Positions 1 to 25,539 of a stretch of DNA of 25,539 nucleotides are shown here, in pieces. The stretch comes from a virus. The stretch is from IMG/VR virus record IMGVR_UViG_3300040801_005248, positions 1 to 25,539 of that record; one strand, given 5' to 3'. The position numbers were made by a program, and so were the translations under genes. Under the pieces are notes generated by a model. That model made no database searches and had not been told where the DNA came from. It saw nothing but the letters and a program-made list of their open reading frames with translations. The first letter of the stretch is position 1. Each line of letters starts with the position of its first letter.

Positions 1-117
1 AAAGCCGTTCGCCAAGCCTTTCCCTCGGCTCGCGTGTTTCGCGCCGCTGGCCCCCTGCCCCATCAGCTTGTAGCGCGCTCCGTATCACTGGTTCATGCCG
101 TGGCCGCTGGCTCTGGC
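1..117. repeat. Terminal direct repeat, identical to 25423-25539
   Basis: Base-by-base comparison of both ends shows 117/117 identity. Confidence 0.97.
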
Positions 118-393
118 CTCATGCTTGGCTTTCCTGTCGCCGCTTGCCCGTCGGCCTGTGCCCCCGGCCCGGCCTGGTCTGGCTCTGGCTCTGGTACGTG
201 GGGTAGCTTGGCTTTGGCCGCTGGCCTGGGTTGCACCGTGCTTGTCTTTTGGCCCGGCCCCGGCCAGCCCCCCGCCCCGCATTGGCCCGGTCTCTGGGTC
301 CGTTGCTCTGCTCACGCTGGGCTGTGGCGTTTCAGCCCTGGTCCTGTCTGCTCTGCGGCCAGCCATCACCCGGCCCAACTGGCCTTGTTTTAG
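1..393 (+). CDS. DprA/SLOG-like Rossmann-fold protein, 3' part (gene starts at 25309 and crosses the junction)
   Basis: Base 1 is codon position 1 of the ORF begun at 25309 (25423-25309=114). The joined 168-aa product reads GVTGSR..VGCARGADKAVR..SGSGTWGSLALAAGLGCTVLVF. That motif order matches DprA/Smf and DUF2493-type SLOG proteins. Stop TAG at 391-393. Confidence 0.5.
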   Translation, partial: KAVRQAFPSARVFRAAGPLPHQLVARSVSLVHAVAAGSGLMLGFPVAACPSACAPGPAWSGSGSGTWGSLALAAGLGCTVLVFWPGPGQPPAPHWPGLWVRCSAHAGLWRFSPGPVCSAASHHPAQLALF

Positions 394-402
394 TCCACCC
401 GG

Positions 403-422
403 CCCAGCGTTTTTTCGCTGGG
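403..422 (+). other. Hairpin CCCAGCG-TTTTTT-CGCTGGG
   Basis: 7-bp perfect stem with a T6 loop, 10 nt after the stop of the junction-spanning gene. No T-run follows it. Confidence 0.5.
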
Positions 423-925
423 CATGGATGGCAAAATTTCGGCCACCAAAAACGGGGCGGCCTCAATTTTGCCTTTTGCCACCCGGCCCCCGGCCTCGTT
501 AACAACCGCATAAGCCAACCCGCCCAGGTTGGCCCCAACCTCTAGCCCGTAACCCGCTTACGGTCTGGCTGTTGTGGCCACAACCCCCGCTTTTTCTGTT
601 TTTCTAGGGGCAGTCAAGCAAAGACAGATAGTGCCGAGTGAACGCCCGGCAGAGCTAAACGCAAGCACGATAAAAATCTGCGTTTGGGTAATCTGCTCGC
701 CTTGTGTGCGTAATACACCCGCCCCGCCTGCCTGCGTTATGGTCGGCCCTGCTTGGCGGCCCAGGCTAAAAGGCCAGCCCGTCCCCGCCAGACGTGAAAC
801 GGATGCACCACCGCCCCCCGGAGTATAGAGTTATTTTAGGCGTGAGCTTTTGTCATGTTCGCCGGGAATAGGGTAGCACGAAGATGAGGATAAGCCGCGC
901 CGTACCCCTGGCCAGGGGAGCAATC

Positions 926-954
926 CATAGCAGGTAAGCCGCTTACCTGCTATG
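926..954 (+). other. 13-bp perfect hairpin preceding the conserved leader of gene 1002
   Basis: CATAGCAGGTAAG-CCG-CTTACCTGCTATG, all 13 pairs Watson-Crick. Confidence 0.6.
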
Positions 955-977
955 CGTTGCTTCATTTTATCCACCCC

Positions 978-991
978 CCACCACGAAAGGA
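978..991 (+). promoter_or_regulatory. Conserved leader/extended SD motif CCACCACGAAAGGA (copy 1)
   Basis: Exact 14-mer, 10 nt upstream of ATG 1002. Confidence 0.6.
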
Positions 992-1001
992 AACCCGCCT
1001 T

Positions 1002-1250
1002 ATGTTAAAAGAACGAAAAAACCAGCCAGACCGCAACACGAAATATACACCAGACACAGTACTAGACTATTTAACCCACTTTCGCACCCACGCCAACGAC
1101 GAAACGTTTACCCGGATATTTGGCGACATGTTCGGTCCGCATCTATGGCAGAAATTCAAAAGCCAAGGCTACGACGCGCATGCGCTATGGTCATCACTAG
1201 ACAACAGCCGCCGCCGCGATTTTATCAACTACATACACCGCACTATCTAA
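1002..1250 (+). CDS. Hypothetical early protein (82 aa)
   Basis: ATG 1002 is in frame within ORF 957-1250 and follows the leader motif. The TTG 957 extension has no RBS. Confidence 0.65.
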   Translation: MLKERKNQPDRNTKYTPDTVLDYLTHFRTHANDETFTRIFGDMFGPHLWQKFKSQGYDAHALWSSLDNSRRRDFINYIHRTI

Positions 1251-1259
1251 CCCCAACAT

Positions 1260-1287
1260 GGGCGGCTTGGCCCACGCCGAGCCGCCC
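1260..1287 (+). other. GC-rich intergenic hairpin (GGGCGGCT/AGCCGCCC)
   Basis: 8-bp stem, 12-nt loop. Near-identical in sequence to the hairpin at 2540-2567. Confidence 0.55.
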
Positions 1288-1296
1288 CCTAACTTC

Positions 1297-1310
1297 CCAC
1301 CACGAAAGGA
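1297..1310 (+). promoter_or_regulatory. Leader motif CCACCACGAAAGGA (copy 2)
   Basis: Exact 14-mer, 5 nt upstream of ATG 1316, preceded by TAACTTC. Confidence 0.6.
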
Positions 1311-1315
1311 ACAGC

Positions 1316-1807
1316 ATGTACTTTGACCACTGTCAGACCGTAGAAGAAATTAAGGCCGAGTACCGCGAACTTGCCTTGAAAAACCATCCCGACGTAGGCG
1401 GAGACACCGCCACCATGCAGGCTATCAACGCCGCCTATGAGAAAGCCTTGCAACGAATGGACGGCCAAACCAGCAACGGCACAGACGGCCACCAGCACAC
1501 TTACCACTACAACGCCGACATAGAAGCCACGGTCATGGCGAAAATCAGCGAATTTTTAGCCGCCAAAATCCCCAACGTGGAATTGTGGCTTATTGGCACT
1601 TGGCTCTGGGCAGACGGAGACACCCGCCCCGCCCGCGCCCAGCTCAAGGCCCTGGGCTTCCGCTGGCACAACAAACGAAAAAAATGGTACTACACCGCCA
1701 CCCCAAACCGCACCCGCTACAATCGGAAAGCTAACCTCGGAGACTTGGCCGACAAATACGGAGCCAGAAATTTTAAGCAGGAGGAAGAACCAGCCCTAAC
1801 CACCTAA
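1316..1807 (+). CDS. J-domain (DnaJ-like) protein, 163 aa
   Basis: EEIKAEYRELALKNHPDVGGD carries the HPD tripeptide in a J-domain helix II/III context. ATG 1316 follows the leader motif. The C-terminus is W/K-rich (WLWADGDT..LKALGFRWHNKRKKWYY). Confidence 0.75.
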   Translation: MYFDHCQTVEEIKAEYRELALKNHPDVGGDTATMQAINAAYEKALQRMDGQTSNGTDGHQHTYHYNADIEATVMAKISEFLAAKIPNVELWLIGTWLWADGDTRPARAQLKALGFRWHNKRKKWYYTATPNRTRYNRKANLGDLADKYGARNFKQEEEPALTT

Positions 1808-1815
1808 ACGCAAAA

Positions 1816-1842
1816 CCGCCCGACCTGGTGCAGGTCGGGCGG
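1816..1842 (+). other. 12-bp perfect hairpin (CCGCCCGACCTG-GTG-CAGGTCGGGCGG)
   Basis: An A4 run lies 5' of it on the plus strand, which becomes U4 3' of it on the minus strand. It therefore looks terminator-like only for antisense transcription. Confidence 0.55.
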
Positions 1843-1852
1843 CCCTAACTTC

Positions 1853-1866
1853 CCACCACGAATGGA
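1853..1866 (+). promoter_or_regulatory. Leader motif variant CCACCACGAATGGA (copy 3)
   Basis: 13/14 match, preceded by TAACTTC as in copy 2. It lies 12 nt upstream of ATG 1879. Confidence 0.5.
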
Positions 1867-1878
1867 GAAGCATCAAAA

Positions 1879-2532
1879 ATGATAACAAAATATAACCGCA
1901 GTGCAAAAAGATACGAAATTTTCGGCGACGACCAAGACACACCGCTTGCCACCTTCCCCCCCGGCCAGGAGGGAAAGCAACAAGCCACCCTCTACAGCAT
2001 TTTAGCCACCGCCCCCGACGTTTACGAAGAAATGACGGCCATTATCCGCAATACCAAGCACAGCCCCGCCGCTACCGCAGTAGAGAATCGCGCGATTAAG
2101 GCCGCTCAGATTTTAATTGACCAAAAACTATTGCCGGCACGGCACTGGACACAGCCGGGAGCAGTCGCCAACGAAATCGCCCGCTGTAAGTCCAGCCACC
2201 ACGGCGGCGACCCAAACGAAATTTGGGAGTACGTCATTGGTCGAAATTTGACCGATGATCTACTCTCTTGCTCTTGCATTGACAATGTAGCCGGCTTTTG
2301 GGTCAAGCGCTACCAGGAGCCACACCCCGAATTTGGCGTCGGAAGCCCCGAATTATGGAACGGCCAGCCCGCTTGTAAACATATCTTGGCCCTCTACATT
2401 GCCGAAGCCTTAGAACAAAAGAGCTACGAACGCGAAGAAGCGATTGCTAAAAAAATCAGCTATTGGGAGCAGACTTACGGCCCCCGGAAGCTGACTGACG
2501 AAGAATTAGACCAAATCACCATTGACCTTTAA
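1879..2532 (+). CDS. SWIM-type zinc-finger protein, 217 aa
   Basis: CSCIDNVAGFW...(x)...PACKHILALY fits the CxCxnCxH SWIM signature. Confidence 0.65.
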   Translation: MITKYNRSAKRYEIFGDDQDTPLATFPPGQEGKQQATLYSILATAPDVYEEMTAIIRNTKHSPAATAVENRAIKAAQILIDQKLLPARHWTQPGAVANEIARCKSSHHGGDPNEIWEYVIGRNLTDDLLSCSCIDNVAGFWVKRYQEPHPEFGVGSPELWNGQPACKHILALYIAEALEQKSYEREEAIAKKISYWEQTYGPRKLTDEELDQITIDL

Positions 2533-2539
2533 CCCCGCC

Positions 2540-2567
2540 GGGCGGCCTGGCCCAGGCTGAGCCGCCC
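2540..2567 (+). other. GC-rich intergenic hairpin, paralogous to 1260-1287
   Basis: GGGCGGC..GCCGCCC stem. The sequence gggcggcctggcccaggctgagccgccc differs from 1260-1287 at 3 positions. Confidence 0.55.
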
Positions 2568-2587
2568 CCCTTCAGGAGAATTTTCTT

Positions 2588-2836
2588 ATGGAATACCCCG
2601 CCCTTGTTCAATTGGCTTCAATTGCTATGGATGACATCCAACGCGACCACGCCGAAGCCAGAACCACCGCCACCGTGACCCAGGCCGAAGCCGCCGAGCT
2701 ATTGGCCGCCCTCCCGTCGGCCCTGATCTACCCCGACCCCGACACCCCCGGCCAACAAATCGTAAGCATTGATAGCCTTGAGCTGGTCATGTTCTGCGCC
2801 AGTCACGGTATTAATATTTTTATGGAGATGAGATAA
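2588..2836 (+). CDS. Hypothetical early protein (82 aa)
   Basis: AGGAGA lies 8 nt upstream of the ATG. TAATG overlap with the next gene. Confidence 0.65.
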   Translation: MEYPALVQLASIAMDDIQRDHAEARTTATVTQAEAAELLAALPSALIYPDPDTPGQQIVSIDSLELVMFCASHGINIFMEMR

Positions 2837-3162
2837 TGGCCCGCCACGTAGACGACACATGGGGCGAACACATCGCCCTGTTAGACTGTCCAGAATGCGA
2901 TTATTACGGAGACATCTACTATACAACCAAACGGCCTAGCTACTGCTCAGACGCTTGTAAACAAAAGGCTTACCGCCGCCGCAAAGCGATAAAAAAGACC
3001 CGCCAATACCTCAAACGCTTACCCAACTGGCTACCCGTCCCCCTCAAACAAAGAATAGTTGGCTTTGGTGGCGAGTATGGTTCAGTAGCCGCCCAGGAAC
3101 TAACCGAAATTATAGCCGAAGTCGCCCGCTTGACGGCCAGACCCGACCAACTTAATTCATAA
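2836..3162 (+). CDS. Zinc-ribbon protein (108 aa)
   Basis: CPECDYYG...YCSDACKQKAYRRRK forms a CxxC...CxxxC module with a basic tail. Translationally coupled start (TAATG). Confidence 0.6.
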   Translation: MARHVDDTWGEHIALLDCPECDYYGDIYYTTKRPSYCSDACKQKAYRRRKAIKKTRQYLKRLPNWLPVPLKQRIVGFGGEYGSVAAQELTEIIAEVARLTARPDQLNS

Positions 3163-3170
3163 CCCCCCAC

Positions 3171-3184
3171 CCGTTACGAAAGGA
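3171..3184 (+). promoter_or_regulatory. Leader motif variant (CCGTTACGAAAGGA, copy 4)
   Basis: Shares ACGAAAGGA and an upstream C-rich tract. It lies 6 nt upstream of ATG 3191. Confidence 0.45.
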
Positions 3185-3190
3185 AAAGCA

Positions 3191-3733
3191 ATGTCTACCT
3201 ATCAAGAGCAAGTTTTAGCCCAACTCAAAGCCCAAACCGCTTTACTTGAACACATAGCCCTGCTCCTAGAGAAGCAAACCCAGGAATGGCAATACACCCC
3301 CGAAGGTCTACCAATTTGCCCCAAGCACGGCATAGTGATGAGTAAAAGAGAAAAACAAGGCGACACCTGGCACAGCCACCAGACCAGCACCGGAAATTAC
3401 TGTCGTGGCTACCGCACCGGATGGCCCGGAGACGGTTTCGACGACGACGACGACGACCAAACCCCGCCAGCCGCGCCCACGCCTACGCCCCAGCCCACGC
3501 CGCCCACGCCATCAGCCCCAATGCCGCAAGCCCAGGCCATCCCCCCGGCTCAGGCCGACCAGAAAGCCGAGCCGATTCCCGCTGGCAAAGCCCGCTTGAC
3601 ATTTTATGAAATCGGGCAGAGCCTTATCGGGGCAGGTAAAATGAAATTTGATGAGCTGAACGACTATGTAAGCATCGCCAGCCGGGAAGGTTGGCAGACT
3701 GGCTTGGAGCGATTGCAAGCGGATTTTGCTTGA
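3191..3733 (+). CDS. Hypothetical protein with Cys/His module, D6 acidic run and Pro-rich linker (180 aa)
   Basis: CPKHG..WHSH..YCRGY, then DDDDDD, then PPAAPTPTPQPTPPTP, then a helical C-terminal domain. Confidence 0.65.
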   Translation: MSTYQEQVLAQLKAQTALLEHIALLLEKQTQEWQYTPEGLPICPKHGIVMSKREKQGDTWHSHQTSTGNYCRGYRTGWPGDGFDDDDDDQTPPAAPTPTPQPTPPTPSAPMPQAQAIPPAQADQKAEPIPAGKARLTFYEIGQSLIGAGKMKFDELNDYVSIASREGWQTGLERLQADFA

Positions 3734-3782
3734 TACCCGTACTTGTGGTAAAAAAATTGTCATGCATATTAAAAGCTAAACG

Positions 3783-3816
3783 AAAAGCCCGCCGATACCC
3801 CGGCGGGCTTTTTTTT
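3783..3816. terminator. Bidirectional intrinsic terminator between the convergent early operons
   Basis: AAAAGCCCGCCG-ATACCC-CGGCGGGCTTTT followed by T8 on the plus strand. The A-run on the other side serves the minus strand more weakly. Confidence 0.8.
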
Positions 3817-4003
3817 GCGCTTCATTCTGACTACCCAGGCCCGACCGTGGCCGCCAACAACACGGCCACCGCTTCGCTCAAACCGTCTGCCTGCGCCCAC
3901 CGCTACCCGCCCCCGGCGTCCTCTTGCGCCCGGCCCAGCGCCGCCCCCGGTCTTGGCTCAGGGCCAGCCGTTTCGCTCAGCAAAAGGTCTAAAAGGCGAT
4001 TCG

Positions 4004-4339
4004 CTACCGCCTGACAGTCATCTCTATCCACTTCATGGGATTATCCAGGGACACGGACACATCATCAGCCAAAATGGGACAGCCCATAGCATCCAAGTTT
4101 TCATTCACAAAGCCCTCAGTATACCCAAACTTAACGGACAGATGCGCCGCCAACGCCTGGCGCTGGTCAGTGGTCAACAAATCAATATCCAACTCATAAA
4201 TCAGCTTAACCTCATTGCCTGGCAAGTTAGCCTCGCGTGGAAACGGCGAGCGCAGATGAACCGTATCGGTGCCGAACACCTCTCTCCACGTCTGTGCCCG
4301 CTCACTGTCGCCTGATATTCTCGCTTTGAAATCTCTCAT
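4004..4339 (-). CDS. Hypothetical protein (111 aa)
   Basis: TAATG overlap with the upstream gene. Last gene of the leftward early operon. Confidence 0.6.
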   Translation of the reverse strand: MRDFKARISGDSERAQTWREVFGTDTVHLRSPFPREANLPGNEVKLIYELDIDLLTTDQRQALAAHLSVKFGYTEGFVNENLDAMGCPILADDVSVSLDNPMKWIEMTVRR

Positions 4340-4686
4340 TAGAACAACCGTCCTTGCTTGGCCTCAATCCACTCCAATTCAATAGTATGGTGACTGGACA
4401 CATTACCATTGACAATGTCCACCACGCCCCCCCTTCCCTTAGCATAATCGGGAACAGCAAACGCCTCTCGCACAATCCGCACCTCAGCCGGACTTGGGCC
4501 GACCATGCCTTTCCTGCTGAGGACAAGCCGCCATTTACGCACCGGCCCAGGATAGGCCGACAGGCTCAAGCCCAGGCCCCGGCTTAATTTACGTTGAACG
4601 ACCCGCACCAGGTCATCATTAACCGCCAGCCCCTCCACACAAACGTTAATCATTTCACCCGCTATCTGTTTTAAATTCTCGGCCAT
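4339..4686 (-). CDS. Hypothetical protein (115 aa)
   Basis: GAGGA lies ~9 nt upstream of ATG 4686. An alternative ATG at 4653 cannot be excluded. Confidence 0.6.
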   Translation of the reverse strand: MAENLKQIAGEMINVCVEGLAVNDDLVRVVQRKLSRGLGLSLSAYPGPVRKWRLVLSRKGMVGPSPAEVRIVREAFAVPDYAKGRGGVVDIVNGNVSSHHTIELEWIEAKQGRLF

Positions 4687-4861
4687 CAGTCCTATCCTCT
4701 ATCACGATATCCAAATACTGTAAAATCTGTGTGCGGTCGTACTTGCTCGGCCTGGGCCTGCTGACATTCTGCGCCGCCGCCCACAATTTGAGCAGAGCCA
4801 CCAGCGAGGCCACGGCCCCCGGAGGCCCAACCAATCTAACCTTCACAATCTGGCTGCTCAT
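4655..4861 (-). CDS. Hypothetical protein (68 aa)
   Basis: ATG 4861 forms an ATGA overlap with the stop of the upstream gene (4858-4860). Confidence 0.5.
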   Translation of the reverse strand: MSSQIVKVRLVGPPGAVASLVALLKLWAAAQNVSRPRPSKYDRTQILQYLDIVIEDRTDGREFKTDSG

Positions 4862-5136
4862 CTCGGGATCCATTCCTGCCGGTTTGCGTTCCAGCGATAC
4901 ATACGCCGCTCCAGGTAATCATAGAGCTTGTCTGCGTCCATTCTTTCGCCCTTGAGCGTGGCATTGACAACAATCTCAAAGTACATTCCCTCTTTTTCGG
5001 CCTGAATTTTGGCATAGCGCACAATGGCCGCCCGCCGCTTCTGCGTCAAGGCGGGCCGACGCACAACCACGCCCGACGGATTGACCACAATCGTTTTAGG
5101 GCTTCTCGTTGCTAATTTCGTGGTGGATTTACTCAT
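4858..5136 (-). CDS. Hypothetical basic protein (92 aa)
   Basis: ATGA overlap with the exonuclease gene stop (5133-5136). Confidence 0.6.
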   Translation of the reverse strand: MSKSTTKLATRSPKTIVVNPSGVVVRRPALTQKRRAAIVRYAKIQAEKEGMYFEIVVNATLKGERMDADKLYDYLERRMYRWNANRQEWIPR

Positions 5137-5723
5137 TCTGTACCGTCCATCCCCCGCCCCGCCATATGCGCCACCACGCCCCGGCAGAGCCAGGCATCAG
5201 CCGCCGCCCGGTGAGGCTTCATTTCTGGCGGCAATTCTACCCCGCATTGCCGCGCCGCCGTGGTTAATTTGACCCAGCGATTGCTACCGCGATAGCTGTT
5301 CCAATCGCCCCAAAAATCAGCGTAGGCCAGCATCGCGCAGGCCCAATCCGCCACACCCCGCCCATCGTCAGCTATACCCCAGGCCCGGGCCGACTGCGCC
5401 AGCAGTCGAATATCAAAACCCAAGTTGTAGACAATGATCAGCCGCCCGGTCAGTAAATCTTGTAGCTCATCATAAATATCGGCAAAAGTCGGCGCATTAG
5501 CCACCGCCTCATTGGTAATACCGTGGACACGCTGGGCTTCCCAATTGATGTGAATCGAAGGCTTAATCAGCGTATCGAGAAGCGACTTGCCCCCGGCATC
5601 CAGTACCGCTATCTCTACAATTTCATCTGTGGAATGCAAGCCCGTCGTTTCCGTATCGAGGAAAAGCGGGTCACTGTCCAGCCAGTACATTGCATCAATA
5701 ATTACCTGTTGTCTATCGTTCAT
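5133..5723 (-). CDS. DnaQ/epsilon-like DEDDh 3'-5' exonuclease (196 aa)
   Basis: Exo I FLDTETTGL, Exo II VYNLGFDIRLL, Exo III HRAAADAW. GGAGAA lies 9 nt upstream of the ATG. Confidence 0.8.
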   Translation of the reverse strand: MNDRQQVIIDAMYWLDSDPLFLDTETTGLHSTDEIVEIAVLDAGGKSLLDTLIKPSIHINWEAQRVHGITNEAVANAPTFADIYDELQDLLTGRLIIVYNLGFDIRLLAQSARAWGIADDGRGVADWACAMLAYADFWGDWNSYRGSNRWVKLTTAARQCGVELPPEMKPHRAAADAWLCRGVVAHMAGRGMDGTE

Positions 5724-5740
5724 TGTGTGTTTTCTCCATA

Positions 5741-5843
5741 GTAGTAATGTTCAGTAGTAGGGGGGTGGTCAGTAATCAGATGTCAGTAATCAGATGTCAG
5801 TAATCAGACTACCGACTACTGACTACCGACTACTGACCGCCCC
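5741..5843 (-). repeat. Heptanucleotide tandem-repeat spacer forming a long imperfect hairpin (R1)
   Basis: The left arm (plus strand) is a GTCAGTAATCAGAT 14-mer (two heptamers), about three copies. The right arm is about 2.5 copies of CTACCGACTACTGA. The arms pair over 5762-5843 with 2x2 internal loops every 14 nt. Confidence 0.85.
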
Positions 5844-5911
5844 TTTTTCGACCAGGGCGACGCCCCAAAAATCGCGCCCAGGACGTGCGTATGCGTGCGT
5901 GCGCACGGTTT

Positions 5912-6445
5912 TTACAAGCCTTCGGCCTGAAATTCCATCTCTAAATCGTAGCAGGCCTGGCATAAATCCAGGGTACCCCAATCGGCCTCTCCCCACTGCG
6001 GTTTGAAGCGATGCACCGCCTCCGCCCCACAATCGCACCAGAGCCGGGGCTTTTTGGGTAGATTGTTTTGCCGCCTATACCAGCAGGCAGAACAAACCCG
6101 GTTGGAATGGGTGATTTTGCGGATACCGTTGAACCCAGGCGGCATAGGCCGCCCGCAGTCAAAACACTTGCGATTGTCCCGACTAACGAAACACTTGGGC
6201 CGCTTCCGCCCGTGGTTGCGCCGGTATTGATAGCAGCTCTGGCACAGCCCCCGCCCCCCGTGCTTAACTCGACCGCCAAAAGCGACGTGGCAATCAAGGC
6301 AGAACTCACCCGCGCTGACATTGAGACCGGCCCGAGGTCGCCGCCGGCCAGTGCGCCACCTGTAGGCATAGCACGCAATGCACTCGCTCCGCGAGTTCAT
6401 TGTGATTTGTGTTTCATCCCGCCCACAATTCCGACATCGTTTCAT
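5912..6445 (-). CDS. Four-fold tandem zinc-ribbon repeat protein (177 aa)
   Basis: Four CxxC-(13-19)-CxxC[YW] modules. The first three are followed by a basic Y.R...G..RP-type tail (CIACYAYRWRTGRRRP, CQSCYQYRRNHGRKRP, CSACWYRRQNNLPKKP). Confidence 0.7.
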   Translation of the reverse strand: MKRCRNCGRDETQITMNSRSECIACYAYRWRTGRRRPRAGLNVSAGEFCLDCHVAFGGRVKHGGRGLCQSCYQYRRNHGRKRPKCFVSRDNRKCFDCGRPMPPGFNGIRKITHSNRVCSACWYRRQNNLPKKPRLWCDCGAEAVHRFKPQWGEADWGTLDLCQACYDLEMEFQAEGL

Positions 6446-7248
6446 TTTTTGTACATCCTTTCCAGCCAGACGGCCACCGTACGCCGCCCTTCTTCGGTAT
6501 ACTGGTAGCCCTGATTTGGATGCCCAGGGCTACGCTCCGCGATGATGGCCGGGTTAGTGGTAAGCAAAAACTGAATTAAATCTTCATACGTGCCCCGCTC
6601 AAAGGGCTTTTTGGCCCCGACCCAATTTGTTTGAGCCATAGATTTCCCGGCTAGGGTTGCCCCGGCCCAAACGGCGAATTGGTCAATACTCACCCCCTCC
6701 GGCAGAAGCCCCAACCACGTCCCCGCATACCGCCCCCCGCCATCTTTTTTGATAATTTCAAGTTGAACTCTCCCCCCCCCCTCCACTGGGCCAGGAACCC
6801 CCACCCCCCCCTGCGTAGGTTGAGGAAGCGCAGGAGTCGCCGGCTCTCGACCGACAACAGTCTCTATCTCAAAGATAGAGTTGTTGGCAAAGGCAGAGCC
6901 AGACGCCCAAGCCCAGGCAAAGGCCAAGCCCGCCACAGGCACGGCGTACAGAGGCGACTGCAAGGCGAAGGCCATCGCCGGCGCGGAAATAAAGCCAACA
7001 ATCCCGGCCCAAATCGAAGCCCGGGCCAACGGAATTGACACGTTAGCCGTCATAGTCAGGCTTTGCACAGGCCGCCGCCGTGACCATTCCGCCACCTGGT
7101 CAATCGGGATAGGACTGGTACCAGCCCTCACGCTGTAGCTAGTATGGGTCGGTTGCCATTGGCCCCAGGCGGCAGGGCCAGGGCCGAGGCTTTGTTGTTG
7201 ATGATTAAATTCTTCATGGTGCGCTTTCCCGCAATGTGGACAGTACAT
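6442..7248 (-). CDS. Membrane protein with N-terminal zinc ribbon (268 aa)
   Basis: MYCPHCGKAHH at the N-terminus. Hydrophobic segments IPLARASIWAGIVGFISAPAMAFAL and AVPVAGLAFAWAWASG. The leader motif lies upstream. Confidence 0.7.
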   Translation of the reverse strand: MYCPHCGKAHHEEFNHQQQSLGPGPAAWGQWQPTHTSYSVRAGTSPIPIDQVAEWSRRRPVQSLTMTANVSIPLARASIWAGIVGFISAPAMAFALQSPLYAVPVAGLAFAWAWASGSAFANNSIFEIETVVGREPATPALPQPTQGGVGVPGPVEGGGRVQLEIIKKDGGGRYAGTWLGLLPEGVSIDQFAVWAGATLAGKSMAQTNWVGAKKPFERGTYEDLIQFLLTTNPAIIAERSPGHPNQGYQYTEEGRRTVAVWLERMYKK

Positions 7249-7255
7249 AATGGTC

Positions 7256-7269
7256 TCCTTTCGTGGTGG
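7256..7269 (-). promoter_or_regulatory. Leader motif CCACCACGAAAGGA (copy 6, minus strand)
   Basis: Exact reverse complement TCCTTTCGTGGTGG, 7 nt upstream of ATG 7248. Confidence 0.6.
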
Positions 7270-7274
7270 AAGTT

Positions 7275-7339
7275 TGATGTCAGTGGTCAGTAGTCAGTAG
7301 TCAGATATCCGATTACTGGCTACTGACTACTGACTGCTA
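7275..7339 (-). repeat. Heptanucleotide tandem-repeat spacer forming a ~26-bp hairpin (R2)
   Basis: 7279-7304 pairs with 7309-7334 (22 WC pairs, 3 G.T, 1 mismatch on the plus strand). The repeat starts at the TAG stop of gene 7337-7600. Confidence 0.85.
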
Positions 7340-7600
7340 TCGAATAATATACGCCACCTCCCCCGGCTTTAGATAATTCCGCGAGTGAGCGTAAACAACG
7401 GGCCGACCCTGGTCATCAGTCAGTATCGGCATCTGATCTGGTTCCGTACAGCCGATGTAATAGGGTGCGTACCGTTTGTCCGTCTGCAAACTCACAAATT
7501 GCGGTGCCGGTTGGAAGCGCCGCCGCACCGGGGGCGTGTAGCCCTGCGTCTTGAATGTTTCTCGTTTCGTTACCCTGCGTCCACTGATCGCCTGTCCCAT
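7337..7600 (-). CDS. Hypothetical protein (87 aa)
   Basis: AGGAGG lies 8 nt upstream of ATG 7600. Confidence 0.7.
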   Translation of the reverse strand: MGQAISGRRVTKRETFKTQGYTPPVRRRFQPAPQFVSLQTDKRYAPYYIGCTEPDQMPILTDDQGRPVVYAHSRNYLKPGEVAYIIR

Positions 7601-7837
7601 CTCAATGACCTCCTAAGATTTTACCAAATGAATAAACCAATAATTTGAATACCACCCGTACCAGCAAGCGAGTCGCCCAGGCCGAAGCCCAGGCCACCAG
7701 CCCCGCTACCCCAACCGCCACCGCTACCACGGCCTCAACCAACTAGGCCACCAACCGCACCAGCCACCCCGCCCCGCCCCGTGGGAGCAGGGCGAAATAA
7801 AAACCGTTTCTGTCCATCCGGGCTATCACTCTAAATG

Positions 7838-8023
7838 TCATAATTCAGTCACCACATAATAGCCGTAGACGCCAGTCGCCACCGCCCCCAGCAAAACAAC
7901 TATGGCCGCCAACTTCAATTCCAGGCTCATAAACCAAATGTCCACACAGGCCCGCAAGCCGATGATGAGCCACGCCGCCAAGACAATCCTAATCAACACG
8001 TCACGCCGTTTAAGCCACTTCAT
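7838..8023 (-). CDS. Small two-TM membrane protein (61 aa)
   Basis: GGGGAGGGGG lies 4 nt upstream of the ATG. Two hydrophobic helices. A holin-like role is only a guess. Confidence 0.6.
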   Translation of the reverse strand: MKWLKRRDVLIRIVLAAWLIIGLRACVDIWFMSLELKLAAIVVLLGAVATGVYGYYVVTEL

Positions 8024-8759
8024 AACGCCCCCTCCCCGTTTGCTTTAGTTTGCCCAGGGCCAAACCGTGGTTGATGATTTTATACGCCTGCGTCTTTTTG
8101 ACCGTCGCCCAGGCTTGCACGTCCGCCTGACCAAAAACGCCCCCAGCTTGCGCCAGCACCGCCTCAAGCCCCGCCTCAAGCGCGGCATCGTTCACCGTGG
8201 TTCGTGGTCGTTCGTGGTCGTTCACTCGTTCATAGTCGTTCAGTGAACGATGCGGGCGATTAGCCAGCCGCCGAGCGCGGGCCTCAGCCTTGCTCTCGGT
8301 AATGTCAGCCAGCCGCCGGTTGTGGTCGGTACTGAGAGCCAGCGAGACGTAGCCCACCCCGGCCAGCAAGAAAAACGAGGCCGGAGCGAGTGAGGCCAGC
8401 ACCGGGAAAATCTCCAGCAGGCTGGAAATGCTAACCCCAATCACAACGTAGGTCAGGGCCAGCACCGCCGCCAGTTCAAACGGGGCCGGGGGGTCGTTTT
8501 TGCGCCGGGTCTGATTGTAGGTCCACAGCTTCAAAGCATTGTGGGTGGCCGCTATCCCAATCAATTCGATGGTGGCCGCCATCAGCAGGGCCACCGGCCA
8601 AGGCGTTGCCAAATGCGCTTGGGCCGCCCTAGATATGAAATACGCCGGGGGGAGCGGGGCCAGCCAGGGGCCAAGCCGAGCCGCCACTTCTGTCAACAGG
8701 TTTTCCACATCGGTGATAGCCTGCTCCAGGTTCACAGGCCGATTTTCAATAAGTGCCAT
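8010..8759 (-). CDS. Multi-pass membrane protein with C-terminal wHTH-like tail (249 aa)
   Basis: Several hydrophobic segments. The C-terminus reads KKTQAYKIINHGLALGKLKQTGRGRYEV. The leader motif lies upstream. Confidence 0.7.
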   Translation of the reverse strand: MALIENRPVNLEQAITDVENLLTEVAARLGPWLAPLPPAYFISRAAQAHLATPWPVALLMAATIELIGIAATHNALKLWTYNQTRRKNDPPAPFELAAVLALTYVVIGVSISSLLEIFPVLASLAPASFFLLAGVGYVSLALSTDHNRRLADITESKAEARARRLANRPHRSLNDYERVNDHERPRTTVNDAALEAGLEAVLAQAGGVFGQADVQAWATVKKTQAYKIINHGLALGKLKQTGRGRYEVA

Positions 8760-8766
8760 TGTTGCT

Positions 8767-8780
8767 TCCTTTCGTGGTGG
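8767..8780 (-). promoter_or_regulatory. Leader motif CCACCACGAAAGGA (copy 5, minus strand)
   Basis: Exact reverse complement, 7 nt upstream of ATG 8759. It is preceded in sense orientation by hairpin 8789-8807 (AAGGCGG-ACAGT-CCGCCTT). Confidence 0.6.
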
Positions 8781-8857
8781 GAGTGTCTAAGGCGGACAGT
8801 CCGCCTTGGTAAATCCGAAGTTACTGGGTTTATGCGTTAAGTTCAATCCTTTCTGCC

Positions 8858-9070
8858 TCATGAGGCTTTGGTTAATAGTTGGTACAAATCATCAGACTGT
8901 TTCGCCCCGGTCAGTACGGCCCAGGCCAGTTGATGCGCTTCGGCCACTTGCTGGCTGTAAAGGCCGGGCGTATGCTCTTGCAAATCGGCCAGAGCTTCGC
9001 AGATTTTCTCCAGGCGCGACCCCGGGAAAACGATGCGGGGGTTCGCCCTGTAAATTGGGTTGTCGCTCAT
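8858..9070 (-). CDS. Hypothetical protein (70 aa)
   Basis: GAGG lies 7 nt upstream of ATG 9070. First gene downstream of the iteron array. Confidence 0.6.
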   Translation of the reverse strand: MSDNPIYRANPRIVFPGSRLEKICEALADLQEHTPGLYSQQVAEAHQLAWAVLTGAKQSDDLYQLLTKAS

Positions 9071-9126
9071 TTAAAAACCTCAAATCATTTTGATAGATGG
9101 ATTCTGTAATGTACTTCTATTTAAAG

Positions 9127-9231
9127 CATGTGTACCGTACATAAGCGGCTTATGTACCGTACATAAGGAAAATTTTACTTATGACAAGTCGCTTATGTAC
9201 CGTACATAAGCGGGATATGTACCGTACATAT
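9127..9231. repeat. Array of four palindromic iterons/operators (core TGTACCGTACA) plus one degenerate copy
   Basis: Centres lie at 9136, 9158, 9201 and 9223 (spacings 22/43/22 bp). Copies 2 and 3 are the 19-bp palindrome CTTATGTAC-C-GTACATAAG. The AT-rich stretch 9071-9126 adjoins the array. Confidence 0.85.
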
Positions 9232-9240
9232 TGAAATTAG

Positions 9241-10098
9241 TCATTCAGCCAGGTATCCCAGGTCTGAAAATGAGGCCTGTTGCCACTCCTGATGATTGAC
9301 ATTGTGAATCGTCAACCAGCGCCGATGTTCGGCTTGAAGCCGCCGGCTAAAATAACTGACCTCAATTTCGGTGAGCAAAGGCAAACTTTCCAAAACCTGA
9401 AACGTGTAAGCCGTTTTGCGCCCGGCCCCGGTGGTCATCGTGCGCACAATACGCCGCTCCGAAAGCTCCTGGAGCCAGCCCTTAATGCCAGCCCGTTGAT
9501 GGGGCGGGTTGCCCCAGGCCCGCCGGCCCAACAATTTGTACCGCTGTCCTTTGGCTGTAATATCAGCCAAAAGAGCAATTGCGGGCCACTTGCCCGTCAG
9601 GTTTTGGGCCTCATAGCCAAATGATTTCAGGGTGAGCCACAGCCCAAACGCCTCGCCTAGCACCGGTTGCCAGAAACGCACCGCATACACCGAGGGCGCA
9701 ACAAAGGCCCGCAACGGGTCAGTCTGTACCAGTTCCGTTTTGAAGCGCCCAGGGCCAGGGCCATCCGGGTCAGGCTGAGGCCAAACGCTCATTTGAGGTA
9801 TTTTCTGTGCTATCGGGTCTGATGGTGGTGGCCGCCCCACCACGTAATCAATATGGCCTATCGCCGCATCTTGGAGTAAGGCCGCCCGCTTGATGGTGTC
9901 ATCCAGCCGGTTACTTAACCATTGTTGAGCAAACGTATTTTTGACGTAAACTGTGAGAATGCCCGTCTCTTTGTCCAGCACCGCCCCGCTATCCTGAAAC
10001 CACGTATCAAACGTGGATTTGGTCATCTGTAACTTTAATTGGTTTAATGTATCGGCCCAGGCGGGCCAGGCCGGAAGGGGATTGACTGAGGGTGACAA
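9241..10098 (-). CDS. Replication-initiator-like protein with DnaA N-terminal-like domain (285 aa)
   Basis: WADTLNQLKLQMTKSTFDTWFQDSGAVL..LTVYVKNTFAQQWLSNRLDDTIKRA follows the DnaA_N pattern. TTG start with AAAGGAG 6 nt upstream. The iterons lie immediately 3' of the gene. Confidence 0.55.
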   Translation of the reverse strand: MSPSVNPLPAWPAWADTLNQLKLQMTKSTFDTWFQDSGAVLDKETGILTVYVKNTFAQQWLSNRLDDTIKRAALLQDAAIGHIDYVVGRPPPSDPIAQKIPQMSVWPQPDPDGPGPGRFKTELVQTDPLRAFVAPSVYAVRFWQPVLGEAFGLWLTLKSFGYEAQNLTGKWPAIALLADITAKGQRYKLLGRRAWGNPPHQRAGIKGWLQELSERRIVRTMTTGAGRKTAYTFQVLESLPLLTEIEVSYFSRRLQAEHRRWLTIHNVNHQEWQQASFSDLGYLAE

Positions 10099-10144
10099 AT
10101 GTAACTCCTTTCATAATTGATTAAAAGAAGCTACCAGAGGGAAA

Positions 10145-11041
10145 ATGAAACTTACCACCACGATTGAAGAATTTTTGATGGAAGCCAGGCTGAGCTTGGC
10201 CCCGGCCACGGTCAGCAAATACCAATCACATCTGCTTGGTTTTGCCGCCCACGTCGGCGACATCACCCTAAGCGACATCACCGCCCGCCACATCCGCACA
10301 TGGCGCGGAAGTTTGACGGATGCCCTATCACCCTATACAATCCACCAACGACAGCGAACATTACGTCGTTTTTTTAATTGGTGCCTTGACGAAGGCTATG
10401 TCAGCGCATCACCGGTGCGAACGGTGGCTTTCCCACCACTCCCCAAAGACCACCCGCCCCGCGCCATCTCAGCTTATGATTTACACCTAATGTTTCAGGC
10501 CGCTTTCAAGAGTGGACCCCGAGACTACGCCCTGGTTCGCTTCTTGGCCGATACCGGTTGCCGCATAGGCGGCCTGATCACGGCCAGAATAAGCGACTTG
10601 GACACGCAAAACAGAACCATTCTATTAACAGAAAAGGGGAATAAAACCCGCCCGGCCTGGTTTGGGAGTGAAACGGCCAACGCCTTACGCGCCTGGCTGG
10701 TCATTCGGCCCGACCACCCTTCAAACCGATTGTTTCTCAGTCAGCGGCCTGGCAGAGCGCCGGAGCCAATGACTACATCTGGCCCACGCCAGTTATTGAA
10801 ACGCCTGGCAGGGGAGATCGGAATTACCGGGCCGCATAATCCGCACGCCTTCCGCCACGCTTTCGCCCGGCGGATGCTGGCCAACGGCATGGACATCAGC
10901 GACTTAAGTCGCCTCATGGGGCATAGCTCCATCCAGGTCACGGCGAAGCATTACTTATGCTGGACAGCCGCCGAGTTGGGCCAGAAACACGCTCAATTTA
11001 ACTCGCTGGATGAAATAAAAATCACAACGAGGGATTTGTAG
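10145..11041 (+). CDS. int: Tyrosine recombinase / phage integrase (298 aa)
   Basis: Box I is ADTGCRIGGL. Then come HAFRHAFA (HxxR) and GHSSIQVTAKHY (H...Y nucleophile). The N-terminus is a SAM-like core-binding domain. Confidence 0.9.
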   Translation: MKLTTTIEEFLMEARLSLAPATVSKYQSHLLGFAAHVGDITLSDITARHIRTWRGSLTDALSPYTIHQRQRTLRRFFNWCLDEGYVSASPVRTVAFPPLPKDHPPRAISAYDLHLMFQAAFKSGPRDYALVRFLADTGCRIGGLITARISDLDTQNRTILLTEKGNKTRPAWFGSETANALRAWLVIRPDHPSNRLFLSQRPGRAPEPMTTSGPRQLLKRLAGEIGITGPHNPHAFRHAFARRMLANGMDISDLSRLMGHSSIQVTAKHYLCWTAAELGQKHAQFNSLDEIKITTRDL

Positions 11042-11063
11042 GCCCTCGCTGTACTACCACAAA

Positions 11064-11111
11064 AAGGGACTCATAAGCCCTTGGTCGTGTGTTCAAATCA
11101 CACCGTCGCCA
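11064..11111 (+). other. attP core: 3' half of a tRNA with CAU anticodon (Met or Ile2)
   Basis: Anticodon loop CTCATAA (11070-11076), variable region TGGTC, T-arm GTGTG-TTCAAAT-CACAC, 3' acceptor CGTCGCC plus discriminator A. No matching 5' acceptor or D-arm lies upstream. Confidence 0.7.
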
Positions 11112-11233
11112 TTCCCTCAAAAACAGGCGGTTTAAGGGGGGAGGGTGGGGCAAGTTTTGTTGCTTGCCCTCTGGTAGCTGGTTACTACGATTAAAATGTA
11201 TTCAGTTGTTAAGGTGCATTTTCAGGGGACAGC

Positions 11234-11269
11234 AAAGGCCCGATCACTGACACTGGTCGGGCCTTTTTT
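11234..11269. terminator. Intrinsic terminator shared by int (plus) and xis (minus)
   Basis: AAAGGCCCGA...TCGGGCCTTT stem followed by T6 on the plus strand. On the minus strand it directly follows the xis stop codon. Confidence 0.7.
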
Positions 11270-11471
11270 ATTCGTCTGTTCCCTGATTGCGCTTTTGGCG
11301 CAGGGCTTCAATATCTTCGGCAGGAATGAGCCAGGCCGAAGTCAGTTTGTCGGGGTCCACTTTAAAAGCATGGGGAAAATCGCCCCGGTGTAACCACAAA
11401 TGAATCGTGGTCTTGGCTACGCCAAACTCCATTGCGGCCTGTTCTACATTGTAGGGTCTATCGGTTGACAT
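11268..11471 (-). CDS. xis: Excisionase / MerR-type HTH DNA-binding protein (67 aa)
   Basis: YNVEQAAMEFGVAKTTIHLWLHRGDFP fits the excisionase-family HTH. Position is next to int/attP. Confidence 0.65.
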   Translation of the reverse strand: MSTDRPYNVEQAAMEFGVAKTTIHLWLHRGDFPHAFKVDPDKLTSAWLIPAEDIEALRQKRNQGTDE

Positions 11472-11493
11472 TATCGCCTGCCAAGTGTAAAGT
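11465..11493 (+). promoter_or_regulatory. Sigma70-like promoter for the moron cassette
   Basis: TTGACA (11465-11470), a 17-nt spacer, then TAAAGT (11488-11493). The -35 element overlaps the xis start codon. Confidence 0.5.
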
Positions 11494-11597
11494 TATACAG
11501 TAGATGGGCAGTGTACAGATTATTCGAAAATCTGTCAAGCCCGCTCTAAAATTTAGAAATGATAGTTATACCGCTTCGACGGGAAAGGAACTCTAAA

Positions 11598-11828
11598 ATG
11601 ACCTCACAAACGTGCGGGCACTGCAAATTTTGGGAACCATACGAAACAAACAAACAGCTTGGGAAGTGCCCAAACCTCGGTGTGATTATATTCGATAAAG
11701 GTGATGTGCTTGAAGCGTCACTCAATCATAAAAGATATACATTTTCTGATGGGCCTCCAGTTTCCGATGCGACAACCGTTAGAACAACTGAGGATTTTGG
11801 CTGTATTTGCTATCAACCCCGCATATAA
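11598..11828 (+). CDS. Small Cys-rich protein (76 aa)
   Basis: GGAAAGGAA RBS lies 8 nt upstream of ATG 11598. Motifs: CGHCKFW..GKC near the N-terminus and FGCICYQP near the C-terminus. Confidence 0.65.
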   Translation: MTSQTCGHCKFWEPYETNKQLGKCPNLGVIIFDKGDVLEASLNHKRYTFSDGPPVSDATTVRTTEDFGCICYQPRI

Positions 11829-11841
11829 CAAAAGCATCAAC

Positions 11842-11976
11842 ATGAACAACATCGACGCCATTATCACCTGGTGTATCTTCGGCCTAATGGTCTACATCTT
11901 CAGCCGCATCAATCAGCGCATCGAAAAAGCCGAGCCAGAGCCAGGGCCAGAAAACGAAAAAGAGCCACCGATATAA
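11842..11976 (+). CDS. Small single-TM protein (44 aa)
   Basis: MNNIDAIITWCIFGLMVYIFSRINQR followed by an acidic/Pro tail. ATG 11842 is in frame in ORF 11701-11976. The stop lies in the terminator loop. Confidence 0.5.
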   Translation: MNNIDAIITWCIFGLMVYIFSRINQRIEKAEPEPGPENEKEPPI

Positions 11977-11993
11977 AAATCGGTGGCTCTTTT
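11961..11993 (+). terminator. Terminator of the moron cassette
   Basis: AGAGCCACCGAT-ATAAAA-ATCGGTGGCTCT (12-bp perfect stem) followed by TTT. Confidence 0.65.
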
Positions 11994-12030
11994 CGTACCA
12001 TGACCGTCAATAAACCCAAAAATGAAAGGT

Positions 12031-12077
12031 GTCGGCCAGCCAGGGGGCGGGCTGGGGGGGGACCCCGGCCAACCGAC
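12031..12077 (-). other. GC/G-run-rich hairpin at the late-operon 3' end (possible terminator)
   Basis: 12031-12041 pairs with 12067-12077. The three A.C/C.A mismatches on the plus strand become G.U pairs on the minus strand. Only an interrupted T-rich tail follows on the minus strand. Confidence 0.35.
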
Positions 12078-12121
12078 AAAAAAAATTTTAGCAGGTTTGG
12101 ACGCCGGCGCAAATCAGATTA

Positions 12122-13816
12122 TCACATCCAAACGACCCAAATATTCAGGGCATACGTCCCACTGCCGCCCACCCGATACGCCACAAACGACCCGTCAGTT
12201 TTCAACTTGAGCCAGAATTGACTACCCCCAATATTATAGCCCCCGCTGGTGCCCAGGGAGTAGGACCCACTGCCCGCCACGCCACTGCTGGTTCCTTCCT
12301 TCCGTACCACAAACATCGTCCGTACCGCAATCTCAACCGCTCCCACTGGCAAAATCTCCACCTCAGACGTGCTAATCCCTGTAAACTCAAAATACAAGCC
12401 CAGGCTGGTGGCCTCCACCGTCCGCAGACCAGCATAAACCATATTCCAATCAACCGCCCCTGCCGGCAAACTCAATTGATTAGAGCCGGTCATCTCTTCC
12501 TGTGCTTCCAATAAATCTACCAATCCAGCTACATCGCCCCAACCAGCTCCCCCGCCCCCCAGCTCCCCAGCCTCCCCGCTTTCATCCCCGCCCCCCCAAC
12601 TCCCCCGGGCCAACGTCGCCCCCACTTCCAGACCCCCCACCGTGATTTCCTGCTCAAACACCCCCGCCCCACAAATTTCCCAATAACGCACCACCCGCGC
12701 CGACGAAATGGCACTCCCGCCCCACGGCGGCACACCCACGCTAACCACATCATGCACCCGCAACTGATAATTTGGCCTGGTTAGCAATTTGCCCGTAATC
12801 CGTTTGCTCAACCACAAATCCAACTCAGCCGAAGCCCGGGCCTCGCACTGGGCCGAAGTGGTCAAAGTCGAATCCCGTACCACCAGCCAGCGATAGCCAT
12901 GCGCTGAAACCTCCGCGCTATCCTCAGCCGTACCCGTCACCCCGTCGCCCTCGACCCTAACCGCATTGTACCGCGCCGAAGCCTGCGCTACCTCAGTGCC
13001 AGGCAGAAGCGGATGGCCCGACCCGTCCCAGGCGTAAGCGTAAGCCCCGCCCTCCCCGTCGGTTAGCCGCCGCGCGCCAAACACGCCGCCCGGTTTGGCG
13101 TAAAGCTCAAAGTCAGTCTTATTCATCAGCGACCGTACCAACTGATCTGCGTTGGTGAATTGCCCCGCCGTAAAATCAACTGTCACCCCAAACAAACCGG
13201 CATCAAGGCCGGTCAGGCCCGCCGCCCTCAATATCGCATCCACAATCACGGCCACATCTTGCCCCGCCCACGTCGTTTCCGTTTGATACCGGAATCGCCG
13301 TAACTTGCCCCAGCCATCCAAACAATGTACCAGCACCAGCCCTTGACCCGCATCGTGGACAAATTGCACACTTTCCACCCACACGCGAGGCAGAGCTTCC
13401 AGCACCCGCACCCCATTCAGCCATTGGCCCCGGCTCAAATCCACCGCCAGCCCCGGCCAGGCCCCCGCCGTGGCTCCAAATTGATTACCCCGATTGTCCA
13501 ACCACAGCGACAAGCCGCCCGGCTCTCTAGCCACTTCCTGATAACGATAGCGCACCACGTCCGCCGACAAATCAGAGCCGCCCATCAGCAAAGAAACAAC
13601 CGGCGAGTTGGTAATCAGTACCTTTTGTGCCGCTTCCAGGCTGTAAGCGGGTGCAGGCCGAGGCCCAAAGCCGACCCGCAACACAAACCCGGCCAACAAG
13701 TCTGTTGACCGGGCATCATAGCCAATGGTCTGAATCCTCTGCGCACCGGAGCGATAGGCATCAGGATCAAAATGCCGTACATCCGGCAGATAAACAGACC
13801 GTCTACCAACAAACAT
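12122..13816 (-). CDS. Large tail protein (564 aa), function unresolved
   Basis: Last and second-largest gene of the virion module. The C-terminus is Gly-rich and beta-rich. No specific motif recognised. Confidence 0.6.
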   Translation of the reverse strand: MFVGRRSVYLPDVRHFDPDAYRSGAQRIQTIGYDARSTDLLAGFVLRVGFGPRPAPAYSLEAAQKVLITNSPVVSLLMGGSDLSADVVRYRYQEVAREPGGLSLWLDNRGNQFGATAGAWPGLAVDLSRGQWLNGVRVLEALPRVWVESVQFVHDAGQGLVLVHCLDGWGKLRRFRYQTETTWAGQDVAVIVDAILRAAGLTGLDAGLFGVTVDFTAGQFTNADQLVRSLMNKTDFELYAKPGGVFGARRLTDGEGGAYAYAWDGSGHPLLPGTEVAQASARYNAVRVEGDGVTGTAEDSAEVSAHGYRWLVVRDSTLTTSAQCEARASAELDLWLSKRITGKLLTRPNYQLRVHDVVSVGVPPWGGSAISSARVVRYWEICGAGVFEQEITVGGLEVGATLARGSWGGGDESGEAGELGGGGAGWGDVAGLVDLLEAQEEMTGSNQLSLPAGAVDWNMVYAGLRTVEATSLGLYFEFTGISTSEVEILPVGAVEIAVRTMFVVRKEGTSSGVAGSGSYSLGTSGGYNIGGSQFWLKLKTDGSFVAYRVGGSGTYALNIWVVWM

Positions 13817-13825
13817 TAATCAGTC

Positions 13826-14275
13826 CTACTCTTCAAAAATAAGCTTGGCCCGCACGTTGACCCCCGCCGGAGCCGTGCAGACTATCCCCAGCCTGTCCCC
13901 GCCGCCAATAATCGGCTCCTGTCCCAGCGGGTAGCGTATCTCATAGCCCTGTTGAGGATGAACTTCAATCACATCCAGGGCATCGGACGTTGTCGGTTCA
14001 GCCGTGGCCGTATGCTGGGCCGATGTTTGGAGCGTTTCGGCCAGACTGTCATCCAACTTAACCGGGGTCAGGCTGGACATTGTGCCAGCCGTGCTTTGCC
14101 GGCTGACAGTCACCTGCACCGGTTCAGCCGTGACCGATGTCCCGTCAAAAAACACGCCCCAGCCCAAGACCTTCACCCGATGATTGGCCGGAGCCACAAT
14201 TTGCAACACGGTTTTGGCCGTAGCCGCCGTAAGAGCGACCTCGCTTGTTTGCGCCACACCAATAAATGCACTCAT
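13826..14275 (-). CDS. Small beta-rich virion-associated protein (149 aa)
   Basis: GAGG lies 5 nt upstream of ATG 14275 (GTG 14281 is also possible). It sits within the tail module. Confidence 0.6.
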   Translation of the reverse strand: MSAFIGVAQTSEVALTAATAKTVLQIVAPANHRVKVLGWGVFFDGTSVTAEPVQVTVSRQSTAGTMSSLTPVKLDDSLAETLQTSAQHTATAEPTTSDALDVIEVHPQQGYEIRYPLGQEPIIGGGDRLGIVCTAPAGVNVRAKLIFEE

Positions 14276-14290
14276 AGTCACCTCAATTGA

Positions 14291-14340
14291 GAATTAAGAA
14301 TTAAGAATTAAGAATTTTTGACCCCTGACCCCTGAAACTC
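14291..14340 (-). repeat. In-register heptamer repeats, no hairpin (R3)
   Basis: Plus strand: (GAATTAA)x3, GAATTTTT, (GACCCCT)x2, GAAACTC. Sense strand: (AGGGGTC)x2 then (TTCTTAA)x3. Confidence 0.85.
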
Positions 14341-14346
14341 GTTTTG

Positions 14347-14535
14347 ACCTCCCCCCCCACCCCCTCTACCACCACAGACCCCCCACCCCCCTTGCAGGAG
14401 TTGGAAAGCTGTAAACAAACCAGAAACTTCAAGCTAAACCGCAACATCCAGCGAAAGAACAAGGACACACAGCCAAGACACAGCCAAGAGACAGCCAAGA
14501 GACAGCCAAGAGACAAGGCAAAGACAGGCCAGACA
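14347..14535 (-). repeat. Composite intergenic element, copy A
   Basis: Block 1 (14347-14399) matches 21338-21390 at 51/53. Block 2 (14417-14485) matches 21409-21477 at 68/69. Tail of 11-mer repeats (AGAGACAGCCA)x3. Confidence 0.9.
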
Positions 14536-15996
14536 CTACACCCGCAGGTGACGCACCGGGCGAGGCGAGGCCACCGACCGCCCCGGCCACGACTTACCCG
14601 CCACGTAATCAATCGCAATCTTCGGCCTGTAACCAGCCGTGCCATTGTTCGAGCTATGCCATATCCGAATATTGGCCGCGCCAACGCCAATGATGAAACC
14701 GTGGTTTGTCCCACCAGCCCCAAACGCCGCCGCCAGCCTGTCCGCATCCAGGTTCGACCCTGTTAACAAATCAGCTTGAGCCTCAGTGTCCGCACTGGAT
14801 ACCGGATAAGTAATCGAAGGCGGGCTGGCATCCGCTTCATAATCCGTCCCACTGGTACCGCCCCCGCCAGAGCCGGGCCAAGCCGTGCTGGTTTTGTAGT
14901 CGTTCCAGGTCGCCGTTTCTTCCCAATCCGACACATTAGCGTGAAGCATATAAATATCAAACGCCTGTGTTCCCGCCGTGCTGTTCTTCGACCACAAACT
15001 CAGCGTTGCCGCCGTACAGGTCGCCCCCGCCGGGATAGACGTCAAATCAAATTTGACCAGGCCATGCCGAGACCCCAACCCCATTTGAATTTCAGAACTG
15101 GTGTCATAGGAATTATTTGGCAGGGATGAAAATATAAACGTGTCCTGAGCCGAAGCCTCCGCCGGTTGGTCGCTAAACGTAGGATCAAACACAATCGGCC
15201 CCGGCGGCAAAGCCTCAAGGGCCAGCACAGGCGCCCCCACAAACAAAAAGAGCCGCCCATTCTGTCTATAAAACTTGCGCCGTAGTCGCAACTGAGCCGC
15301 GCCAGCATAAGCATAGTCTACCGGCATAAAGCCCAGCAAATCACCATTGGCCGAACGCAGGTTCAACCGTTCTTCTGTCTCAAAGCCGCCCGTTACATCC
15401 TGAATCGCCCCGTCAACATCCCACCGACCAACGCCGCCAGCATCCAATTCAAACAGGAAGCCAAACATCGTTTCAGCCGCCGGCGTCACCGGCCCAGGGA
15501 GCGAAGCCCGCGCCGATTCGGATAGCCAGACTTCTTCCTTCAGCCGCAACCCCGACAATTGCCACCGGAGCGAAATACCGGGCATTACGCCCAGCCAGTA
15601 AGCGGTTAGCCCCACCGCTTGACCATCCAGCCTATCCACCCCTTGCGTCAAATCGGCCCGGTCATAAACCGCCGACGCCACCCGCTGAAAGCCAGACGGA
15701 TGCAAATACCCCGCCCCCTCCAGACGGCTCATTATCCAGCCTTGCCCCTGACGGCCACCAAAGCCCACCCAGCCATCAGCCGCCTTGCCCCCAGGCTGGC
15801 CCAGGGCAAAATGCCAGCCGTTGCTTGTTACGCGCCACCCGTCCAGGTTGTCATTATTCACCCGCTGAGGCGACAGGTTGATGTCATGCACCCAATCCGA
15901 ACCATAATGAAGCGGTGTCCCCAGCCGAGCCGTAAAGCGTTCGCCCTGACCCAACCGCAAATGTTTCCCGGTCTGCGTTCTGGCAAACTCACTCAT
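14536..15996 (-). CDS. Tailspike/fibre-like protein with C-terminal DNRLRE (CBM96-like) domain (486 aa)
   Basis: AQDTFIFSSLPNNSYDTSSEIQMGLGSRHGLVKFDLTSIPAGATCTAATLSLWSK...VSDWEETATWNDY follows the DNRLRE-domain pattern. ATG 15996 gives an ATGA overlap with the upstream stop. Confidence 0.55.
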   Translation of the reverse strand: MSEFARTQTGKHLRLGQGERFTARLGTPLHYGSDWVHDINLSPQRVNNDNLDGWRVTSNGWHFALGQPGGKAADGWVGFGGRQGQGWIMSRLEGAGYLHPSGFQRVASAVYDRADLTQGVDRLDGQAVGLTAYWLGVMPGISLRWQLSGLRLKEEVWLSESARASLPGPVTPAAETMFGFLFELDAGGVGRWDVDGAIQDVTGGFETEERLNLRSANGDLLGFMPVDYAYAGAAQLRLRRKFYRQNGRLFLFVGAPVLALEALPPGPIVFDPTFSDQPAEASAQDTFIFSSLPNNSYDTSSEIQMGLGSRHGLVKFDLTSIPAGATCTAATLSLWSKNSTAGTQAFDIYMLHANVSDWEETATWNDYKTSTAWPGSGGGGTSGTDYEADASPPSITYPVSSADTEAQADLLTGSNLDADRLAAAFGAGGTNHGFIIGVGAANIRIWHSSNNGTAGYRPKIAIDYVAGKSWPGRSVASPRPVRHLRV

Positions 15997-16652
15997 ACCC
16001 AGCCCCGGCCTCGTCTGGCCCATTTGTCCTTTGGCGTTTCAATCCGGCTTTGCCCCTGCGCCGCCTGATTGCCCGCTTCATCCATCAGCCAGGCTTTAAA
16101 TTCGGCCACCCGCTCATTGCCCCAGGCCAAAATACGCCCCGTCACCTGTCGGCCCAACGTCACCTGCTCTTCCAAATCCAAAGCGCGAGTTTGGGCCGCA
16201 AACCCCGCCGCCCCCAACTCAAGCATACTCAGGCCCACCGAATTGAAACTTGTAGCGACCGCCCCGTCCAAGTCAGCCAGAATGTGGAGCGTCCCATAGA
16301 ACACCCGTACCACATCCCCCGAACTCGGCTCATAGCCATCAGGGAAATAAATCACCTGACTATCACGCCACCACTCAAACCGCCGCCAGTTTGGGGGATA
16401 CTCAGGTGCAGAAGCCGTATAGGGCGACCACACCCGTTGAACCACCAACACATCAGACAGGGAGCTAATATCTACCTCACGGCCATTCGCCGCCAGCGTC
16501 ACCGTCCCCATCGTCTGACGAGGCAGTACTTGGCTGTACTCATGCGCCGCCTGTCTAATGCCATTGTCCAGCGCATCAGCCGACCAGATGTCATTGGCCA
16601 CATCAGCCAGGCGTATCTCTACCCTATCCCGGAGCGTTGCCAAATTTGTCAT
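15993..16652 (-). CDS. Virion protein, possible head-tail adaptor (219 aa)
   Basis: AGGAGG lies 7 nt upstream of the ATG. Position is between head and tail genes. No diagnostic motif. Confidence 0.6.
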   Translation of the reverse strand: MTNLATLRDRVEIRLADVANDIWSADALDNGIRQAAHEYSQVLPRQTMGTVTLAANGREVDISSLSDVLVVQRVWSPYTASAPEYPPNWRRFEWWRDSQVIYFPDGYEPSSGDVVRVFYGTLHILADLDGAVATSFNSVGLSMLELGAAGFAAQTRALDLEEQVTLGRQVTGRILAWGNERVAEFKAWLMDEAGNQAAQGQSRIETPKDKWARRGRGWV

Positions 16653-16665
16653 AAAAAAACCTCCT

Positions 16666-16750
16666 GGAAATTGGGAATCAGGAATTAGAAAGGCCCACTC
16701 CCTAACCCCTAACCCCTAGCCCCTAATTCCTAATTCCTACCCCCTACTTC
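16666..16750 (-). repeat. Heptamer repeat spacer, seven sense-strand TAGs at 7-nt spacing (R4)
   Basis: Plus strand 16702-16750: CTAACCC x2, CTAGCCC, CTAATTC x2, CTACCCC, CTACTTC. The last CTA is the real stop of gene 16744-17016. The left arm GGAAATT GGGAATC AGGAATT is partly complementary. Confidence 0.85.
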
Positions 16751-17016
16751 CCCTTTAAATAATCCACCAAATCACCCAGCCCCACCGTATACTTCTGCCC
16801 CGTCCACAAGACCAGGGCCACGCCATCAGCGTACACCCGAAACTCTAAAATCTGCTTGGGGTCTATGCCATCGTGTTCGCACACATCATGCCCCGCCCCC
16901 TCTAAAAATTGCCGCGCCGCCTCCACCTCTTTTGGAAGATTAGTTTCCAACTTATCTACCTGTAGGTGCGTCTTTGAAGCCCTAGCCGTTCTCTTTGTCG
17001 CTTGTTTCGCCATCAC
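16744..17016 (-). CDS. Hypothetical small virion-module protein (90 aa)
   Basis: AAAGGA lies 7 nt upstream of ATG 17016. The longer 17070 start lies in repeat sequence. Confidence 0.55.
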   Translation of the reverse strand: MMAKQATKRTARASKTHLQVDKLETNLPKEVEAARQFLEGAGHDVCEHDGIDPKQILEFRVYADGVALVLWTGQKYTVGLGDLVDYLKGK

Positions 17017-17044
17017 AAATCCTTTCTTCAGGAGCAGGGAGCGA

Positions 17045-17094
17045 AGCCGCCCCCTAACTCCTAAACTCAAACACTCAACTCAAACTCAACCCTA
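17045..17094 (-). repeat. Irregular (A)AACTC-type short-repeat spacer (R5)
   Basis: Plus strand: CTAACTC CTAAACTC AAACACTC AACTC AAACTC AACCCTAA. The sense strand is G/T-only rich with multiple TGA/TAG. Confidence 0.7.
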
Positions 17095-17490
17095 ACACCG
17101 CCACCGCACCAACACCGTCCCCGTAATCGTCGGCGACGAGCCGCCCGCAAAATTCAAATCAAAATTGTACCGCCAAAACGCCGGAGATGAAGCGTTCTCG
17201 TCCTCGGCTTCGGCCTGATGCGTCCCCGCTAATTTGGCCGAATCGTCCGGACGGAGCAGAACCGTGCCGGCACTGGTGCCGAGTGCGCCAGCACTAATTG
17301 GCGTGTTGGTGGTGGTGCCATCGGTGATATTTAAATCCAAGGTTACGGCCGTCGGCGAACCGGCCACCGCGCTTTGATACACCACCACGCTATCTAGCGT
17401 CATTGGCCCATCAGCCGTTTGCAAGGGTACAACGTGAATCGCGTCGGCATCGCCTTGCGTACTCAATTCAAAAAAATGTTCAACTAACAT
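17092..17490 (-). CDS. Small beta-rich head/virion protein (132 aa)
   Basis: GGAGG lies 4 nt upstream of the ATG. It sits immediately downstream of the capsid gene, so a decoration or accessory role is possible. Confidence 0.6.
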   Translation of the reverse strand: MLVEHFFELSTQGDADAIHVVPLQTADGPMTLDSVVVYQSAVAGSPTAVTLDLNITDGTTTNTPISAGALGTSAGTVLLRPDDSAKLAGTHQAEAEDENASSPAFWRYNFDLNFAGGSSPTITGTVLVRWRC

Positions 17491-17502
17491 ACTGCCTCCG
17501 AA

Positions 17503-17572
17503 TAGAAATTAGAAATTAGACGTCAGATGTCAGCAGTCAGATTACCGACTACCGACTACTGACTACTGCTTA
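17503..17572 (-). repeat. Ten in-register heptamers including a hairpin (R6)
   Basis: Sense strand: TAAGCAG TAGTCAG TAGTCGG TAGTCGG TAATCTG ACTGCTG ACATCTG ACGTCTA ATTTCTA ATTTCTA. The first TAA is the capsid gene stop. 17522-17540 pairs with 17545-17563. Confidence 0.85.
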
Positions 17573-19591
17573 CGCTACATTATTTTTGTGAATGCCCCGA
17601 TAGCCATCCACGCCCACGGCAAATTCATCACGGACTTTAATCGGGAGCTTATCGTTGGTGAACATCAGGCCGCCCAATTCACTTTGAGCCGTGAAGATCT
17701 CCGGAAGCGGGTGTTCCCGACCGCTGGCATCCTGACCATAGGTCATATGGATGACCGGGAAAAGCATCGGGTCAACGATGGCGGCCCAATCCGTGGCGTC
17801 AGTCCAATCAGGCACGGCCACCGGCACCGGACGAGGGTCAGCCGGGCCACGGTCATTGTAATTGGCGTCGTGAGCCGTCGGCACGGCATCGCTGTAGCCA
17901 AAATTATCCAGGGCTTGCCGATACAGATCGCCCGGCACCAGACAGTACTTAGGCCAGAAGCCCAGGCGTTTACCGCTTCCAATTTCAGTCTGCTTGAAAA
18001 CCGCCAACGAAGCCGCATTCCAAGCGGTCGTATCCGAACCCAAAGCCGTCGTCAACAAGTTGTTATGGTCGGCGTGGAACAAGGCCGTACTGTCCTGGCT
18101 TAAGGTCGGGCCAACGCCGCTATTGCTGGTAAAAATGGCACTGACCGCCGCCGAACGAGTACGCACCGCCGCCACCGCCAGAGAGCGAGGCACAACCTGA
18201 AGGCGCTGGATGTCAGAGTTCAAAATCATATTGCGGGTGATGGACAGATAGCCGCCTTTTTTGTCCCAGCTGTCGCTCTCTTTGGCGTCGTCAATCTCAA
18301 GCTCGGTGTAGGCCGCCCCATCGCTCACATCGGGCAAATCCCCTACCCCCCCAAAAGAAATCCACTGCATGTCGTGTCTACTACCATCGTTGGGTTCCAG
18401 CTTGGTAATCAACTCAAACCAGCGATACAGCTGTAAGTAGGTCCAGTGCTGAATAATGACCTTATTCATAGCGTTGACCGCCATCCCCGGCAACGTCACC
18501 GGCGAGGCCCCCGCCAACTCAACCCGGCTGGCATCAAACACACCGTGAAACGCGACATCACCAGAGGCGGCCACATAAATATCACGGAAACTGCGCCGGT
18601 TAGGCGGAGGCGTATCCGCCCCATCCACCCCAAAAATCCAATCAACATCATTTTGCGCCCGGTCAAGACCCGTTACTTGGCCCTCCAACCGGGTTCCTGT
18701 CTCCCGTTCCCGGGGAGCATGGCCCATCCCGGTCACGGCAGAGCCTTGGCCCAGCCGTTCCAGGGCCGATTGCAGGTCATCAATCTTTTGCTCAAGCCGA
18801 GCCGTGGCCTGGCTATCCGAGTCCAGATCAACAACCTGCGACTCGCCAGACAGAGCCGCCTCAATCAGCCTCGCAATGCGCCGCTGATAGGCTTTCTGGT
18901 CACCGTCCCGTTGCAATTGCTCATCGAAAACCTCTACAAGCTCATTCAGCAAGCCCTCATTGCTGGGTTCGTGACCTTCCTCATAAGTCACTTTCGTTTC
19001 TTCAGTACCACTCATAGCAAATTCCTCCATCAATAATTTATTAAGGCTCAATTGAGCACGAGCCATAGATAACATTTCCAACAAACGACCATCAGCCGCC
19101 GGGCCAAAAACCACATCGCAACTAATCACCTTCTGAATTTCAGTCAGCCGCCTGATACCCTCCCCATCTTCTTCAAACGCTCCGTAAAAATGGAGACTAA
19201 AGCCGATGTCGGGCACGGCCGCGCCAGTCTCCGCATCTTCGACCAAATCGTCCAGCAGTTCAGCCAGCCACGCCAGATCAGAGCGACTATACAAACTCAG
19301 CTTACCCGTTACGTCCCCGTCAGCATAAGTCACGGCAGAGAATACCCCCGCCGTTTTTTCAACTGAAGGCGACTGGAGCCAGCCGGGATGATCCACCAAA
19401 CAGCCCGCCCCCTCGAACAAGCCCCGTTCAACCGCATCCTGTAACACCGGAGCCGGAATAAATATATCCCCCGGCGTACCGTCCGCAAACACCACCCGCC
19501 CCGCTTTAATCAAGCGTACCAAATACTGCCGCCGTTTGCCGGTGGCCGCCAGCGATATCTCACTCTGGAGTCTCATTACTTCCACTGTCAC
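17570..19591 (-). CDS. Major capsid protein (HK97-fold-like C-terminal half) fused to a long N-terminal protease/scaffold-like region (673 aa)
   Basis: Position is directly after portal. The middle is a charged coiled-coil (EEGHEPSNEGLLNELVEVFDEQLQRDGDQKAYQRRIARLIEAAL). The C-terminal ~330 aa show capsid-like patterning (KKGGYLSITRNMILNSDIQ..LFHADHNNL..YCLVPGDLY). The start is uncertain (GTG 19585 has the best AGGAGG spacing). Confidence 0.6.
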   Translation of the reverse strand: MTVEVMRLQSEISLAATGKRRQYLVRLIKAGRVVFADGTPGDIFIPAPVLQDAVERGLFEGAGCLVDHPGWLQSPSVEKTAGVFSAVTYADGDVTGKLSLYSRSDLAWLAELLDDLVEDAETGAAVPDIGFSLHFYGAFEEDGEGIRRLTEIQKVISCDVVFGPAADGRLLEMLSMARAQLSLNKLLMEEFAMSGTEETKVTYEEGHEPSNEGLLNELVEVFDEQLQRDGDQKAYQRRIARLIEAALSGESQVVDLDSDSQATARLEQKIDDLQSALERLGQGSAVTGMGHAPRERETGTRLEGQVTGLDRAQNDVDWIFGVDGADTPPPNRRSFRDIYVAASGDVAFHGVFDASRVELAGASPVTLPGMAVNAMNKVIIQHWTYLQLYRWFELITKLEPNDGSRHDMQWISFGGVGDLPDVSDGAAYTELEIDDAKESDSWDKKGGYLSITRNMILNSDIQRLQVVPRSLAVAAVRTRSAAVSAIFTSNSGVGPTLSQDSTALFHADHNNLLTTALGSDTTAWNAASLAVFKQTEIGSGKRLGFWPKYCLVPGDLYRQALDNFGYSDAVPTAHDANYNDRGPADPRPVPVAVPDWTDATDWAAIVDPMLFPVIHMTYGQDASGREHPLPEIFTAQSELGGLMFTNDKLPIKVRDEFAVGVDGYRGIHKNNVA

Positions 19592-20882
19592 TACCTCCTA
19601 AAATTTCCTGTATTTTTTCTTCGCCCAAAACCTCACCGGCGAATTTGAAACTTAATCGAATGGCCGTCTCGTCATCAATCCAGCCATTTTCTTTCATTGT
19701 CGCAAACGCCGCCACAATAGTACTGGCGGCATTAGCCAGGCTCTCATTATCTTGCCGACTAATATCCGGCACAGCCACATGCACCGGATAACTGTCCCGT
19801 CTTGGAGCCAGGCCCAGCGCCGCCTTGCACTCATACGCCCGGCGAACGACGTCGGCCACAATGGAACGTATCTCATTCTGCCTCATTCTGTAATGCCGCC
19901 GCGTGGGATCGCCCATCTCCGCCGCCGTGCTACGATTGGCCGAACTGCCCTCACTCAGAAAATGCAAAGGAACATTGGCCCCAGCCGCCAGGGCCAGGCG
20001 CAACACCCGCCCGTCTGGTTCAGCATCCCAGCCCTGCACATTCATAGCCTGATAGCGCAATGTCTCCCCCTTGCCGTGGATGAACAACCCCCCGTCAATC
20101 GGAGGATTAGCCTCATACTGGGCCTGTTTGGTGGCTAAATCGCGGTCATTCTCAATCTCAATATCAACCGCCGCCATTCTTGCCCTAAGCTCATTCAAAT
20201 CAACCCGCCCATTCAACCAGGTCGTATACCGTTTGGCCCAGGGCAAAACCGGCCCCAAATCGCCTTGCCCCCTTGTCCGCCCCACCACCCGATTGATTTT
20301 GTAATGCAATAAAACCGGTTCGCCCGGCTCTGCTGTGTGCACCGAAGCCCACAGCCGCCCCCCAATTTCGTCCTCGTCTCCCTCAACGTCCAACACCTGC
20401 GCCACCTGACGATAGCCAAGATGCTTTTCGTAATCCTGCGGGTCGGTCAGCACCCGTTCAATCTGCGTGGCCGGCAATTCCCGAATGTAACACATCCCCG
20501 ACACCGCGTCTGGAAATAAAGCCACAAAAATCTCACCACTGCGGGTCAACTCGTCACACCAGGCCGGAAGCCGCTGAACCAGCCTGTTTTCGTCATGGTC
20601 GGCAAACTCACGCACAAACTGCCCAAACTCCCCTTCTTCAGCGGAAACGGTCATTGTATCGCCGATAACATAAGCCGTAGTCAGGCGCACAATCTGCCGG
20701 ATGAGGAAATTCCTGTCCCAGGCTTCCAGGGCGTCCGTCAAATCCTCATAGTGATCAGCCCAGGCCCTATCGCTGGGGCCATCGCCCGCATAGCTCACCG
20801 GTTGCCAACCAGGGTGGTTATCATCTACCAACACATTCAGGGCCAGCATCAGCCGCCCCCACCACTGCTTAAGCACACTCAT
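19560..20882 (-). CDS. Portal protein (440 aa)
   Basis: Size, an acidic C-terminus and the position between TerL and the capsid gene. ATGA coupling to the upstream gene. Confidence 0.7.
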   Translation of the reverse strand: MSVLKQWWGRLMLALNVLVDDNHPGWQPVSYAGDGPSDRAWADHYEDLTDALEAWDRNFLIRQIVRLTTAYVIGDTMTVSAEEGEFGQFVREFADHDENRLVQRLPAWCDELTRSGEIFVALFPDAVSGMCYIRELPATQIERVLTDPQDYEKHLGYRQVAQVLDVEGDEDEIGGRLWASVHTAEPGEPVLLHYKINRVVGRTRGQGDLGPVLPWAKRYTTWLNGRVDLNELRARMAAVDIEIENDRDLATKQAQYEANPPIDGGLFIHGKGETLRYQAMNVQGWDAEPDGRVLRLALAAGANVPLHFLSEGSSANRSTAAEMGDPTRRHYRMRQNEIRSIVADVVRRAYECKAALGLAPRRDSYPVHVAVPDISRQDNESLANAASTIVAAFATMKENGWIDDETAIRLSFKFAGEVLGEEKIQEILGGSDSGSNETPE

Positions 20883-21109
20883 AAGCCGCCCCCCCTTGTT
20901 TCTCCCGGTGGCGGGACAATCTCATCCTTTGGCCCTTGCCATTCATAATGATGGAACAGGCGAAAACAATTACACCCCCGATGCAGGGGAGGCTGAGGGC
21001 CTTTGCCTTTCCGGAAAATCCGGCCCACGTGGGGCATACAAGTCTTACAGGCCAGCGACCCATCGCTGTTTACCATTGTGTGATACTGTTCGTACTCAAT
21101 CCAGGGCAT
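20879..21109 (-). CDS. Mini MuF/SPP1-gp7-like C-terminal-motif protein (76 aa)
   Basis: DGSLACKTCMPHVGRIF....PPLHRGCNCFRLF matches the D..C..C..G...PP.H..C.C signature of head-morphogenesis proteins. Confidence 0.5.
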   Translation of the reverse strand: MPWIEYEQYHTMVNSDGSLACKTCMPHVGRIFRKGKGPQPPLHRGCNCFRLFHHYEWQGPKDEIVPPPGETRGGGL

Positions 21110-21115
21110 AACGTC

Positions 21116-21304
21116 CTACCAATCCGACACCCACTCATATTCAATAAAAACCCGATAGCAGTTACAGTTATCGTGATACGGAGGCCAATCAATCGGATCA
21201 TCCTCATAATAAGTATTGCCCACGTACTCTTCGCAAAGCTCACAAACGTGCGACCCATCCTGATTCATCTCAGAGCGTATCTCATAAACTTTTACCCACG
21301 GCAT
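21116..21304 (-). CDS. Mini MuF/SPP1-gp7-like C-terminal-motif protein, paralogue (62 aa)
   Basis: MPWVKVYE..DGSHVCELCEEYVGNTYY...WPPYHDNCNCYRVFIEYEW aligns with the neighbouring 76-aa protein (MPWIEYEQ..DGSLACKTC..PPLHRGCNCFRLFHHYEW). Confidence 0.5.
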   Translation of the reverse strand: MPWVKVYEIRSEMNQDGSHVCELCEEYVGNTYYEDDPIDWPPYHDNCNCYRVFIEYEWVSDW

Positions 21305-21337
21305 AAGCAACCTACTAACTACCGACTACTGATTTTA

Positions 21338-21498
21338 ACCTCCCCCCCCACCCCCTCTACCACCACAGAACCCCCGCCCCCCTTGCAGGAAACCAGAAAC
21401 CAGAACTAAAACCAGAAACTTCAAGCTAAACCGCAACATCCAGCGAAGGAACAAGGACACACAGCCAAGACACAGCCGACAGAGCCGACACAGCCAGG
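21338..21498 (-). repeat. Composite intergenic element, copy B
   Basis: Same two conserved blocks as copy A, in the same orientation, directly after the TerL stop (TAG 21499-21501). Confidence 0.9.
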
Positions 21499-23055
21499 CT
21501 ACTGCCAGCTATCCCGCCGACGCTGAGGCCGCACAACCACGCTGGCCCCAGAGCCGAAGAACAACTTGGCATCAAGGCGAAGTTGCTCCACATAGCCGAC
21601 CAGAGCCGCCGACAACAGCCGGTCATCGTGCACATCAACCACCGAACCATCAGACAAGACGTGCTTCTGCCCCGCTCGCACCGACCAGCGTAAACCGCGC
21701 TCAATCGGGTAGCCTTCGGCCAGCTCATAGCCGCAGTACTCGGCCTGTAGGAGAAACCACCACACATCAGACAATTCAGCCGCCACCGCCGAAGCCTCGG
21801 CGAAATACCGGAAACGGCCAGTCTCAATCAAGCTCAGGAAGGCATTGCCCAGCCACGCCTTGCCCTGCTGCTTACTAAAGTCGAATGGCCAGACCTTGCC
21901 CTGAAATCTTTCGCTCAGCGCGTCAGACAATCCTTGCCCCACGCCCGAAGCATCCACCACCACCGCCGCCGGTCGCCACCGATCCAGGAGCGACACCAAG
22001 CGAGTGAACAACGCTGGCCGCCCCGGATGATCCTCAAAATGCCGACTGCCCTGGTCAGTGAACACGTCCACCGCTTCATACCGTGGCCCCAAATCATCTC
22101 CCTCAGTCACCCGGACAATGGTCAGCACCGTATAATCACGCCCAGGGTTGACCAACTCCGCAAACTGCGACGTCGCCGCCTCGTCCTGACCGCCGACATC
22201 CAGGAGCGCGACATACGCTTCCCCGGCCACCGGGCCAGCCAGCCGAGCATGCGCCCCGGCCATCAGCCCACGCCGCCGCGCCGGGAACAAGCCCGCCGCC
22301 GTGTCCACCGGCTCATTGAATAATTCAGTCTTAACCGACGGATGTTCCCGCCCTTTTAGGCGCACCTGGTTGGCCACAAACTCGCCATAATGCGGATTTT
22401 CCAGGGCCACATCATCCGGGCCGACAATGAACACCCGTTTAATACCATCTTCTAACGTCAGGCGTTCCAGGCGAGACTTAACCGTCCACAGATAATCGCT
22501 GGTTGTGCGCACCGTCCCTACAAATAGAGCCGTGGCATTGGCCGAAGCCCGCATTGGCGTGAATCGCCGTTCAATCGTTGGTTCGTGCTGGTCTTGAACC
22601 TCGTTGATAATCAAAAGCAAATTGGCCGTTGCCCCCTCGCTTTTCGCCTGCGGGTTACCAGAGAAAAACGCGACCTGCGCTTTGCCCAAGCCCCGGCGAA
22701 TCGGTTTCCGGCCCGACCATTGCCGCCCCCCGGAAAAAATATTATCAAGCCGGTAATCCAACCGAGTAGTACCCGTCGAAATTTGGCTACTGCTGGGATA
22801 GACGTGGACAACACCCGCTTCTACCCGCTGAAACAAGGCCAACAGATAGGCGCATAACTGCCCAATCGCTTCATCTTTCCCACTTTGCCGAGGAAACACC
22901 CACAAAAACTCAAGCCCCCGCTTATGCAGACAGGAATCAACAACAGCATCCACCGGCCCCAGCTGATAATCGCGTAAGGGATAGCCAATCACCACCGCCG
23001 AGTACAGCCGGGCGGATTTTAAGACCCGCTTAATTTTTGAAAGAGCGTCAACCAT
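21499..23055 (-). CDS. terL: Terminase large subunit (518 aa)
   Basis: Walker A-like FPRQSGKDEA, Walker B-like LLLIINEVQD, and a C-terminal nuclease-length domain. Position is upstream of portal. Confidence 0.85.
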   Translation of the reverse strand: MVDALSKIKRVLKSARLYSAVVIGYPLRDYQLGPVDAVVDSCLHKRGLEFLWVFPRQSGKDEAIGQLCAYLLALFQRVEAGVVHVYPSSSQISTGTTRLDYRLDNIFSGGRQWSGRKPIRRGLGKAQVAFFSGNPQAKSEGATANLLLIINEVQDQHEPTIERRFTPMRASANATALFVGTVRTTSDYLWTVKSRLERLTLEDGIKRVFIVGPDDVALENPHYGEFVANQVRLKGREHPSVKTELFNEPVDTAAGLFPARRRGLMAGAHARLAGPVAGEAYVALLDVGGQDEAATSQFAELVNPGRDYTVLTIVRVTEGDDLGPRYEAVDVFTDQGSRHFEDHPGRPALFTRLVSLLDRWRPAAVVVDASGVGQGLSDALSERFQGKVWPFDFSKQQGKAWLGNAFLSLIETGRFRYFAEASAVAAELSDVWWFLLQAEYCGYELAEGYPIERGLRWSVRAGQKHVLSDGSVVDVHDDRLLSAALVGYVEQLRLDAKLFFGSGASVVVRPQRRRDSWQ

Positions 23056-23168
23056 AAAAATAGAACCATCAGCGCATCACGTACAATGACGGCGAGTAAG
23101 GCCAGGAACAGAAATCGTACCGAGCGTTCCAGCCGCCGTAATCTAAATTGTAACCAGGTCGAGTCCAT
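23019..23168 (-). CDS. Possible small TM protein (49 aa) overlapping the terL start
   Basis: ATG 23168 lies 4 nt after the upstream stop. One hydrophobic helix (FLFLALLAVIV). It overlaps terL by 37 nt. It fills an otherwise empty 117-nt gap. Confidence 0.3.
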   Translation of the reverse strand: MDSTWLQFRLRRLERSVRFLFLALLAVIVRDALMVLFLWLTLFQKLSGS

Positions 23169-23172
23169 CCCA

Positions 23173-23487
23173 TCACCGTAACCACTCCAAATAAGTCCCC
23201 AAATCATCTCCCAAGTACCAGGCCACCGCCGAGGCCAATATCAGACCCAAAAGCCGGATTAAAAACGTCAGCGCCGAGCCTGCCCAGGCTGAGCCGCCCT
23301 GCTCAGGCTCAGCCGCCTTGCCCTGCTCAGCCGAGCCAGAAGGAGCTTGGCTGTCCCTATCCGAATCGCCCGGCGCATCGAGCTCAGGAGCCTGATTGCG
23401 CTGACGCGCATCAGGGGCCGGATTGCGCTGACGCGCAACCGGCCACCGGCTGAGCGCCGCCCTAAATCGTTTCTCACCATCGCCCAT
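23173..23487 (-). CDS. Hypothetical protein with C-terminal TM helix (104 aa)
   Basis: ATG 23487 lies 2 nt after the TerS-like stop. Internal near-repeat ARQRNPAPD/ARQRNQAPE. Confidence 0.55.
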   Translation of the reverse strand: MGDGEKRFRAALSRWPVARQRNPAPDARQRNQAPELDAPGDSDRDSQAPSGSAEQGKAAEPEQGGSAWAGSALTFLIRLLGLILASAVAWYLGDDLGTYLEWLR

Positions 23488-23489
23488 TG

Positions 23490-23948
23490 TCACAAATCCC
23501 ACTCAGACCCAAGCTCAGAATTGACCTCATCAAACAACGTCCCCAACGCCCCCAGCAGTCCATCAGCCGCATCCCCGCTTAAAGCCCGTTGGTCACGCAA
23601 TAGTCTCCCGATTCGGCTGGCGTTTTGGCCGTGGAGCGTCAGCAGTTTAATCATATCGGCCAGCTCTACGCCGCCCTGACTGCTCTTCTCCTGAATATAG
23701 GCACTCAACTGAGCCTGCCGATTGAAAACATCCTCCAACACATCGCCGATATCGTTCAATTCCATAGTTGGAGCCGAGTAATAGCCGTGCTTTTCGGCGT
23801 TGCTATTGCCCTCCGGTGCGCCAACCAGTGCGCCGCCATGAGAAGCGCATCGAGGCGGGCTTGAGCCACGCATAGACCAAGCCTTGCATTGTCGGCCATC
23901 ATTCGGATACCGATATTCGCATTTCCGAGAAACGTAAGCGGAGCACAT
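23490..23948 (-). CDS. Terminase small subunit-like protein (152 aa)
   Basis: N-terminal 4-Cys module plus HGGALVGAPEGNSNAEKHGYYS (the GN.NA.KHG.Y motif common in small terminases). First large gene of the late operon, upstream of terL. Confidence 0.45.
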   Translation of the reverse strand: MCSAYVSRKCEYRYPNDGRQCKAWSMRGSSPPRCASHGGALVGAPEGNSNAEKHGYYSAPTMELNDIGDVLEDVFNRQAQLSAYIQEKSSQGGVELADMIKLLTLHGQNASRIGRLLRDQRALSGDAADGLLGALGTLFDEVNSELGSEWDL

Positions 23949-24024
23949 AGGTATACATCTCCAACGCCAACCAATAGGTGAGCAAAAGCACGGCTAAAAA
24001 AATCCCTGTGGCTGGCTGTTTCAT
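23899..24024 (-). CDS. Possible 41-aa TM peptide at the head of the late operon
   Basis: GGGAG lies 5 nt upstream of ATG 24024, directly after the terminator U-run. Sequence MKQPATGIFLAVLLLTYWLAL... It overlaps the TerS-like start by 50 nt in another frame. Confidence 0.3.
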   Translation of the reverse strand: MKQPATGIFLAVLLLTYWLALEMYTYVLRLRFSEMRISVSE

Positions 24025-24034
24025 TGATACTCCC

Positions 24035-24075
24035 AAAAAAAAAGGGGGCGACATCGTAAAACCGACGCCGCCCCC
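24035..24075 (-). terminator. Strong intrinsic terminator immediately upstream of the late operon
   Basis: Minus-strand RNA: GGGGGCGGCGUCG-GUUUUA-CGAUGUCGCCCCC (13 bp including 2 G.U) followed by U9. On the plus strand the two G.U positions are A.C mismatches. Confidence 0.8.
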
Positions 24076-24384
24076 ACTGTAGAGGATAAACACACAGTAA
24101 AATTATCGCACAAATGTTCGCTAAGTCAACCTCTTGTGCAACTTGACCTATAAAACCAGCTCTTCCGGAGGCTTCAGTGGCCAGATTCATTGTGCAGGTT
24201 GCCATAGATTGAATCCGGTATTTTTTTATACAGTGAATCGTCCCCCAAGTCGCCGCCTTCTCCAAACCATAAAAGCGGGATGCCCTTGCTGGCTACGTGG
24301 CGGGCGGTCAGAGGGGGGCTGTTTTTTTCCGAGGCTTCACCTTTGGCCGAGGGTGGATGCCTTTGGCGCGGGCTTGTGCCCGGC

Positions 24385-24412
24385 GTGGATGCGGCAAAAA
24401 ACGCCGCTCCAC
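24385..24412 (+). other. A-loop hairpin a (GTGGA-t-GCGGC AAAAAAC GCCGC TCCAC)
   Basis: 10 bp with one bulge and a 7-nt A-rich loop. Confidence 0.6.
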
Positions 24413-24468
24413 CACGCCTAGAAGCTACCAGCACCCAGCACCTGCGCCGAGTTGTGCCCCGGCGCTCA

Positions 24469-24485
24469 GGCCGAAAAACACGGCC
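24469..24485 (+). other. A-loop hairpin b (GGCCG AAAAACA CGGCC)
   Basis: 5-bp perfect stem and 7-nt A-rich loop. A GCGCCG/CGGCGC hairpin (24444-24465) lies just upstream. Confidence 0.6.
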
Positions 24486-24533
24486 TCAACGCCGGAGCGA
24501 AGCCTATCAATGGCCGAGGGTGGGCGGCATACG

Positions 24534-24550
24534 CTGGCAAAAACAGCCAG
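24534..24550 (+). other. A-loop hairpin c (CTGGC AAAAACA GCCAG)
   Basis: 5-bp perfect stem with a loop identical to hairpin b. Confidence 0.6.
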
Positions 24551-24620
24551 ACGCAAGCCGCAGGGGAGTAGCTTCGCCCTTCCGGCAGGCTTTGCCCATC
24601 TCGACCTCGGTTCAGTTTAG

Positions 24621-24714
24621 TTTTTTTTGGCGGGCGGGGCGGTAACATCCCCAGCCCCAACTCCCTTAACCCGAATCGCCTTACAGACCGCGCCTAACCG
24701 CCCGCCAAAAAAAA
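24621..24714. other. Long-range perfect 17-bp helix I (T8GGCGGGCGG / CCGCCCGCCA8)
   Basis: 24621-24637 pairs with 24698-24714, all Watson-Crick. 4-5 further pairs follow after a TAA bulge. Confidence 0.75.
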
Positions 24715-24715
24715 C

Positions 24716-24777
24716 GCAGGCAAGCAAAAGCCTTGGCTAGATAAAAAAAAGCCTCCGCCCGGCTTTTGCTTGCCTGC
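24716..24777. other. Perfect 17-bp helix II (GCAGGCAAGCAAAAGCC / GGCTTTTGCTTGCCTGC)
   Basis: 24716-24732 pairs with 24761-24777. The 28-nt loop contains A8. It starts 1 nt after helix I ends. Confidence 0.75.
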
Positions 24778-24897
24778 ATCCGTCAAAAACTCCGCTCCTC
24801 CCCTCCCCTTTTTTTTGTGCAAGTTCCCGGAGGGATGCCGCACTTTTCTTGTCTGGCAATTTCATTTGCAGAACAACCGAGTCTGCACTTGTGGGCC

Positions 24898-24931
24898 GCA
24901 ATTTTTTAAGCACGTTAGCTTAAAAAATTGC
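24898..24931. promoter_or_regulatory. 14-bp perfect inverted repeat, operator candidate
   Basis: GCAATTTTTTAAGC-acgtta-GCTTAAAAAATTGC, 38 bp upstream of the -35 of the candidate early promoter. A second palindrome TTTTGCC-AA-GGCAAAA lies at 24950-24965. Confidence 0.55.
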
Positions 24932-24968
24932 TTGTTGTGCCATAGAAACTTTTGCCAAGGCAAAACCA

Positions 24969-24997
24969 TTGCCAGCCTGCGAAAAAGCGCGGCTAAT
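24969..24997 (+). promoter_or_regulatory. Candidate sigma70-like rightward early promoter
   Basis: TTGCCA (24969-24974), a 17-nt spacer, then GCTAAT (24992-24997), 61 nt upstream of ATG 25058. Confidence 0.4.
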
Positions 24998-25057
24998 TCA
25001 CTTTTTAAAAACAAAGTCGGCTTTTGCCGCCACCACCATCATTTTAAGGAGTTTACC

Positions 25058-25309
25058 ATGCTACACCCACAAAATTTTCGTCAAGTCTCAGGCTCTGCCG
25101 TCGGCCACCGCGCCCAGCGCTGGCACGTGGGCCGCTCGTCTCGCTCATTCACCGGGCACGTAGTCCGGGCCCTTTTCACCAACCACGCCCATGCCGCCGC
25201 TTTTGCCCGCTCCGCCTCCGCCCGCCTAGGGCGCTCGGTTTCCATCCGTCGTTACAAAGGCGGCTGGCTTGTGTCTGTGCCCGTCCAGGCTCGCAAGGTG
25301 GTGTCATAA
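25058..25309 (+). CDS. Arg-rich basic small protein (83 aa)
   Basis: AAGGAG lies 5 nt upstream of ATG 25058. 12 Arg in 83 aa. The C-terminal region reads AAAFARSASARLGRSVSIRRYKGGWLVSVP. The long upstream ORF extension from 24770 has no support. Confidence 0.65.
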   Translation: MLHPQNFRQVSGSAVGHRAQRWHVGRSSRSFTGHVVRALFTNHAHAAAFARSASARLGRSVSIRRYKGGWLVSVPVQARKVVS

Positions 25310-25539
25310 TGCTCATCGGTGTTACTGGTTCTCGCCGTTTCCAGCCTCGTCCCGTCGTTGGCGCTGTCCTGCGTGCGCTCCAGCCCTCGTCCGTGTTCGT
25401 TGGCTGCGCCCGTGGCGCAGATAAAGCCGTTCGCCAAGCCTTTCCCTCGGCTCGCGTGTTTCGCGCCGCTGGCCCCCTGCCCCATCAGCTTGTAGCGCGC
25501 TCCGTATCACTGGTTCATGCCGTGGCCGCTGGCTCTGGC
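25309..25539 (+). CDS. DprA/SLOG-like Rossmann-fold protein, 5' part (continues at 118-393)
   Basis: ATG 25309 overlaps the upstream TAA (TAATG). MLIGVTGSRRF...VGCARGADKAVRQAF. It is in frame with ORF 34-393 across the repeat. Confidence 0.5.
   Translation, partial: MLIGVTGSRRFQPRPVVGAVLRALQPSSVFVGCARGADKAVRQAFPSARVFRAAGPLPHQLVARSVSLVHAVAAGSG
25423..25539. repeat. Terminal direct repeat, identical to 1-117
   Basis: Same comparison. This is either an assembler overlap of a circular molecule or a physical terminal redundancy. Confidence 0.97.

Follow-up and report, generated by a model that had tools for sequence, protein, structure and literature searches.

The DNA analysed here, referred to below as the window, is a stretch of 25,539 nucleotides from an IMG/VR virus record, and the element under study, R1, lies in the spacer between two minus-strand genes (Table 1), an intercistronic position that the preliminary description of this DNA had given correctly. 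The downstream exonuclease gene has a Shine-Dalgarno motif, GGAG, at 5737-5734 and its start codon at 5723-5721. On the sense strand the stem of R1 is followed by CCUACUACUGAAC, in which there is no U-tract, and the T5 run on the antisense strand suggests that the element could have a role of another kind, on the plus strand. Several identities were considered for the spacer and rejected. As a terminator of the upstream minus-strand gene R1 would have the stable G+C-rich stem-loop but no U-tract on the gene-sense strand, and canonical terminators with U-tracts are present elsewhere in the window; no sigma-70-like promoter site was called within the spacer; the arrays have no spacers between their repeats, which speaks against CRISPR; and R1 is far from the integrase gene, which speaks against an attachment site. 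In a scan of the window with Rfam 15 nothing reached the gathering score, the only hits being sub-threshold look-alikes of miRNA precursors, and a tRNA scan gave no match.

The sequence and coordinates of R1 are as previously described, and tandem repeats are indeed present, but the true unit of each arm is 14 nt rather than the 7 nt that had been reported, two heptamer variants being used in alternation. TRF returned GTCAGTAATCAGAT x2.9 at 5768-5808 and GACTACCGACTACT x2.2 at 5807-5837, both with 100% matches at period 14, and period-7 arrays were found as well, with the three or more head-to-tail copies of a 7-nt unit that characterise the STRR / long SSR class. The two arms grew independently, through tandem duplication of the 14-nt double unit in each. 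An inverted-repeat finder placed 37-nt arms at 5762-5798 and 5807-5843, 76% complementary to each other and with 8 nt between them. The minus-strand RNA pairs exactly as had been claimed, with a clamp (5762-5765 with 5840-5843), 13 bp (5767-5779 with 5826-5838), a 2x2 loop, 12 bp (5782-5793 with 5812-5823), another 2x2 loop and a 3-bp apex, giving 32 pairs including four G.U. This sense-strand RNA is the stabler fold at the site, at -53.2 kcal/mol (z -7.61; none of 200 shuffles equally stable) compared with -43.1 kcal/mol (z -5.76) for the plus strand.

Some of the features that had been read as signs of design have simpler origins. The regular 2x2 loops, which had been taken to resemble those of RNase III processing hairpins, are evenly spaced because of the 14-nt periodicity, and are the arithmetic result of pairing two period-14 arrays that differ at fixed positions. 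The stop codons were counted as described (four TAG and six TGA on the minus strand of 5762-5843, all three frames covered), but such saturation comes with the GTCAGTA unit at any site and is not a feature specific to R1. The four G.U pairs of the minus-strand RNA are also real; as a general mark of the sense strand they were rejected, the bias being inconsistent across the three sister hairpins of the window. At R1 itself the preference for the sense strand is weak evidence, to be expected by chance about once in four cases, because just two independent transitions, later multiplied by duplication, account for all four pairs. No change within R1 is compensatory, the differences between its arms being one-sided transitions and uncompensated transversions.

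At least five further intergenic heptamer arrays, strict or near-strict, are found in the window, and two of them form hairpins of the GTCAGTA/TACTGAC family. Array-bearing spacers number at least six in 25.5 kb and long ORFs contain no arrays, which are confined to non-coding DNA; five strict period-7 arrays occur in the window compared with none in Markov shuffles. The sister hairpins begin 2-6 nt past a stop codon and stop about 30 nt short of the start codon that follows, so that the ribosome-binding site is left free. The one at 7279-7334 favours the plus strand (-45.2 versus -34.7 kcal/mol for the minus strand), opposite to R1, and the one at 17522-17563 recurs as an identical copy in a second sample (contig L206). 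Units of the GGGAATC/AGGAATT type at 16666-16751 are also found in Promineofilum loci.

Table 1. Features of R1, of its surroundings and of the other heptamer arrays in the window.
Feature	Position	Strand	Remarks
Downstream gene, RNase_T / DnaQ-like 3'-5' exonuclease	5133..5723	-	196 aa
Degenerate heptamer remnants, TACTACT GAACAT TACTACT	5741..5761	-	Between hairpin and Shine-Dalgarno motif
R1 hairpin	5762..5843	-	Two inverted arrays of 14-nt (2 x 7) repeats and GGGG/CCCC clamp; 82 bases
R1 3' arm (sense)	5767..5809	-	(CTGATTA CTGACAT) x3; on the plus strand GTCAGTAATCAGAT x2.9
R1 5' arm (sense)	5807..5838	-	(GTCAGTA GTCGGTA) x2.2; copies mutually 100% identical
T5 run	5844..5848	+	Adjoins hairpin on antisense strand; A5 before hairpin on sense strand
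Remainder of the 188-nt spacer	5850..5911	-	Weak hairpin 5852-5882; CGTG/CGCA-rich hairpin 5884-5907, then T5 on plus strand
Upstream gene	5912..6445	-	177 aa; weak DUF7685 match only
Sister hairpin, GTCAGTA/TACTGAC family	7279..7334	-	Begins 2 nt past upstream stop codon, ends 30 nt before next start
Arrays AATTAAG x4.6 and TGACCCC x2.4	14285..14335		In spacer; no hairpin
Arrays of GGGGTTA and GGAATTA	16666..16751	-	Weaker hairpin, another spacer
Sister hairpin (GTCAGTA/GTCGGTA ... CTGAC)	17522..17563	-	6 nt past capsid gene stop codon
Array GAAACCA x4.7	21389..21419		Spacer after 518-aa gene; no hairpin

A second allele of R1 is present in a contig from another JGI sample (L201), which is identical over 460 nt except that exactly one 14-nt unit is deleted from the 5' (sense) arm, and which still folds (-35.0 kcal/mol). 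Only one extra allele could be compared because exact-protein look-ups of the two small neighbouring genes returned no record. Genomes that are otherwise identical can thus still differ by one unit in an arm of R1, and two Promineofilum loci with an identical capsid protein (L208 and L210) likewise differ by 14 nt in one array; such whole-unit changes in copy number between close relatives are typical of the STRR / long SSR class.

R1 is lineage-specific and not conserved among related phages. In the exonuclease relatives L202-L204 the genes overlap at the R1 junction, leaving no spacer, and no heptamer arrays were found in the capsid relatives L001-L007 and L207, the closest capsid relative being among those that lack them; L008, L009, L012 and the Promineofilum loci do carry arrays, of other units. 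Any role of R1 is therefore dispensable, given that relatives do without structure at this junction, and this lack of structure is half of what the preliminary description had itself named as evidence against its reading, which as a whole is partly supported. A DNA similarity search with the 7.9 kb around R1 found no match among GenBank phages, and the search for exonuclease relatives in viral contigs and in metagenome contigs gave nothing usable. The phage is temperate and not T7-like, contrary to the analogy that had been drawn: a tyrosine integrase gene is located at 10145-11041, and no phage RNA polymerase was seen among the 20 ORFs scanned, on a contig that may not be a complete genome. 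The homologs of its capsid and exonuclease bear names from Chloroflexota (Promineifilaceae, Caldilineaceae), and these relatives point to Chloroflexota hosts, probably Anaerolineae / Promineifilaceae-like ones from the JGI samples 3300040791 and 3300040804. A cyanophage, prompted by the resemblance to STRR, was rejected on account of these homologs and also because the heptamer is not restricted to cyanobacteria.

Outside the window, over 120 genome stretches, drawn from many phyla, and 23 viral contigs contain three consecutive GTCAGTA units, with arrays of this type occurring in Cyanobacteria, Acidobacteriota, Chloroflexota and Planctomycetota, and R1 is part of this cross-phylum population of identical repeats located after genes. 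A 26-mer of its repeat is present in 24 metagenome contigs, and 42 nt of its 3' arm are 100% identical to an unrelated metagenome contig (L236). An inverted partner lies within 200 nt of 39 out of 112 genomic arrays, compared with 9 out of 1056 control windows, which is an enrichment of about 40-fold. Hairpin-type arrays are located between codirectional genes in 22 cases, convergent genes in 12 and divergent genes in 2; none lies within an ORF. The 5' arm is in every case the purine-rich one (39:0 among genomic arrays, 5:0 among those of viral contigs, 3:0 within the window, 14:0 for rRNA insertions), which amounts to about 60:0 for the GTCAGTA unit, while for other units the ratio is 17:4. 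In the papers on heptanucleotide repeats that we read, we found no description of such strict purine-rich-5' polarity. A constant association with terminators was examined and rejected as a rule, with A4 or T4 at the expected places in 3 and 5 of 41 long spacers, and the spacers between arrays within one genome are mostly unrelated.

Heptanucleotide long SSRs have been treated by Mrazek (2007, as cited in PMC4679880), and include the STRR repeats of filamentous cyanobacteria, TAACTGA repeats in Beggiatoaceae, Cyanobacteria and Bacteroidetes (PMC4679880) as well as GGGAATC / GGGGAYT repeats in Xanthomonas and Nostoc (PMC4692102). R1 shares with these (STRR and others) the tandem 7-nt units, the strictly intergenic location, the many arrays per genome and the fast variation in length and sequence between close relatives, and the arrays of its type resemble them in being under-represented between divergent genes and sometimes inverted and capable of forming stem-loops. 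It differs from them in belonging to a phage genome, in its GTCAGTA family of units arranged as 14-nt double units, and in having arms that abut and form a tight hairpin. R1 therefore belongs to a known class, that of heptanucleotide repeat hairpins, as a new member.

The repeat also occurs in ribosomal RNA genes. In 15 soil metagenome contigs, 26 nt of the 3' arm of R1 coincide with part of the 5' stem arm of intervening sequences in helix 45 of 23S rRNA, where the identical repeat forms part of a 34-bp basal stem enclosing insertions of about 466 nt that encode a PF05635 protein (23S_rRNA_IVP). Across 14 contigs 99.2% of the cells of this stem are paired, four pairs show compensatory changes, and none of 500 shuffles matched this. 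Helix-45 intervening sequences with the S23p / 23S_rRNA_IVP gene are excised by RNase III (PMC4990558). R1 resembles their stems in the common 26 nt, in having 1x1 and 2x2 loops and in the polarity of its arms; it is unlike them in having an 8-nt loop instead of the ~466-nt insert, in lying in an mRNA spacer instead of an rRNA gene, and in showing no covariation where they show compensatory changes. The link between R1 and rRNA is one of shared repeat sequence, and not of homology or common descent of the elements. Another precedent is the (ATCTTTC)n hairpin in the 5'UTR of hmw1A in Haemophilus influenzae, experimentally demonstrated to be an RNase III target (PMC12721329). Here too a heptamer repeat is transcribed and makes up one side of a long hairpin that precedes a gene, and the length of the duplex follows the number of repeats; in contrast with R1, one arm alone is repetitive, the other being a G-rich region, and the locus is a phase-variation locus for a surface adhesin of a pathogen. 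While cleavage by RNase III has been demonstrated for hmw1A, for R1 it is plausible, because its 26-nt repeat forms the covarying stem of 23S intervening sequences; a duplex of 25-32 bp is the kind of RNA that this enzyme cuts. Strict polarity, together with reuse in the 23S stem, points to selection at the level of RNA and to RNase III.

We therefore consider it about an even bet (a probability near 0.5) that R1, as a pair of inverted host-type heptanucleotide SSR arrays, works like a processing or stability hairpin, without being a dedicated and conserved site of the T7 type. On transcription of the minus-strand operon the arrays would fold into a duplex of about 32 bp, which host RNase III may cut, or which may block 3' exonucleases, or both, and the stability of the upstream and downstream cistrons would thereby be uncoupled. 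Slippage would alter the length of the duplex, the two alleles having predicted energies of -53 and -35 kcal/mol, and could in this way tune the effect on stability.

A wider reading, which we offer as speculative, is that inverted heptamer arrays are expandable dsRNA modules distributed across phyla, with a fixed polarity of purine-rich 5' and pyrimidine-rich 3' arms and used in three settings. If this were true, they would serve as RNase III entry points after chromosomal genes, as parts of rRNA operon spacers and of the stems of 23S intervening sequences, and as elements between phage cistrons, where temperate phages would be copying the repeat regime of their hosts, and slippage would tune expression by resizing the duplex. 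Among long simple repeats, those with heptanucleotide units are the most abundant in several bacterial phyla, and they have no established function; the phage carrying R1 is a compact natural test bed, since at defined gene junctions it has three hairpins from the same family, and at least one polymorphism in length is present. For annotation purposes, a long and regular hairpin in a phage spacer may turn out to be a repeat of host type and not a signal dedicated to the phage.

It is possible, though we think it rather less than probable, that the whole structure is a neutral by-product, i.e., that slippage repeats are tolerated wherever no reading frame is broken, the hairpin and its stop codons being side effects. 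The polymorphism in copy number seen in L201, an identity within arms far above the complementarity between them, the absence of structure in relatives, the two of six array-bearing spacers in the window that form no hairpin, and a literature in which no function for heptamer repeats is established are all in keeping with this, but the roughly 40-fold enrichment of inverted partners, a polarity that is hard to obtain from symmetric slippage, and the regular placement, which starts just past stop codons and leaves the following ribosome-binding site clear, are not. Doubtful, in our view, is an intrinsic plus-strand terminator stopping polymerases that leave the plus-strand block 1145-4315 and enter the minus-strand operon, a function with which a separate role on the sense strand would be compatible. 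Like Rho-independent terminators, R1 has, on the plus strand only, a G+C-clamped stem (a 16-bp lower stem ending in CCGCCCC) with T5 immediately after it, an adjacency with a chance probability of about 0.004 given the 31 runs of T>=5 in 25.5 kb; a second plus-strand hairpin with T5 follows 40 nt on (5884-5913), the convergence point near 4315-4339 showed no strong terminator, and at some Pyrinomonadaceae loci (L115, L140) the same arrays flank canonical hairpin-plus-T-run terminators. Against this, no plus-strand gene ends closer than 1.4 kb to R1, T-runs are missing from both strands at the two sister hairpins, R1 folds less stably on the plus strand than on the minus strand, the TAA with which the upstream gene stops overlaps the second T5, and the association with A-tracts or T-tracts is not general in the class; R1 also differs from such terminators in a stem far longer than usual and in the missing U-tract on the gene-sense strand.

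The RNase III sites of bacteriophage T7 (R0.3 to R18.5) are conserved unique sequences in which about two stems of 10 bp flank an asymmetric loop, and they belong to a virulent phage with a polymerase of its own. That R1 is a dedicated, selected site of this kind separating cistrons, as the preliminary description had proposed, we now judge improbable. It shares with the T7 sites the form of an intercistronic hairpin, a long duplex with internal loops in a polycistronic phage message, and the same kind of repeat duplex has its RNase III precedents; it is, however, repetitive, polymorphic in repeat number and not conserved, no structure being present at its junction in relatives, and it occurs in a temperate phage that encodes an integrase and in which no phage RNA polymerase was seen, while its loops are symmetric 2x2 loops set by the repeat period and its sequence is widespread in bacterial chromosomes.

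A small mobile element (MITE, REP or Correia-like) inserted in the spacer, with the heptamer arrays as its terminal inverted repeats, would account for the strict polarity of the arms and for the 42 nt identical to an unrelated contig, and elsewhere the arrays do flank cargo, namely related cores of ~54 nt in Pyrinomonadaceae and the 23S_rRNA_IVP gene in rRNA insertions. The REP/BIME elements of enterobacteria and the Correia elements of Neisseria form structures in mRNA, where they can stabilise the message upstream of them or undergo RNase III cleavage, and they too are dispersed intergenic palindromes located after genes; they are copies of a defined consensus mobilised as a unit, whereas elements of the R1 type are locally built from variable tandem units. 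R1 has no cargo and no visible target-site duplication, its arms differ in copy number and unit variant, the sister hairpins have only the units in common, inter-array spacers within one genome are mostly unrelated, and tandem-unit indels account for the observed variation, all of which makes this origin very unlikely. Scarcely credible, finally, is a set of protein-binding iterons, whether of an origin, a partition or packaging site, or the arm sites of an integrase: R1 does contain three direct and two inverted copies of a 14-bp unit, but three spacers of the window and hundreds of unrelated genomes have the same units, the 14-bp spacing is off the helical repeat, and R1 lies 4 kb from the integrase gene and does not adjoin the DnaA_N gene. 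A better candidate for an operator or for iterons is located at 9126-9230.

R1 is confirmed as it was first observed. Between window positions 5762 and 5849 its plus strand reads, in order, GGGGGGTGG, three copies of TCAGTAATCAGATG, ACTACCGACTACTGACTACCGACTACTGACC, GCCCC and TTTTT, and both arrays found in it by Tandem Repeats Finder match at 100% with a period of 14 and less well with a period of 7, so that each arm is an array of a double unit composed of two heptamer variants; the tandem heptamers of the preliminary description therefore stand as arrays, with a repeating unit of 14 nt in each arm. The arms, 37 nt each and separated by 8 nt, are 76% complementary, and in the minus-strand RNA they form a 4-bp G/C clamp, 13 bp, a 2x2 loop, 12 bp, a further 2x2 loop and a 3-bp apex, with 32 pairs including four G.U (-53.2 kcal/mol, z -7.6), exactly as had been proposed. 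The plus-strand RNA is less stable (-43.1 kcal/mol, z -5.8), and folding as DNA gives -22.5 and -17.9 kcal/mol for the two strands. The four TAG and six TGA codons were also recovered on the minus strand, spread over all three frames, and an Rfam search found no family matching the structure.

Features of the window discussed in the text
Feature	Position	Description
DnaQ-like exonuclease gene	5133-5723	flanks R1 spacer
R1 spacer		188 nt, between exonuclease gene and 177-aa gene
R1 hairpin	5762-5843	GTCAGTA/TACTGAC family
First array of R1	5768-5808	GTCAGTAATCAGAT x2.9
Second array of R1	5807-5837	GACTACCGACTACT x2.2
Plus-strand hairpin with T5	5884-5913	40 nt past R1
Gene of 177 aa	5912-6445	flanks R1 spacer
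Heptamer array	7279-7334	GTCAGTA / TACTGAC; hairpin, R1 family
Repeats of ~22-nt unit	9126-9230	four to five copies, palindrome ATGTACGGTACAT
DnaA_N-domain gene	9241-10098	
U-tract terminator	11234-11266	plus strand
Promoter-like sites	11465-11552	3 of the scan's 6
U-tract terminator	11994-11957	minus strand
Heptamer array	14285-14335	AATTAAG, TGACCCC
Spacer after 495-aa gene	14335-14535	long C-runs (CCTCCCCCCCCACCCCC ... CCCCCCACCCCCC)
11-nt repeat	14469-14527	ACAGCCAAGAG x5.4
Heptamer array	16666-16751	GGGGTTA, GGAATTA
Heptamer array	17522-17563	GTCAGTA, GTCGGTA / CTGAC; hairpin, R1 family
Major capsid protein gene	17570-19591	673 aa, fused to N-terminal protease/scaffold-like part
Heptamer array	21389-21419	GAAACCA

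R1 changes by slippage. Its copies are fully identical within an arm and diverged between arms, which indicates that each arm expanded separately after the two already differed, and the four G.U pairs go back to just two independent transitions that were duplicated afterwards. A mismatch between two arrays of period 14 recurs every 14 nt, so the evenly spaced 2x2 loops, previously likened to those of RNase III processing hairpins, arise automatically. A 1317-nt contig (L201, JGI sample 3300040791) encoding an identical exonuclease matches the window over ~460 nt except that the R1 5' arm is shorter there by exactly one 14-nt unit, GTCAGTAGTCGGTA, and this allele still folds (-35.0 kcal/mol); in another contig (L206, sample 3300040804) the capsid-proximal hairpin is unchanged. 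Similarly, three Promineofilum prophage-like loci (L208-L210) have identical capsid proteins, yet one array differs by 14 nt. These are assemblies of one region, with the array at L208:6835-6870 and L210:3280-3334 and a run of N in L209, an example of how heptamer arrays break or blur short-read assemblies.

Further heptamer arrays, located with TRF and a custom period-7 scan, all lie in spacers, and strict period-7 arrays number five in the window versus none in Markov shuffles. The two sister hairpins at 7279-7334 and 17522-17563 begin 2 and 6 nt, respectively, past the upstream stop codon, and both end ~30 nt short of the next start codon. The former is more stable on the plus strand (-45.2 vs -34.7 kcal/mol) and the latter on the minus strand (-27.4 vs plus -14.9 kcal/mol), so the argument that G.U pairs mark the sense strand is not general. 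At 16700-16751, CCCTAAC / CCCTAAT (GGGGTTA on the sense strand) gives G-tract runs with quadruplex potential.

All long ORFs from ~4.3 to 25.5 kb are on the minus strand; this block converges with a plus-strand gene block, with ORFs overlapping near 4004-4339 and no strong terminator called at 4315-4339. The Shine-Dalgarno GGAG of the exonuclease gene lies 24 nt downstream of R1. The contig also encodes a portal protein, a tail protein, an SU10-type adaptor and, on the plus strand, a tyrosine integrase, and no phage RNA polymerase was seen among 20 ORFs scanned, which makes it a temperate phage or prophage and not a T7-like virus. Two textbook terminators, one on each strand, bracket a short region adjoining the integrase gene, in which the promoter-like sites lie and which is probably the lysogeny/lysis control region. 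Homologs of the capsid-protease fusion are abundant in metagenomes, the named ones being from Candidatus Promineifilaceae / Promineofilum, and named exonuclease homologs are from Chloroflexota / Caldilineaceae; judging from sequence, the host probably belongs to Chloroflexota.

Comparison with related phages showed that the hairpin is not conserved at the R1 junction: in three phages with exonucleases ~50% identical (L202-L204) the genes overlap, with neither spacer nor heptamer arrays. No such arrays were found in viral contigs with capsids 42-60% identical (L001-L007), nor in the closest relative, L207 (capsid 59%). Some more distant relatives carry arrays of other units (GGGAGTA in L008 and L009, GAAACYT in L012), the Promineofilum loci have GACGAAT/GACGAGT and CATCTCG arrays, and GGGAATC/AGGAATT units are common to the window (16666-16690) and these loci, where they lie upstream of the capsid gene. 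The repeats therefore follow the host lineage rather than the phage lineage, which fits a temperate phage replicated within the host chromosome.

A scan for GTCAGTA x3, with one genome per species, returned at least 120 stretches, the matches listed including Microcoleus, Tychonema, Calothrix, Microcystis, many Pyrinomonadaceae, other Acidobacteriota, Anaerolineae, Caldilineaceae, Planctomycetota and others. Among viral contigs the triple unit is rare, being present in 23 of 2.9 million. Among the matches listed, a TACTGAC-type partner lies no more than 200 nt downstream of 39 of the 112 genomic arrays that are clear of locus ends, and in no case upstream; 9/1056 control windows have an inverted partner. 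The same polarity was found in viral contigs (5:0) and in the hairpins of the window (3:0, purine-rich GTCAGTA arm 5'), and other unit families lean the same way, with the purine-rich arm on the 5' side in 17 of 21 cases. Since an inverted repeat reads alike on either strand, this is due neither to gene orientation nor to replication strand. By crude ORF calls on the matches listed, hairpin-type arrays lie between codirectional (22), convergent (12) or divergent (2) genes and never inside ORFs. The arrays can be read as mere extensions of A-tract / T-tract terminators in a few Pyrinomonadaceae loci, but not across the class. In six Pyrinomonadaceae and Acidobacteriota MAG loci (L086, L117, L118, L121, L132, L137) inverted GTCAGTA arrays surround 50-56-nt spacers that look mutually related (GTCAGCGTCAGC ... 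GCGGAG) and may be a family of REP or MITE type whose ends are heptamer arrays.

Heptamer repeats between genes have been reported in Cyanobacteria, where according to citing papers they are called STRR repeats, in Beggiatoaceae and Bacteroidetes (PMC4679880) and in Xanthomonas and Nostoc (PMC4692102); they are non-coding, change rapidly in length, are scarce between divergent genes and are occasionally inverted, and their function is described as unresolved (PMC4679880, PMC4692102). R1-type arrays share all four features, and we assign R1 to the host-type heptanucleotide repeat hairpins with a probability of about 0.9. Literature searches gave nothing relevant on the literal R1 repeat strings and no phage report for heptamer repeats combined with phage.

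A 26-nt string of R1, GTCAGTAATCAGATGTCAGTAATCAG, was also found in 24 metagenome contigs that otherwise bear no relation to the window; one of them (L236) is identical to R1 over 42 nt and has an inverted partner of its own. In fifteen of these contigs, from soil-type metagenomes, the string stands in a single context, 23S rRNA (Rfam). In L235, where the 23S gene measures 3268 nt against 2925 nt in the model, the repeat lies ~1235 nt into the gene and, by our own reading of the sequence, appears to adjoin the counterpart of E. coli helix 45. An insertion of ~466 nt (region 2480-2960, minus strand) has the repeat at its 5' end, encodes a PF05635 '23S rRNA-intervening sequence protein' (23S_rRNA_IVP; E 1.8e-27) and terminates in an inverted array; its two ends pair to form a stem of 34 bp interrupted by 1x1 and 2x2 loops (-60.1 kcal/mol). 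This basal stem looks much like R1, with exactly the same 26-nt repeat in its 5' arm. Pairing holds in 99.2% of cells across 14 contigs, with compensatory double changes at four pairs, and none of 500 shuffles paired as well, the 5' arm columns being fixed by the search pattern. An R1-type hairpin is also found between two tRNA genes of a 16S-23S rRNA spacer (L245:11117-11198).

RNase III excises helix-45 intervening sequences carrying the S23p gene in Coxiella (PMC4990558) and cuts the heptamer-repeat hairpin of the H. influenzae hmw 5'UTR, where repeat number sets expression (PMC12721329). These are precedents for the handling of such a duplex and not proof for R1, which as a long intercistronic hairpin could well be cut by RNase III. 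Of the T7-like processing hairpin first proposed, the intercistronic position and the plausible substrate are retained, and a conserved, dedicated signal is not, the phage being temperate and its relatives lacking the structure. We infer, at even odds, that R1 would act at the RNA level, in processing or stability, with repeat number as the tuner.

The main rivals to this role are neutrality of R1, which we consider unlikely, and a plus-strand terminator halting antisense or convergent transcription out of the plus-strand block 1145-4315, which would not exclude the former role and seems somewhat less likely still. On the sense strand nothing U-rich follows R1, and the canonical U-tract terminators lie elsewhere in the window. 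On the plus strand a T5 run directly follows the R1 clamp, an adjacency expected by chance at ~0.004 given 31 such runs in the window, and a second hairpin with T5 follows shortly after; however, the sister hairpins have no T-runs and no plus-strand gene ends near R1. The strict arm polarity and the repeat common to R1 and rRNA intervening-sequence stems make the long-open question of the function of bacterial heptamer repeats more testable.

Two further repeat regions were observed. The ~22-nt repeats in the spacer immediately downstream of the DnaA_N-domain gene are a stronger operator or origin-iteron candidate than R1, and the unusual C-rich spacer after the 495-aa gene contains the 11-nt repeat.

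Follow-up and report, generated by a model that had tools for sequence, protein, structure and literature searches.

Why does a non-coding sequence of roughly 150 nt occur twice, nearly unchanged, in the late operon of a single phage genome, and does it serve a purpose there? The copy at positions 14347-14535 lies in a window of 25,539 nt (the whole stretch of DNA analysed here), a contig from a JGI metagenome that represents an uncultured temperate phage. Bases 1-117 of the window are identical to bases 25423-25539, and the window is thus a circularly closed or terminally redundant genome of ~25.4 kb. It encodes a tyrosine integrase, followed by what looks, on inspection, like the 3' half of a tRNA-Met gene and thus an attP-like site; ARAGORN found no complete tRNA and no tmRNA in the window. 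A cultured phage close to the window was not found: the closest TerL relatives are only 60-64% identical, the named homologs of TerL and integrase belong to Chloroflexota/Anaerolineae bins, and the host genes adjoining a related prophage (L073) have their best named homologs in Chloroflexota. The late genes form one long minus-strand operon, a single polycistronic unit from a promoter-like site to a terminator, in the order small-terminase-like gene, terL, two small MuF-C-terminal-like paralogs, portal, protease-capsid fusion, two small genes, SU10-type adaptor, a 495-aa DNRLRE-domain protein, a 149-aa protein and a tail protein. The features of the genome that matter here are the following:

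9126-9236: iterons, adjoined by the gene for a DnaA-N/Rep-like protein
10145-11041: tyrosine integrase
11957-11994, minus strand: intrinsic terminator-like hairpin at the end of the late operon
13826-14275, minus strand: 149-aa conserved protein (p151), downstream of copy A; ~81% identical in L071 and L003
14536-16023, minus strand: 495-aa DNRLRE protein, upstream of copy A
16653-16743, minus strand: late-operon spacer of sense (GGAATTA)/(GGGGTTA) heptamers with a canonical G-quadruplex (G4) motif, beginning at the stop codon
17491-17569, minus strand: late-operon spacer after the protease-capsid gene, with hairpin-forming heptamer arrays, (GTAGTCR)n versus (CTGAYNN)n
21499-23055, minus strand: terL, upstream of copy B; its relatives carry PF17289
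24044-24129, minus strand: late promoter-like site upstream of the first late gene (TTGACT-16-GATAAT with TG, then a 13-bp hairpin and T9)

Four repeat-built spacers split the operon into five translationally coupled gene blocks, and copies A and B are the longest of the four. These spacers consist of short tandem repeats, often G-rich and with a period of 7, 9 or 11, that run from the upstream gene's stop codon onward. Each copy occupies the entire gap from the upstream stop codon to just before the downstream ribosome-binding site, on the operon's sense strand, and the order along the transcript is stop codon TAG, GGCTGTGTC-type tandem repeats, block 2, insert, block 1, heptamer arrays, ribosome-binding site and ATG. 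The parts are, for copy A:

14276-14535, minus strand: whole untranslated spacer (260 nt), from the stop codon (14536-14538) of the DNRLRE protein to the ATG (14275) of the 149-aa gene
14469-14527, minus strand: 5' tail of 11-mers (sense GGCTGTCTCTT / GGCTGTGTCTT), period 11, 5.4 copies
14417-14485, minus strand: block 2, 69 nt, delimited by ungapped comparison with copy B
14400-14416, minus strand: insert, 17 nt
14347-14399, minus strand: block 1, 53 nt, with the G-tract core at 14351-14391, then GGAGGT
14285-14335, minus strand: 3' flank of heptamers, sense (GGGGTCA)x2.4 and (TTCTTAA)x4.6, then ribosome-binding site and ATG

and for copy B:

21305-21498, minus strand: whole untranslated spacer (194 nt), from the terL stop codon (21499-21501) to the ATG (21304) of a 62-aa MuF-like gene
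21459-21495, minus strand: 5' tail of 9-mers (sense GGCTGTGTC / GGCTCTGTC), period 9, 3.9 copies, directly after the stop codon
21409-21477, minus strand: block 2, 69 nt
21391-21408, minus strand: insert, 18 nt, within a period-7 array (sense TTTCTGG; 21389-21419, 4.7 copies)
21338-21390, minus strand: block 1, 53 nt, with the G-tract core at 21342-21382, then GGAGGT
21312-21332, minus strand: 3' flank of heptamers, sense CAGTAGT/CGGTAGT, of the same family (D5) as three other spacers

The two-copy repeat reported in the first-pass annotation is real, and alignment and ungapped comparison give the same numbers to the base; a contig from a sister sample (L234), described below, lends it independent support. 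Block 1 is identical at 51 of 53 positions and block 2 at 68 of 69, with a weaker homology extending past block 1 to 14337/21328; the copies point in the same direction, at a distance of 6991-6992 nt from each other. Within the blocks they differ by three substitutions in 122 nt (on the sense strand G/T, T/C and T/C), and elsewhere only in the tandem-repeat tracts and in the insert. The inserts are unrelated (5-7 of 17 positions identical), and the period-7 array around that of copy B is an expansion of the end of block 2. As had also been noted in the first pass, the 5' tails are built from different short repeats, of period 11 in copy A and 9 in copy B. Sub-patterns of 19-24 nt from either block, searched with up to 3 mismatches, have exactly two occurrences in the window, where shuffles lead one to expect 0.00-0.02. 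A chance origin of the match is excluded. A third, partial copy considered at 6243-6263 was not recovered at ≤3 mismatches.

The element does not code for protein: of the small ORFs across it we note that the 17/18-nt insert shifts their frame, that they have no ribosome-binding site and that they are missing from the protein collection, and we therefore regard the element as non-coding. Two further candidates were rejected. A template/variable repeat pair of a diversity-generating retroelement (DGR) does not fit, with no reverse-transcriptase domain in the ORFs scanned and mismatches that are not adenine-specific; and a decayed LexA-like HTH gene, such as is present after terL in relatives, gave no tblastn signal.

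Concerning gene context, each copy had been placed at the beginning of a new sub-module, and both do precede a translationally coupled gene block. As judged from the encoded proteins, copy B lies between terL and the MuF-like and portal genes, and copy A before distal tail genes, p151 being followed by the tail protein. The gene upstream of copy A encodes a protein with DNRLRE, a carbohydrate-binding domain, for which 'tailspike-like' is at most a plausible label; this protein has no homolog in the fetched relatives. As direct repeats 7 kb apart around essential head genes the copies put the genome at risk of deletion, which is easier to reconcile with a young element than with an old regulator. 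A role as a recombination site, one of the earlier proposals, finds no support in the surrounding genes, as TerL and the head module share their closest relative. A mosaic junction at copy A was likewise ruled out; p151, ~81% identical in two different relatives, is simply slow-evolving.

Both copies are extreme in their composition. On the plus strand, copy A contains 6.9% T and 18% G and copy B 6.2% T and 16% G, compared with 20% and 23% in the window, and no other 150-nt window of that strand is as poor in (G+T) as these two; the strand asymmetry described earlier, with a plus strand almost free of T and poor in G, thus holds. On the sense strand the composition is A 13%, C 17%, G 32% and T 37% for copy A and A 10%, C 15%, G 39% and T 36% for copy B. 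The C/G ratio of the plus strand peaks at 3.8 in copy A and 5.7 in copy B (98th-99th percentiles; the genome-wide median is 1.42), and late-operon spacers make up four of the five 78-nt windows with the strongest C-over-G bias on this strand, the top ratio being that of the spacer at 16653-16743. However, much of the asymmetry is a property of the genome, since C exceeds G on the whole plus strand (the GC skew is negative across the entire genome) and G4 motifs show a minus-strand bias of 8:1 to 18:1 genome-wide, also under plus-strand genes. The G-richness of the spacers is therefore partly background. The relatives are mixed with regard to C-depletion of their spacers, which is absent in L071, and L010 is C-rich.

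This composition bears on the proposal that plus-strand RNA of the element would be a C-rich, G-poor and unstructured Rho-loading site that stops antisense transcripts. The compositional part of that proposal stands: the plus strand of the copies holds 37-42% C and 16-18% G, which is of the rut type, and a weak plus-strand promoter-like match (9/12) lies in the heptamers beside copy A (14287-14315). However, with C exceeding G on the whole plus strand, antisense RNA would be rut-like almost everywhere in this genome; moreover, no antisense promoter adjoins copy B, and such a barrier leaves the conserved blocks unexplained. We consider it the least probable of the explanations weighed here.

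More specific to the copies is the arrangement of their G-tracts. On the sense (minus) strand block 1 reads CCTGCAAG6-N-G5/6, followed by 14-15 nt and then G5-T-G8-AGGT, so that both copies present the layout G6-N-G5/6-(14-15 nt)-G5-T-G8. The strongest G4 motifs of the genome are those of copies A and B: they score ~ -1.5 in G4Hunter over 68-70 nt on the plus strand, the longest such stretches in the genome, and they account for two of the five motifs with G≥4 tracts and loops of up to 15 nt, all five of which are on the minus strand. Ordinary RNA folding is no better than for dinucleotide shuffles (MFE z = -0.40 and -0.09), and by the same values a stable stem-loop or palindromic structure of the BOX/REP/ERIC type is absent. 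When quadruplexes are allowed in ViennaRNA, the MFE is -94.9 kcal/mol for copy A (-77.1 kcal/mol without them) and -84.0 kcal/mol for copy B (-60.3 kcal/mol without), i.e. an energy gain of 18-24 kcal/mol for the full spacers (z = -3.6 for A and -4.0 for B). The predicted fold common to both copies is a five-layer RNA G4 with a G5-G5-(15 nt)-G5-G5 core and a CUCCU/GGAGG closing helix, which is longer in copy B; every tract keeps five Gs or more despite the two substitutions in block 1. According to these models, the most likely fold of block 1 is an RNA G4 of great stability, clamped by the short CUCCU/GGAGG helix. The G4-prone sense strand claimed in the first pass is thereby borne out computationally, by the G4Hunter score that had been proposed as a check as well as by the modelled fold.

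If the element were active as DNA, one would look for a promoter, and the first-pass annotation had indeed proposed an internal late promoter or enhancer. On the minus strand inside either copy we found no sigma-70 -35/-10 pair with 16-18 nt spacing; inspection gave a TAGCTT without a usable -35. There is consequently no sigma-70-like promoter common to the copies, and the operon has a single good promoter-like site, the one upstream. A promoter, or an enhancer bound by an activator, that boosts the head block and the p151/tail block would account for the position of each copy ahead of a structural-gene block, and the 9-11-nt repeat period is near one helical turn. But the scanner finds good sigma-70-like sites elsewhere in this phage, the period differs between the copies (11 versus 9 nt), and a near-identity over 122 nt far exceeds the needs of a promoter, which makes this explanation very unlikely. 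Transcription signals of other kinds were also sought. The copies share no intrinsic terminator, the lone match being a weak 6-bp hairpin in the 9-mers of copy B (21489-21475); an antiterminator RNA of the HK022 put type is not indicated, with no significant stem-loops and no adjoining promoter; and Rfam covariance models matched neither the whole window at E≤1 nor, with permissive filters, 14200-14600 at E≤10. There are some resemblances to an ops/RfaH-like site (GGTGGTAGAGGG versus GGCGGTAGnnTG, 9/12), to a Chi-like GTGGTGG and to the G5TG8 of mitochondrial CSBII-like termination. Among the ORFs scanned, however, none encodes a NusG paralog or a single-subunit RNA polymerase.

To see where else the element occurs, we searched several sequence collections. 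Exact-pattern scans of viral contigs with blocks 1 and 2 gave no match. In 185,579 species genomes block 2 had no match, and block 1 had eight scattered matches of 19-23 nt in unrelated taxa, versus ~4 expected by chance. The scan of a metagenome collection returned 16 matches, all ≤25 nt, unrelated and at chance level; the contig of the window and its sister samples lie outside this collection. Only heptamer matches were obtained by blastn and nhmmer with both copies against 46 loci of TerL relatives and then L071-L075, and distant blastn gave no match among GenBank phages and (TTCTTAA)n only among plasmids. A scan of viral contigs for the G4 architecture recovered mostly poly-G contig ends. 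The question raised in the first pass, whether the blocks belong to a mobile or family-wide element, is thus answered for the collections scanned by nothing beyond chance-level or heptamer matches.

Among the relatives, neither the element nor a G-rich spacer is found at either junction, and the G-tracts are not conserved. Of 28 contigs with p151 homologs, nearly all have a gap of 1-23 nt upstream of that gene, and in L002-L007, L073 and L075 terL lies directly against its neighbour or overlaps it; since both junctions are compact in most relatives, the spacers are derived. In the closest relative (L001/L071), terL is followed by 1.9 kb of non-coding DNA, and a spacer of 225 nt precedes the p151 homolog. 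The L071 spacers carry a short motif of their own, TAGTGGGG(A/G)C, which overlaps three stop codons (8 matches versus 1.6 expected). Long spacers at both junctions may thus be a trait of a small clade that includes L071, with the sequence of the element private to the window. Possible similarity to the hairpin modules between terL and portal in L001/L071 (CCTGC..GGGGG, GTTTGCTTG) was also considered and dismissed: the Smith-Waterman score is 23, compared with shuffle means of 21.5-22.1, and 65-67 of 200 shuffles score at least as high, which is not significant. In our weighing, the long spacers of L071 at the same two junctions were counted for the co-transcribed-spacer explanation set out below.

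The modular build of the element (blocks, a variable middle and repeat tails) and its two insertions at ancestrally compact junctions are what one would see if a non-autonomous, MITE- or BOX-like element of the host or of the phage community had inserted twice, and relatives of such an element could reside in the window's own and sister samples, which the metagenome collection excludes. However, terminal inverted repeats are lacking at the element ends (sense TGTCTTGGCTG... and ...GGAGGTYAAAA), no target-site duplication is found at the homology boundaries, where the flanks differ, and there is no hairpin potential. In addition, the species genomes and the metagenome scan hold only chance-level matches (≤25 nt), and the two copies point the same way, each beginning exactly at a stop codon. 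Mobility is therefore improbable. The element is a private intergenic repeat of this phage genome; it belongs by sequence to no known family, and the tests for a MITE, BOX, REP, promoter, terminator, put site or DGR all came out negative.

How, then, did two near-identical copies arise? The first-pass annotation had seen in their near-identity a sign of either selection or recent gene conversion, and had named absence of the blocks from relatives beforehand as a finding that would speak against constraint; as far as the data reach, they are absent from all relatives, which leaves no evolutionary evidence of constraint. Near-identical blocks, slippage-prone tracts and a replaced insert can be explained sufficiently by recent copying or gene conversion, followed by slippage, without selection, and the near-identity of two non-coding copies in one genome is, alone, no evidence of selection. 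We infer that the cassette was duplicated recently.

Whether the duplicate has any role is the point at which the two leading explanations part. In one of them, the element is neutral or selfish filler, a slippage-grown spacer that was copied once by illegitimate or microhomology-mediated recombination and is harmless and functionless. Consistent with this, the sequence is absent from all relatives and from the collections scanned, both junctions are compact in most relatives, and the copies differ by three block substitutions, repeat-tract changes and a replaced insert; likewise, ordinary folds are unremarkable (z = -0.4 and -0.1), Rfam gives no match and the strand bias of G-runs is genome-wide. 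Filler is harder to reconcile with the ~450 nt spent on two spacers despite the pressure of packaging and economy on phage genomes, with the closest relative also keeping long spacers at both junctions, with a shared motif of its own, with the genome's strongest G4 motifs falling at exactly these sites, and with the deletion cost that a 150-nt direct repeat around essential genes carries. Although we do not put it first, neutral filler is nearly as likely as the explanation that we favour; a mobile repeat, a promoter or enhancer and an antisense barrier are less likely than either.

The explanation that we tentatively favour, while holding it to be somewhat short of an even chance, is that of a recently duplicated, slippage-born and co-transcribed spacer which, if it has any role, acts in the RNA, as an uncoupler, a G4 roadblock and a Rho-disfavouring stretch. 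A lineage-specific cassette of ~150 nt would have been copied from junction to junction of the late operon, or homogenised by gene conversion. Having no promoter or terminator of its own, it would be transcribed within the single late mRNA, where it would form a long untranslated stretch, rich in G and U and poor in A and C, between two coupled gene blocks. The G4 clamp predicted in block 1, 37-70 nt upstream of the next start codon, could uncouple the translation of the two blocks. The same G4 could block exoribonucleases, and the genes that follow (those of the head in the case of copy B, p151 and tail in that of copy A) would then obtain their own mRNA stability or translation level, while the low C content would keep Rho off the naked spacer RNA. 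Any effect of the cassette on expression is speculative.

Comparison with known systems places the element beside several groups. BOX, REP/BIME, ERIC and Correia elements and MITEs share with the present element that they are short, non-coding, modular and intergenic, are co-transcribed and have spread beyond a single site. Unlike these, the present element is known in two copies only, has no inverted repeats, hairpins or target duplications, shows a strong strand asymmetry and has no sequence membership in these families. Mycobacteriophage stoperators and start-associated sequences, T7 RNase III sites and lambdoid boundary sequences are motifs of 13-40 nt that are present in many copies and show conservation throughout a phage cluster. 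The element resembles them in being repeated, fixed in orientation and located at gene-block boundaries, but differs in its 150 nt, its two copies and its restriction to one genome. The window's own start-associated motif is CCACCACGAAAGGA, which is unlike the two-copy element in sequence. With respect to the flanks, period-7 repeats also fill intergenic DNA as the STRR heptamers of cyanobacteria and the tandem-heptamer elements of Geobacter (PMC2700814); here, they flank both copies, in contrast to those systems, in the late operons of a Chloroflexota-associated phage family and with genome-specific units. Such period-7 heptamers are absent from the 9 kb of host DNA beside a related prophage.

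As for a possible function in RNA, a regulatory role of RNA G4s in bacteria has published support (e.g. hemL, bswR and the PE/PPE transcripts of Mycobacterium tuberculosis; PMC6974567, PMC10801317). Like those, block 1 has at least four G-tracts on the transcribed sense strand near a translation start, is predicted to be very stable and would be expected to modulate translation or decay; in contrast to them, it lies in an intercistronic phage spacer, its tracts have at least five Gs, its central loop measures 14-15 nt, and it is duplicated, with no conservation in relatives and with a G4 that is predicted. A second parallel is offered by the GGAGGT that follows the G-tract core. A non-initiating Shine-Dalgarno-like sequence can shield mRNA from 5'-3' decay (the STAB-SD of cry3A, Agaisse & Lereclus 1996, reviewed in PMC4113751), and in furA-katG intercistronic processing is followed by a purine-rich stabiliser (PMC2358910). 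The likeness consists of a perfect GGAGG(T) far upstream of the start codon, non-initiating, in an untranslated leader inside an operon, and by inspection neither copy has an ATG, GTG or TTG within 20 nt of its GGAGGT. Here, however, the predicted helix that closes the G4 ties GGAGG up with CUCCU, and this pairing speaks against a 30S subunit binding as in STAB-SD; a GGAGG within a G-rich tract may also be incidental.

The other spacers of the operon invite a wider, and in our estimate unlikely, interpretation: a family of temperate Chloroflexota phages might punctuate its late mRNA with genome-specific repeat cassettes, the two-copy G4 clamp being the most elaborate example. The cassette types would comprise period-7 arrays anchored at stop codons, often with stops in three frames, hairpin arrays after the capsid gene, and G4 cassettes before structural blocks, in which the G4 clamp would set the 5' boundary of an independently stabilised or translated mRNA segment. 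This role would be analogous to that of T7 RNase III sites, with G4s and tandem repeats as the building material. Should the cassette prove active in mRNA, it would offer a compact natural case of an RNA G4 that divides a long operon into differently expressed units; this would help in understanding how uncultured phages set the stoichiometry of their late genes, and the cassette could serve as a part for synthetic biology. As it stands, the locus mainly indicates that tandem-repeat slippage enlarges the spacers of this phage lineage and that they can be copied between junctions, and the repeat-built, stop-codon-anchored spacers across the phage family are a more intriguing lead than the two-copy element itself. 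Such repeats also break metagenome assemblies: a contig of 1028 nt from a sister sample (L234), 99.9% identical, has its start inside block 1 of copy B, so the phage recurs in other samples and the repeat or its G-run interrupts their assembly.

Intergenic spacers of minus-strand operons, for the most part those of the late operon, are filled by period-7 tandem repeats, both in the window and in several of its TerL relatives. These arrays often start directly at a stop codon and were located as follows:

Window, 5768-5837, 7279-7335, 14285-14335, 16700-16746, 17503-17566 and 21389-21419: period-7 arrays
L073 (a related prophage), 15328-15357 and 19689-19712: period-7 arrays
L075 (relative contig), 13412-13506, 16104-16137 and 16505-16534: period-7 arrays
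L008 (relative contig), 3015-3103: period-7 array
L010 (relative contig), 10150-10180: period-7 array

The sequence of the heptamer unit differs by genome, yet it recurs at several spacers within one genome. As many of the units contain TAG, TAA or TGA, three copies of such a unit already place a stop in every frame. In the 9 kb of host DNA adjoining the L073 prophage no period-7 repeats were found.

The closest relative, represented by contigs L001 and L071, carries spacer elements of its own. Its terL-portal interval (L001 2930-4660, corresponding to L071 2945-4867) comprises ~1.9 kb without credible genes and is built from recurring hairpin modules of three families (91 nt, three copies; 61 nt, three copies; 157 nt, two copies) as well as from four units consisting of a hairpin plus a T-run. 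Small RNA genes arranged as an array could account for this stretch; it has no match in Rfam. Moreover, the stop codons of terL, of the adaptor gene and of the gene preceding the p151 homolog (see below) in L071 are overlapped by the motif TAGTGGGG(A/G)C (positions 2943, 10513 and 12108; near-matches at 9292 and 12164). Allowing at most one mismatch, 8 matches are present in L071 compared to 1.6 expected, a number reached in none of 200 shuffles.

Two further sets of late genes were compared with the relatives:

Window, 13826-14275, minus strand: gene of the 149-aa protein (p151), after copy A of the twice-present G-rich spacer element
L071 12341-12784, L003 (relative contig) 20594-21025, and 38 viral contigs (L076-L113): homologs of the 149-aa protein
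Window, 20879-21109 and 21116-21304, minus strand: two tandem paralogs encoding small CxxC MuF-C-terminal-like proteins

The 149-aa protein is unusually conserved, with ~81% identity in L071 and L003 as against 61-64% for TerL and 41-60% for the capsid protein in the relatives concerned, and has no match in Pfam, PHROG, NCBIfam or PDB. The MuF-C-terminal-like gene is single-copy in relatives, where it usually has a LexA-type HTH gene ahead of it; the latter is missing from the window.

Over the whole genome the GC skew of the plus strand is negative, whatever the gene direction, and G4 motifs favour the minus strand by 8:1 to 18:1 across the window. This suggests a replication-linked or mutational rather than a transcriptional asymmetry. 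At copy B of the spacer element (21336-21355), the G5-T-G8 of the window aligns with a G14 at positions 1-20 of L234, a 1028-nt sister-sample contig of 99.9% identity, which reflects either a true G-tract polymorphism or a contig-end error.

Signals were also found at early genes, ahead of the late operon and around the integrase:

Window, 978-991, 1297-1310 and 1853-1866, plus strand; 5113-5126, 7256-7269 and 8767-8780, minus strand: CCACCACGAAAGGA
Window, 24044-24129, minus strand: sigma-70-like promoter (TTGACT-16-TG-GATAAT) with hairpin and T9, just ahead of the first late gene
Window, ~11062-11112, plus strand: tRNA-Met(CAT)-like 3' half, directly after the integrase gene (10145-11041)
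Window, 9126-9236: about five partly palindromic 22-nt iterons, GCTTATGTACCGTACATAAGCG, adjoining a DnaA-N/Rep-like gene (9241-10098)

CCACCACGAAAGGA lies directly upstream of early-gene start codons on both strands, every time in sense orientation (6 matches in the window; 0.14 expected), and is reminiscent of the start-associated sequences known from mycobacteriophages of cluster K. The 13-bp G+C hairpin and T9 follow within 30 nt downstream of the sigma-70-like promoter, a layout resembling lambda PR'-tR', which needs an antiterminator. By inspection, the tRNA-like segment shows an anticodon loop (CTCATAA), a T-arm and an acceptor end, while ARAGORN detected no complete tRNA in the window; the segment is probably the attP core, which would imply integration into a host tRNA-Met gene. 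The iteron region is the likely replication origin.

Follow-up and report, generated by a model that had tools for sequence, protein, structure and literature searches.

A Predicted Intrinsic Terminator between a LexA-Type-Box Promoter and the Late Operon of an Uncultured Temperate Phage

Why would a phage carry a near-ideal transcription terminator directly in front of the first gene of its late operon? The question is raised by the IMG/VR virus record IMGVR_UViG_3300040801_005248, a stretch of 25,539 nucleotides that was analyzed over its whole length and is referred to here as the window. Bases 1–117 are identical to bases 25423–25539, which makes the window a circular or terminally redundant contig and gives a genome of 25,422 bp. 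The window is a small uncultured temperate phage. It encodes an integrase (10145–11041, plus strand), an Xis-like HTH protein (11471..11268, minus strand), a DnaA_N-type replication protein (10098..9241, minus strand), an exonuclease, and a J-domain protein; no CI-like repressor was recognized in it. Iteron-like repeats lie directly past the stop codon of the DnaA_N-type gene. What appears by eye to be the 3′ end of a tRNA gene follows the integrase at approximately 11085–11115, where ARAGORN finds no tRNA gene.

The late genes form a long minus-strand operon. It opens with a 41-aa ORF containing one transmembrane helix (23899..24024, ATG at 24024), followed by a TerS-like gene, the terminase large subunit (TerL, 21499..23055), the portal (20882..19560), a protease-capsid fusion (19591..17570), and a tail protein (13816..12122). 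The TerS-like gene (23490..23948, 152 aa) begins at the ATG at 23948, as the initial annotation of this DNA had placed it; its product has a Cys-rich N-terminus and a weak match to the PHROG terminase small subunit, and homologues are encoded directly upstream of TerL in 19 loci. In the first late ORF, the segment ..Y..A.E.Y..V.. is conserved in six related loci (L001, L002, L003, L005, L006, and L008), and in L005 and L006 the counterpart of this ORF is fused in frame with the TerS-like protein. No cultured relative was found: blastn of 23400–25539 against INPHARED phages gave no match, the sole match in a tblastn search of TerL against cultured phages was at 27% in a Bacillus phage, and a metagenome scan with the TerS-like protein returned no close relative. 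TerL relatives with 36–64% identity are IMG/VR contigs and prophages in metagenome-assembled genomes (MAGs), mostly of Chloroflexota (Anaerolineae, Ardenticatenaceae, and Chloroflexia). Because most of these relatives come from Chloroflexota MAGs, the host is probably a member of that phylum.

The element in front of this operon, on the minus strand, is a hairpin (24044..24075) with a 13-bp GC-rich stem and a U9 tract that ends 10 nt before ATG 24024, as first described from the sequence. The 5′ arm, GGGGGCGGCGUCG (24075..24063), and the 3′ arm, CGAUGUCGCCCCC (24056..24044), enclose a 6-nt loop, GUUUUA (24062..24057), and form 13 contiguous pairs, comprising 10 G-C, one A-U, and two G·U pairs. 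The U9 tract (24043..24035) abuts the stem with 0-nt spacing. The Shine-Dalgarno sequence of the first late gene, GGGAG (24034..24030), comes directly after it, with 5-nt spacing to ATG 24024, again in agreement with the original description. That description had also pointed out that the two G·U pairs become A·C mismatches on the plus strand and had taken this to favor a minus-strand RNA, and folding bears the argument out. An 81-nt region folds at −33.3 kcal/mol (z −5.1) as minus-strand RNA, as compared to −22.6 kcal/mol for the same 81 nt as plus-strand RNA, in which the two A·C mismatches are opened; the minus-strand fold is much better because of the two G·U pairs. A T run after the hairpin is absent on the plus strand, so the U tract exists on the minus strand only. 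Intrinsic terminators are expected to combine a GC-rich stem of 5–14 bp and a loop of 3–8 nt with a run of six or more U residues that abuts the 3′ end of the stem and is confined to the transcribed strand. The values here are 13 bp, 6 nt, and U9.

At −27.7 kcal/mol, the element at 24075..24035 is the strongest terminator-like element in the genome. When the whole 25.4-kb genome was shuffled 60 times with dinucleotides preserved and both strands were scored, the best hairpin before a run of at least seven T residues reached −17.2 kcal/mol. The same combination of hairpin and U tract closes the three other transcription units, at the end of a plus-strand operon (3782–3816, plus strand), after the integrase (11234–11270, plus strand), and after a tail gene (11996–11954, minus strand), which suggests that the phage uses this signal as a terminator elsewhere. 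Rfam gave no genuine match in the window (gathering score; E ≤ 5 on 23900–25400) or in ten relatives. On its sequence, the hairpin is a canonical, orientation-specific predicted intrinsic terminator, and it would probably stop most transcripts that reach it.

Which transcripts reach it depends on where late transcription begins. The initial annotation had late transcripts arriving from an upstream leader of 1 kb. However, a sigma-70-type promoter, TTGACT-16-TGcGATAAT (24129..24102), with 10 of 12 consensus matches, lies only 27 nt upstream of the terminator stem, in a geometry that is conserved in relatives. Its −35 hexamer, TTGACT, is at 24124..24129 and is separated by a 16-nt spacer from an extended −10 element, TGcGATAAT (24102..24110), in which TG precedes the second hexamer. 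Further upstream, the minus strand yielded no promoter of similar quality, and this is the only credible predicted late promoter. The order on the minus strand is promoter (24129..24102), terminator (24075..24035), and ATG 24024. The proposal that late transcription must read through the hairpin thus holds for this promoter, since the hairpin sits between it and the first late gene.

By the spacing typical of sigma-70 promoters, transcription is predicted to start at a G (24095), the seventh nucleotide after the −10 element. Termination in the U tract would then yield an RNA of 59–61 nt (~60 nt). In the predicted 61-nt RNA, the hairpin is preceded by ~20 unpaired nt. Both the MFE and the centroid predictions for the 61-nt and 81-nt RNAs show the terminator only, with no alternative (antiterminator) fold. 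Because the leader is only ~20 nt long and lacks an alternative fold, a put-type RNA or a riboswitch is excluded, and the suggestion of HK022 put-type RNA antitermination, for which Rfam likewise offers no match, is not upheld. A search of the genome for a trans-acting RNA complementary to a terminator arm or to the leader found nothing specific. A short inverted repeat, ACTGT-N13-ACAGT (24076..24098, minus strand), spans the start site and forms a small hairpin in the fold; it contains a −10-like hexamer, TATCCT, at approximately +8 to +13 (24088..24083, minus strand). Neither is statistically distinguishable from chance; a TAnnnT in 20 AT-rich bases is not significant. An E. coli-type LexA box at the start site (CTGT…ACAG) was considered and rejected, the spacing being N13 rather than N8.

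The DNA upstream of the late operon is better explained in another way. A plus-strand gene of 168 aa begins at 25309 and continues across the junction, and 24025–25308 is therefore a divergent intergenic region rather than a late leader. The leader had been called unusually long and structured. The 1.28-kb region is indeed strongly structured on the minus strand, with z down to −7.5 at 24450–24569, but the length does not apply to the leader proper, which has ~20 nt ahead of the terminator. The region also contains terminator-like hairpins of its own, among them a 17-bp stem followed by GU8 (24785..24716, minus strand), which further argues against its being the late-operon leader. A comparison of 30 ORF fragments from 24030–25330 with all loci gave no match that would indicate coding potential, and the upstream 1.28 kb has neither an Rfam match nor detectable conservation. 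It could be a cos/pac or origin region, or it could hold small RNA genes. The structure and the additional terminator-like element would also fit a start far upstream in the 1.28 kb, with the promoter prediction false and the hairpin the last of several terminators overcome by a put-like RNA or a Q-like protein. Such a transcript would meet at least two earlier terminator-like structures, and its region shows none of the conservation seen for the geometry of the proximal promoter, which extends to relatives and to 76 IMG/VR loci described below. Together with the 10/12 score, the extended −10 element, and the lack of a comparable minus-strand promoter further upstream, these points make a distant start very improbable.

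The spacer of the proximal promoter contains a LexA-type box, GAACATTTGTGC (CGAACATTTGTGCG including flanks; 24108..24119, minus strand), which the initial annotation had missed. It has the form GAAC-N4-GTGC, matches GAAC-N4-GTTC at 7 of 8 core positions, and is the sole such box in the non-coding DNA of the genome. The LexA protein of Dehalococcoides, a member of the Chloroflexota, reportedly binds a GAAC-N4-GTTC motif. This is the LexA motif of Gram-positive bacteria (PMC3323433). A single box is not significant alone, given a background of 0.07 per kb in 518 kb of loci; its recurrence across relatives is. A TTGAC[A/G/T] −35 element occurs at the matching distance from the box in 9 other promoters. 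The composite geometry TTGAC[A/G/T]-N2-6-GAAC-N4-GT[T/G]C-(0-3)-TAnnnT precedes the late operon in L003 (two promoters), L049, L051, L052, L055, and L059, and a GAAC-N4-GT[T/G]C box is found at the equivalent promoter position in L069 and L070 as well. The box is instead placed immediately downstream of the −10 element (TGCTACACT-N5-GAACAnnTGTTC) in L002, L005, L006, and L008. The relatives that conserve the promoter geometry have no DNA similarity to the window here: a blastn comparison of the upstream region with 60 related loci gave matches only inside TerS. The window thus has a GAAC-N4-GTTC-type box overlapping the core promoter of its late packaging operon. Because the spacer carries this predicted operator, the late promoter is probably SOS-repressed rather than constitutive, with host LexA as the likely repressor. 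Independent support comes from two of these relatives: directly after TerL, L002 and L003 each carry a gene for a protein of 70–77 aa that consists of a LexA DNA-binding domain alone and matches LexA_DNA_bind (PF01726; E values of 1e-10 and 4e-15). A homologue search with the L003 protein returned only that protein itself.

Terminators accompany this promoter in several relatives. In the subclade whose late operon opens with a small transmembrane segment, a strong leader hairpin followed by a U-rich run is always present. The closest relative, L001, has a 17-bp leader hairpin and then UACAUUUU, and L002 has a leader hairpin with U7. L003 contains two tandem units, each with a box promoter, an RNA of ~110 nt, and a terminator (−20.5 and −33.7 kcal/mol). 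L006 likewise has two tandem promoter-terminator units, and L005 has a hairpin as in L006 with a weaker U run (UUUAUGCGUUU). Of these leaders, that of the window is the shortest, and its terminator is the most canonical in the subclade. The arrangement extends to L231, a distant member of the TerL family (TerL 36%, TerS-like 32%), in which the order is as in the window, with a box promoter, a hairpin followed by the U run CUUUUGUUG, a 99-aa transmembrane protein, TerS-like, and TerL. A more distant clade whose TerL is ~36% identical (L012, L013, L017, L020, L022, L030, and L034) is arranged differently: an extended −10 promoter precedes a conserved leader made up of a hairpin (P1), ACAAGGCGACUGCC, and a terminator ending 10–25 nt before the first late gene. 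Of the 17 pairs in its leader and terminator hairpins, 9 have changed in a compensatory way, with 94% of cells paired, a level reached by 0 of 500 shuffles. Leader and terminator have therefore been under selection as RNA in this clade. A 15-mer scan for the leader motif of this clade returned mostly chance matches and 8 genuine copies. The prophages L049, L052, and L055 have a box promoter directly before TerS without a terminator; a terminator is therefore not obligatory for late operons of this kind.

The same composite was sought across IMG/VR with the pattern TTGAC-N5-7-GAACAnnTGTGC[G/T]A[A/T]nnT. It was found in 76 loci, as compared to a chance expectation, roughly estimated, of under ~10. 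Terminators were counted for the 69 promoters with at least 200 nt downstream, as a hairpin and U tract with ΔG ≤ −10 within 260 nt. Such elements follow 19 of the 69 promoters on the sense strand, mostly 41–136 nt after the −10 element; the corresponding control counts were 2 of 69 for the antisense strand and 6 of 60 for upstream sequence. The loci form 37 DNA-level clusters, with a terminator in all members of 17, in some members of one, and in none of 19 (17–18 of 37 with a terminator). Two of the terminator-free clusters are large, with 25 and 13 loci; in the 25-locus family, the promoter sits between TerL and portal. In most modules, a sense ORF with a ribosome-binding site begins 20–46 nt past the U tract. 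Judged by eye from N-terminal sequences, these ORFs include scaffold-like (L069, L196), ChaB/protease-like (L193, L235), portal-like (L201), and holin-like transmembrane proteins (L221, L231, L234) and an 838-aa protein (L199). No sequence is common to the leaders, and no protein family was found to co-occur with the terminator-bearing modules.

This survey bears on two other functions for the element. Promoter, hairpin, and U9 tract could constitute a gene for a ~60-nt SOS-induced small RNA, with the late genes living off read-through. Four to five of the 19 modules (L070, L215/L262, L228, and L247) would indeed yield a short terminated RNA that is not followed by any sense ORF, and the upstream copies of the tandem units in L003 and L006 would give short RNAs only. 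The window RNA, however, consists of 20 unpaired nt and the terminator, has no match elsewhere in the genome, and belongs to no Rfam family. A ribosome-binding site and late gene at the distances noted for most modules, and 10 nt after the U tract in the window, point to a role in cis. The leaders, moreover, are unrelated in sequence. We consider a small RNA gene improbable. Alternatively, the hairpin could be a 5′-proximal stabilizer of the late mRNA against 5′-end-dependent decay. It does lie near the predicted 5′ end, and the hairpin of L231 is ~8 nt from the end of the −10 element. A stabilizer has no need of a U9 tract, though, and with a start at 24095 the window hairpin would be preceded by ~20 unpaired nt. 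Elements of the identical kind end the other operons of the genome, and hairpins with U tracts are enriched on the sense strand only. Stabilization as the sole function is accordingly rated as highly unlikely, and the terminator reading is retained in what follows.

How, then, would the late genes be expressed? The initial annotation had proposed antitermination control on the model of lambdoid PR′-tR′. The layout of promoter, terminator, and late gene fits this model, no Q accompanies it, and antitermination of the late operon is what we infer from the arrangement. Its remark that no Q-like gene is recognizable is confirmed by Pfam and PHROGs searches of all 40 ORFs, which found no Q, N, NusG paralogue, or other antiterminator family. 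PDB sequence searches of four early proteins returned nothing, no early gene was found to be common to the terminator-bearing relatives, and the genes that immediately precede the late promoter in relatives have no counterpart in the window. Approximately 20 early ORFs of this 25.4-kb phage are without annotation. The early genes lie in two blocks (25309..3733, plus strand; 10098..4004, minus strand), and two Zn-ribbon proteins (6445..5912 and 2836..3162) are the foremost antiterminator candidates.

Tentatively, and with confidence somewhat below even, we favor a reading in which the promoter-proximal terminator turns an SOS-type late promoter into a pair of locks, such that the late genes need regulated read-through by a factor acting in trans. 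The first lock would be host LexA, which would keep the near-consensus promoter shut in the lysogen by binding the GAAC-N4-GTGC box. The second would be the terminator, at which RNA polymerase, having made an RNA of ~60 nt, would be released 10 nt short of the start codon of the first late gene. The transmembrane peptide, TerS-like protein, TerL, portal, capsid, and tail would be made only by a terminator-resistant polymerase. The factor conferring resistance would most likely be an early protein of the phage, which may load at or near the promoter, as Q does, or modify RNA polymerase generally. It would have to act in trans because the leader is too short for a sensor or put-like RNA and has no alternative fold. 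The outcome would be an AND gate with a delay, with late expression requiring both DNA damage and the build-up of an early product.

The main competing explanation is passive: a leaky terminator may simply scale down a strong SOS-controlled promoter with no dedicated factor, late expression rising after induction through LexA cleavage and template copy number. No antiterminator gene is detectable in the window, some relatives manage without a terminator, and terminator strength and U-tract quality vary widely, as in the U runs of L005, L001, and L231 given above; all three observations agree with passive attenuation. However, the window terminator is near ideal, with 13 bp and U9, and very little read-through is predicted. 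A passive terminator cuts basal and induced output equally and leaves the on/off ratio no better, so by design logic it would pay on a consensus promoter only if read-through is regulated. The tandem promoter-terminator units of L003 and L006 are hard to see as mere scaling. In addition, the covarying structure and conserved single-stranded motif of the distant-clade leader are as expected for a recognized RNA. Passive attenuation is for these reasons rather unlikely in our estimation, and regulated read-through by a trans-acting factor is favored.

Comparison with known systems places the element close to lambda PR′-tR′. Both have a strong sigma-70 promoter directly before the late operon and an intrinsic terminator between that promoter and the first late gene, giving a short abortive RNA (the 6S leader RNA in lambda), and in both the leader is too short for anything except a factor loaded at the promoter. 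In contrast, the window has no Q of the lambda, 21, or 82 family among its 40 ORFs by Pfam or PHROGs. Lambdoid Q is normally encoded just upstream of the promoter, where the window has 1.28 kb of non-coding DNA and no gene. Lambdoid control further involves a Q-binding element at the promoter and a −10-like, sigma-dependent pause site in the initially transcribed region; at these places the window offers the ACTGT-N13-ACAGT repeat and the TATCCT hexamer, neither of which stands out from chance. The lambda promoter is constitutive, whereas that of the window carries a predicted LexA-type operator, and the lambdoid hosts are Proteobacteria, whereas the host here is probably of the phylum Chloroflexota. 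By analogy, the late element would work like lambda PR′-tR′ but is not a member of the lambda Q system. HK022 put is a two-stem-loop RNA of ~65–70 nt that is transcribed before the terminator. It shares with the window a read-through, proposed in our case, behind which no phage antiterminator protein is recognizable; the window, however, has only ~20 unstructured nt before the hairpin and no similar RNA between promoter and terminator.

There are precedents for late or packaging operons that are under LexA control and require a second factor. The late promoter P3 of GIL01, a tectivirus of Bacillus thuringiensis, is repressed by LexA-gp7 and activated by gp6, a truncated LexA homologue that acts on the LexA-repressed promoter (PMC6182141). 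As in the predicted operator of the window, Gram-positive-type LexA boxes lie inside the core promoter of P3. Derepression is insufficient in GIL01, where the second phage factor, gp6, delays late expression, and a second requirement is what we propose for the window. The truncated LexA of GIL01 also has a parallel in the stand-alone LexA DNA-binding domains of L002 and L003. The second requirement differs in kind: in GIL01 it is an activator at a weak promoter, and in the window it would be a terminator acting as a barrier behind a near-consensus promoter. No gp6- or gp7-type protein and no LexA-like gene were found in the window. SaPI operon I of Staphylococcus aureus is a LexA-controlled packaging operon (Ubeda et al. 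2007, as cited in PMC3152322). There, a terS-containing packaging module is directly under host LexA, which resembles the window, although it belongs to a satellite rather than a complete phage, and no promoter-proximal terminator is reported for it. In phages phi11 and 80alpha, a factor-independent terminator is located in the region immediately upstream of terS (PMC3152322). Control immediately upstream of terS is thus shared with the RinA-dependent late promoter of these phages. The order there, however, is terminator, activator-dependent promoter, and terS, which provides insulation, as compared to promoter, terminator, and genes in the window, and no RinA/ArpU-type protein was found in the window.

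To our knowledge, the control of phage late genes by processive antitermination has been worked out almost exclusively in the lambdoid phages of Proteobacteria. We know of no description of a LexA-box promoter with a promoter-proximal terminator as a recurrent late-gene cassette, and a literature search for one found none. The lack of relationship among the three known Q families suggests that there are further ones. It is possible, if doubtful, that SOS-box promoter, short leader, terminator, and late genes together form a widespread, undescribed two-key switch in temperate phages whose hosts have a GAAC-N4-GTTC-type LexA (Chloroflexota and probably others), and that it is read through by new families of Q-like antiterminators dissimilar to the three known ones or by another trans-acting factor.

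The arrangement described here would bring PR′-tR′-like logic to an uncultured lineage of Chloroflexota phages, joined to direct LexA control and with no known antiterminator. About half of the independent IMG/VR lineages that have this promoter type contain the cassette, in most cases just ahead of scaffold, protease, portal, or holin-like genes. Should read-through be regulated, new antiterminators could be sought wherever the cassette occurs, and there would be an explanation of how late genes are held back after DNA damage in small temperate phages that lack a CI-like repressor. If new Q-like families exist, this 25.4-kb phage, with only about 20 unannotated early ORFs, would be a compact place to look for a member. 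Unregulated read-through would instead make the cassette a common device for damping SOS-driven promoters. In both cases, it offers a simple sequence signature for annotating the starts of late operons in such phages.

The first and last stretches of the window (1-117 and 25423-25539) are 100% identical; the contig is therefore circular or terminally redundant, with a unique genome of 25,422 bp. Across the junction runs a plus-strand ORF of 168 aa (25309..393), beginning MLIGVTGSRRF...GCARGADKA, which is without a match in Pfam or PHROG. After the integrase, inspection by eye revealed a tRNA 3'-end-like sequence (GGTCGTGTGTTCAAATCACACCGTCGCCA) at 11085-11115, which is a likely attP core, but ARAGORN found no tRNA. 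Divergent promoters (10/12) at 11465-11552 lie on either side of the Xis-like HTH gene. The replication origin is probably the gap at 9126-9236, which contains iteron-like repeats and inverted repeats (TTATGTACCGTACATAAG) and is located immediately 3' of the stop codon of the DnaA_N-type replication gene (10098..9241), before the next minus-strand ORF (9070..8858).

Repeats of two further kinds are present. Arrays that repeat every 7 nt, first as (GTCAGTA)n and then as (GACTACT)n, occupy intergenic gaps at 5757-5849, 7268-7346, 17504-17582 and 21312-21332, one of them directly 3' of the capsid gene. As hairpins, the long imperfect palindromes that they form may stabilise mRNA or serve in its processing. 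A 155-nt repeat, G-rich on the coding (minus) strand, occurs in two copies that are 90-92% identical (14337-14491 and 21328-21483), and these adjoin the downstream sides of TerL and of a 495-aa gene.

The intergenic region 5' of the late promoter (24385-25060) is strongly structured on the minus strand, with z reaching -7.5. Within it, a 17-bp stem followed by GU8 (24785..24716, minus strand) precedes a segment of the form U8-GGCGGGCGG...CCGCCCCGCCCGCC-A8 (about 24714..24621, minus strand). A perfect, AT-rich 14-bp palindrome is also located here (24898-24931), together with eight runs of A or of T, each 7 nt or longer. The region gave no match in Rfam, no conserved ORF is present there, and there were no relatives for comparison. 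The region may serve as a cos/pac or origin region, or it may encode small RNAs.

At the start of the late operon, the 41-aa transmembrane (TM) ORF (23899-24024) and the TerS-like ORF (23490-23948) overlap in different frames. In the related loci L005 and L006, a TM segment homologous to the 41-aa ORF is joined in frame to the TerS-like protein. It follows that in the window the split is genuine, the two frames are joined by programmed frameshifting, or there is an indel near 23925-23948.

Stand-alone genes for a LexA DNA-binding domain (PF01726) are found directly 3' of TerL, within the late operon, in the related loci L002 (7517-7726) and L003 (7523-7753); the window has none. These genes are analogous to gp6 of GIL01, the truncated LexA homologue that activates the tectivirus late promoter P3. 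In a 25-member phage family (L191, L200, L214 and 22 related IMG/VR loci), whose TerL is related at about 30% identity, the same LexA-box promoter has TerL on one side and, on the other, a 111-aa Cys-rich protein that is followed by the portal; this promoter is without a terminator.

In a distant clade (L012, L013, L017, L020, L022, L030, L034 and L167), the late operon is preceded by a conserved leader RNA that is absent from Rfam and has compensatory pairs (9/17). The arrangement, exemplified by L020 4570-4690, starts from a promoter with an extended -10 and runs through hairpin P1, ACAAGGCGACUGCC and, optionally, one more hairpin to a terminator. At locus L069 (1879-2060), the identical 18-mer, GAACATTTGTGCGATAAT, forms a promoter, and a leader of 105 nt separates it from a terminator. 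From their sequences, the two ORFs 3' of this terminator can be taken for scaffold and major capsid proteins, and the opposite flank looks like a host TIR/pentapeptide-repeat gene. The L069 module may be a capsid-encoding satellite.

Follow-up and report, generated by a model that had tools for sequence, protein, structure and literature searches.

A non-coding region of an orphan phage genome contains three hairpins (H1 to H3) with closely similar A-rich loops on short G+C-rich stems, and these hairpins are real and not a product of chance. The window analysed, 25,539 nt in length, is a complete circular phage genome with an assembly overlap of 117 bp, and the host probably belongs to the Chloroflexota. 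It is possible, although we hold this reading only tentatively, that H1 to H3 are protein-binding hairpins of a folded RNA within a non-coding transcript, similar to nut/boxB sites or to a Csr-type decoy. A new structured RNA is a candidate here, and the folded-RNA reading has serious rivals in an assembly site at the DNA level and in a relic without function. All three hairpins, and the repeats around them quoted in an earlier note on this DNA, were found at the positions given below, the start-to-start distances between the hairpins being 78 and 65 nt.

Perfect 5-bp hairpins with an A5-containing loop occur four times on the + strand of the genome, and three of these are H1, H2 and H3. When the genome scan was relaxed, the sole addition was the weak member H4 at 24977-24992, which also lies inside the studied region, and all of H1 to H4 are found in one region and in one orientation (+ strand). 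Thus H4, one of the weaker relatives proposed earlier, was recovered, but those at 441-462 and 403-422 are unconvincing, the latter having a T-loop on the + strand. In dinucleotide-preserving shuffles of the intergenic region (n = 3000) a mean of 0.14 such hairpins was obtained, with P(>=3) = 7e-4. Each of H1, H2 and H3 also possesses an outer 5-bp helix at most 6 nt from the inner stem, and with random flanks a second perfect 5-bp helix has a probability of about 0.057 per hairpin and of about 2e-4 for the three together. Folding of the extended hairpins gave z values of -3.6 to -6.6, and on the minus strand the internal loop of H2 closes to give a 14-pair stem with one G.U. H4 has no outer helix, and its one T.G pair is a legal wobble on the + strand only.

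Folding of the 511 nt from 24280 to 24790 gave z = -6.07 on the + strand and -5.22 on the - strand, and H1 to H3 were kept in both the minimum-energy and the centroid structures of the + strand. The z-scores of 120-nt windows and of single hairpins did not decide between the two strands, which are about equal. In H2 and H3 the G.U pairs speak for the minus strand, in H4 for the plus strand, and wobbles split over both strands are the pattern expected for DNA palindromes drifting by transitions. Other intergenic regions of the same genome are equally or more structured (z down to -7), and palindromes and repeats abound between the genes of this phage in general. Complementarities of 13 to 18 nt of H2 and H3 to positions 4988-5005 and 563-580 were rejected as antisense targets, because 25 kb should contain about ten 13-mer matches of this type by chance alone.

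The loops had been described as alike and the stems as unrelated. This holds for H2 compared with the rest, all stems being paired, but 11 of the 13 bases at the centre are common to H1 and H3 (GGC-A5-NN-GCC), which therefore differ by just two compensated outer pairs; only H2 has a truly different stem, with four compensated pairs. Double changes are present at all five pair positions among the four copies H1 to H4, as counted by hand because MAFFT gave no alignment of them in structural register. The paralogous modules M1 and M2 carry H1 and H2, respectively, each with a TTGTGC box exactly 17 nt ahead of the inner stem. Their 5' flanks (TTGTGCCC-CGGCG, 17 nt upstream of the hairpin) are about 80% identical, and 8 of 10 stem positions are changed with all five pairs intact, which bears out the proposal of a selected-looking structural motif in place of a plain repeat. 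A covariance model trained on H1 and H3 recovered only itself and reached H2 just at E = 0.83, which is not significant.

About 1.03 kb of DNA around the hairpins contains no credible ORF, no ribosome-binding site and nothing with homology to a protein, in accordance with the earlier claim of a stretch free of coding frames. The codon-usage score is about 0 for every ORF of the stretch, reading revealed no Shine-Dalgarno sequence in it besides that of the 25058 gene, its 121-aa ORF is nowhere a called gene, and six-frame fragments gave no tblastn match to 75 related loci. The region separates a minus-strand late operon (promoter, terminator, small membrane ORF and TerS) from a rightward operon, and we regard it as a divergent-promoter control region with DNA-type repeats, with stronger inverted repeats next to the hairpins. 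The late promoter is flanked by inverted TTGTGC boxes, lies downstream of H1 to H3 and fires away from them; its terminator is located 27 nt downstream, and an equivalent hairpin occupies the same position in relatives. No sigma-70-type promoter was found upstream of H1 to H3 on either strand, and H4 alone among the hairpins is downstream of the weak candidate promoter at 24920-24948, a position that would place it in the 5' leader of the 83-aa gene. Each of the flanking operons has several structures of hairpin or terminator type, and the terminator-like ones would need read-through.

Features of the control region and of its flanks (strand "." = not assigned)
Feature	Position	Strand	Details
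TerS, small terminase subunit gene	23490..23948	-	152 aa
Small hydrophobic ORF	23899..24024	-	41 aa; opens late operon, overlaps TerS start; conserved in relatives
Intrinsic terminator	24034..24075	-	13 pairs, 10 G-C, then T9
Late promoter	24102..24129	-	TTGACT-16-(TG)GATAAT; only strong sigma-70-type match in region
TTGTGC boxes	24134, 24190, 24374, 24452, 24815, 24935	+
TTGTGC box	24108-24113	reverse
Imperfect 25-nt inverted repeat	24298-24322 / 24683-24707	.	80% complementary; encloses H1-H3
20-nt direct repeats (three)	24341-24360, 24373-24392, 24508-24527	+	75% identity to first
Paralogous modules M1, M2	24366-24415, 24444-24493	+	GCGC.G..TTGTGCCC(C)GGCG-N4-5-hairpin
H1 entire	24385..24412	.	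-18.8 kcal/mol, z -3.9 on +; -20.0, z -3.6 on -
H1 outer helix	24385-24389 / 24408-24412		GTGGA/TCCAC; one-base T bulge between helices
H1 inner	24391-24407		GCGGC-AAAAAAC-GCCGC; perfect 5-bp stem
H2 entire	24459..24495	.	CCGGCG-CTC-AGGCCG / loop AAAAACA / CGGCCT-CAA-CGCCGG; fold -21.7, z -4.85 on +; -28.7, z -6.55 on -
H2 inner	24469-24485		GGCCG-AAAAACA-CGGCC; perfect 5-bp stem
H3 entire	24524..24561	.	GCGGC-ATA-CG-CTGGC / loop AAAAACA / GCCAG-A-CG-CAA-GCCGC; fold -20.3, z -4.5 on +; -25.0, z -5.7 on -
H3 inner	24534-24550		CTGGC-AAAAACA-GCCAG; perfect 5-bp stem
Perfect 18-bp inverted repeat	24620..24715	.	GTTTTTTTTGGCGGGCGG / CCGCCCGCCAAAAAAAAC; 60 nt between arms; z -4.3 on +, -3.5 on -
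Perfect 17-bp inverted repeat	24716-24732 / 24761-24777 (element 24707..24777)	-	-40.9 kcal/mol, z -6.7
AT-rich perfect 14-bp palindrome	24898..24931	.	GCAATTTTTTAAGC-ACGTTA-GCTTAAAAAATTGC; z -4.6 on +
Candidate rightward promoter	24920..24948	+	TTAAAA-17-TAGAAA; tentative assignment; TTGTGC box in spacer
H4, weak fourth member	24977..24992	+	CTGCG / AAAAAG / CGCGG; z about -2
83-aa orphan protein gene, first of rightward operon	25058..25309	+	AAGGAG 6 nt before ATG

The orphan protein encoded by the first gene of the rightward operon is Arg-rich, as had been noticed earlier, with 12 Arg, no Asp or Glu and a pI of 12. Modelling predicts a disordered Arg-rich N-terminus of 32 aa (the N-terminal third) and, with AlphaFold2, a small beta-alpha-beta-beta domain for which Foldseek found no significant match. 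Also, the protein has no Pfam or PHROG match and no homologue among 5.8 billion clusters.

Repeats surround the hairpins. The 13-mer TGGCCGAGGGTGG occurs at just two sites (24344 and 24511), and GTGGATGC is found at 24353 and 24385, with three further copies elsewhere on the reverse strand; the 20-nt direct repeats contain exact TGGCCGAGGGTGG twice and GTGGATGC twice, and the second and third of them sit just 5' of H1 and H3, respectively. Direct reading also located GCGCCG/CGGCGC at 24444-24465 and AGGCTTC/GAAGCCT at 24332 and 24499. For TTGTGC, 6 of the 9 copies on the genome + strand lie in this region (binomial 3.4e-7, Bonferroni 0.0014), and A6/T6 runs are strongly enriched, the spacing of boxes and A-tracts being not helically phased by reading. 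The imperfect 25-nt inverted repeat forms the closing helix of the + strand minimum-energy fold. Its arm 24298-24322 and the right arm of the perfect 18-bp repeat compete for pairing, and the long-range helices are mutually exclusive, with two copies of GGCGGGCGG for a single CCGCCCGCC. On the minus strand, the perfect 17-bp repeat is followed by G-T8 and resembles in shape a strong intrinsic terminator that would stop minus-strand transcription. The AT-rich palindrome is operator-like, on the + strand also terminator-like, and overlaps the -35 of the candidate rightward promoter.

Relatives were searched for with TerS, TerL, the 83-aa protein and the product of the next gene in IMG/VR, JGI metagenomes, GTDB genomes and a protein set of 5.8 billion clusters. 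The only other copies are short contigs from three other samples, 100% identical over the covered part; these three low-coverage contigs of the same phage all break in the region, at 24472, 24680 and 24696, and one clone may be the simple reason for the identity across four samples. Since the element is found in one clone only, it does not yet define a family. No DNA similarity was detected with the distant mode of the phage database or by blastn against all related loci, and no families of hairpins with a shared loop were found upstream of TerS in relatives. The expectation that relatives keep the hairpins was therefore answered in the negative, in a comparison that is an unfair test, as the nearest TerS is 61% identical and the intergenic DNA does not align. 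At the same junction the relatives carry a ribbon-helix-helix repressor gene, int and attP as well as short promoter-to-terminator RNA units, and control by structured RNA or terminators at this place is therefore customary in the family. Operator half-sites are present in the spacers of their promoters (TTGACA-AGAAC-N4-GTTCT-TAGAAT). The phage studied here has no repressor gene at the junction, and its int-attP is about 13 kb away.

According to the folded-RNA reading, H1 to H3, perhaps together with H4, would act as folded single strands, most likely of RNA, that display the same A-rich heptaloop several times (U-rich should the minus strand be the transcript) on interrupted stems of 10 to 14 bp. 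The transcript would originate from the approximately 800 bp between the late promoter (24129 to 24102) and the rightward promoter region (about 24920-24997). Varied stems with one loop would be the design of a multi-site platform for a single loop-specific RNA-binding protein. A small basic protein might then bind and control the advance of RNA polymerase or of the ribosome into a flanking operon, as lambda N does on nut/boxB, and the obvious candidate binder would be the 83-aa product with pI 12 of the first downstream gene, the leader of which bears H4. Alternatively, the RNA may titrate a protein, as CsrB/RsmZ do.

Loop-reading RNA-binding proteins select a conserved loop on a variable paired stem, and a conserved loop on variable stems with pairing kept is the reverse of a dimeric DNA-binding site. 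RNA is also favoured by the non-random hairpins, the outer helices, the compensation between M1 and M2, the fold z of -6.07, the lack of a credible ORF, the Arg-rich neighbour, the control of the junction by RNA units in relatives, the absence of the repressor gene from this junction and the hairpins of read-through type in both operons. Evidence against RNA comes from the absence of an upstream promoter, the undecided strand z, the lack of conservation in relatives and of an Rfam match, the similarity of H1 and H3, the failure of the model to recover H2, the equally structured other intergenic regions, the DNA-type repeats and the orphan nature of the 83-aa protein. If H1 to H3 are RNA sites for a loop-reading protein, they would be part of a system for processive antitermination or for protein titration that has no sequence relationship to lambda N/nut, from a phage group (probable Chloroflexota hosts) whose gene regulation is essentially unknown, and an RNA element would occupy the place that a repressor protein has in relatives. 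As DNA sites or relics, in contrast, they would be nothing out of the ordinary for a control or packaging region of a phage. The more specific proposal that the RNA took over the repressor's job at the junction, with a transcript of A-rich (or U-rich) heptaloops recruiting the Arg-rich protein to RNA polymerase or titrating it, as an undescribed nut-like or decoy class in Chloroflexota phages, seems improbable to us.

Among known systems, the lambda nut sites (boxA + boxB, read by the Arg-rich N) resemble H1 to H3 in their short G+C-rich 5-bp stems, purine- or A-rich loops, presence in more than one copy and location in the non-coding leader of a temperate phage. Also, in both cases a small, very basic and partly disordered protein is the product of the first gene downstream, terminator-like hairpins occur further downstream, and the long hairpin between nutL and the start of N has a counterpart in the two long perfect hairpins between H1-H3 and the gene. 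In contrast, lambda boxB stems are nearly identical and present once per operon in an enterobacterial host, whereas here the stems vary, three copies are clustered and the host is probably a member of the Chloroflexota. The parallel to boxB drawn in the earlier note fails on the features that define boxB. The loops of 6 to 7 nt lack the leading G of the GNRA-like pentaloop (GAAAA, GAAGA), reading of both strands revealed no boxA (CGCUCUUUA-like) near H1 to H4, with CGCUCAGG before H2 being the nearest, and the 83-aa protein matches no N family, Arg-richness and disorder being the only common traits. The titrating RNAs CsrB/RsmZ show the same pattern as seen here, that is hairpins with unrelated stems and one short loop motif in a non-coding RNA, and the A-rich motifs of CrcZ bound by Hfq/Crc are similar to the A-rich loops. 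However, the GGA of Csr/Rsm decoys is absent from the loops and only three to four copies are present, so that the resemblance is one of design only. We know of no member of the CsrB, RsmZ or CrcZ families from a phage of this kind. In a literature search the sole parallel was the ANTAR dual-hairpin motif, in which small tandem hairpins with conserved loops and variable stems, as in H1 to H3, are read by an antiterminator. ANTAR sites need two hexaloops AxxGxx (A1, G4), the second overlapping a terminator; here heptaloops without G are found, with no terminator overlap and no ANTAR protein.

An alternative that we consider possible but doubtful is a nucleoprotein assembly site at the DNA level, in which boxes, repeats, A/T tracts and palindromes would bind or bend duplex DNA and the hairpins would be A-tracts with G+C-rich dyads, never extruded. 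Either a phage regulator would bridge the late and rightward promoters into a repressor loop, or the small terminase would recognise a packaging site of cos/pac type directly in front of the operon that encodes it. The location directly upstream of the TerS operon and between divergent promoters agrees with such a site, as do the enriched TTGTGC, which lies in the spacers of the late and candidate rightward promoters like the operator half-sites of relatives, the three 20-nt direct repeats, the enriched A6/T6 runs, the equal folding of both strands with wobbles on both, and the contigs from three samples that break inside the region. Also, cos/pac regions (lambda cosB R1-R3 with IHF sites; lactococcal cos) are, as here, non-coding stretches packed with repeats and A-tracts upstream of the small-terminase operon. 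They differ in that here a promoter and a terminator lie between the repeats and TerS, and in relatives no spacer of packaging type and similar size precedes TerS. Three 20-nt repeats (75% identity) and seven TTGTGC boxes are present near terS, with nothing that ties them to TerS. TerL, 27% identical to that of any cultured or studied phage, is too distant for inferring cos or pac packaging, and the cos/pac sites described so far do not, to our knowledge, have compensated hairpin stems. A protein that binds DNA as a dimer keeps its half-sites constant and lets the spacer vary, whereas in H1 to H3 it is the half-sites that vary and the spacer that stays the same; outer helices beyond a bulge would have no meaning in duplex DNA, boxes and A-tracts lack helical phasing, and the contig breaks can be explained by inverted repeats and homopolymers.

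Eight stem changes that all preserve pairing beside 80% conserved flanks are hard to explain without selection, and this speaks against a non-functional relic, a reading that we consider rather unlikely. Such a relic would have arisen when a module of about 70-80 bp was locally duplicated in tandem and template-switch mutations (quasi-palindrome correction) generated and perfected short inverted repeats in a tolerated spacer, left when the int-attP-repressor module was lost or moved. Recent local duplication is indeed visible in M1/M2 and in the 20-nt repeats, relatives have int, attP and the repressor gene at the junction with int-attP displaced here, and neither conservation nor a family match was found in a genome where palindromes and repeats are common in intergenic DNA. 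However, the outer helix is present in all three hairpins, a 25-kb phage genome rarely retains 0.8 kb of junk, and the sequence is identical in four samples, though possibly of one clone. The proposal of one large, independently folding ncRNA in the sense of GOLLD/ROOL, which are long, ORF-free and highly structured phage stretches like the present one, appears very improbable. The RNA would span about 24160-24940, its 25-nt inverted repeat (24298-24322 / 24683-24707) closing a multi-branched domain with H1 to H3 preserved, as in the 511-nt fold with z = -6.07; the stretch is ORF-free, and a + strand transcript could terminate at 24898-24940, where an AT-rich hairpin is followed by a U-rich tail. 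Much of the z-score, however, derives from two simple perfect hairpins, the long-range helices exclude each other and no promoter was found. At the gathering thresholds no Rfam family, GOLLD and ROOL included, matched in the whole window, and at E <= 5 only generic miRNA-type hairpins far below threshold appeared; a tRNA neighbourhood was not seen, and as no homologue was found covariation support is lacking. A MITE-like miniature inverted-repeat mobile element, that is a non-coding 410-bp insertion at 24298-24707 with imperfect 25-nt terminal inverted repeats, is hardly credible: size, termini, high self-complementarity, lack of coding capacity and absence of the segment from relatives would fit, but reading revealed no target-site duplication at the ends, and no second copy exists in the genome or in phage and related loci.

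Intrinsic terminators are no match for H1 to H3, which have no T-runs after them on either strand, the A/T run being inside the loop; true terminator shapes occur at 24075 to 24034 and at 24777 to 24707 (minus). ARAGORN detected no tRNA or tmRNA in the window. The 5-bp/7-nt geometry of the hairpins mimics an anticodon arm, although neither strand has U33 or the purine at position 37. A replication origin and attP were rejected for the region, in which no tRNA-derived core was detected, because better candidates are found elsewhere in the genome. For the origin, this is 9126-9236, where a 22-nt repeat (4.8 copies) abuts the DnaA_N initiator gene (9244-10098). For attP, it is a tRNA-Met-like 3' fragment at about 11060-11115, right after int, with the T-arm GTGTG-TTCAAAT-CACAC and the end CGCCA.

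Three hairpins with A-rich loops (H1, H2 and H3) lie in a 1.03-kb gap between two divergent operons, in the control region of the phage, and form a small hairpin family that is real and non-random. On the plus strand the genome holds four such hairpins in all, three of which are H1-H3, and a relaxed genome scan added a single further one, the weaker H4 (24977-24992), in the same region. Dinucleotide shuffles of the gap gave 0.14 such hairpins, and the probability of obtaining at least three was 7e-4. Each of H1-H3 carries a second perfect 5-bp helix beyond a bulge or internal loop (chance probability with random flanks about 0.057 per hairpin), and the extended forms have fold energies of -19 to -29 kcal/mol with z-scores of -3.6 to -6.6. 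Among the four copies, double, pairing-preserving changes are found at all 5 of the 5 stem pair positions. H1 and H2 belong to paralogous modules (24366-24415 and 24444-24493) that share about 80% identity in their 5' flanks, GCGC.G..TTGTGCCC(C)GGCG; 8 of 10 stem bases are changed between them and every pair is retained, which we regard as the best internal evidence of selection on structure. As caveats, GGC-A5-NN-GCC is common to H1 and H3, and a covariance model built from these two recovers H2 at E = 0.83 only. All elements quoted in an earlier note were found where it had placed them, and its reading of H1-H3 as a novel structured RNA is reasonable but unproven.

The same note had seen no credible ORF here, and this was upheld. 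ORFs in 24025-25057 lack a codon-usage signal and, by reading, a Shine-Dalgarno sequence, are not on record as called genes and gave no six-frame match among related loci; JGI gene calls on an identical contig number none across 24025-24472. The late operon, on the minus strand, starts with an ORF for a hydrophobic protein of 41 amino acids (from 24024). Its promoter (TTGACT-16-TG-GATAAT, 24129->24102, minus strand) is the sole strong one of sigma-70 type, and the ribosome-binding site of the small ORF comes after the terminator that follows. Upstream of H1-H3, no sigma-70-type promoter was detectable on either strand. The rightward operon starts at 25058 with the gene for an 83-aa protein (25058-25309; 12 Arg, 6 His, no Asp or Glu, pI 12). 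In an AlphaFold2 single-sequence model, residues 1-32 are disordered and residues 33-76 form a confident small beta-alpha-beta-beta domain (pLDDT 72-92); a PDB search was without significant match, and zero homologues were found among 5.8 billion protein clusters. On position and charge only, this protein is the natural candidate for a hairpin binder. The first two genes of the operon (25001-25539 and 1-500) differ from the remaining genome in composition, with a G+C content of 0.62-0.66 and a large surplus of T over A on the coding strand, which suggests a recently acquired module.

The constant loop, the variable but compensated stems and the outer helices beyond bulges argue for function as a folded single strand. 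From these features we tentatively place first an RNA reading, according to which the control region would give a non-coding transcript whose hairpins are multiple equivalent sites for a protein specific to the loop. H1-H3 would be displayed on this RNA and recognised by the protein, for which the adjacent gene's 83-aa protein is the candidate, and the outcome might be a nut/boxB-like action with a small basic protein or the action of a decoy RNA. The likeness to nut/boxB and decoy RNAs concerns design rather than family, because the membership tests failed: the boxB analogy drawn in the earlier note holds for the design and breaks down on loop type, boxA and N protein. Membership likewise failed for all Rfam families, including the GOLLD and ROOL RNAs that had been offered as an alternative, and a single large ncRNA is very doubtful. 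H1-H3 also failed as intrinsic terminators, tRNAs, Csr-type GGA decoys and ANTAR hairpins. Demonstration of a transcript and of a binding protein would make the hairpin element far more interesting.

Ranked almost level, and likewise only possible, is an assembly site on duplex DNA for regulation or packaging. It is favored by TTGTGC boxes, direct repeats and A-tracts, by the absence of strand asymmetry and by the adjoining gene for TerS, the small terminase subunit. The 24280-24790 fold reaches z = -6.07 on the plus and -5.22 on the minus strand, and the strand preference of local fold windows alternates without pattern. One G.U pair each closes an internal loop of extended H2 and H3 on the minus strand only; the wobbles of H4 and of an 11-bp pairing, CACCUUUGGCC/GGCCGAGGGUG, are legal on the plus strand only. 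Strong folding alone is not distinctive here because z-scores of -4 to -7 are reached between genes elsewhere in the genome. H1-H3 are not the strongest structures of the gap, which is rich in DNA-type repeats, among them 20-nt direct repeats (n = 3), and the imperfect 25-nt inverted repeat is the closing helix of the plus-strand fold. The only hexamers with significant enrichment in the gap are A6/T6 runs and TTGTGC. Six of the nine plus-strand copies of TTGTGC in the genome fall within the control region (24108-24940; Bonferroni 0.0014), one exactly 17 nt 5' of H1 and one 17 nt 5' of H2. At the late promoter the boxes flank it or lie in its spacer, with an inverted pair around the -35, and a box also lies within the spacer of a weak candidate rightward promoter (24920-24948). 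By analogy with GTTCTG in relatives, TTGTGC is probably a half-site of the phage's regulator. A constant loop on variable stems is, however, the reverse of the pattern of duplex-DNA operators. A MITE-like insertion is the least probable account. A replication origin or attP in the gap was rejected, as better candidates lie elsewhere in the genome.

This is an orphan phage. In three other JGI samples, short contigs (L073, L075 and L074) match it at 100% identity wherever they cover the gap and end inside the control region, at 24472, 24680 and 24696, respectively; these breaks could stem from inverted repeats and homopolymers or from physical genome ends. A search of 5.8 billion protein clusters gave a TerS of 61% identity at best, and neither the phage database nor any of 75 related loci matched the intergenic DNA. 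Upstream of TerS, relatives have neither A-loop hairpins nor another shared-loop hairpin family, which formally counts against the earlier proposal and is uninformative at 61% TerS identity. Their junction consists, in order, of integrase, an attP made of the 3' half of tRNA-Asn, a divergently transcribed gene for a ribbon-helix-helix repressor (54-56 aa), 1-3 units of promoter and palindromic operator (TTGACA-AGAAC-N4-GTTCT-TAGAAT), each leading into a short transcript that ends in a hairpin, and finally the hydrophobic small ORF and TerS; at one prophage border (L078) a complete tRNA lies beside host dnaG-rpoD. In the window this order can be recognised only in the final promoter-terminator unit, the small ORF and TerS; the integrase and the tRNA-Met-derived attP lie about 13 kb from the junction. 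No homologue of the repressor was found in the window, and the place of its gene is taken by a self-complementary stretch of about 0.8 kb, unique and free of ORFs, that contains H1-H3. Third in rank, and rather unlikely, is the reading of the gap as a functionless remnant of duplication and the loss of a module.

A layout of strong sigma-70-type promoter, intrinsic terminator about 30-45 nt on and hydrophobic ORF (41-54 aa) overlapping the TerS start is conserved across relatives, which suggests that the late genes are under antitermination, in likeness to lambda pR'-tR', or under a short leader RNA. In L076-L078, three related loci, a hairpin has a conserved loop, C(U/C)GUCACCC, on stems that differ among the three phages (GCCGCCGGG, GCCGGCG, GGGCAG); in L077 and L078 this loop has the sequence found in the 3' arm of the upstream terminator, and the hairpin looks like a separate covarying leader-RNA motif.

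Positions of features in the window and in loci of related phages (L009, L010, L076-L078)
Feature	Position	Remark
H1	24391-24407	perfect 5-bp stem, 7-nt loop AAAAAAC
H2	24469-24485	perfect 5-bp stem, 7-nt loop AAAAACA
H3	24534-24550	perfect 5-bp stem, 7-nt loop AAAAACA
Perfect 18-bp inverted repeat	24620-24637 / 24698-24715	
Perfect 17-bp inverted repeat	24716-24732 / 24761-24777	minus strand: then G-T8, terminator shape
Perfect 14-bp AT-rich palindrome	24898-24931	
Imperfect 25-nt inverted repeat	24298-24322 / 24683-24707	encloses H1-H3
Terminator, 13 pairs and T9 tail	24075->24034	minus strand; 27 nt past late promoter
Small terminase	23948->23493	annotated gene
TerL-like (large terminase subunit)	23055->21502	annotated gene
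Portal	20882->19563	annotated gene
Protease-capsid fusion	19591->17573	annotated gene
Tyrosine integrase	10145-11038	annotated gene
Initiator with DnaA_N domain	10098->9244	annotated gene
22-nt partly palindromic repeat (GCATATGTACCGTACATAAGCG), 4.8 copies	9126-9236	adjoins initiator gene
tRNA-Met-like 3' fragment	~11060-11115	directly 3' of integrase gene
GTCAGTA/TACTGAC arrays	5757-5849, 7268-7346, 17504-17582, 21312-21332	intergenic
CCACCACGAAAGGAA(A/C) box	971-993, 1290-1312, 3164-3186 (+); 5113-5130, 7256-7273, 8767-8784 (-)	
Rightward-operon intergenic hairpins/terminator	1260-1289, 2540-2569, 919-961, 3773-3822	
Integrase-attP-repressor-tandem promoter/operator junction	L076 2586-3500, L077 2500-3500, L078 2494-3500	
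Promoter-terminator-small ORF layout	window 24034-24129 (-); L010 4780-4879, 5022-5057; L009 5004-5039; L076-L078 ~3090-3400	

The contig is a circularly closed, complete phage genome with a unit length of 25,422 bp, because its ends are identical over 117 bases (1-117 and 25423-25539), and the gene that starts at 25309 therefore runs on into position 1. The host probably belongs to the Chloroflexota, since TerL relatives were found in MAGs of Anaerolineae and other members of that phylum, some as prophages. The 22-nt repeat array is the probable replication origin, and of the segments folded over positions 1-14160, the one that spans it scored strongest (z = -7.2). The tRNA-Met-like fragment (anticodon loop CTCATAA, T-arm GTGTG-TTCAAAT-CACAC, 3' end CGCCA) is the probable attP core.

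Several further repeats were observed. The heptamer GTCAGTA and its complement form 20-25-bp hairpins in intergenic arrays at four places, of which at least the 17504-17582 copy has a U-rich tail when read on the minus strand; these may be terminators or attenuators. Within the late operon, a non-coding segment of about 150 nt occurs in two copies of about 90% identity (14337-14512 and 21328-21483), is very G-rich on the mRNA (minus) strand, with G5-G8 runs, and is followed by 9-11-nt tandem repeats (ACAGCCAAGAG on the plus strand). The conserved box CCACCACGAAAGGAA(A/C), ahead of several start codons on both strands, is a common 5' UTR or ribosome-binding-site element. Between genes of the rightward operon there are repeated G+C-rich hairpins (GGGCGGCYTGGCCCASGCYGAGCCGCCC), a 21-bp hairpin and a canonical bidirectional terminator.

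Follow-up and report, generated by a model that had tools for sequence, protein, structure and literature searches.

Two perfect inverted repeats, one of 18 bp and the other of 17 bp, abut each other in the largest non-coding region of a small temperate phage genome. The structure is real and statistically striking, and the second of its two helices (helix II) is best read as an ordinary, large-looped transcription terminator that takes its place in a family-wide layout. This reading is built on the structures themselves, a terminator signature confined to one strand, and a habit of the family of placing terminators upstream of TerS on the same strand as that gene.

The window, i.e., the whole 25,539-nucleotide stretch of DNA analyzed here, is the complete circular genome (~25.4 kb) of a small, uncultured temperate phage: an identical 117 bases at both of its termini make the contig a circular assembly of 25,422 bp. 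The integrase gene (10145-11041) is followed, directly after its stop codon, by the 3′ half of a tRNA-Met(CAT)-like sequence (~11068-11112), which is the probable attP core; a scan for tRNAs and tmRNAs found none. Beside this half-tRNA lies an HTH_17/excisionase-like gene (11268-11471, minus strand), and consensus promoters stand back-to-back nearby at 11465-11538. The gene for a DnaA_N-domain initiator (9241-10098) is adjoined by an array of a palindromic 22-nt unit (GCATATGTACCGTACATAAGCG, 4.8 copies, 9126-9236), which is likely to be the replication origin; a relative, L021, has an analogous CTATGTCCCGGACATAG array next to its own DnaA_N gene. The packaging and head operon runs on the minus strand and comprises genes for a small TM ORF, a TerS-like protein, TerL, the portal and a protease-capsid fusion. 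The small TM ORF (23899-24024, minus strand, read from about 24022) starts MKQPATGIFLAVLLLTYWLALEMYTYVLRLRF... and overlaps the start of TerS; many relatives have an ORF of the same kind in the same position. The TerS assignment (23948-23490, minus strand) comes from weak PHROG matches (E about 2e-4), and the TerL (23055-21499, minus strand) is divergent.

To the right of the helices, a plus-strand operon starts at 25059 with an 83-aa ORF, preceded by an AAGGAG ribosome-binding site and coupled to a 168-aa ORF (ORF168) that crosses the circular junction. The codon usage of ORF168 is atypical for the genome; despite this, its 529 homologues, one with a weak DprA-like match, identify it as a real gene. 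The plus-strand genes at this place (25059-25539 + 1-393) are extremely A-poor, with an AT skew down to -0.86 and 65-72% GC, and both of those right of the helices score as non-coding by the codon usage of the genome; JGI called in their place a 77-aa ORF in antisense (25252-25485). The product of the 83-aa ORF, a very basic protein, has no homologue. The helices lie between the two divergent operons, in a ~1-kb non-coding region (24094-25058) that is the genome's largest and adjoins TerS. All ORFs in 24100-25058, including a 42-aa one called by JGI and a 32-aa one spanning helix II, have coding scores of at most 0.08, against 0.10-0.35 for real genes, and are devoid of protein similarity.

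An earlier note, made from the sequence alone, had described two abutting perfect helices far beyond chance expectation, and this was borne out in nearly every particular. As recovered by a repeat finder, helix I is 18 bp long, one more than had been stated: its perfect arms (24620-24637 / 24698-24715, on both strands) enclose a 60-nt insert and, past the TAA bulge that the note had pointed out, pair for 4 bp more (24638-24641 with 24691-24694). Helix II (24716-24732 / 24761-24777) has 17 perfect pairs and a 28-nt loop containing the A8 that the note had remarked on (24743-24750); its first base is the base directly after the end of helix I, and the two-helix element measures 158 nt in all. 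The perfect arms contain no G.U pair. Together they are the two longest perfect inverted repeats of the genome with a spacer of up to 120 nt. In 60 block-shuffled genomes no arm was ever longer than 12 nt, and arms of at least 12 nt, observed nine times in the real sequence, occurred with a mean of 0.12. The predicted folds of either strand are dominated by both helices, with energies of -38.6 (minus strand) and -35.0 kcal/mol (plus strand) for helix II (z -5.8 and -6.3) and, in the same order, of -46.0 and -37.7 kcal/mol for helix I (z -3.8 and -4.6). An assembly artefact is excluded for helix II and for the 3′ arm of helix I, both of which are reproduced with 100% identity by two contigs assembled independently from other samples (L133 and L134); the 5′ arm of helix I was seen in this contig alone. 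The polypyrimidine run that the note had placed after the helices is also there (24790-24816, plus strand), ending in T8; on the minus strand it is a purine run preceded by A8. We rejected this T8 run as a terminator, as no hairpin precedes it.

The two strands differ sharply in what follows helix II. On the minus strand a single G separates the stem from a U8 tract (24707-24714, A8 on the plus strand), whereas the plus strand after the stem reads AUCCGUCA / AUCCGUCAAAAA. Ten of the 17 base pairs of the stem are G-C, and on the minus strand alone it grows to 20 pairs through U.G, A-U and G.U pairs that reach into the U run. A relaxed terminator scan of 23949-25060 returned hits on the minus strand only, namely helix II with its U8 and the late terminator described below, and none on the plus strand; the earlier note was right to take the strand running from 24800 to 24000 as the relevant one. 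Hairpins of the same build (12-15 bp, mostly perfect stems, T8/T9) recur at other terminator-like sites of the genome (3783-3816, 11958-11993 and 24035-24075). Intrinsic terminators usually have loops of 3-8 nt; the 28-nt loop of helix II exceeds the short loop by which they are recognized and, like its perfect 17-bp stem, lies at the extreme of their usual range. Loops of 13-27 nt are common among the predicted terminators of the relatives. In position, too, helix II has a counterpart: it lies 768-829 nt upstream of TerS, and the TerS gene of a relative (L022) is preceded, at 766 nt, by a strong terminator. A small inner hairpin with a U8 (24726-24753) was considered as a first terminator and discarded, being unstable.

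Hence, we tentatively propose that helix II and the adjoining G+U8 act as an intrinsic, factor-independent terminator on the late-gene strand, a plausible identification that falls somewhat short of an even bet. Such a terminator would halt polymerase entering leftward from the AT-rich control region on the right, ahead of the SOS-box late promoter and the packaging and head operon, and would thereby serve as an insulator; alternatively, helix II and the U8 could form the 3′ end of a short leftward transcript. In either role we infer that the minus strand is transcribed here and that transcription terminates at the U8 of helix II. A terminator that shields the operon of a mobile element has a precedent in T1 of Tn916 (PMC11658703). 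The weak point of this reading is that a search of the minus strand upstream of helix II turned up no promoter-like site, and that the rightward genes are plus-strand ones, so that a transcript in need of termination is hypothetical. The stretch 24893-24864 (GACTCGGTTGTTCTGCAAAT) resembles a decayed version of the family promoter, as a matter of resemblance only. Other facts sit less easily with the terminator reading: perfect arms lacking G.U pairs are equally expected of a DNA-level site or a recent palindrome, the reading does not account for helix I, which makes up half of the structure, and there is no related sequence in which conservation or covariation could bear it out. A 32-aa ORF (MQASKSRAEAFFYLAKAFACLRFFWRAVRRGL, 24681-24779, minus strand), with GGAG 10 nt upstream, crosses helix II and its U8 and ends in the insert of helix I; with its coding score of 0.03 it is probably a by-product of the palindromes. 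Were it translated, the terminator would be uncoupled, as in pyrBI-type attenuation.

Read along the minus strand, the region has the following order. A zone of 45% GC with operator-like palindromes (25058-24778) leads into helix II and its G+U8; then come helix I, the rest of a GC-rich island and a zone of 44.5% GC with the late promoter; and last the late terminator, with the small TM ORF and its ribosome-binding site behind it. The only recognizable late promoter (TTGACT-16-TG-GATAAT, 24129-24102, minus strand) follows the helices on the late strand and precedes the late terminator, and a GAACATTTGTGC box (GAAC-N4-GTGC, 24108-24119, minus strand) sits between its hexamers. The late terminator (24075-24035, minus strand), placed between this promoter and the small TM ORF and TerS, has a 13-bp stem with two G.U pairs, formed on the minus strand only, and a U9 tract. 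To the right of the helices, an AT-rich, perfect 14-bp palindrome (GCAATTTTTTAAGC N6 GCTTAAAAAATTGC, 24898-24931, both strands) is, judging from its sequence, operator-like or possibly a weak plus-strand terminator, and a candidate plus-strand promoter (24969-24997) lies downstream of it.

Several structured or repeated elements occur elsewhere in the intergenic DNA of this genome. A second non-coding stretch of about 600 nt (394-1001) contains a perfect 13-bp hairpin (926-954) followed by a U-rich run just ahead of the plus-strand gene at 1002, and start contexts of the form CCACCACGAAAGGAA recur at 971, 1290 and 3164. A dispersed family of intergenic elements (5757-5849, 7268-7346, 17504-17582 and 21312-21332) consists of repeated GTCAGTA heptamers followed by inverted TACTGAC/GACTACC repeats, with no U run after them; one of these forms a perfect 15-bp hairpin (7286-7334). 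Further, an intergenic module of about 155 nt is duplicated at 14337-14491 and 21328-21483 with 90-92% identity; it is C-rich on the plus strand, carries ACAGCCAAGAG tandem repeats, and lies upstream of minus-strand genes starting at 14281 and 21258, perhaps serving as a repeated internal promoter or leader.

The TerS-like protein has 279 metagenomic relatives, the best of them 61% identical and several from Anaerolineae bins, through which we gathered about 130 loci. A blastn and tblastx comparison of the region against these loci found no similarity apart from an identical fragment (L020); in local alignment the closest relative, L001, reached at best a score of 30 against a shuffle maximum of 27, a marginal value, and the aligned stretch fell on an imperfect hairpin resembling helix I. 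Likewise, there was no DNA match in 50,697 phage records; a scan of IMG/VR with the arm of helix II gave single-copy chance matches only, and one with the gapped helix I pattern gave none. Cultured relatives were not found by tblastn with TerS, and the capsid gave distant matches only. Rfam 15 yielded zero matches at the gathering score and, at an E-value threshold, only generic hairpin matches to miRNA models. Because no related sequence exists, the helices themselves cannot be compared; what can be compared is the layout in which they sit.

In that layout, one or two hairpins or terminators stand between the promoters and the small TM ORF and TerS. Terminators predicted by a relaxed scan within 1.2 kb upstream of TerS are on the TerS-sense strand at 16 loci and on the antisense strand at 2. 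In the relatives, near-consensus promoters carry a box of the form AGAACA-N2-3-TGT(G/T)C, which is the LexA motif GAAC-N4-GTTC of Gram-positive bacteria (PMC3323433). In two compact relatives, L065 and L022, the elements alternate as terminator, LexA-box promoter, terminator, LexA-box promoter and terminator. This architecture suggests, from sequence comparison, that the structural genes may be under direct SOS control and then face leader terminators that would need an antitermination step. A LexA (Cheo) box of the form GAAC-N4-GT(G/T)C, between or just after the hexamers, was seen in the window and in L022, L065, L058, L051, L078, L087, L093, L119 and L076, and relatives encode a LexA_DNA_bind protein of 70-75 aa after TerL. 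As a separate observation, an abutting hairpin pair opens the late leader in two subfamilies (L051, L063, L064, L089, L125, L078 and L084; L052, L090, L129 and L094): the first hairpin has a stem of 12-14 bp closing an insert of 42-110 nt, and the loop of the second is short. The stems are conserved in sequence, with G.U and compensatory changes between members (L051 vs L125), and the inserts vary. We regard this pair as a candidate cis-regulatory RNA family.

Helix I presents a different picture. On either strand it reads U8 and GGCGGGCGG at one side and CCGCCCGCC and A8 at the other, which is the order of a bidirectional terminator reversed, and it scored as a terminator on neither strand. 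The U8 at 24707-24714 doubles as the U-tract of the terminator and, followed by GGCGGGCGG, as the opening 8 nt of the 5′ arm of helix I; for this reason the formation of helix I is confined to read-through RNA or single-stranded DNA. It begins a hairpin-dense, non-coding island of ~430 nt (24280-24715, both strands) with 62.6% GC between flanks of 44-45%, fold z-scores of -3.9 to -6.1, three hairpins with A5-6 loops (on the plus strand) and GGCCGAGGGTGG direct repeats. The 3′ arm of helix I also has an alternative partner: 24298-24322 is 80% complementary over 25 nt to 24683-24707 (both strands), and this pairing closes a multi-hairpin domain of ~360 nt. In the minimum-energy fold of 24290-24716 the long-range pairing displaces helix I on both strands, and in longer folds helix I prevails over it; in these models helix I is thus one of two mutually exclusive closures of the island. 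We dropped a strand call from G.U asymmetry, some hairpins favoring the minus strand and others the plus strand, and gave no weight to a G-quadruplex motif in the insert of helix I (24649-24672, minus strand), there being eight on that strand genome-wide.

The closest relative has an imperfect analogue of helix I. In L001 a T-run and G-rich arm, a 69-nt insert, and a C-rich arm and A-run follow one another in that order with 76% complementarity, and long-insert hairpins lie upstream of the late promoters of L058 (70 nt), L119 (68 nt) and L063 (65 nt). The arms of the L119 hairpin are themselves operator-like palindromes, and in its close relative L100 one of them is disrupted with no compensating change. 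Helix I may act as a structural switch, may mark a site of processing or one used at the DNA level, or may have no function at all. The closest likeness for the pair as a whole is to compound terminators of the lambda tI/sib type, whose terminator hairpin is taken up into a larger fold of the read-through RNA: here too a U8 lies within 1 nt of the stem on one strand only, and read-through RNA would stack helix I on helix II, reusing the U tract. Unlike in those terminators, helix I is a separate, abutting helix and not an extension of the stem, and no upstream gene or promoter is evident. RNase III processing at this place, as at sib, is pure speculation.

Among the alternatives to a terminator, we consider unlikely, and yet worth weighing, a DNA-level cos or pac signal in which the helices, the A/T tracts and the GGCGGGCGG motifs are recognized by the terminase encoded just downstream. 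Perfect arms would suit a DNA site, and the place is apt, being the largest non-coding region and next to TerS. In lambda, cosQ, cosN and cosB lie upstream of the small terminase gene, and the present region shares with the lambda cos region its non-coding DNA at that place, its repeated motifs and its A/T tracts. GGCGGGCGG occurs six times in the genome, with three exact and two near copies round the insert of helix I (three on the plus strand, then two on the minus strand), and the GGCCGAGGGTGG direct repeats, by their resemblance to terminase-binding repeats, are candidates for such sites. In contrast to lambda, the distance to TerS is 670-830 bp as against about 200 bp, a promoter and a terminator intervene, and the symmetry, with its 28- and 60-nt spacers, is unlike that of cosN. 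Eight of the genome's 16 A/T runs of at least 7 nt fall in 23996-24816. The earlier note had expected the element to form cruciform or bent A-tract DNA. Two features argue against this: with 28 and 60 nt between the arms, cruciform extrusion is disfavored and improbable here, and the A/T tracts, at spacings of 86, 36 and 66 bp, none a multiple of 10.5, are not helically phased. The long contigs of many relatives end 400-900 nt upstream of TerS, as would be expected of physical genome ends, but these ends coincide with tandem repeats, and that of L119 is not repeated elsewhere. Contigs from sister samples break at 24680/24696 and 248/279 (16 and 31 nt apart), in stretches of 59-74% GC, which fits coverage dropout; a further end at 24472 also lies in GC-rich sequence and coincides with none of these. 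The clustering of contig ends was rejected as evidence for cos, as tandem repeats and GC-rich dropout explain it at least as well. Moreover, nothing comparable to this extra DNA lies ahead of TerS in the compact relatives L065 and L022, and TerL is too divergent for its packaging mode to be predicted.

Rather improbable, in our estimate, is a lack of any selected function, with the palindromes made or perfected by strand-switch replication errors, or the region acquired as a small foreign insert between 24298-24322 and 24683-24707. Arms with neither G.U pairs nor mismatches are what such errors would leave, and a 62.6% GC island with imperfect terminal inverted repeats between 45% GC flanks, with no detectable similarity even to the closest relative (61% TerS identity), looks foreign; the uncompensated loss in L100 of one arm of the long hairpin of L119 points the same way. 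Speaking against an accident are the abutment of perfect repeats of 17 and 18 bp, one of them with a well-placed U8, the identical sequence in three samples, and the recurrence of long-insert hairpins upstream of the late promoters of L001, L058, L119 and L063; further, there is neither a target-site duplication nor a second copy in the genome. The same lack of a target-site duplication, at either helix and at the 24298-24707 island, and of any copy in the genome or IMG/VR led us to reject a MITE. An integron attC site was set aside on inspection of the sequence, the arms having neither RYYYAAC/GTTRRRY cores nor extrahelical bases, and an invertible segment on account of spacers that are too short.

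Quite doubtful is a gene for a small leftward regulatory RNA, with a purine-rich 5′ part (24816-24780) and a 3′ end formed by helix II and its U8. The architecture, a single-stranded 5′ region followed by a terminator hairpin and a long U tail, is the standard one for such RNAs, and the location in a divergent control region next to operator-like palindromes is suitable. This reading nevertheless meets with the same want of a promoter, the nascent 5′ part carries no structure signal (z +1.4), and no target was found: a 13/14 match of the loop to 25214-25227 is of the kind expected by chance in GC-rich DNA.

Very unlikely is a processive antitermination RNA like put or canT, in which helices II and I, perhaps with the whole 430-nt island, would overcome the late terminator. 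The earlier note had likened the helices to the put elements of HK022 and placed them in a leader upstream of the late terminator. The put element is a double hairpin of ~65 nt found just after the promoter at PL and PR (PMC8632103). Of the likeness, two adjacent stem-loops one nucleotide apart, on the strand running to the terminator and upstream of it, do remain. The size and the promoter position do not agree: the present element is 158 nt long with perfect stems of 17-18 bp, no preceding promoter was found, and one of its stems carries the U-tract of a terminator. As for the leader, transcripts from the late promoter (24129-24102) start past the helices, between them and the terminator, and so do not contain them, and any transcript that did contain them would first meet helix II and its U8, itself a strong terminator. 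Tn916 offers a further parallel as a mobile element with an operon-shielding terminator and a multi-hairpin region of several hundred nucleotides upstream of terminators; canT, of 452 nt, is close in size to the hairpin-dense island, and experiment has placed the Tn916 promoter, canT and T1 on one transcript in that order (PMC11658703). The phage region differs in putting the putative terminator first, with no visible promoter and no similarity in sequence. Two hairpins of the island gain G.U pairs on the minus strand, and the presence of terminators in the late leader of all family members argues that some antitermination device must exist; the helices themselves match nothing in Rfam and are not conserved in relatives. 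A boxB/N-like system, built on the three A-loop hairpins and the basic 83-aa first gene product, was dropped: there is neither a boxA nor a promoter, and the stems are extended and not of 5 bp.

It is an equally long shot that the two helices and the ~430-nt island form a bistable, cis-acting late-strand RNA that decides read-through past the SOS-box promoter region and the late terminator. Its two states would be helix I and the 24298-24322 / 24683-24707 closure, and it would act on polymerase that has passed helix II. If so, it would represent a new family of put- or canT-like processive antitermination RNAs in a phage group that is probably non-proteobacterial. Lastly, a replication origin, which the earlier note had also entertained, a site of single-strand initiation or an attachment site is extremely improbable and already largely refuted: hairpins, A/T tracts and non-coding DNA are present, but the iterons lie at 9126-9236 beside the DnaA_N gene, as in L021, attP lies at ~11068-11112 by the integrase, and no rolling-circle Rep gene was found in the genome.

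Helix I, which reuses the U-tract and competes with the long-range pairing, would matter only if it proved to be a switch or a packaging signal, and for now it is a curiosity. If helix II is a terminator, its value lies mainly in charting the transcription of a group of small temperate phages that had not been described before. The design of this group, a structural operon behind Gram-positive-type SOS boxes and stacked terminators, implies direct control by LexA together with an antitermination step.
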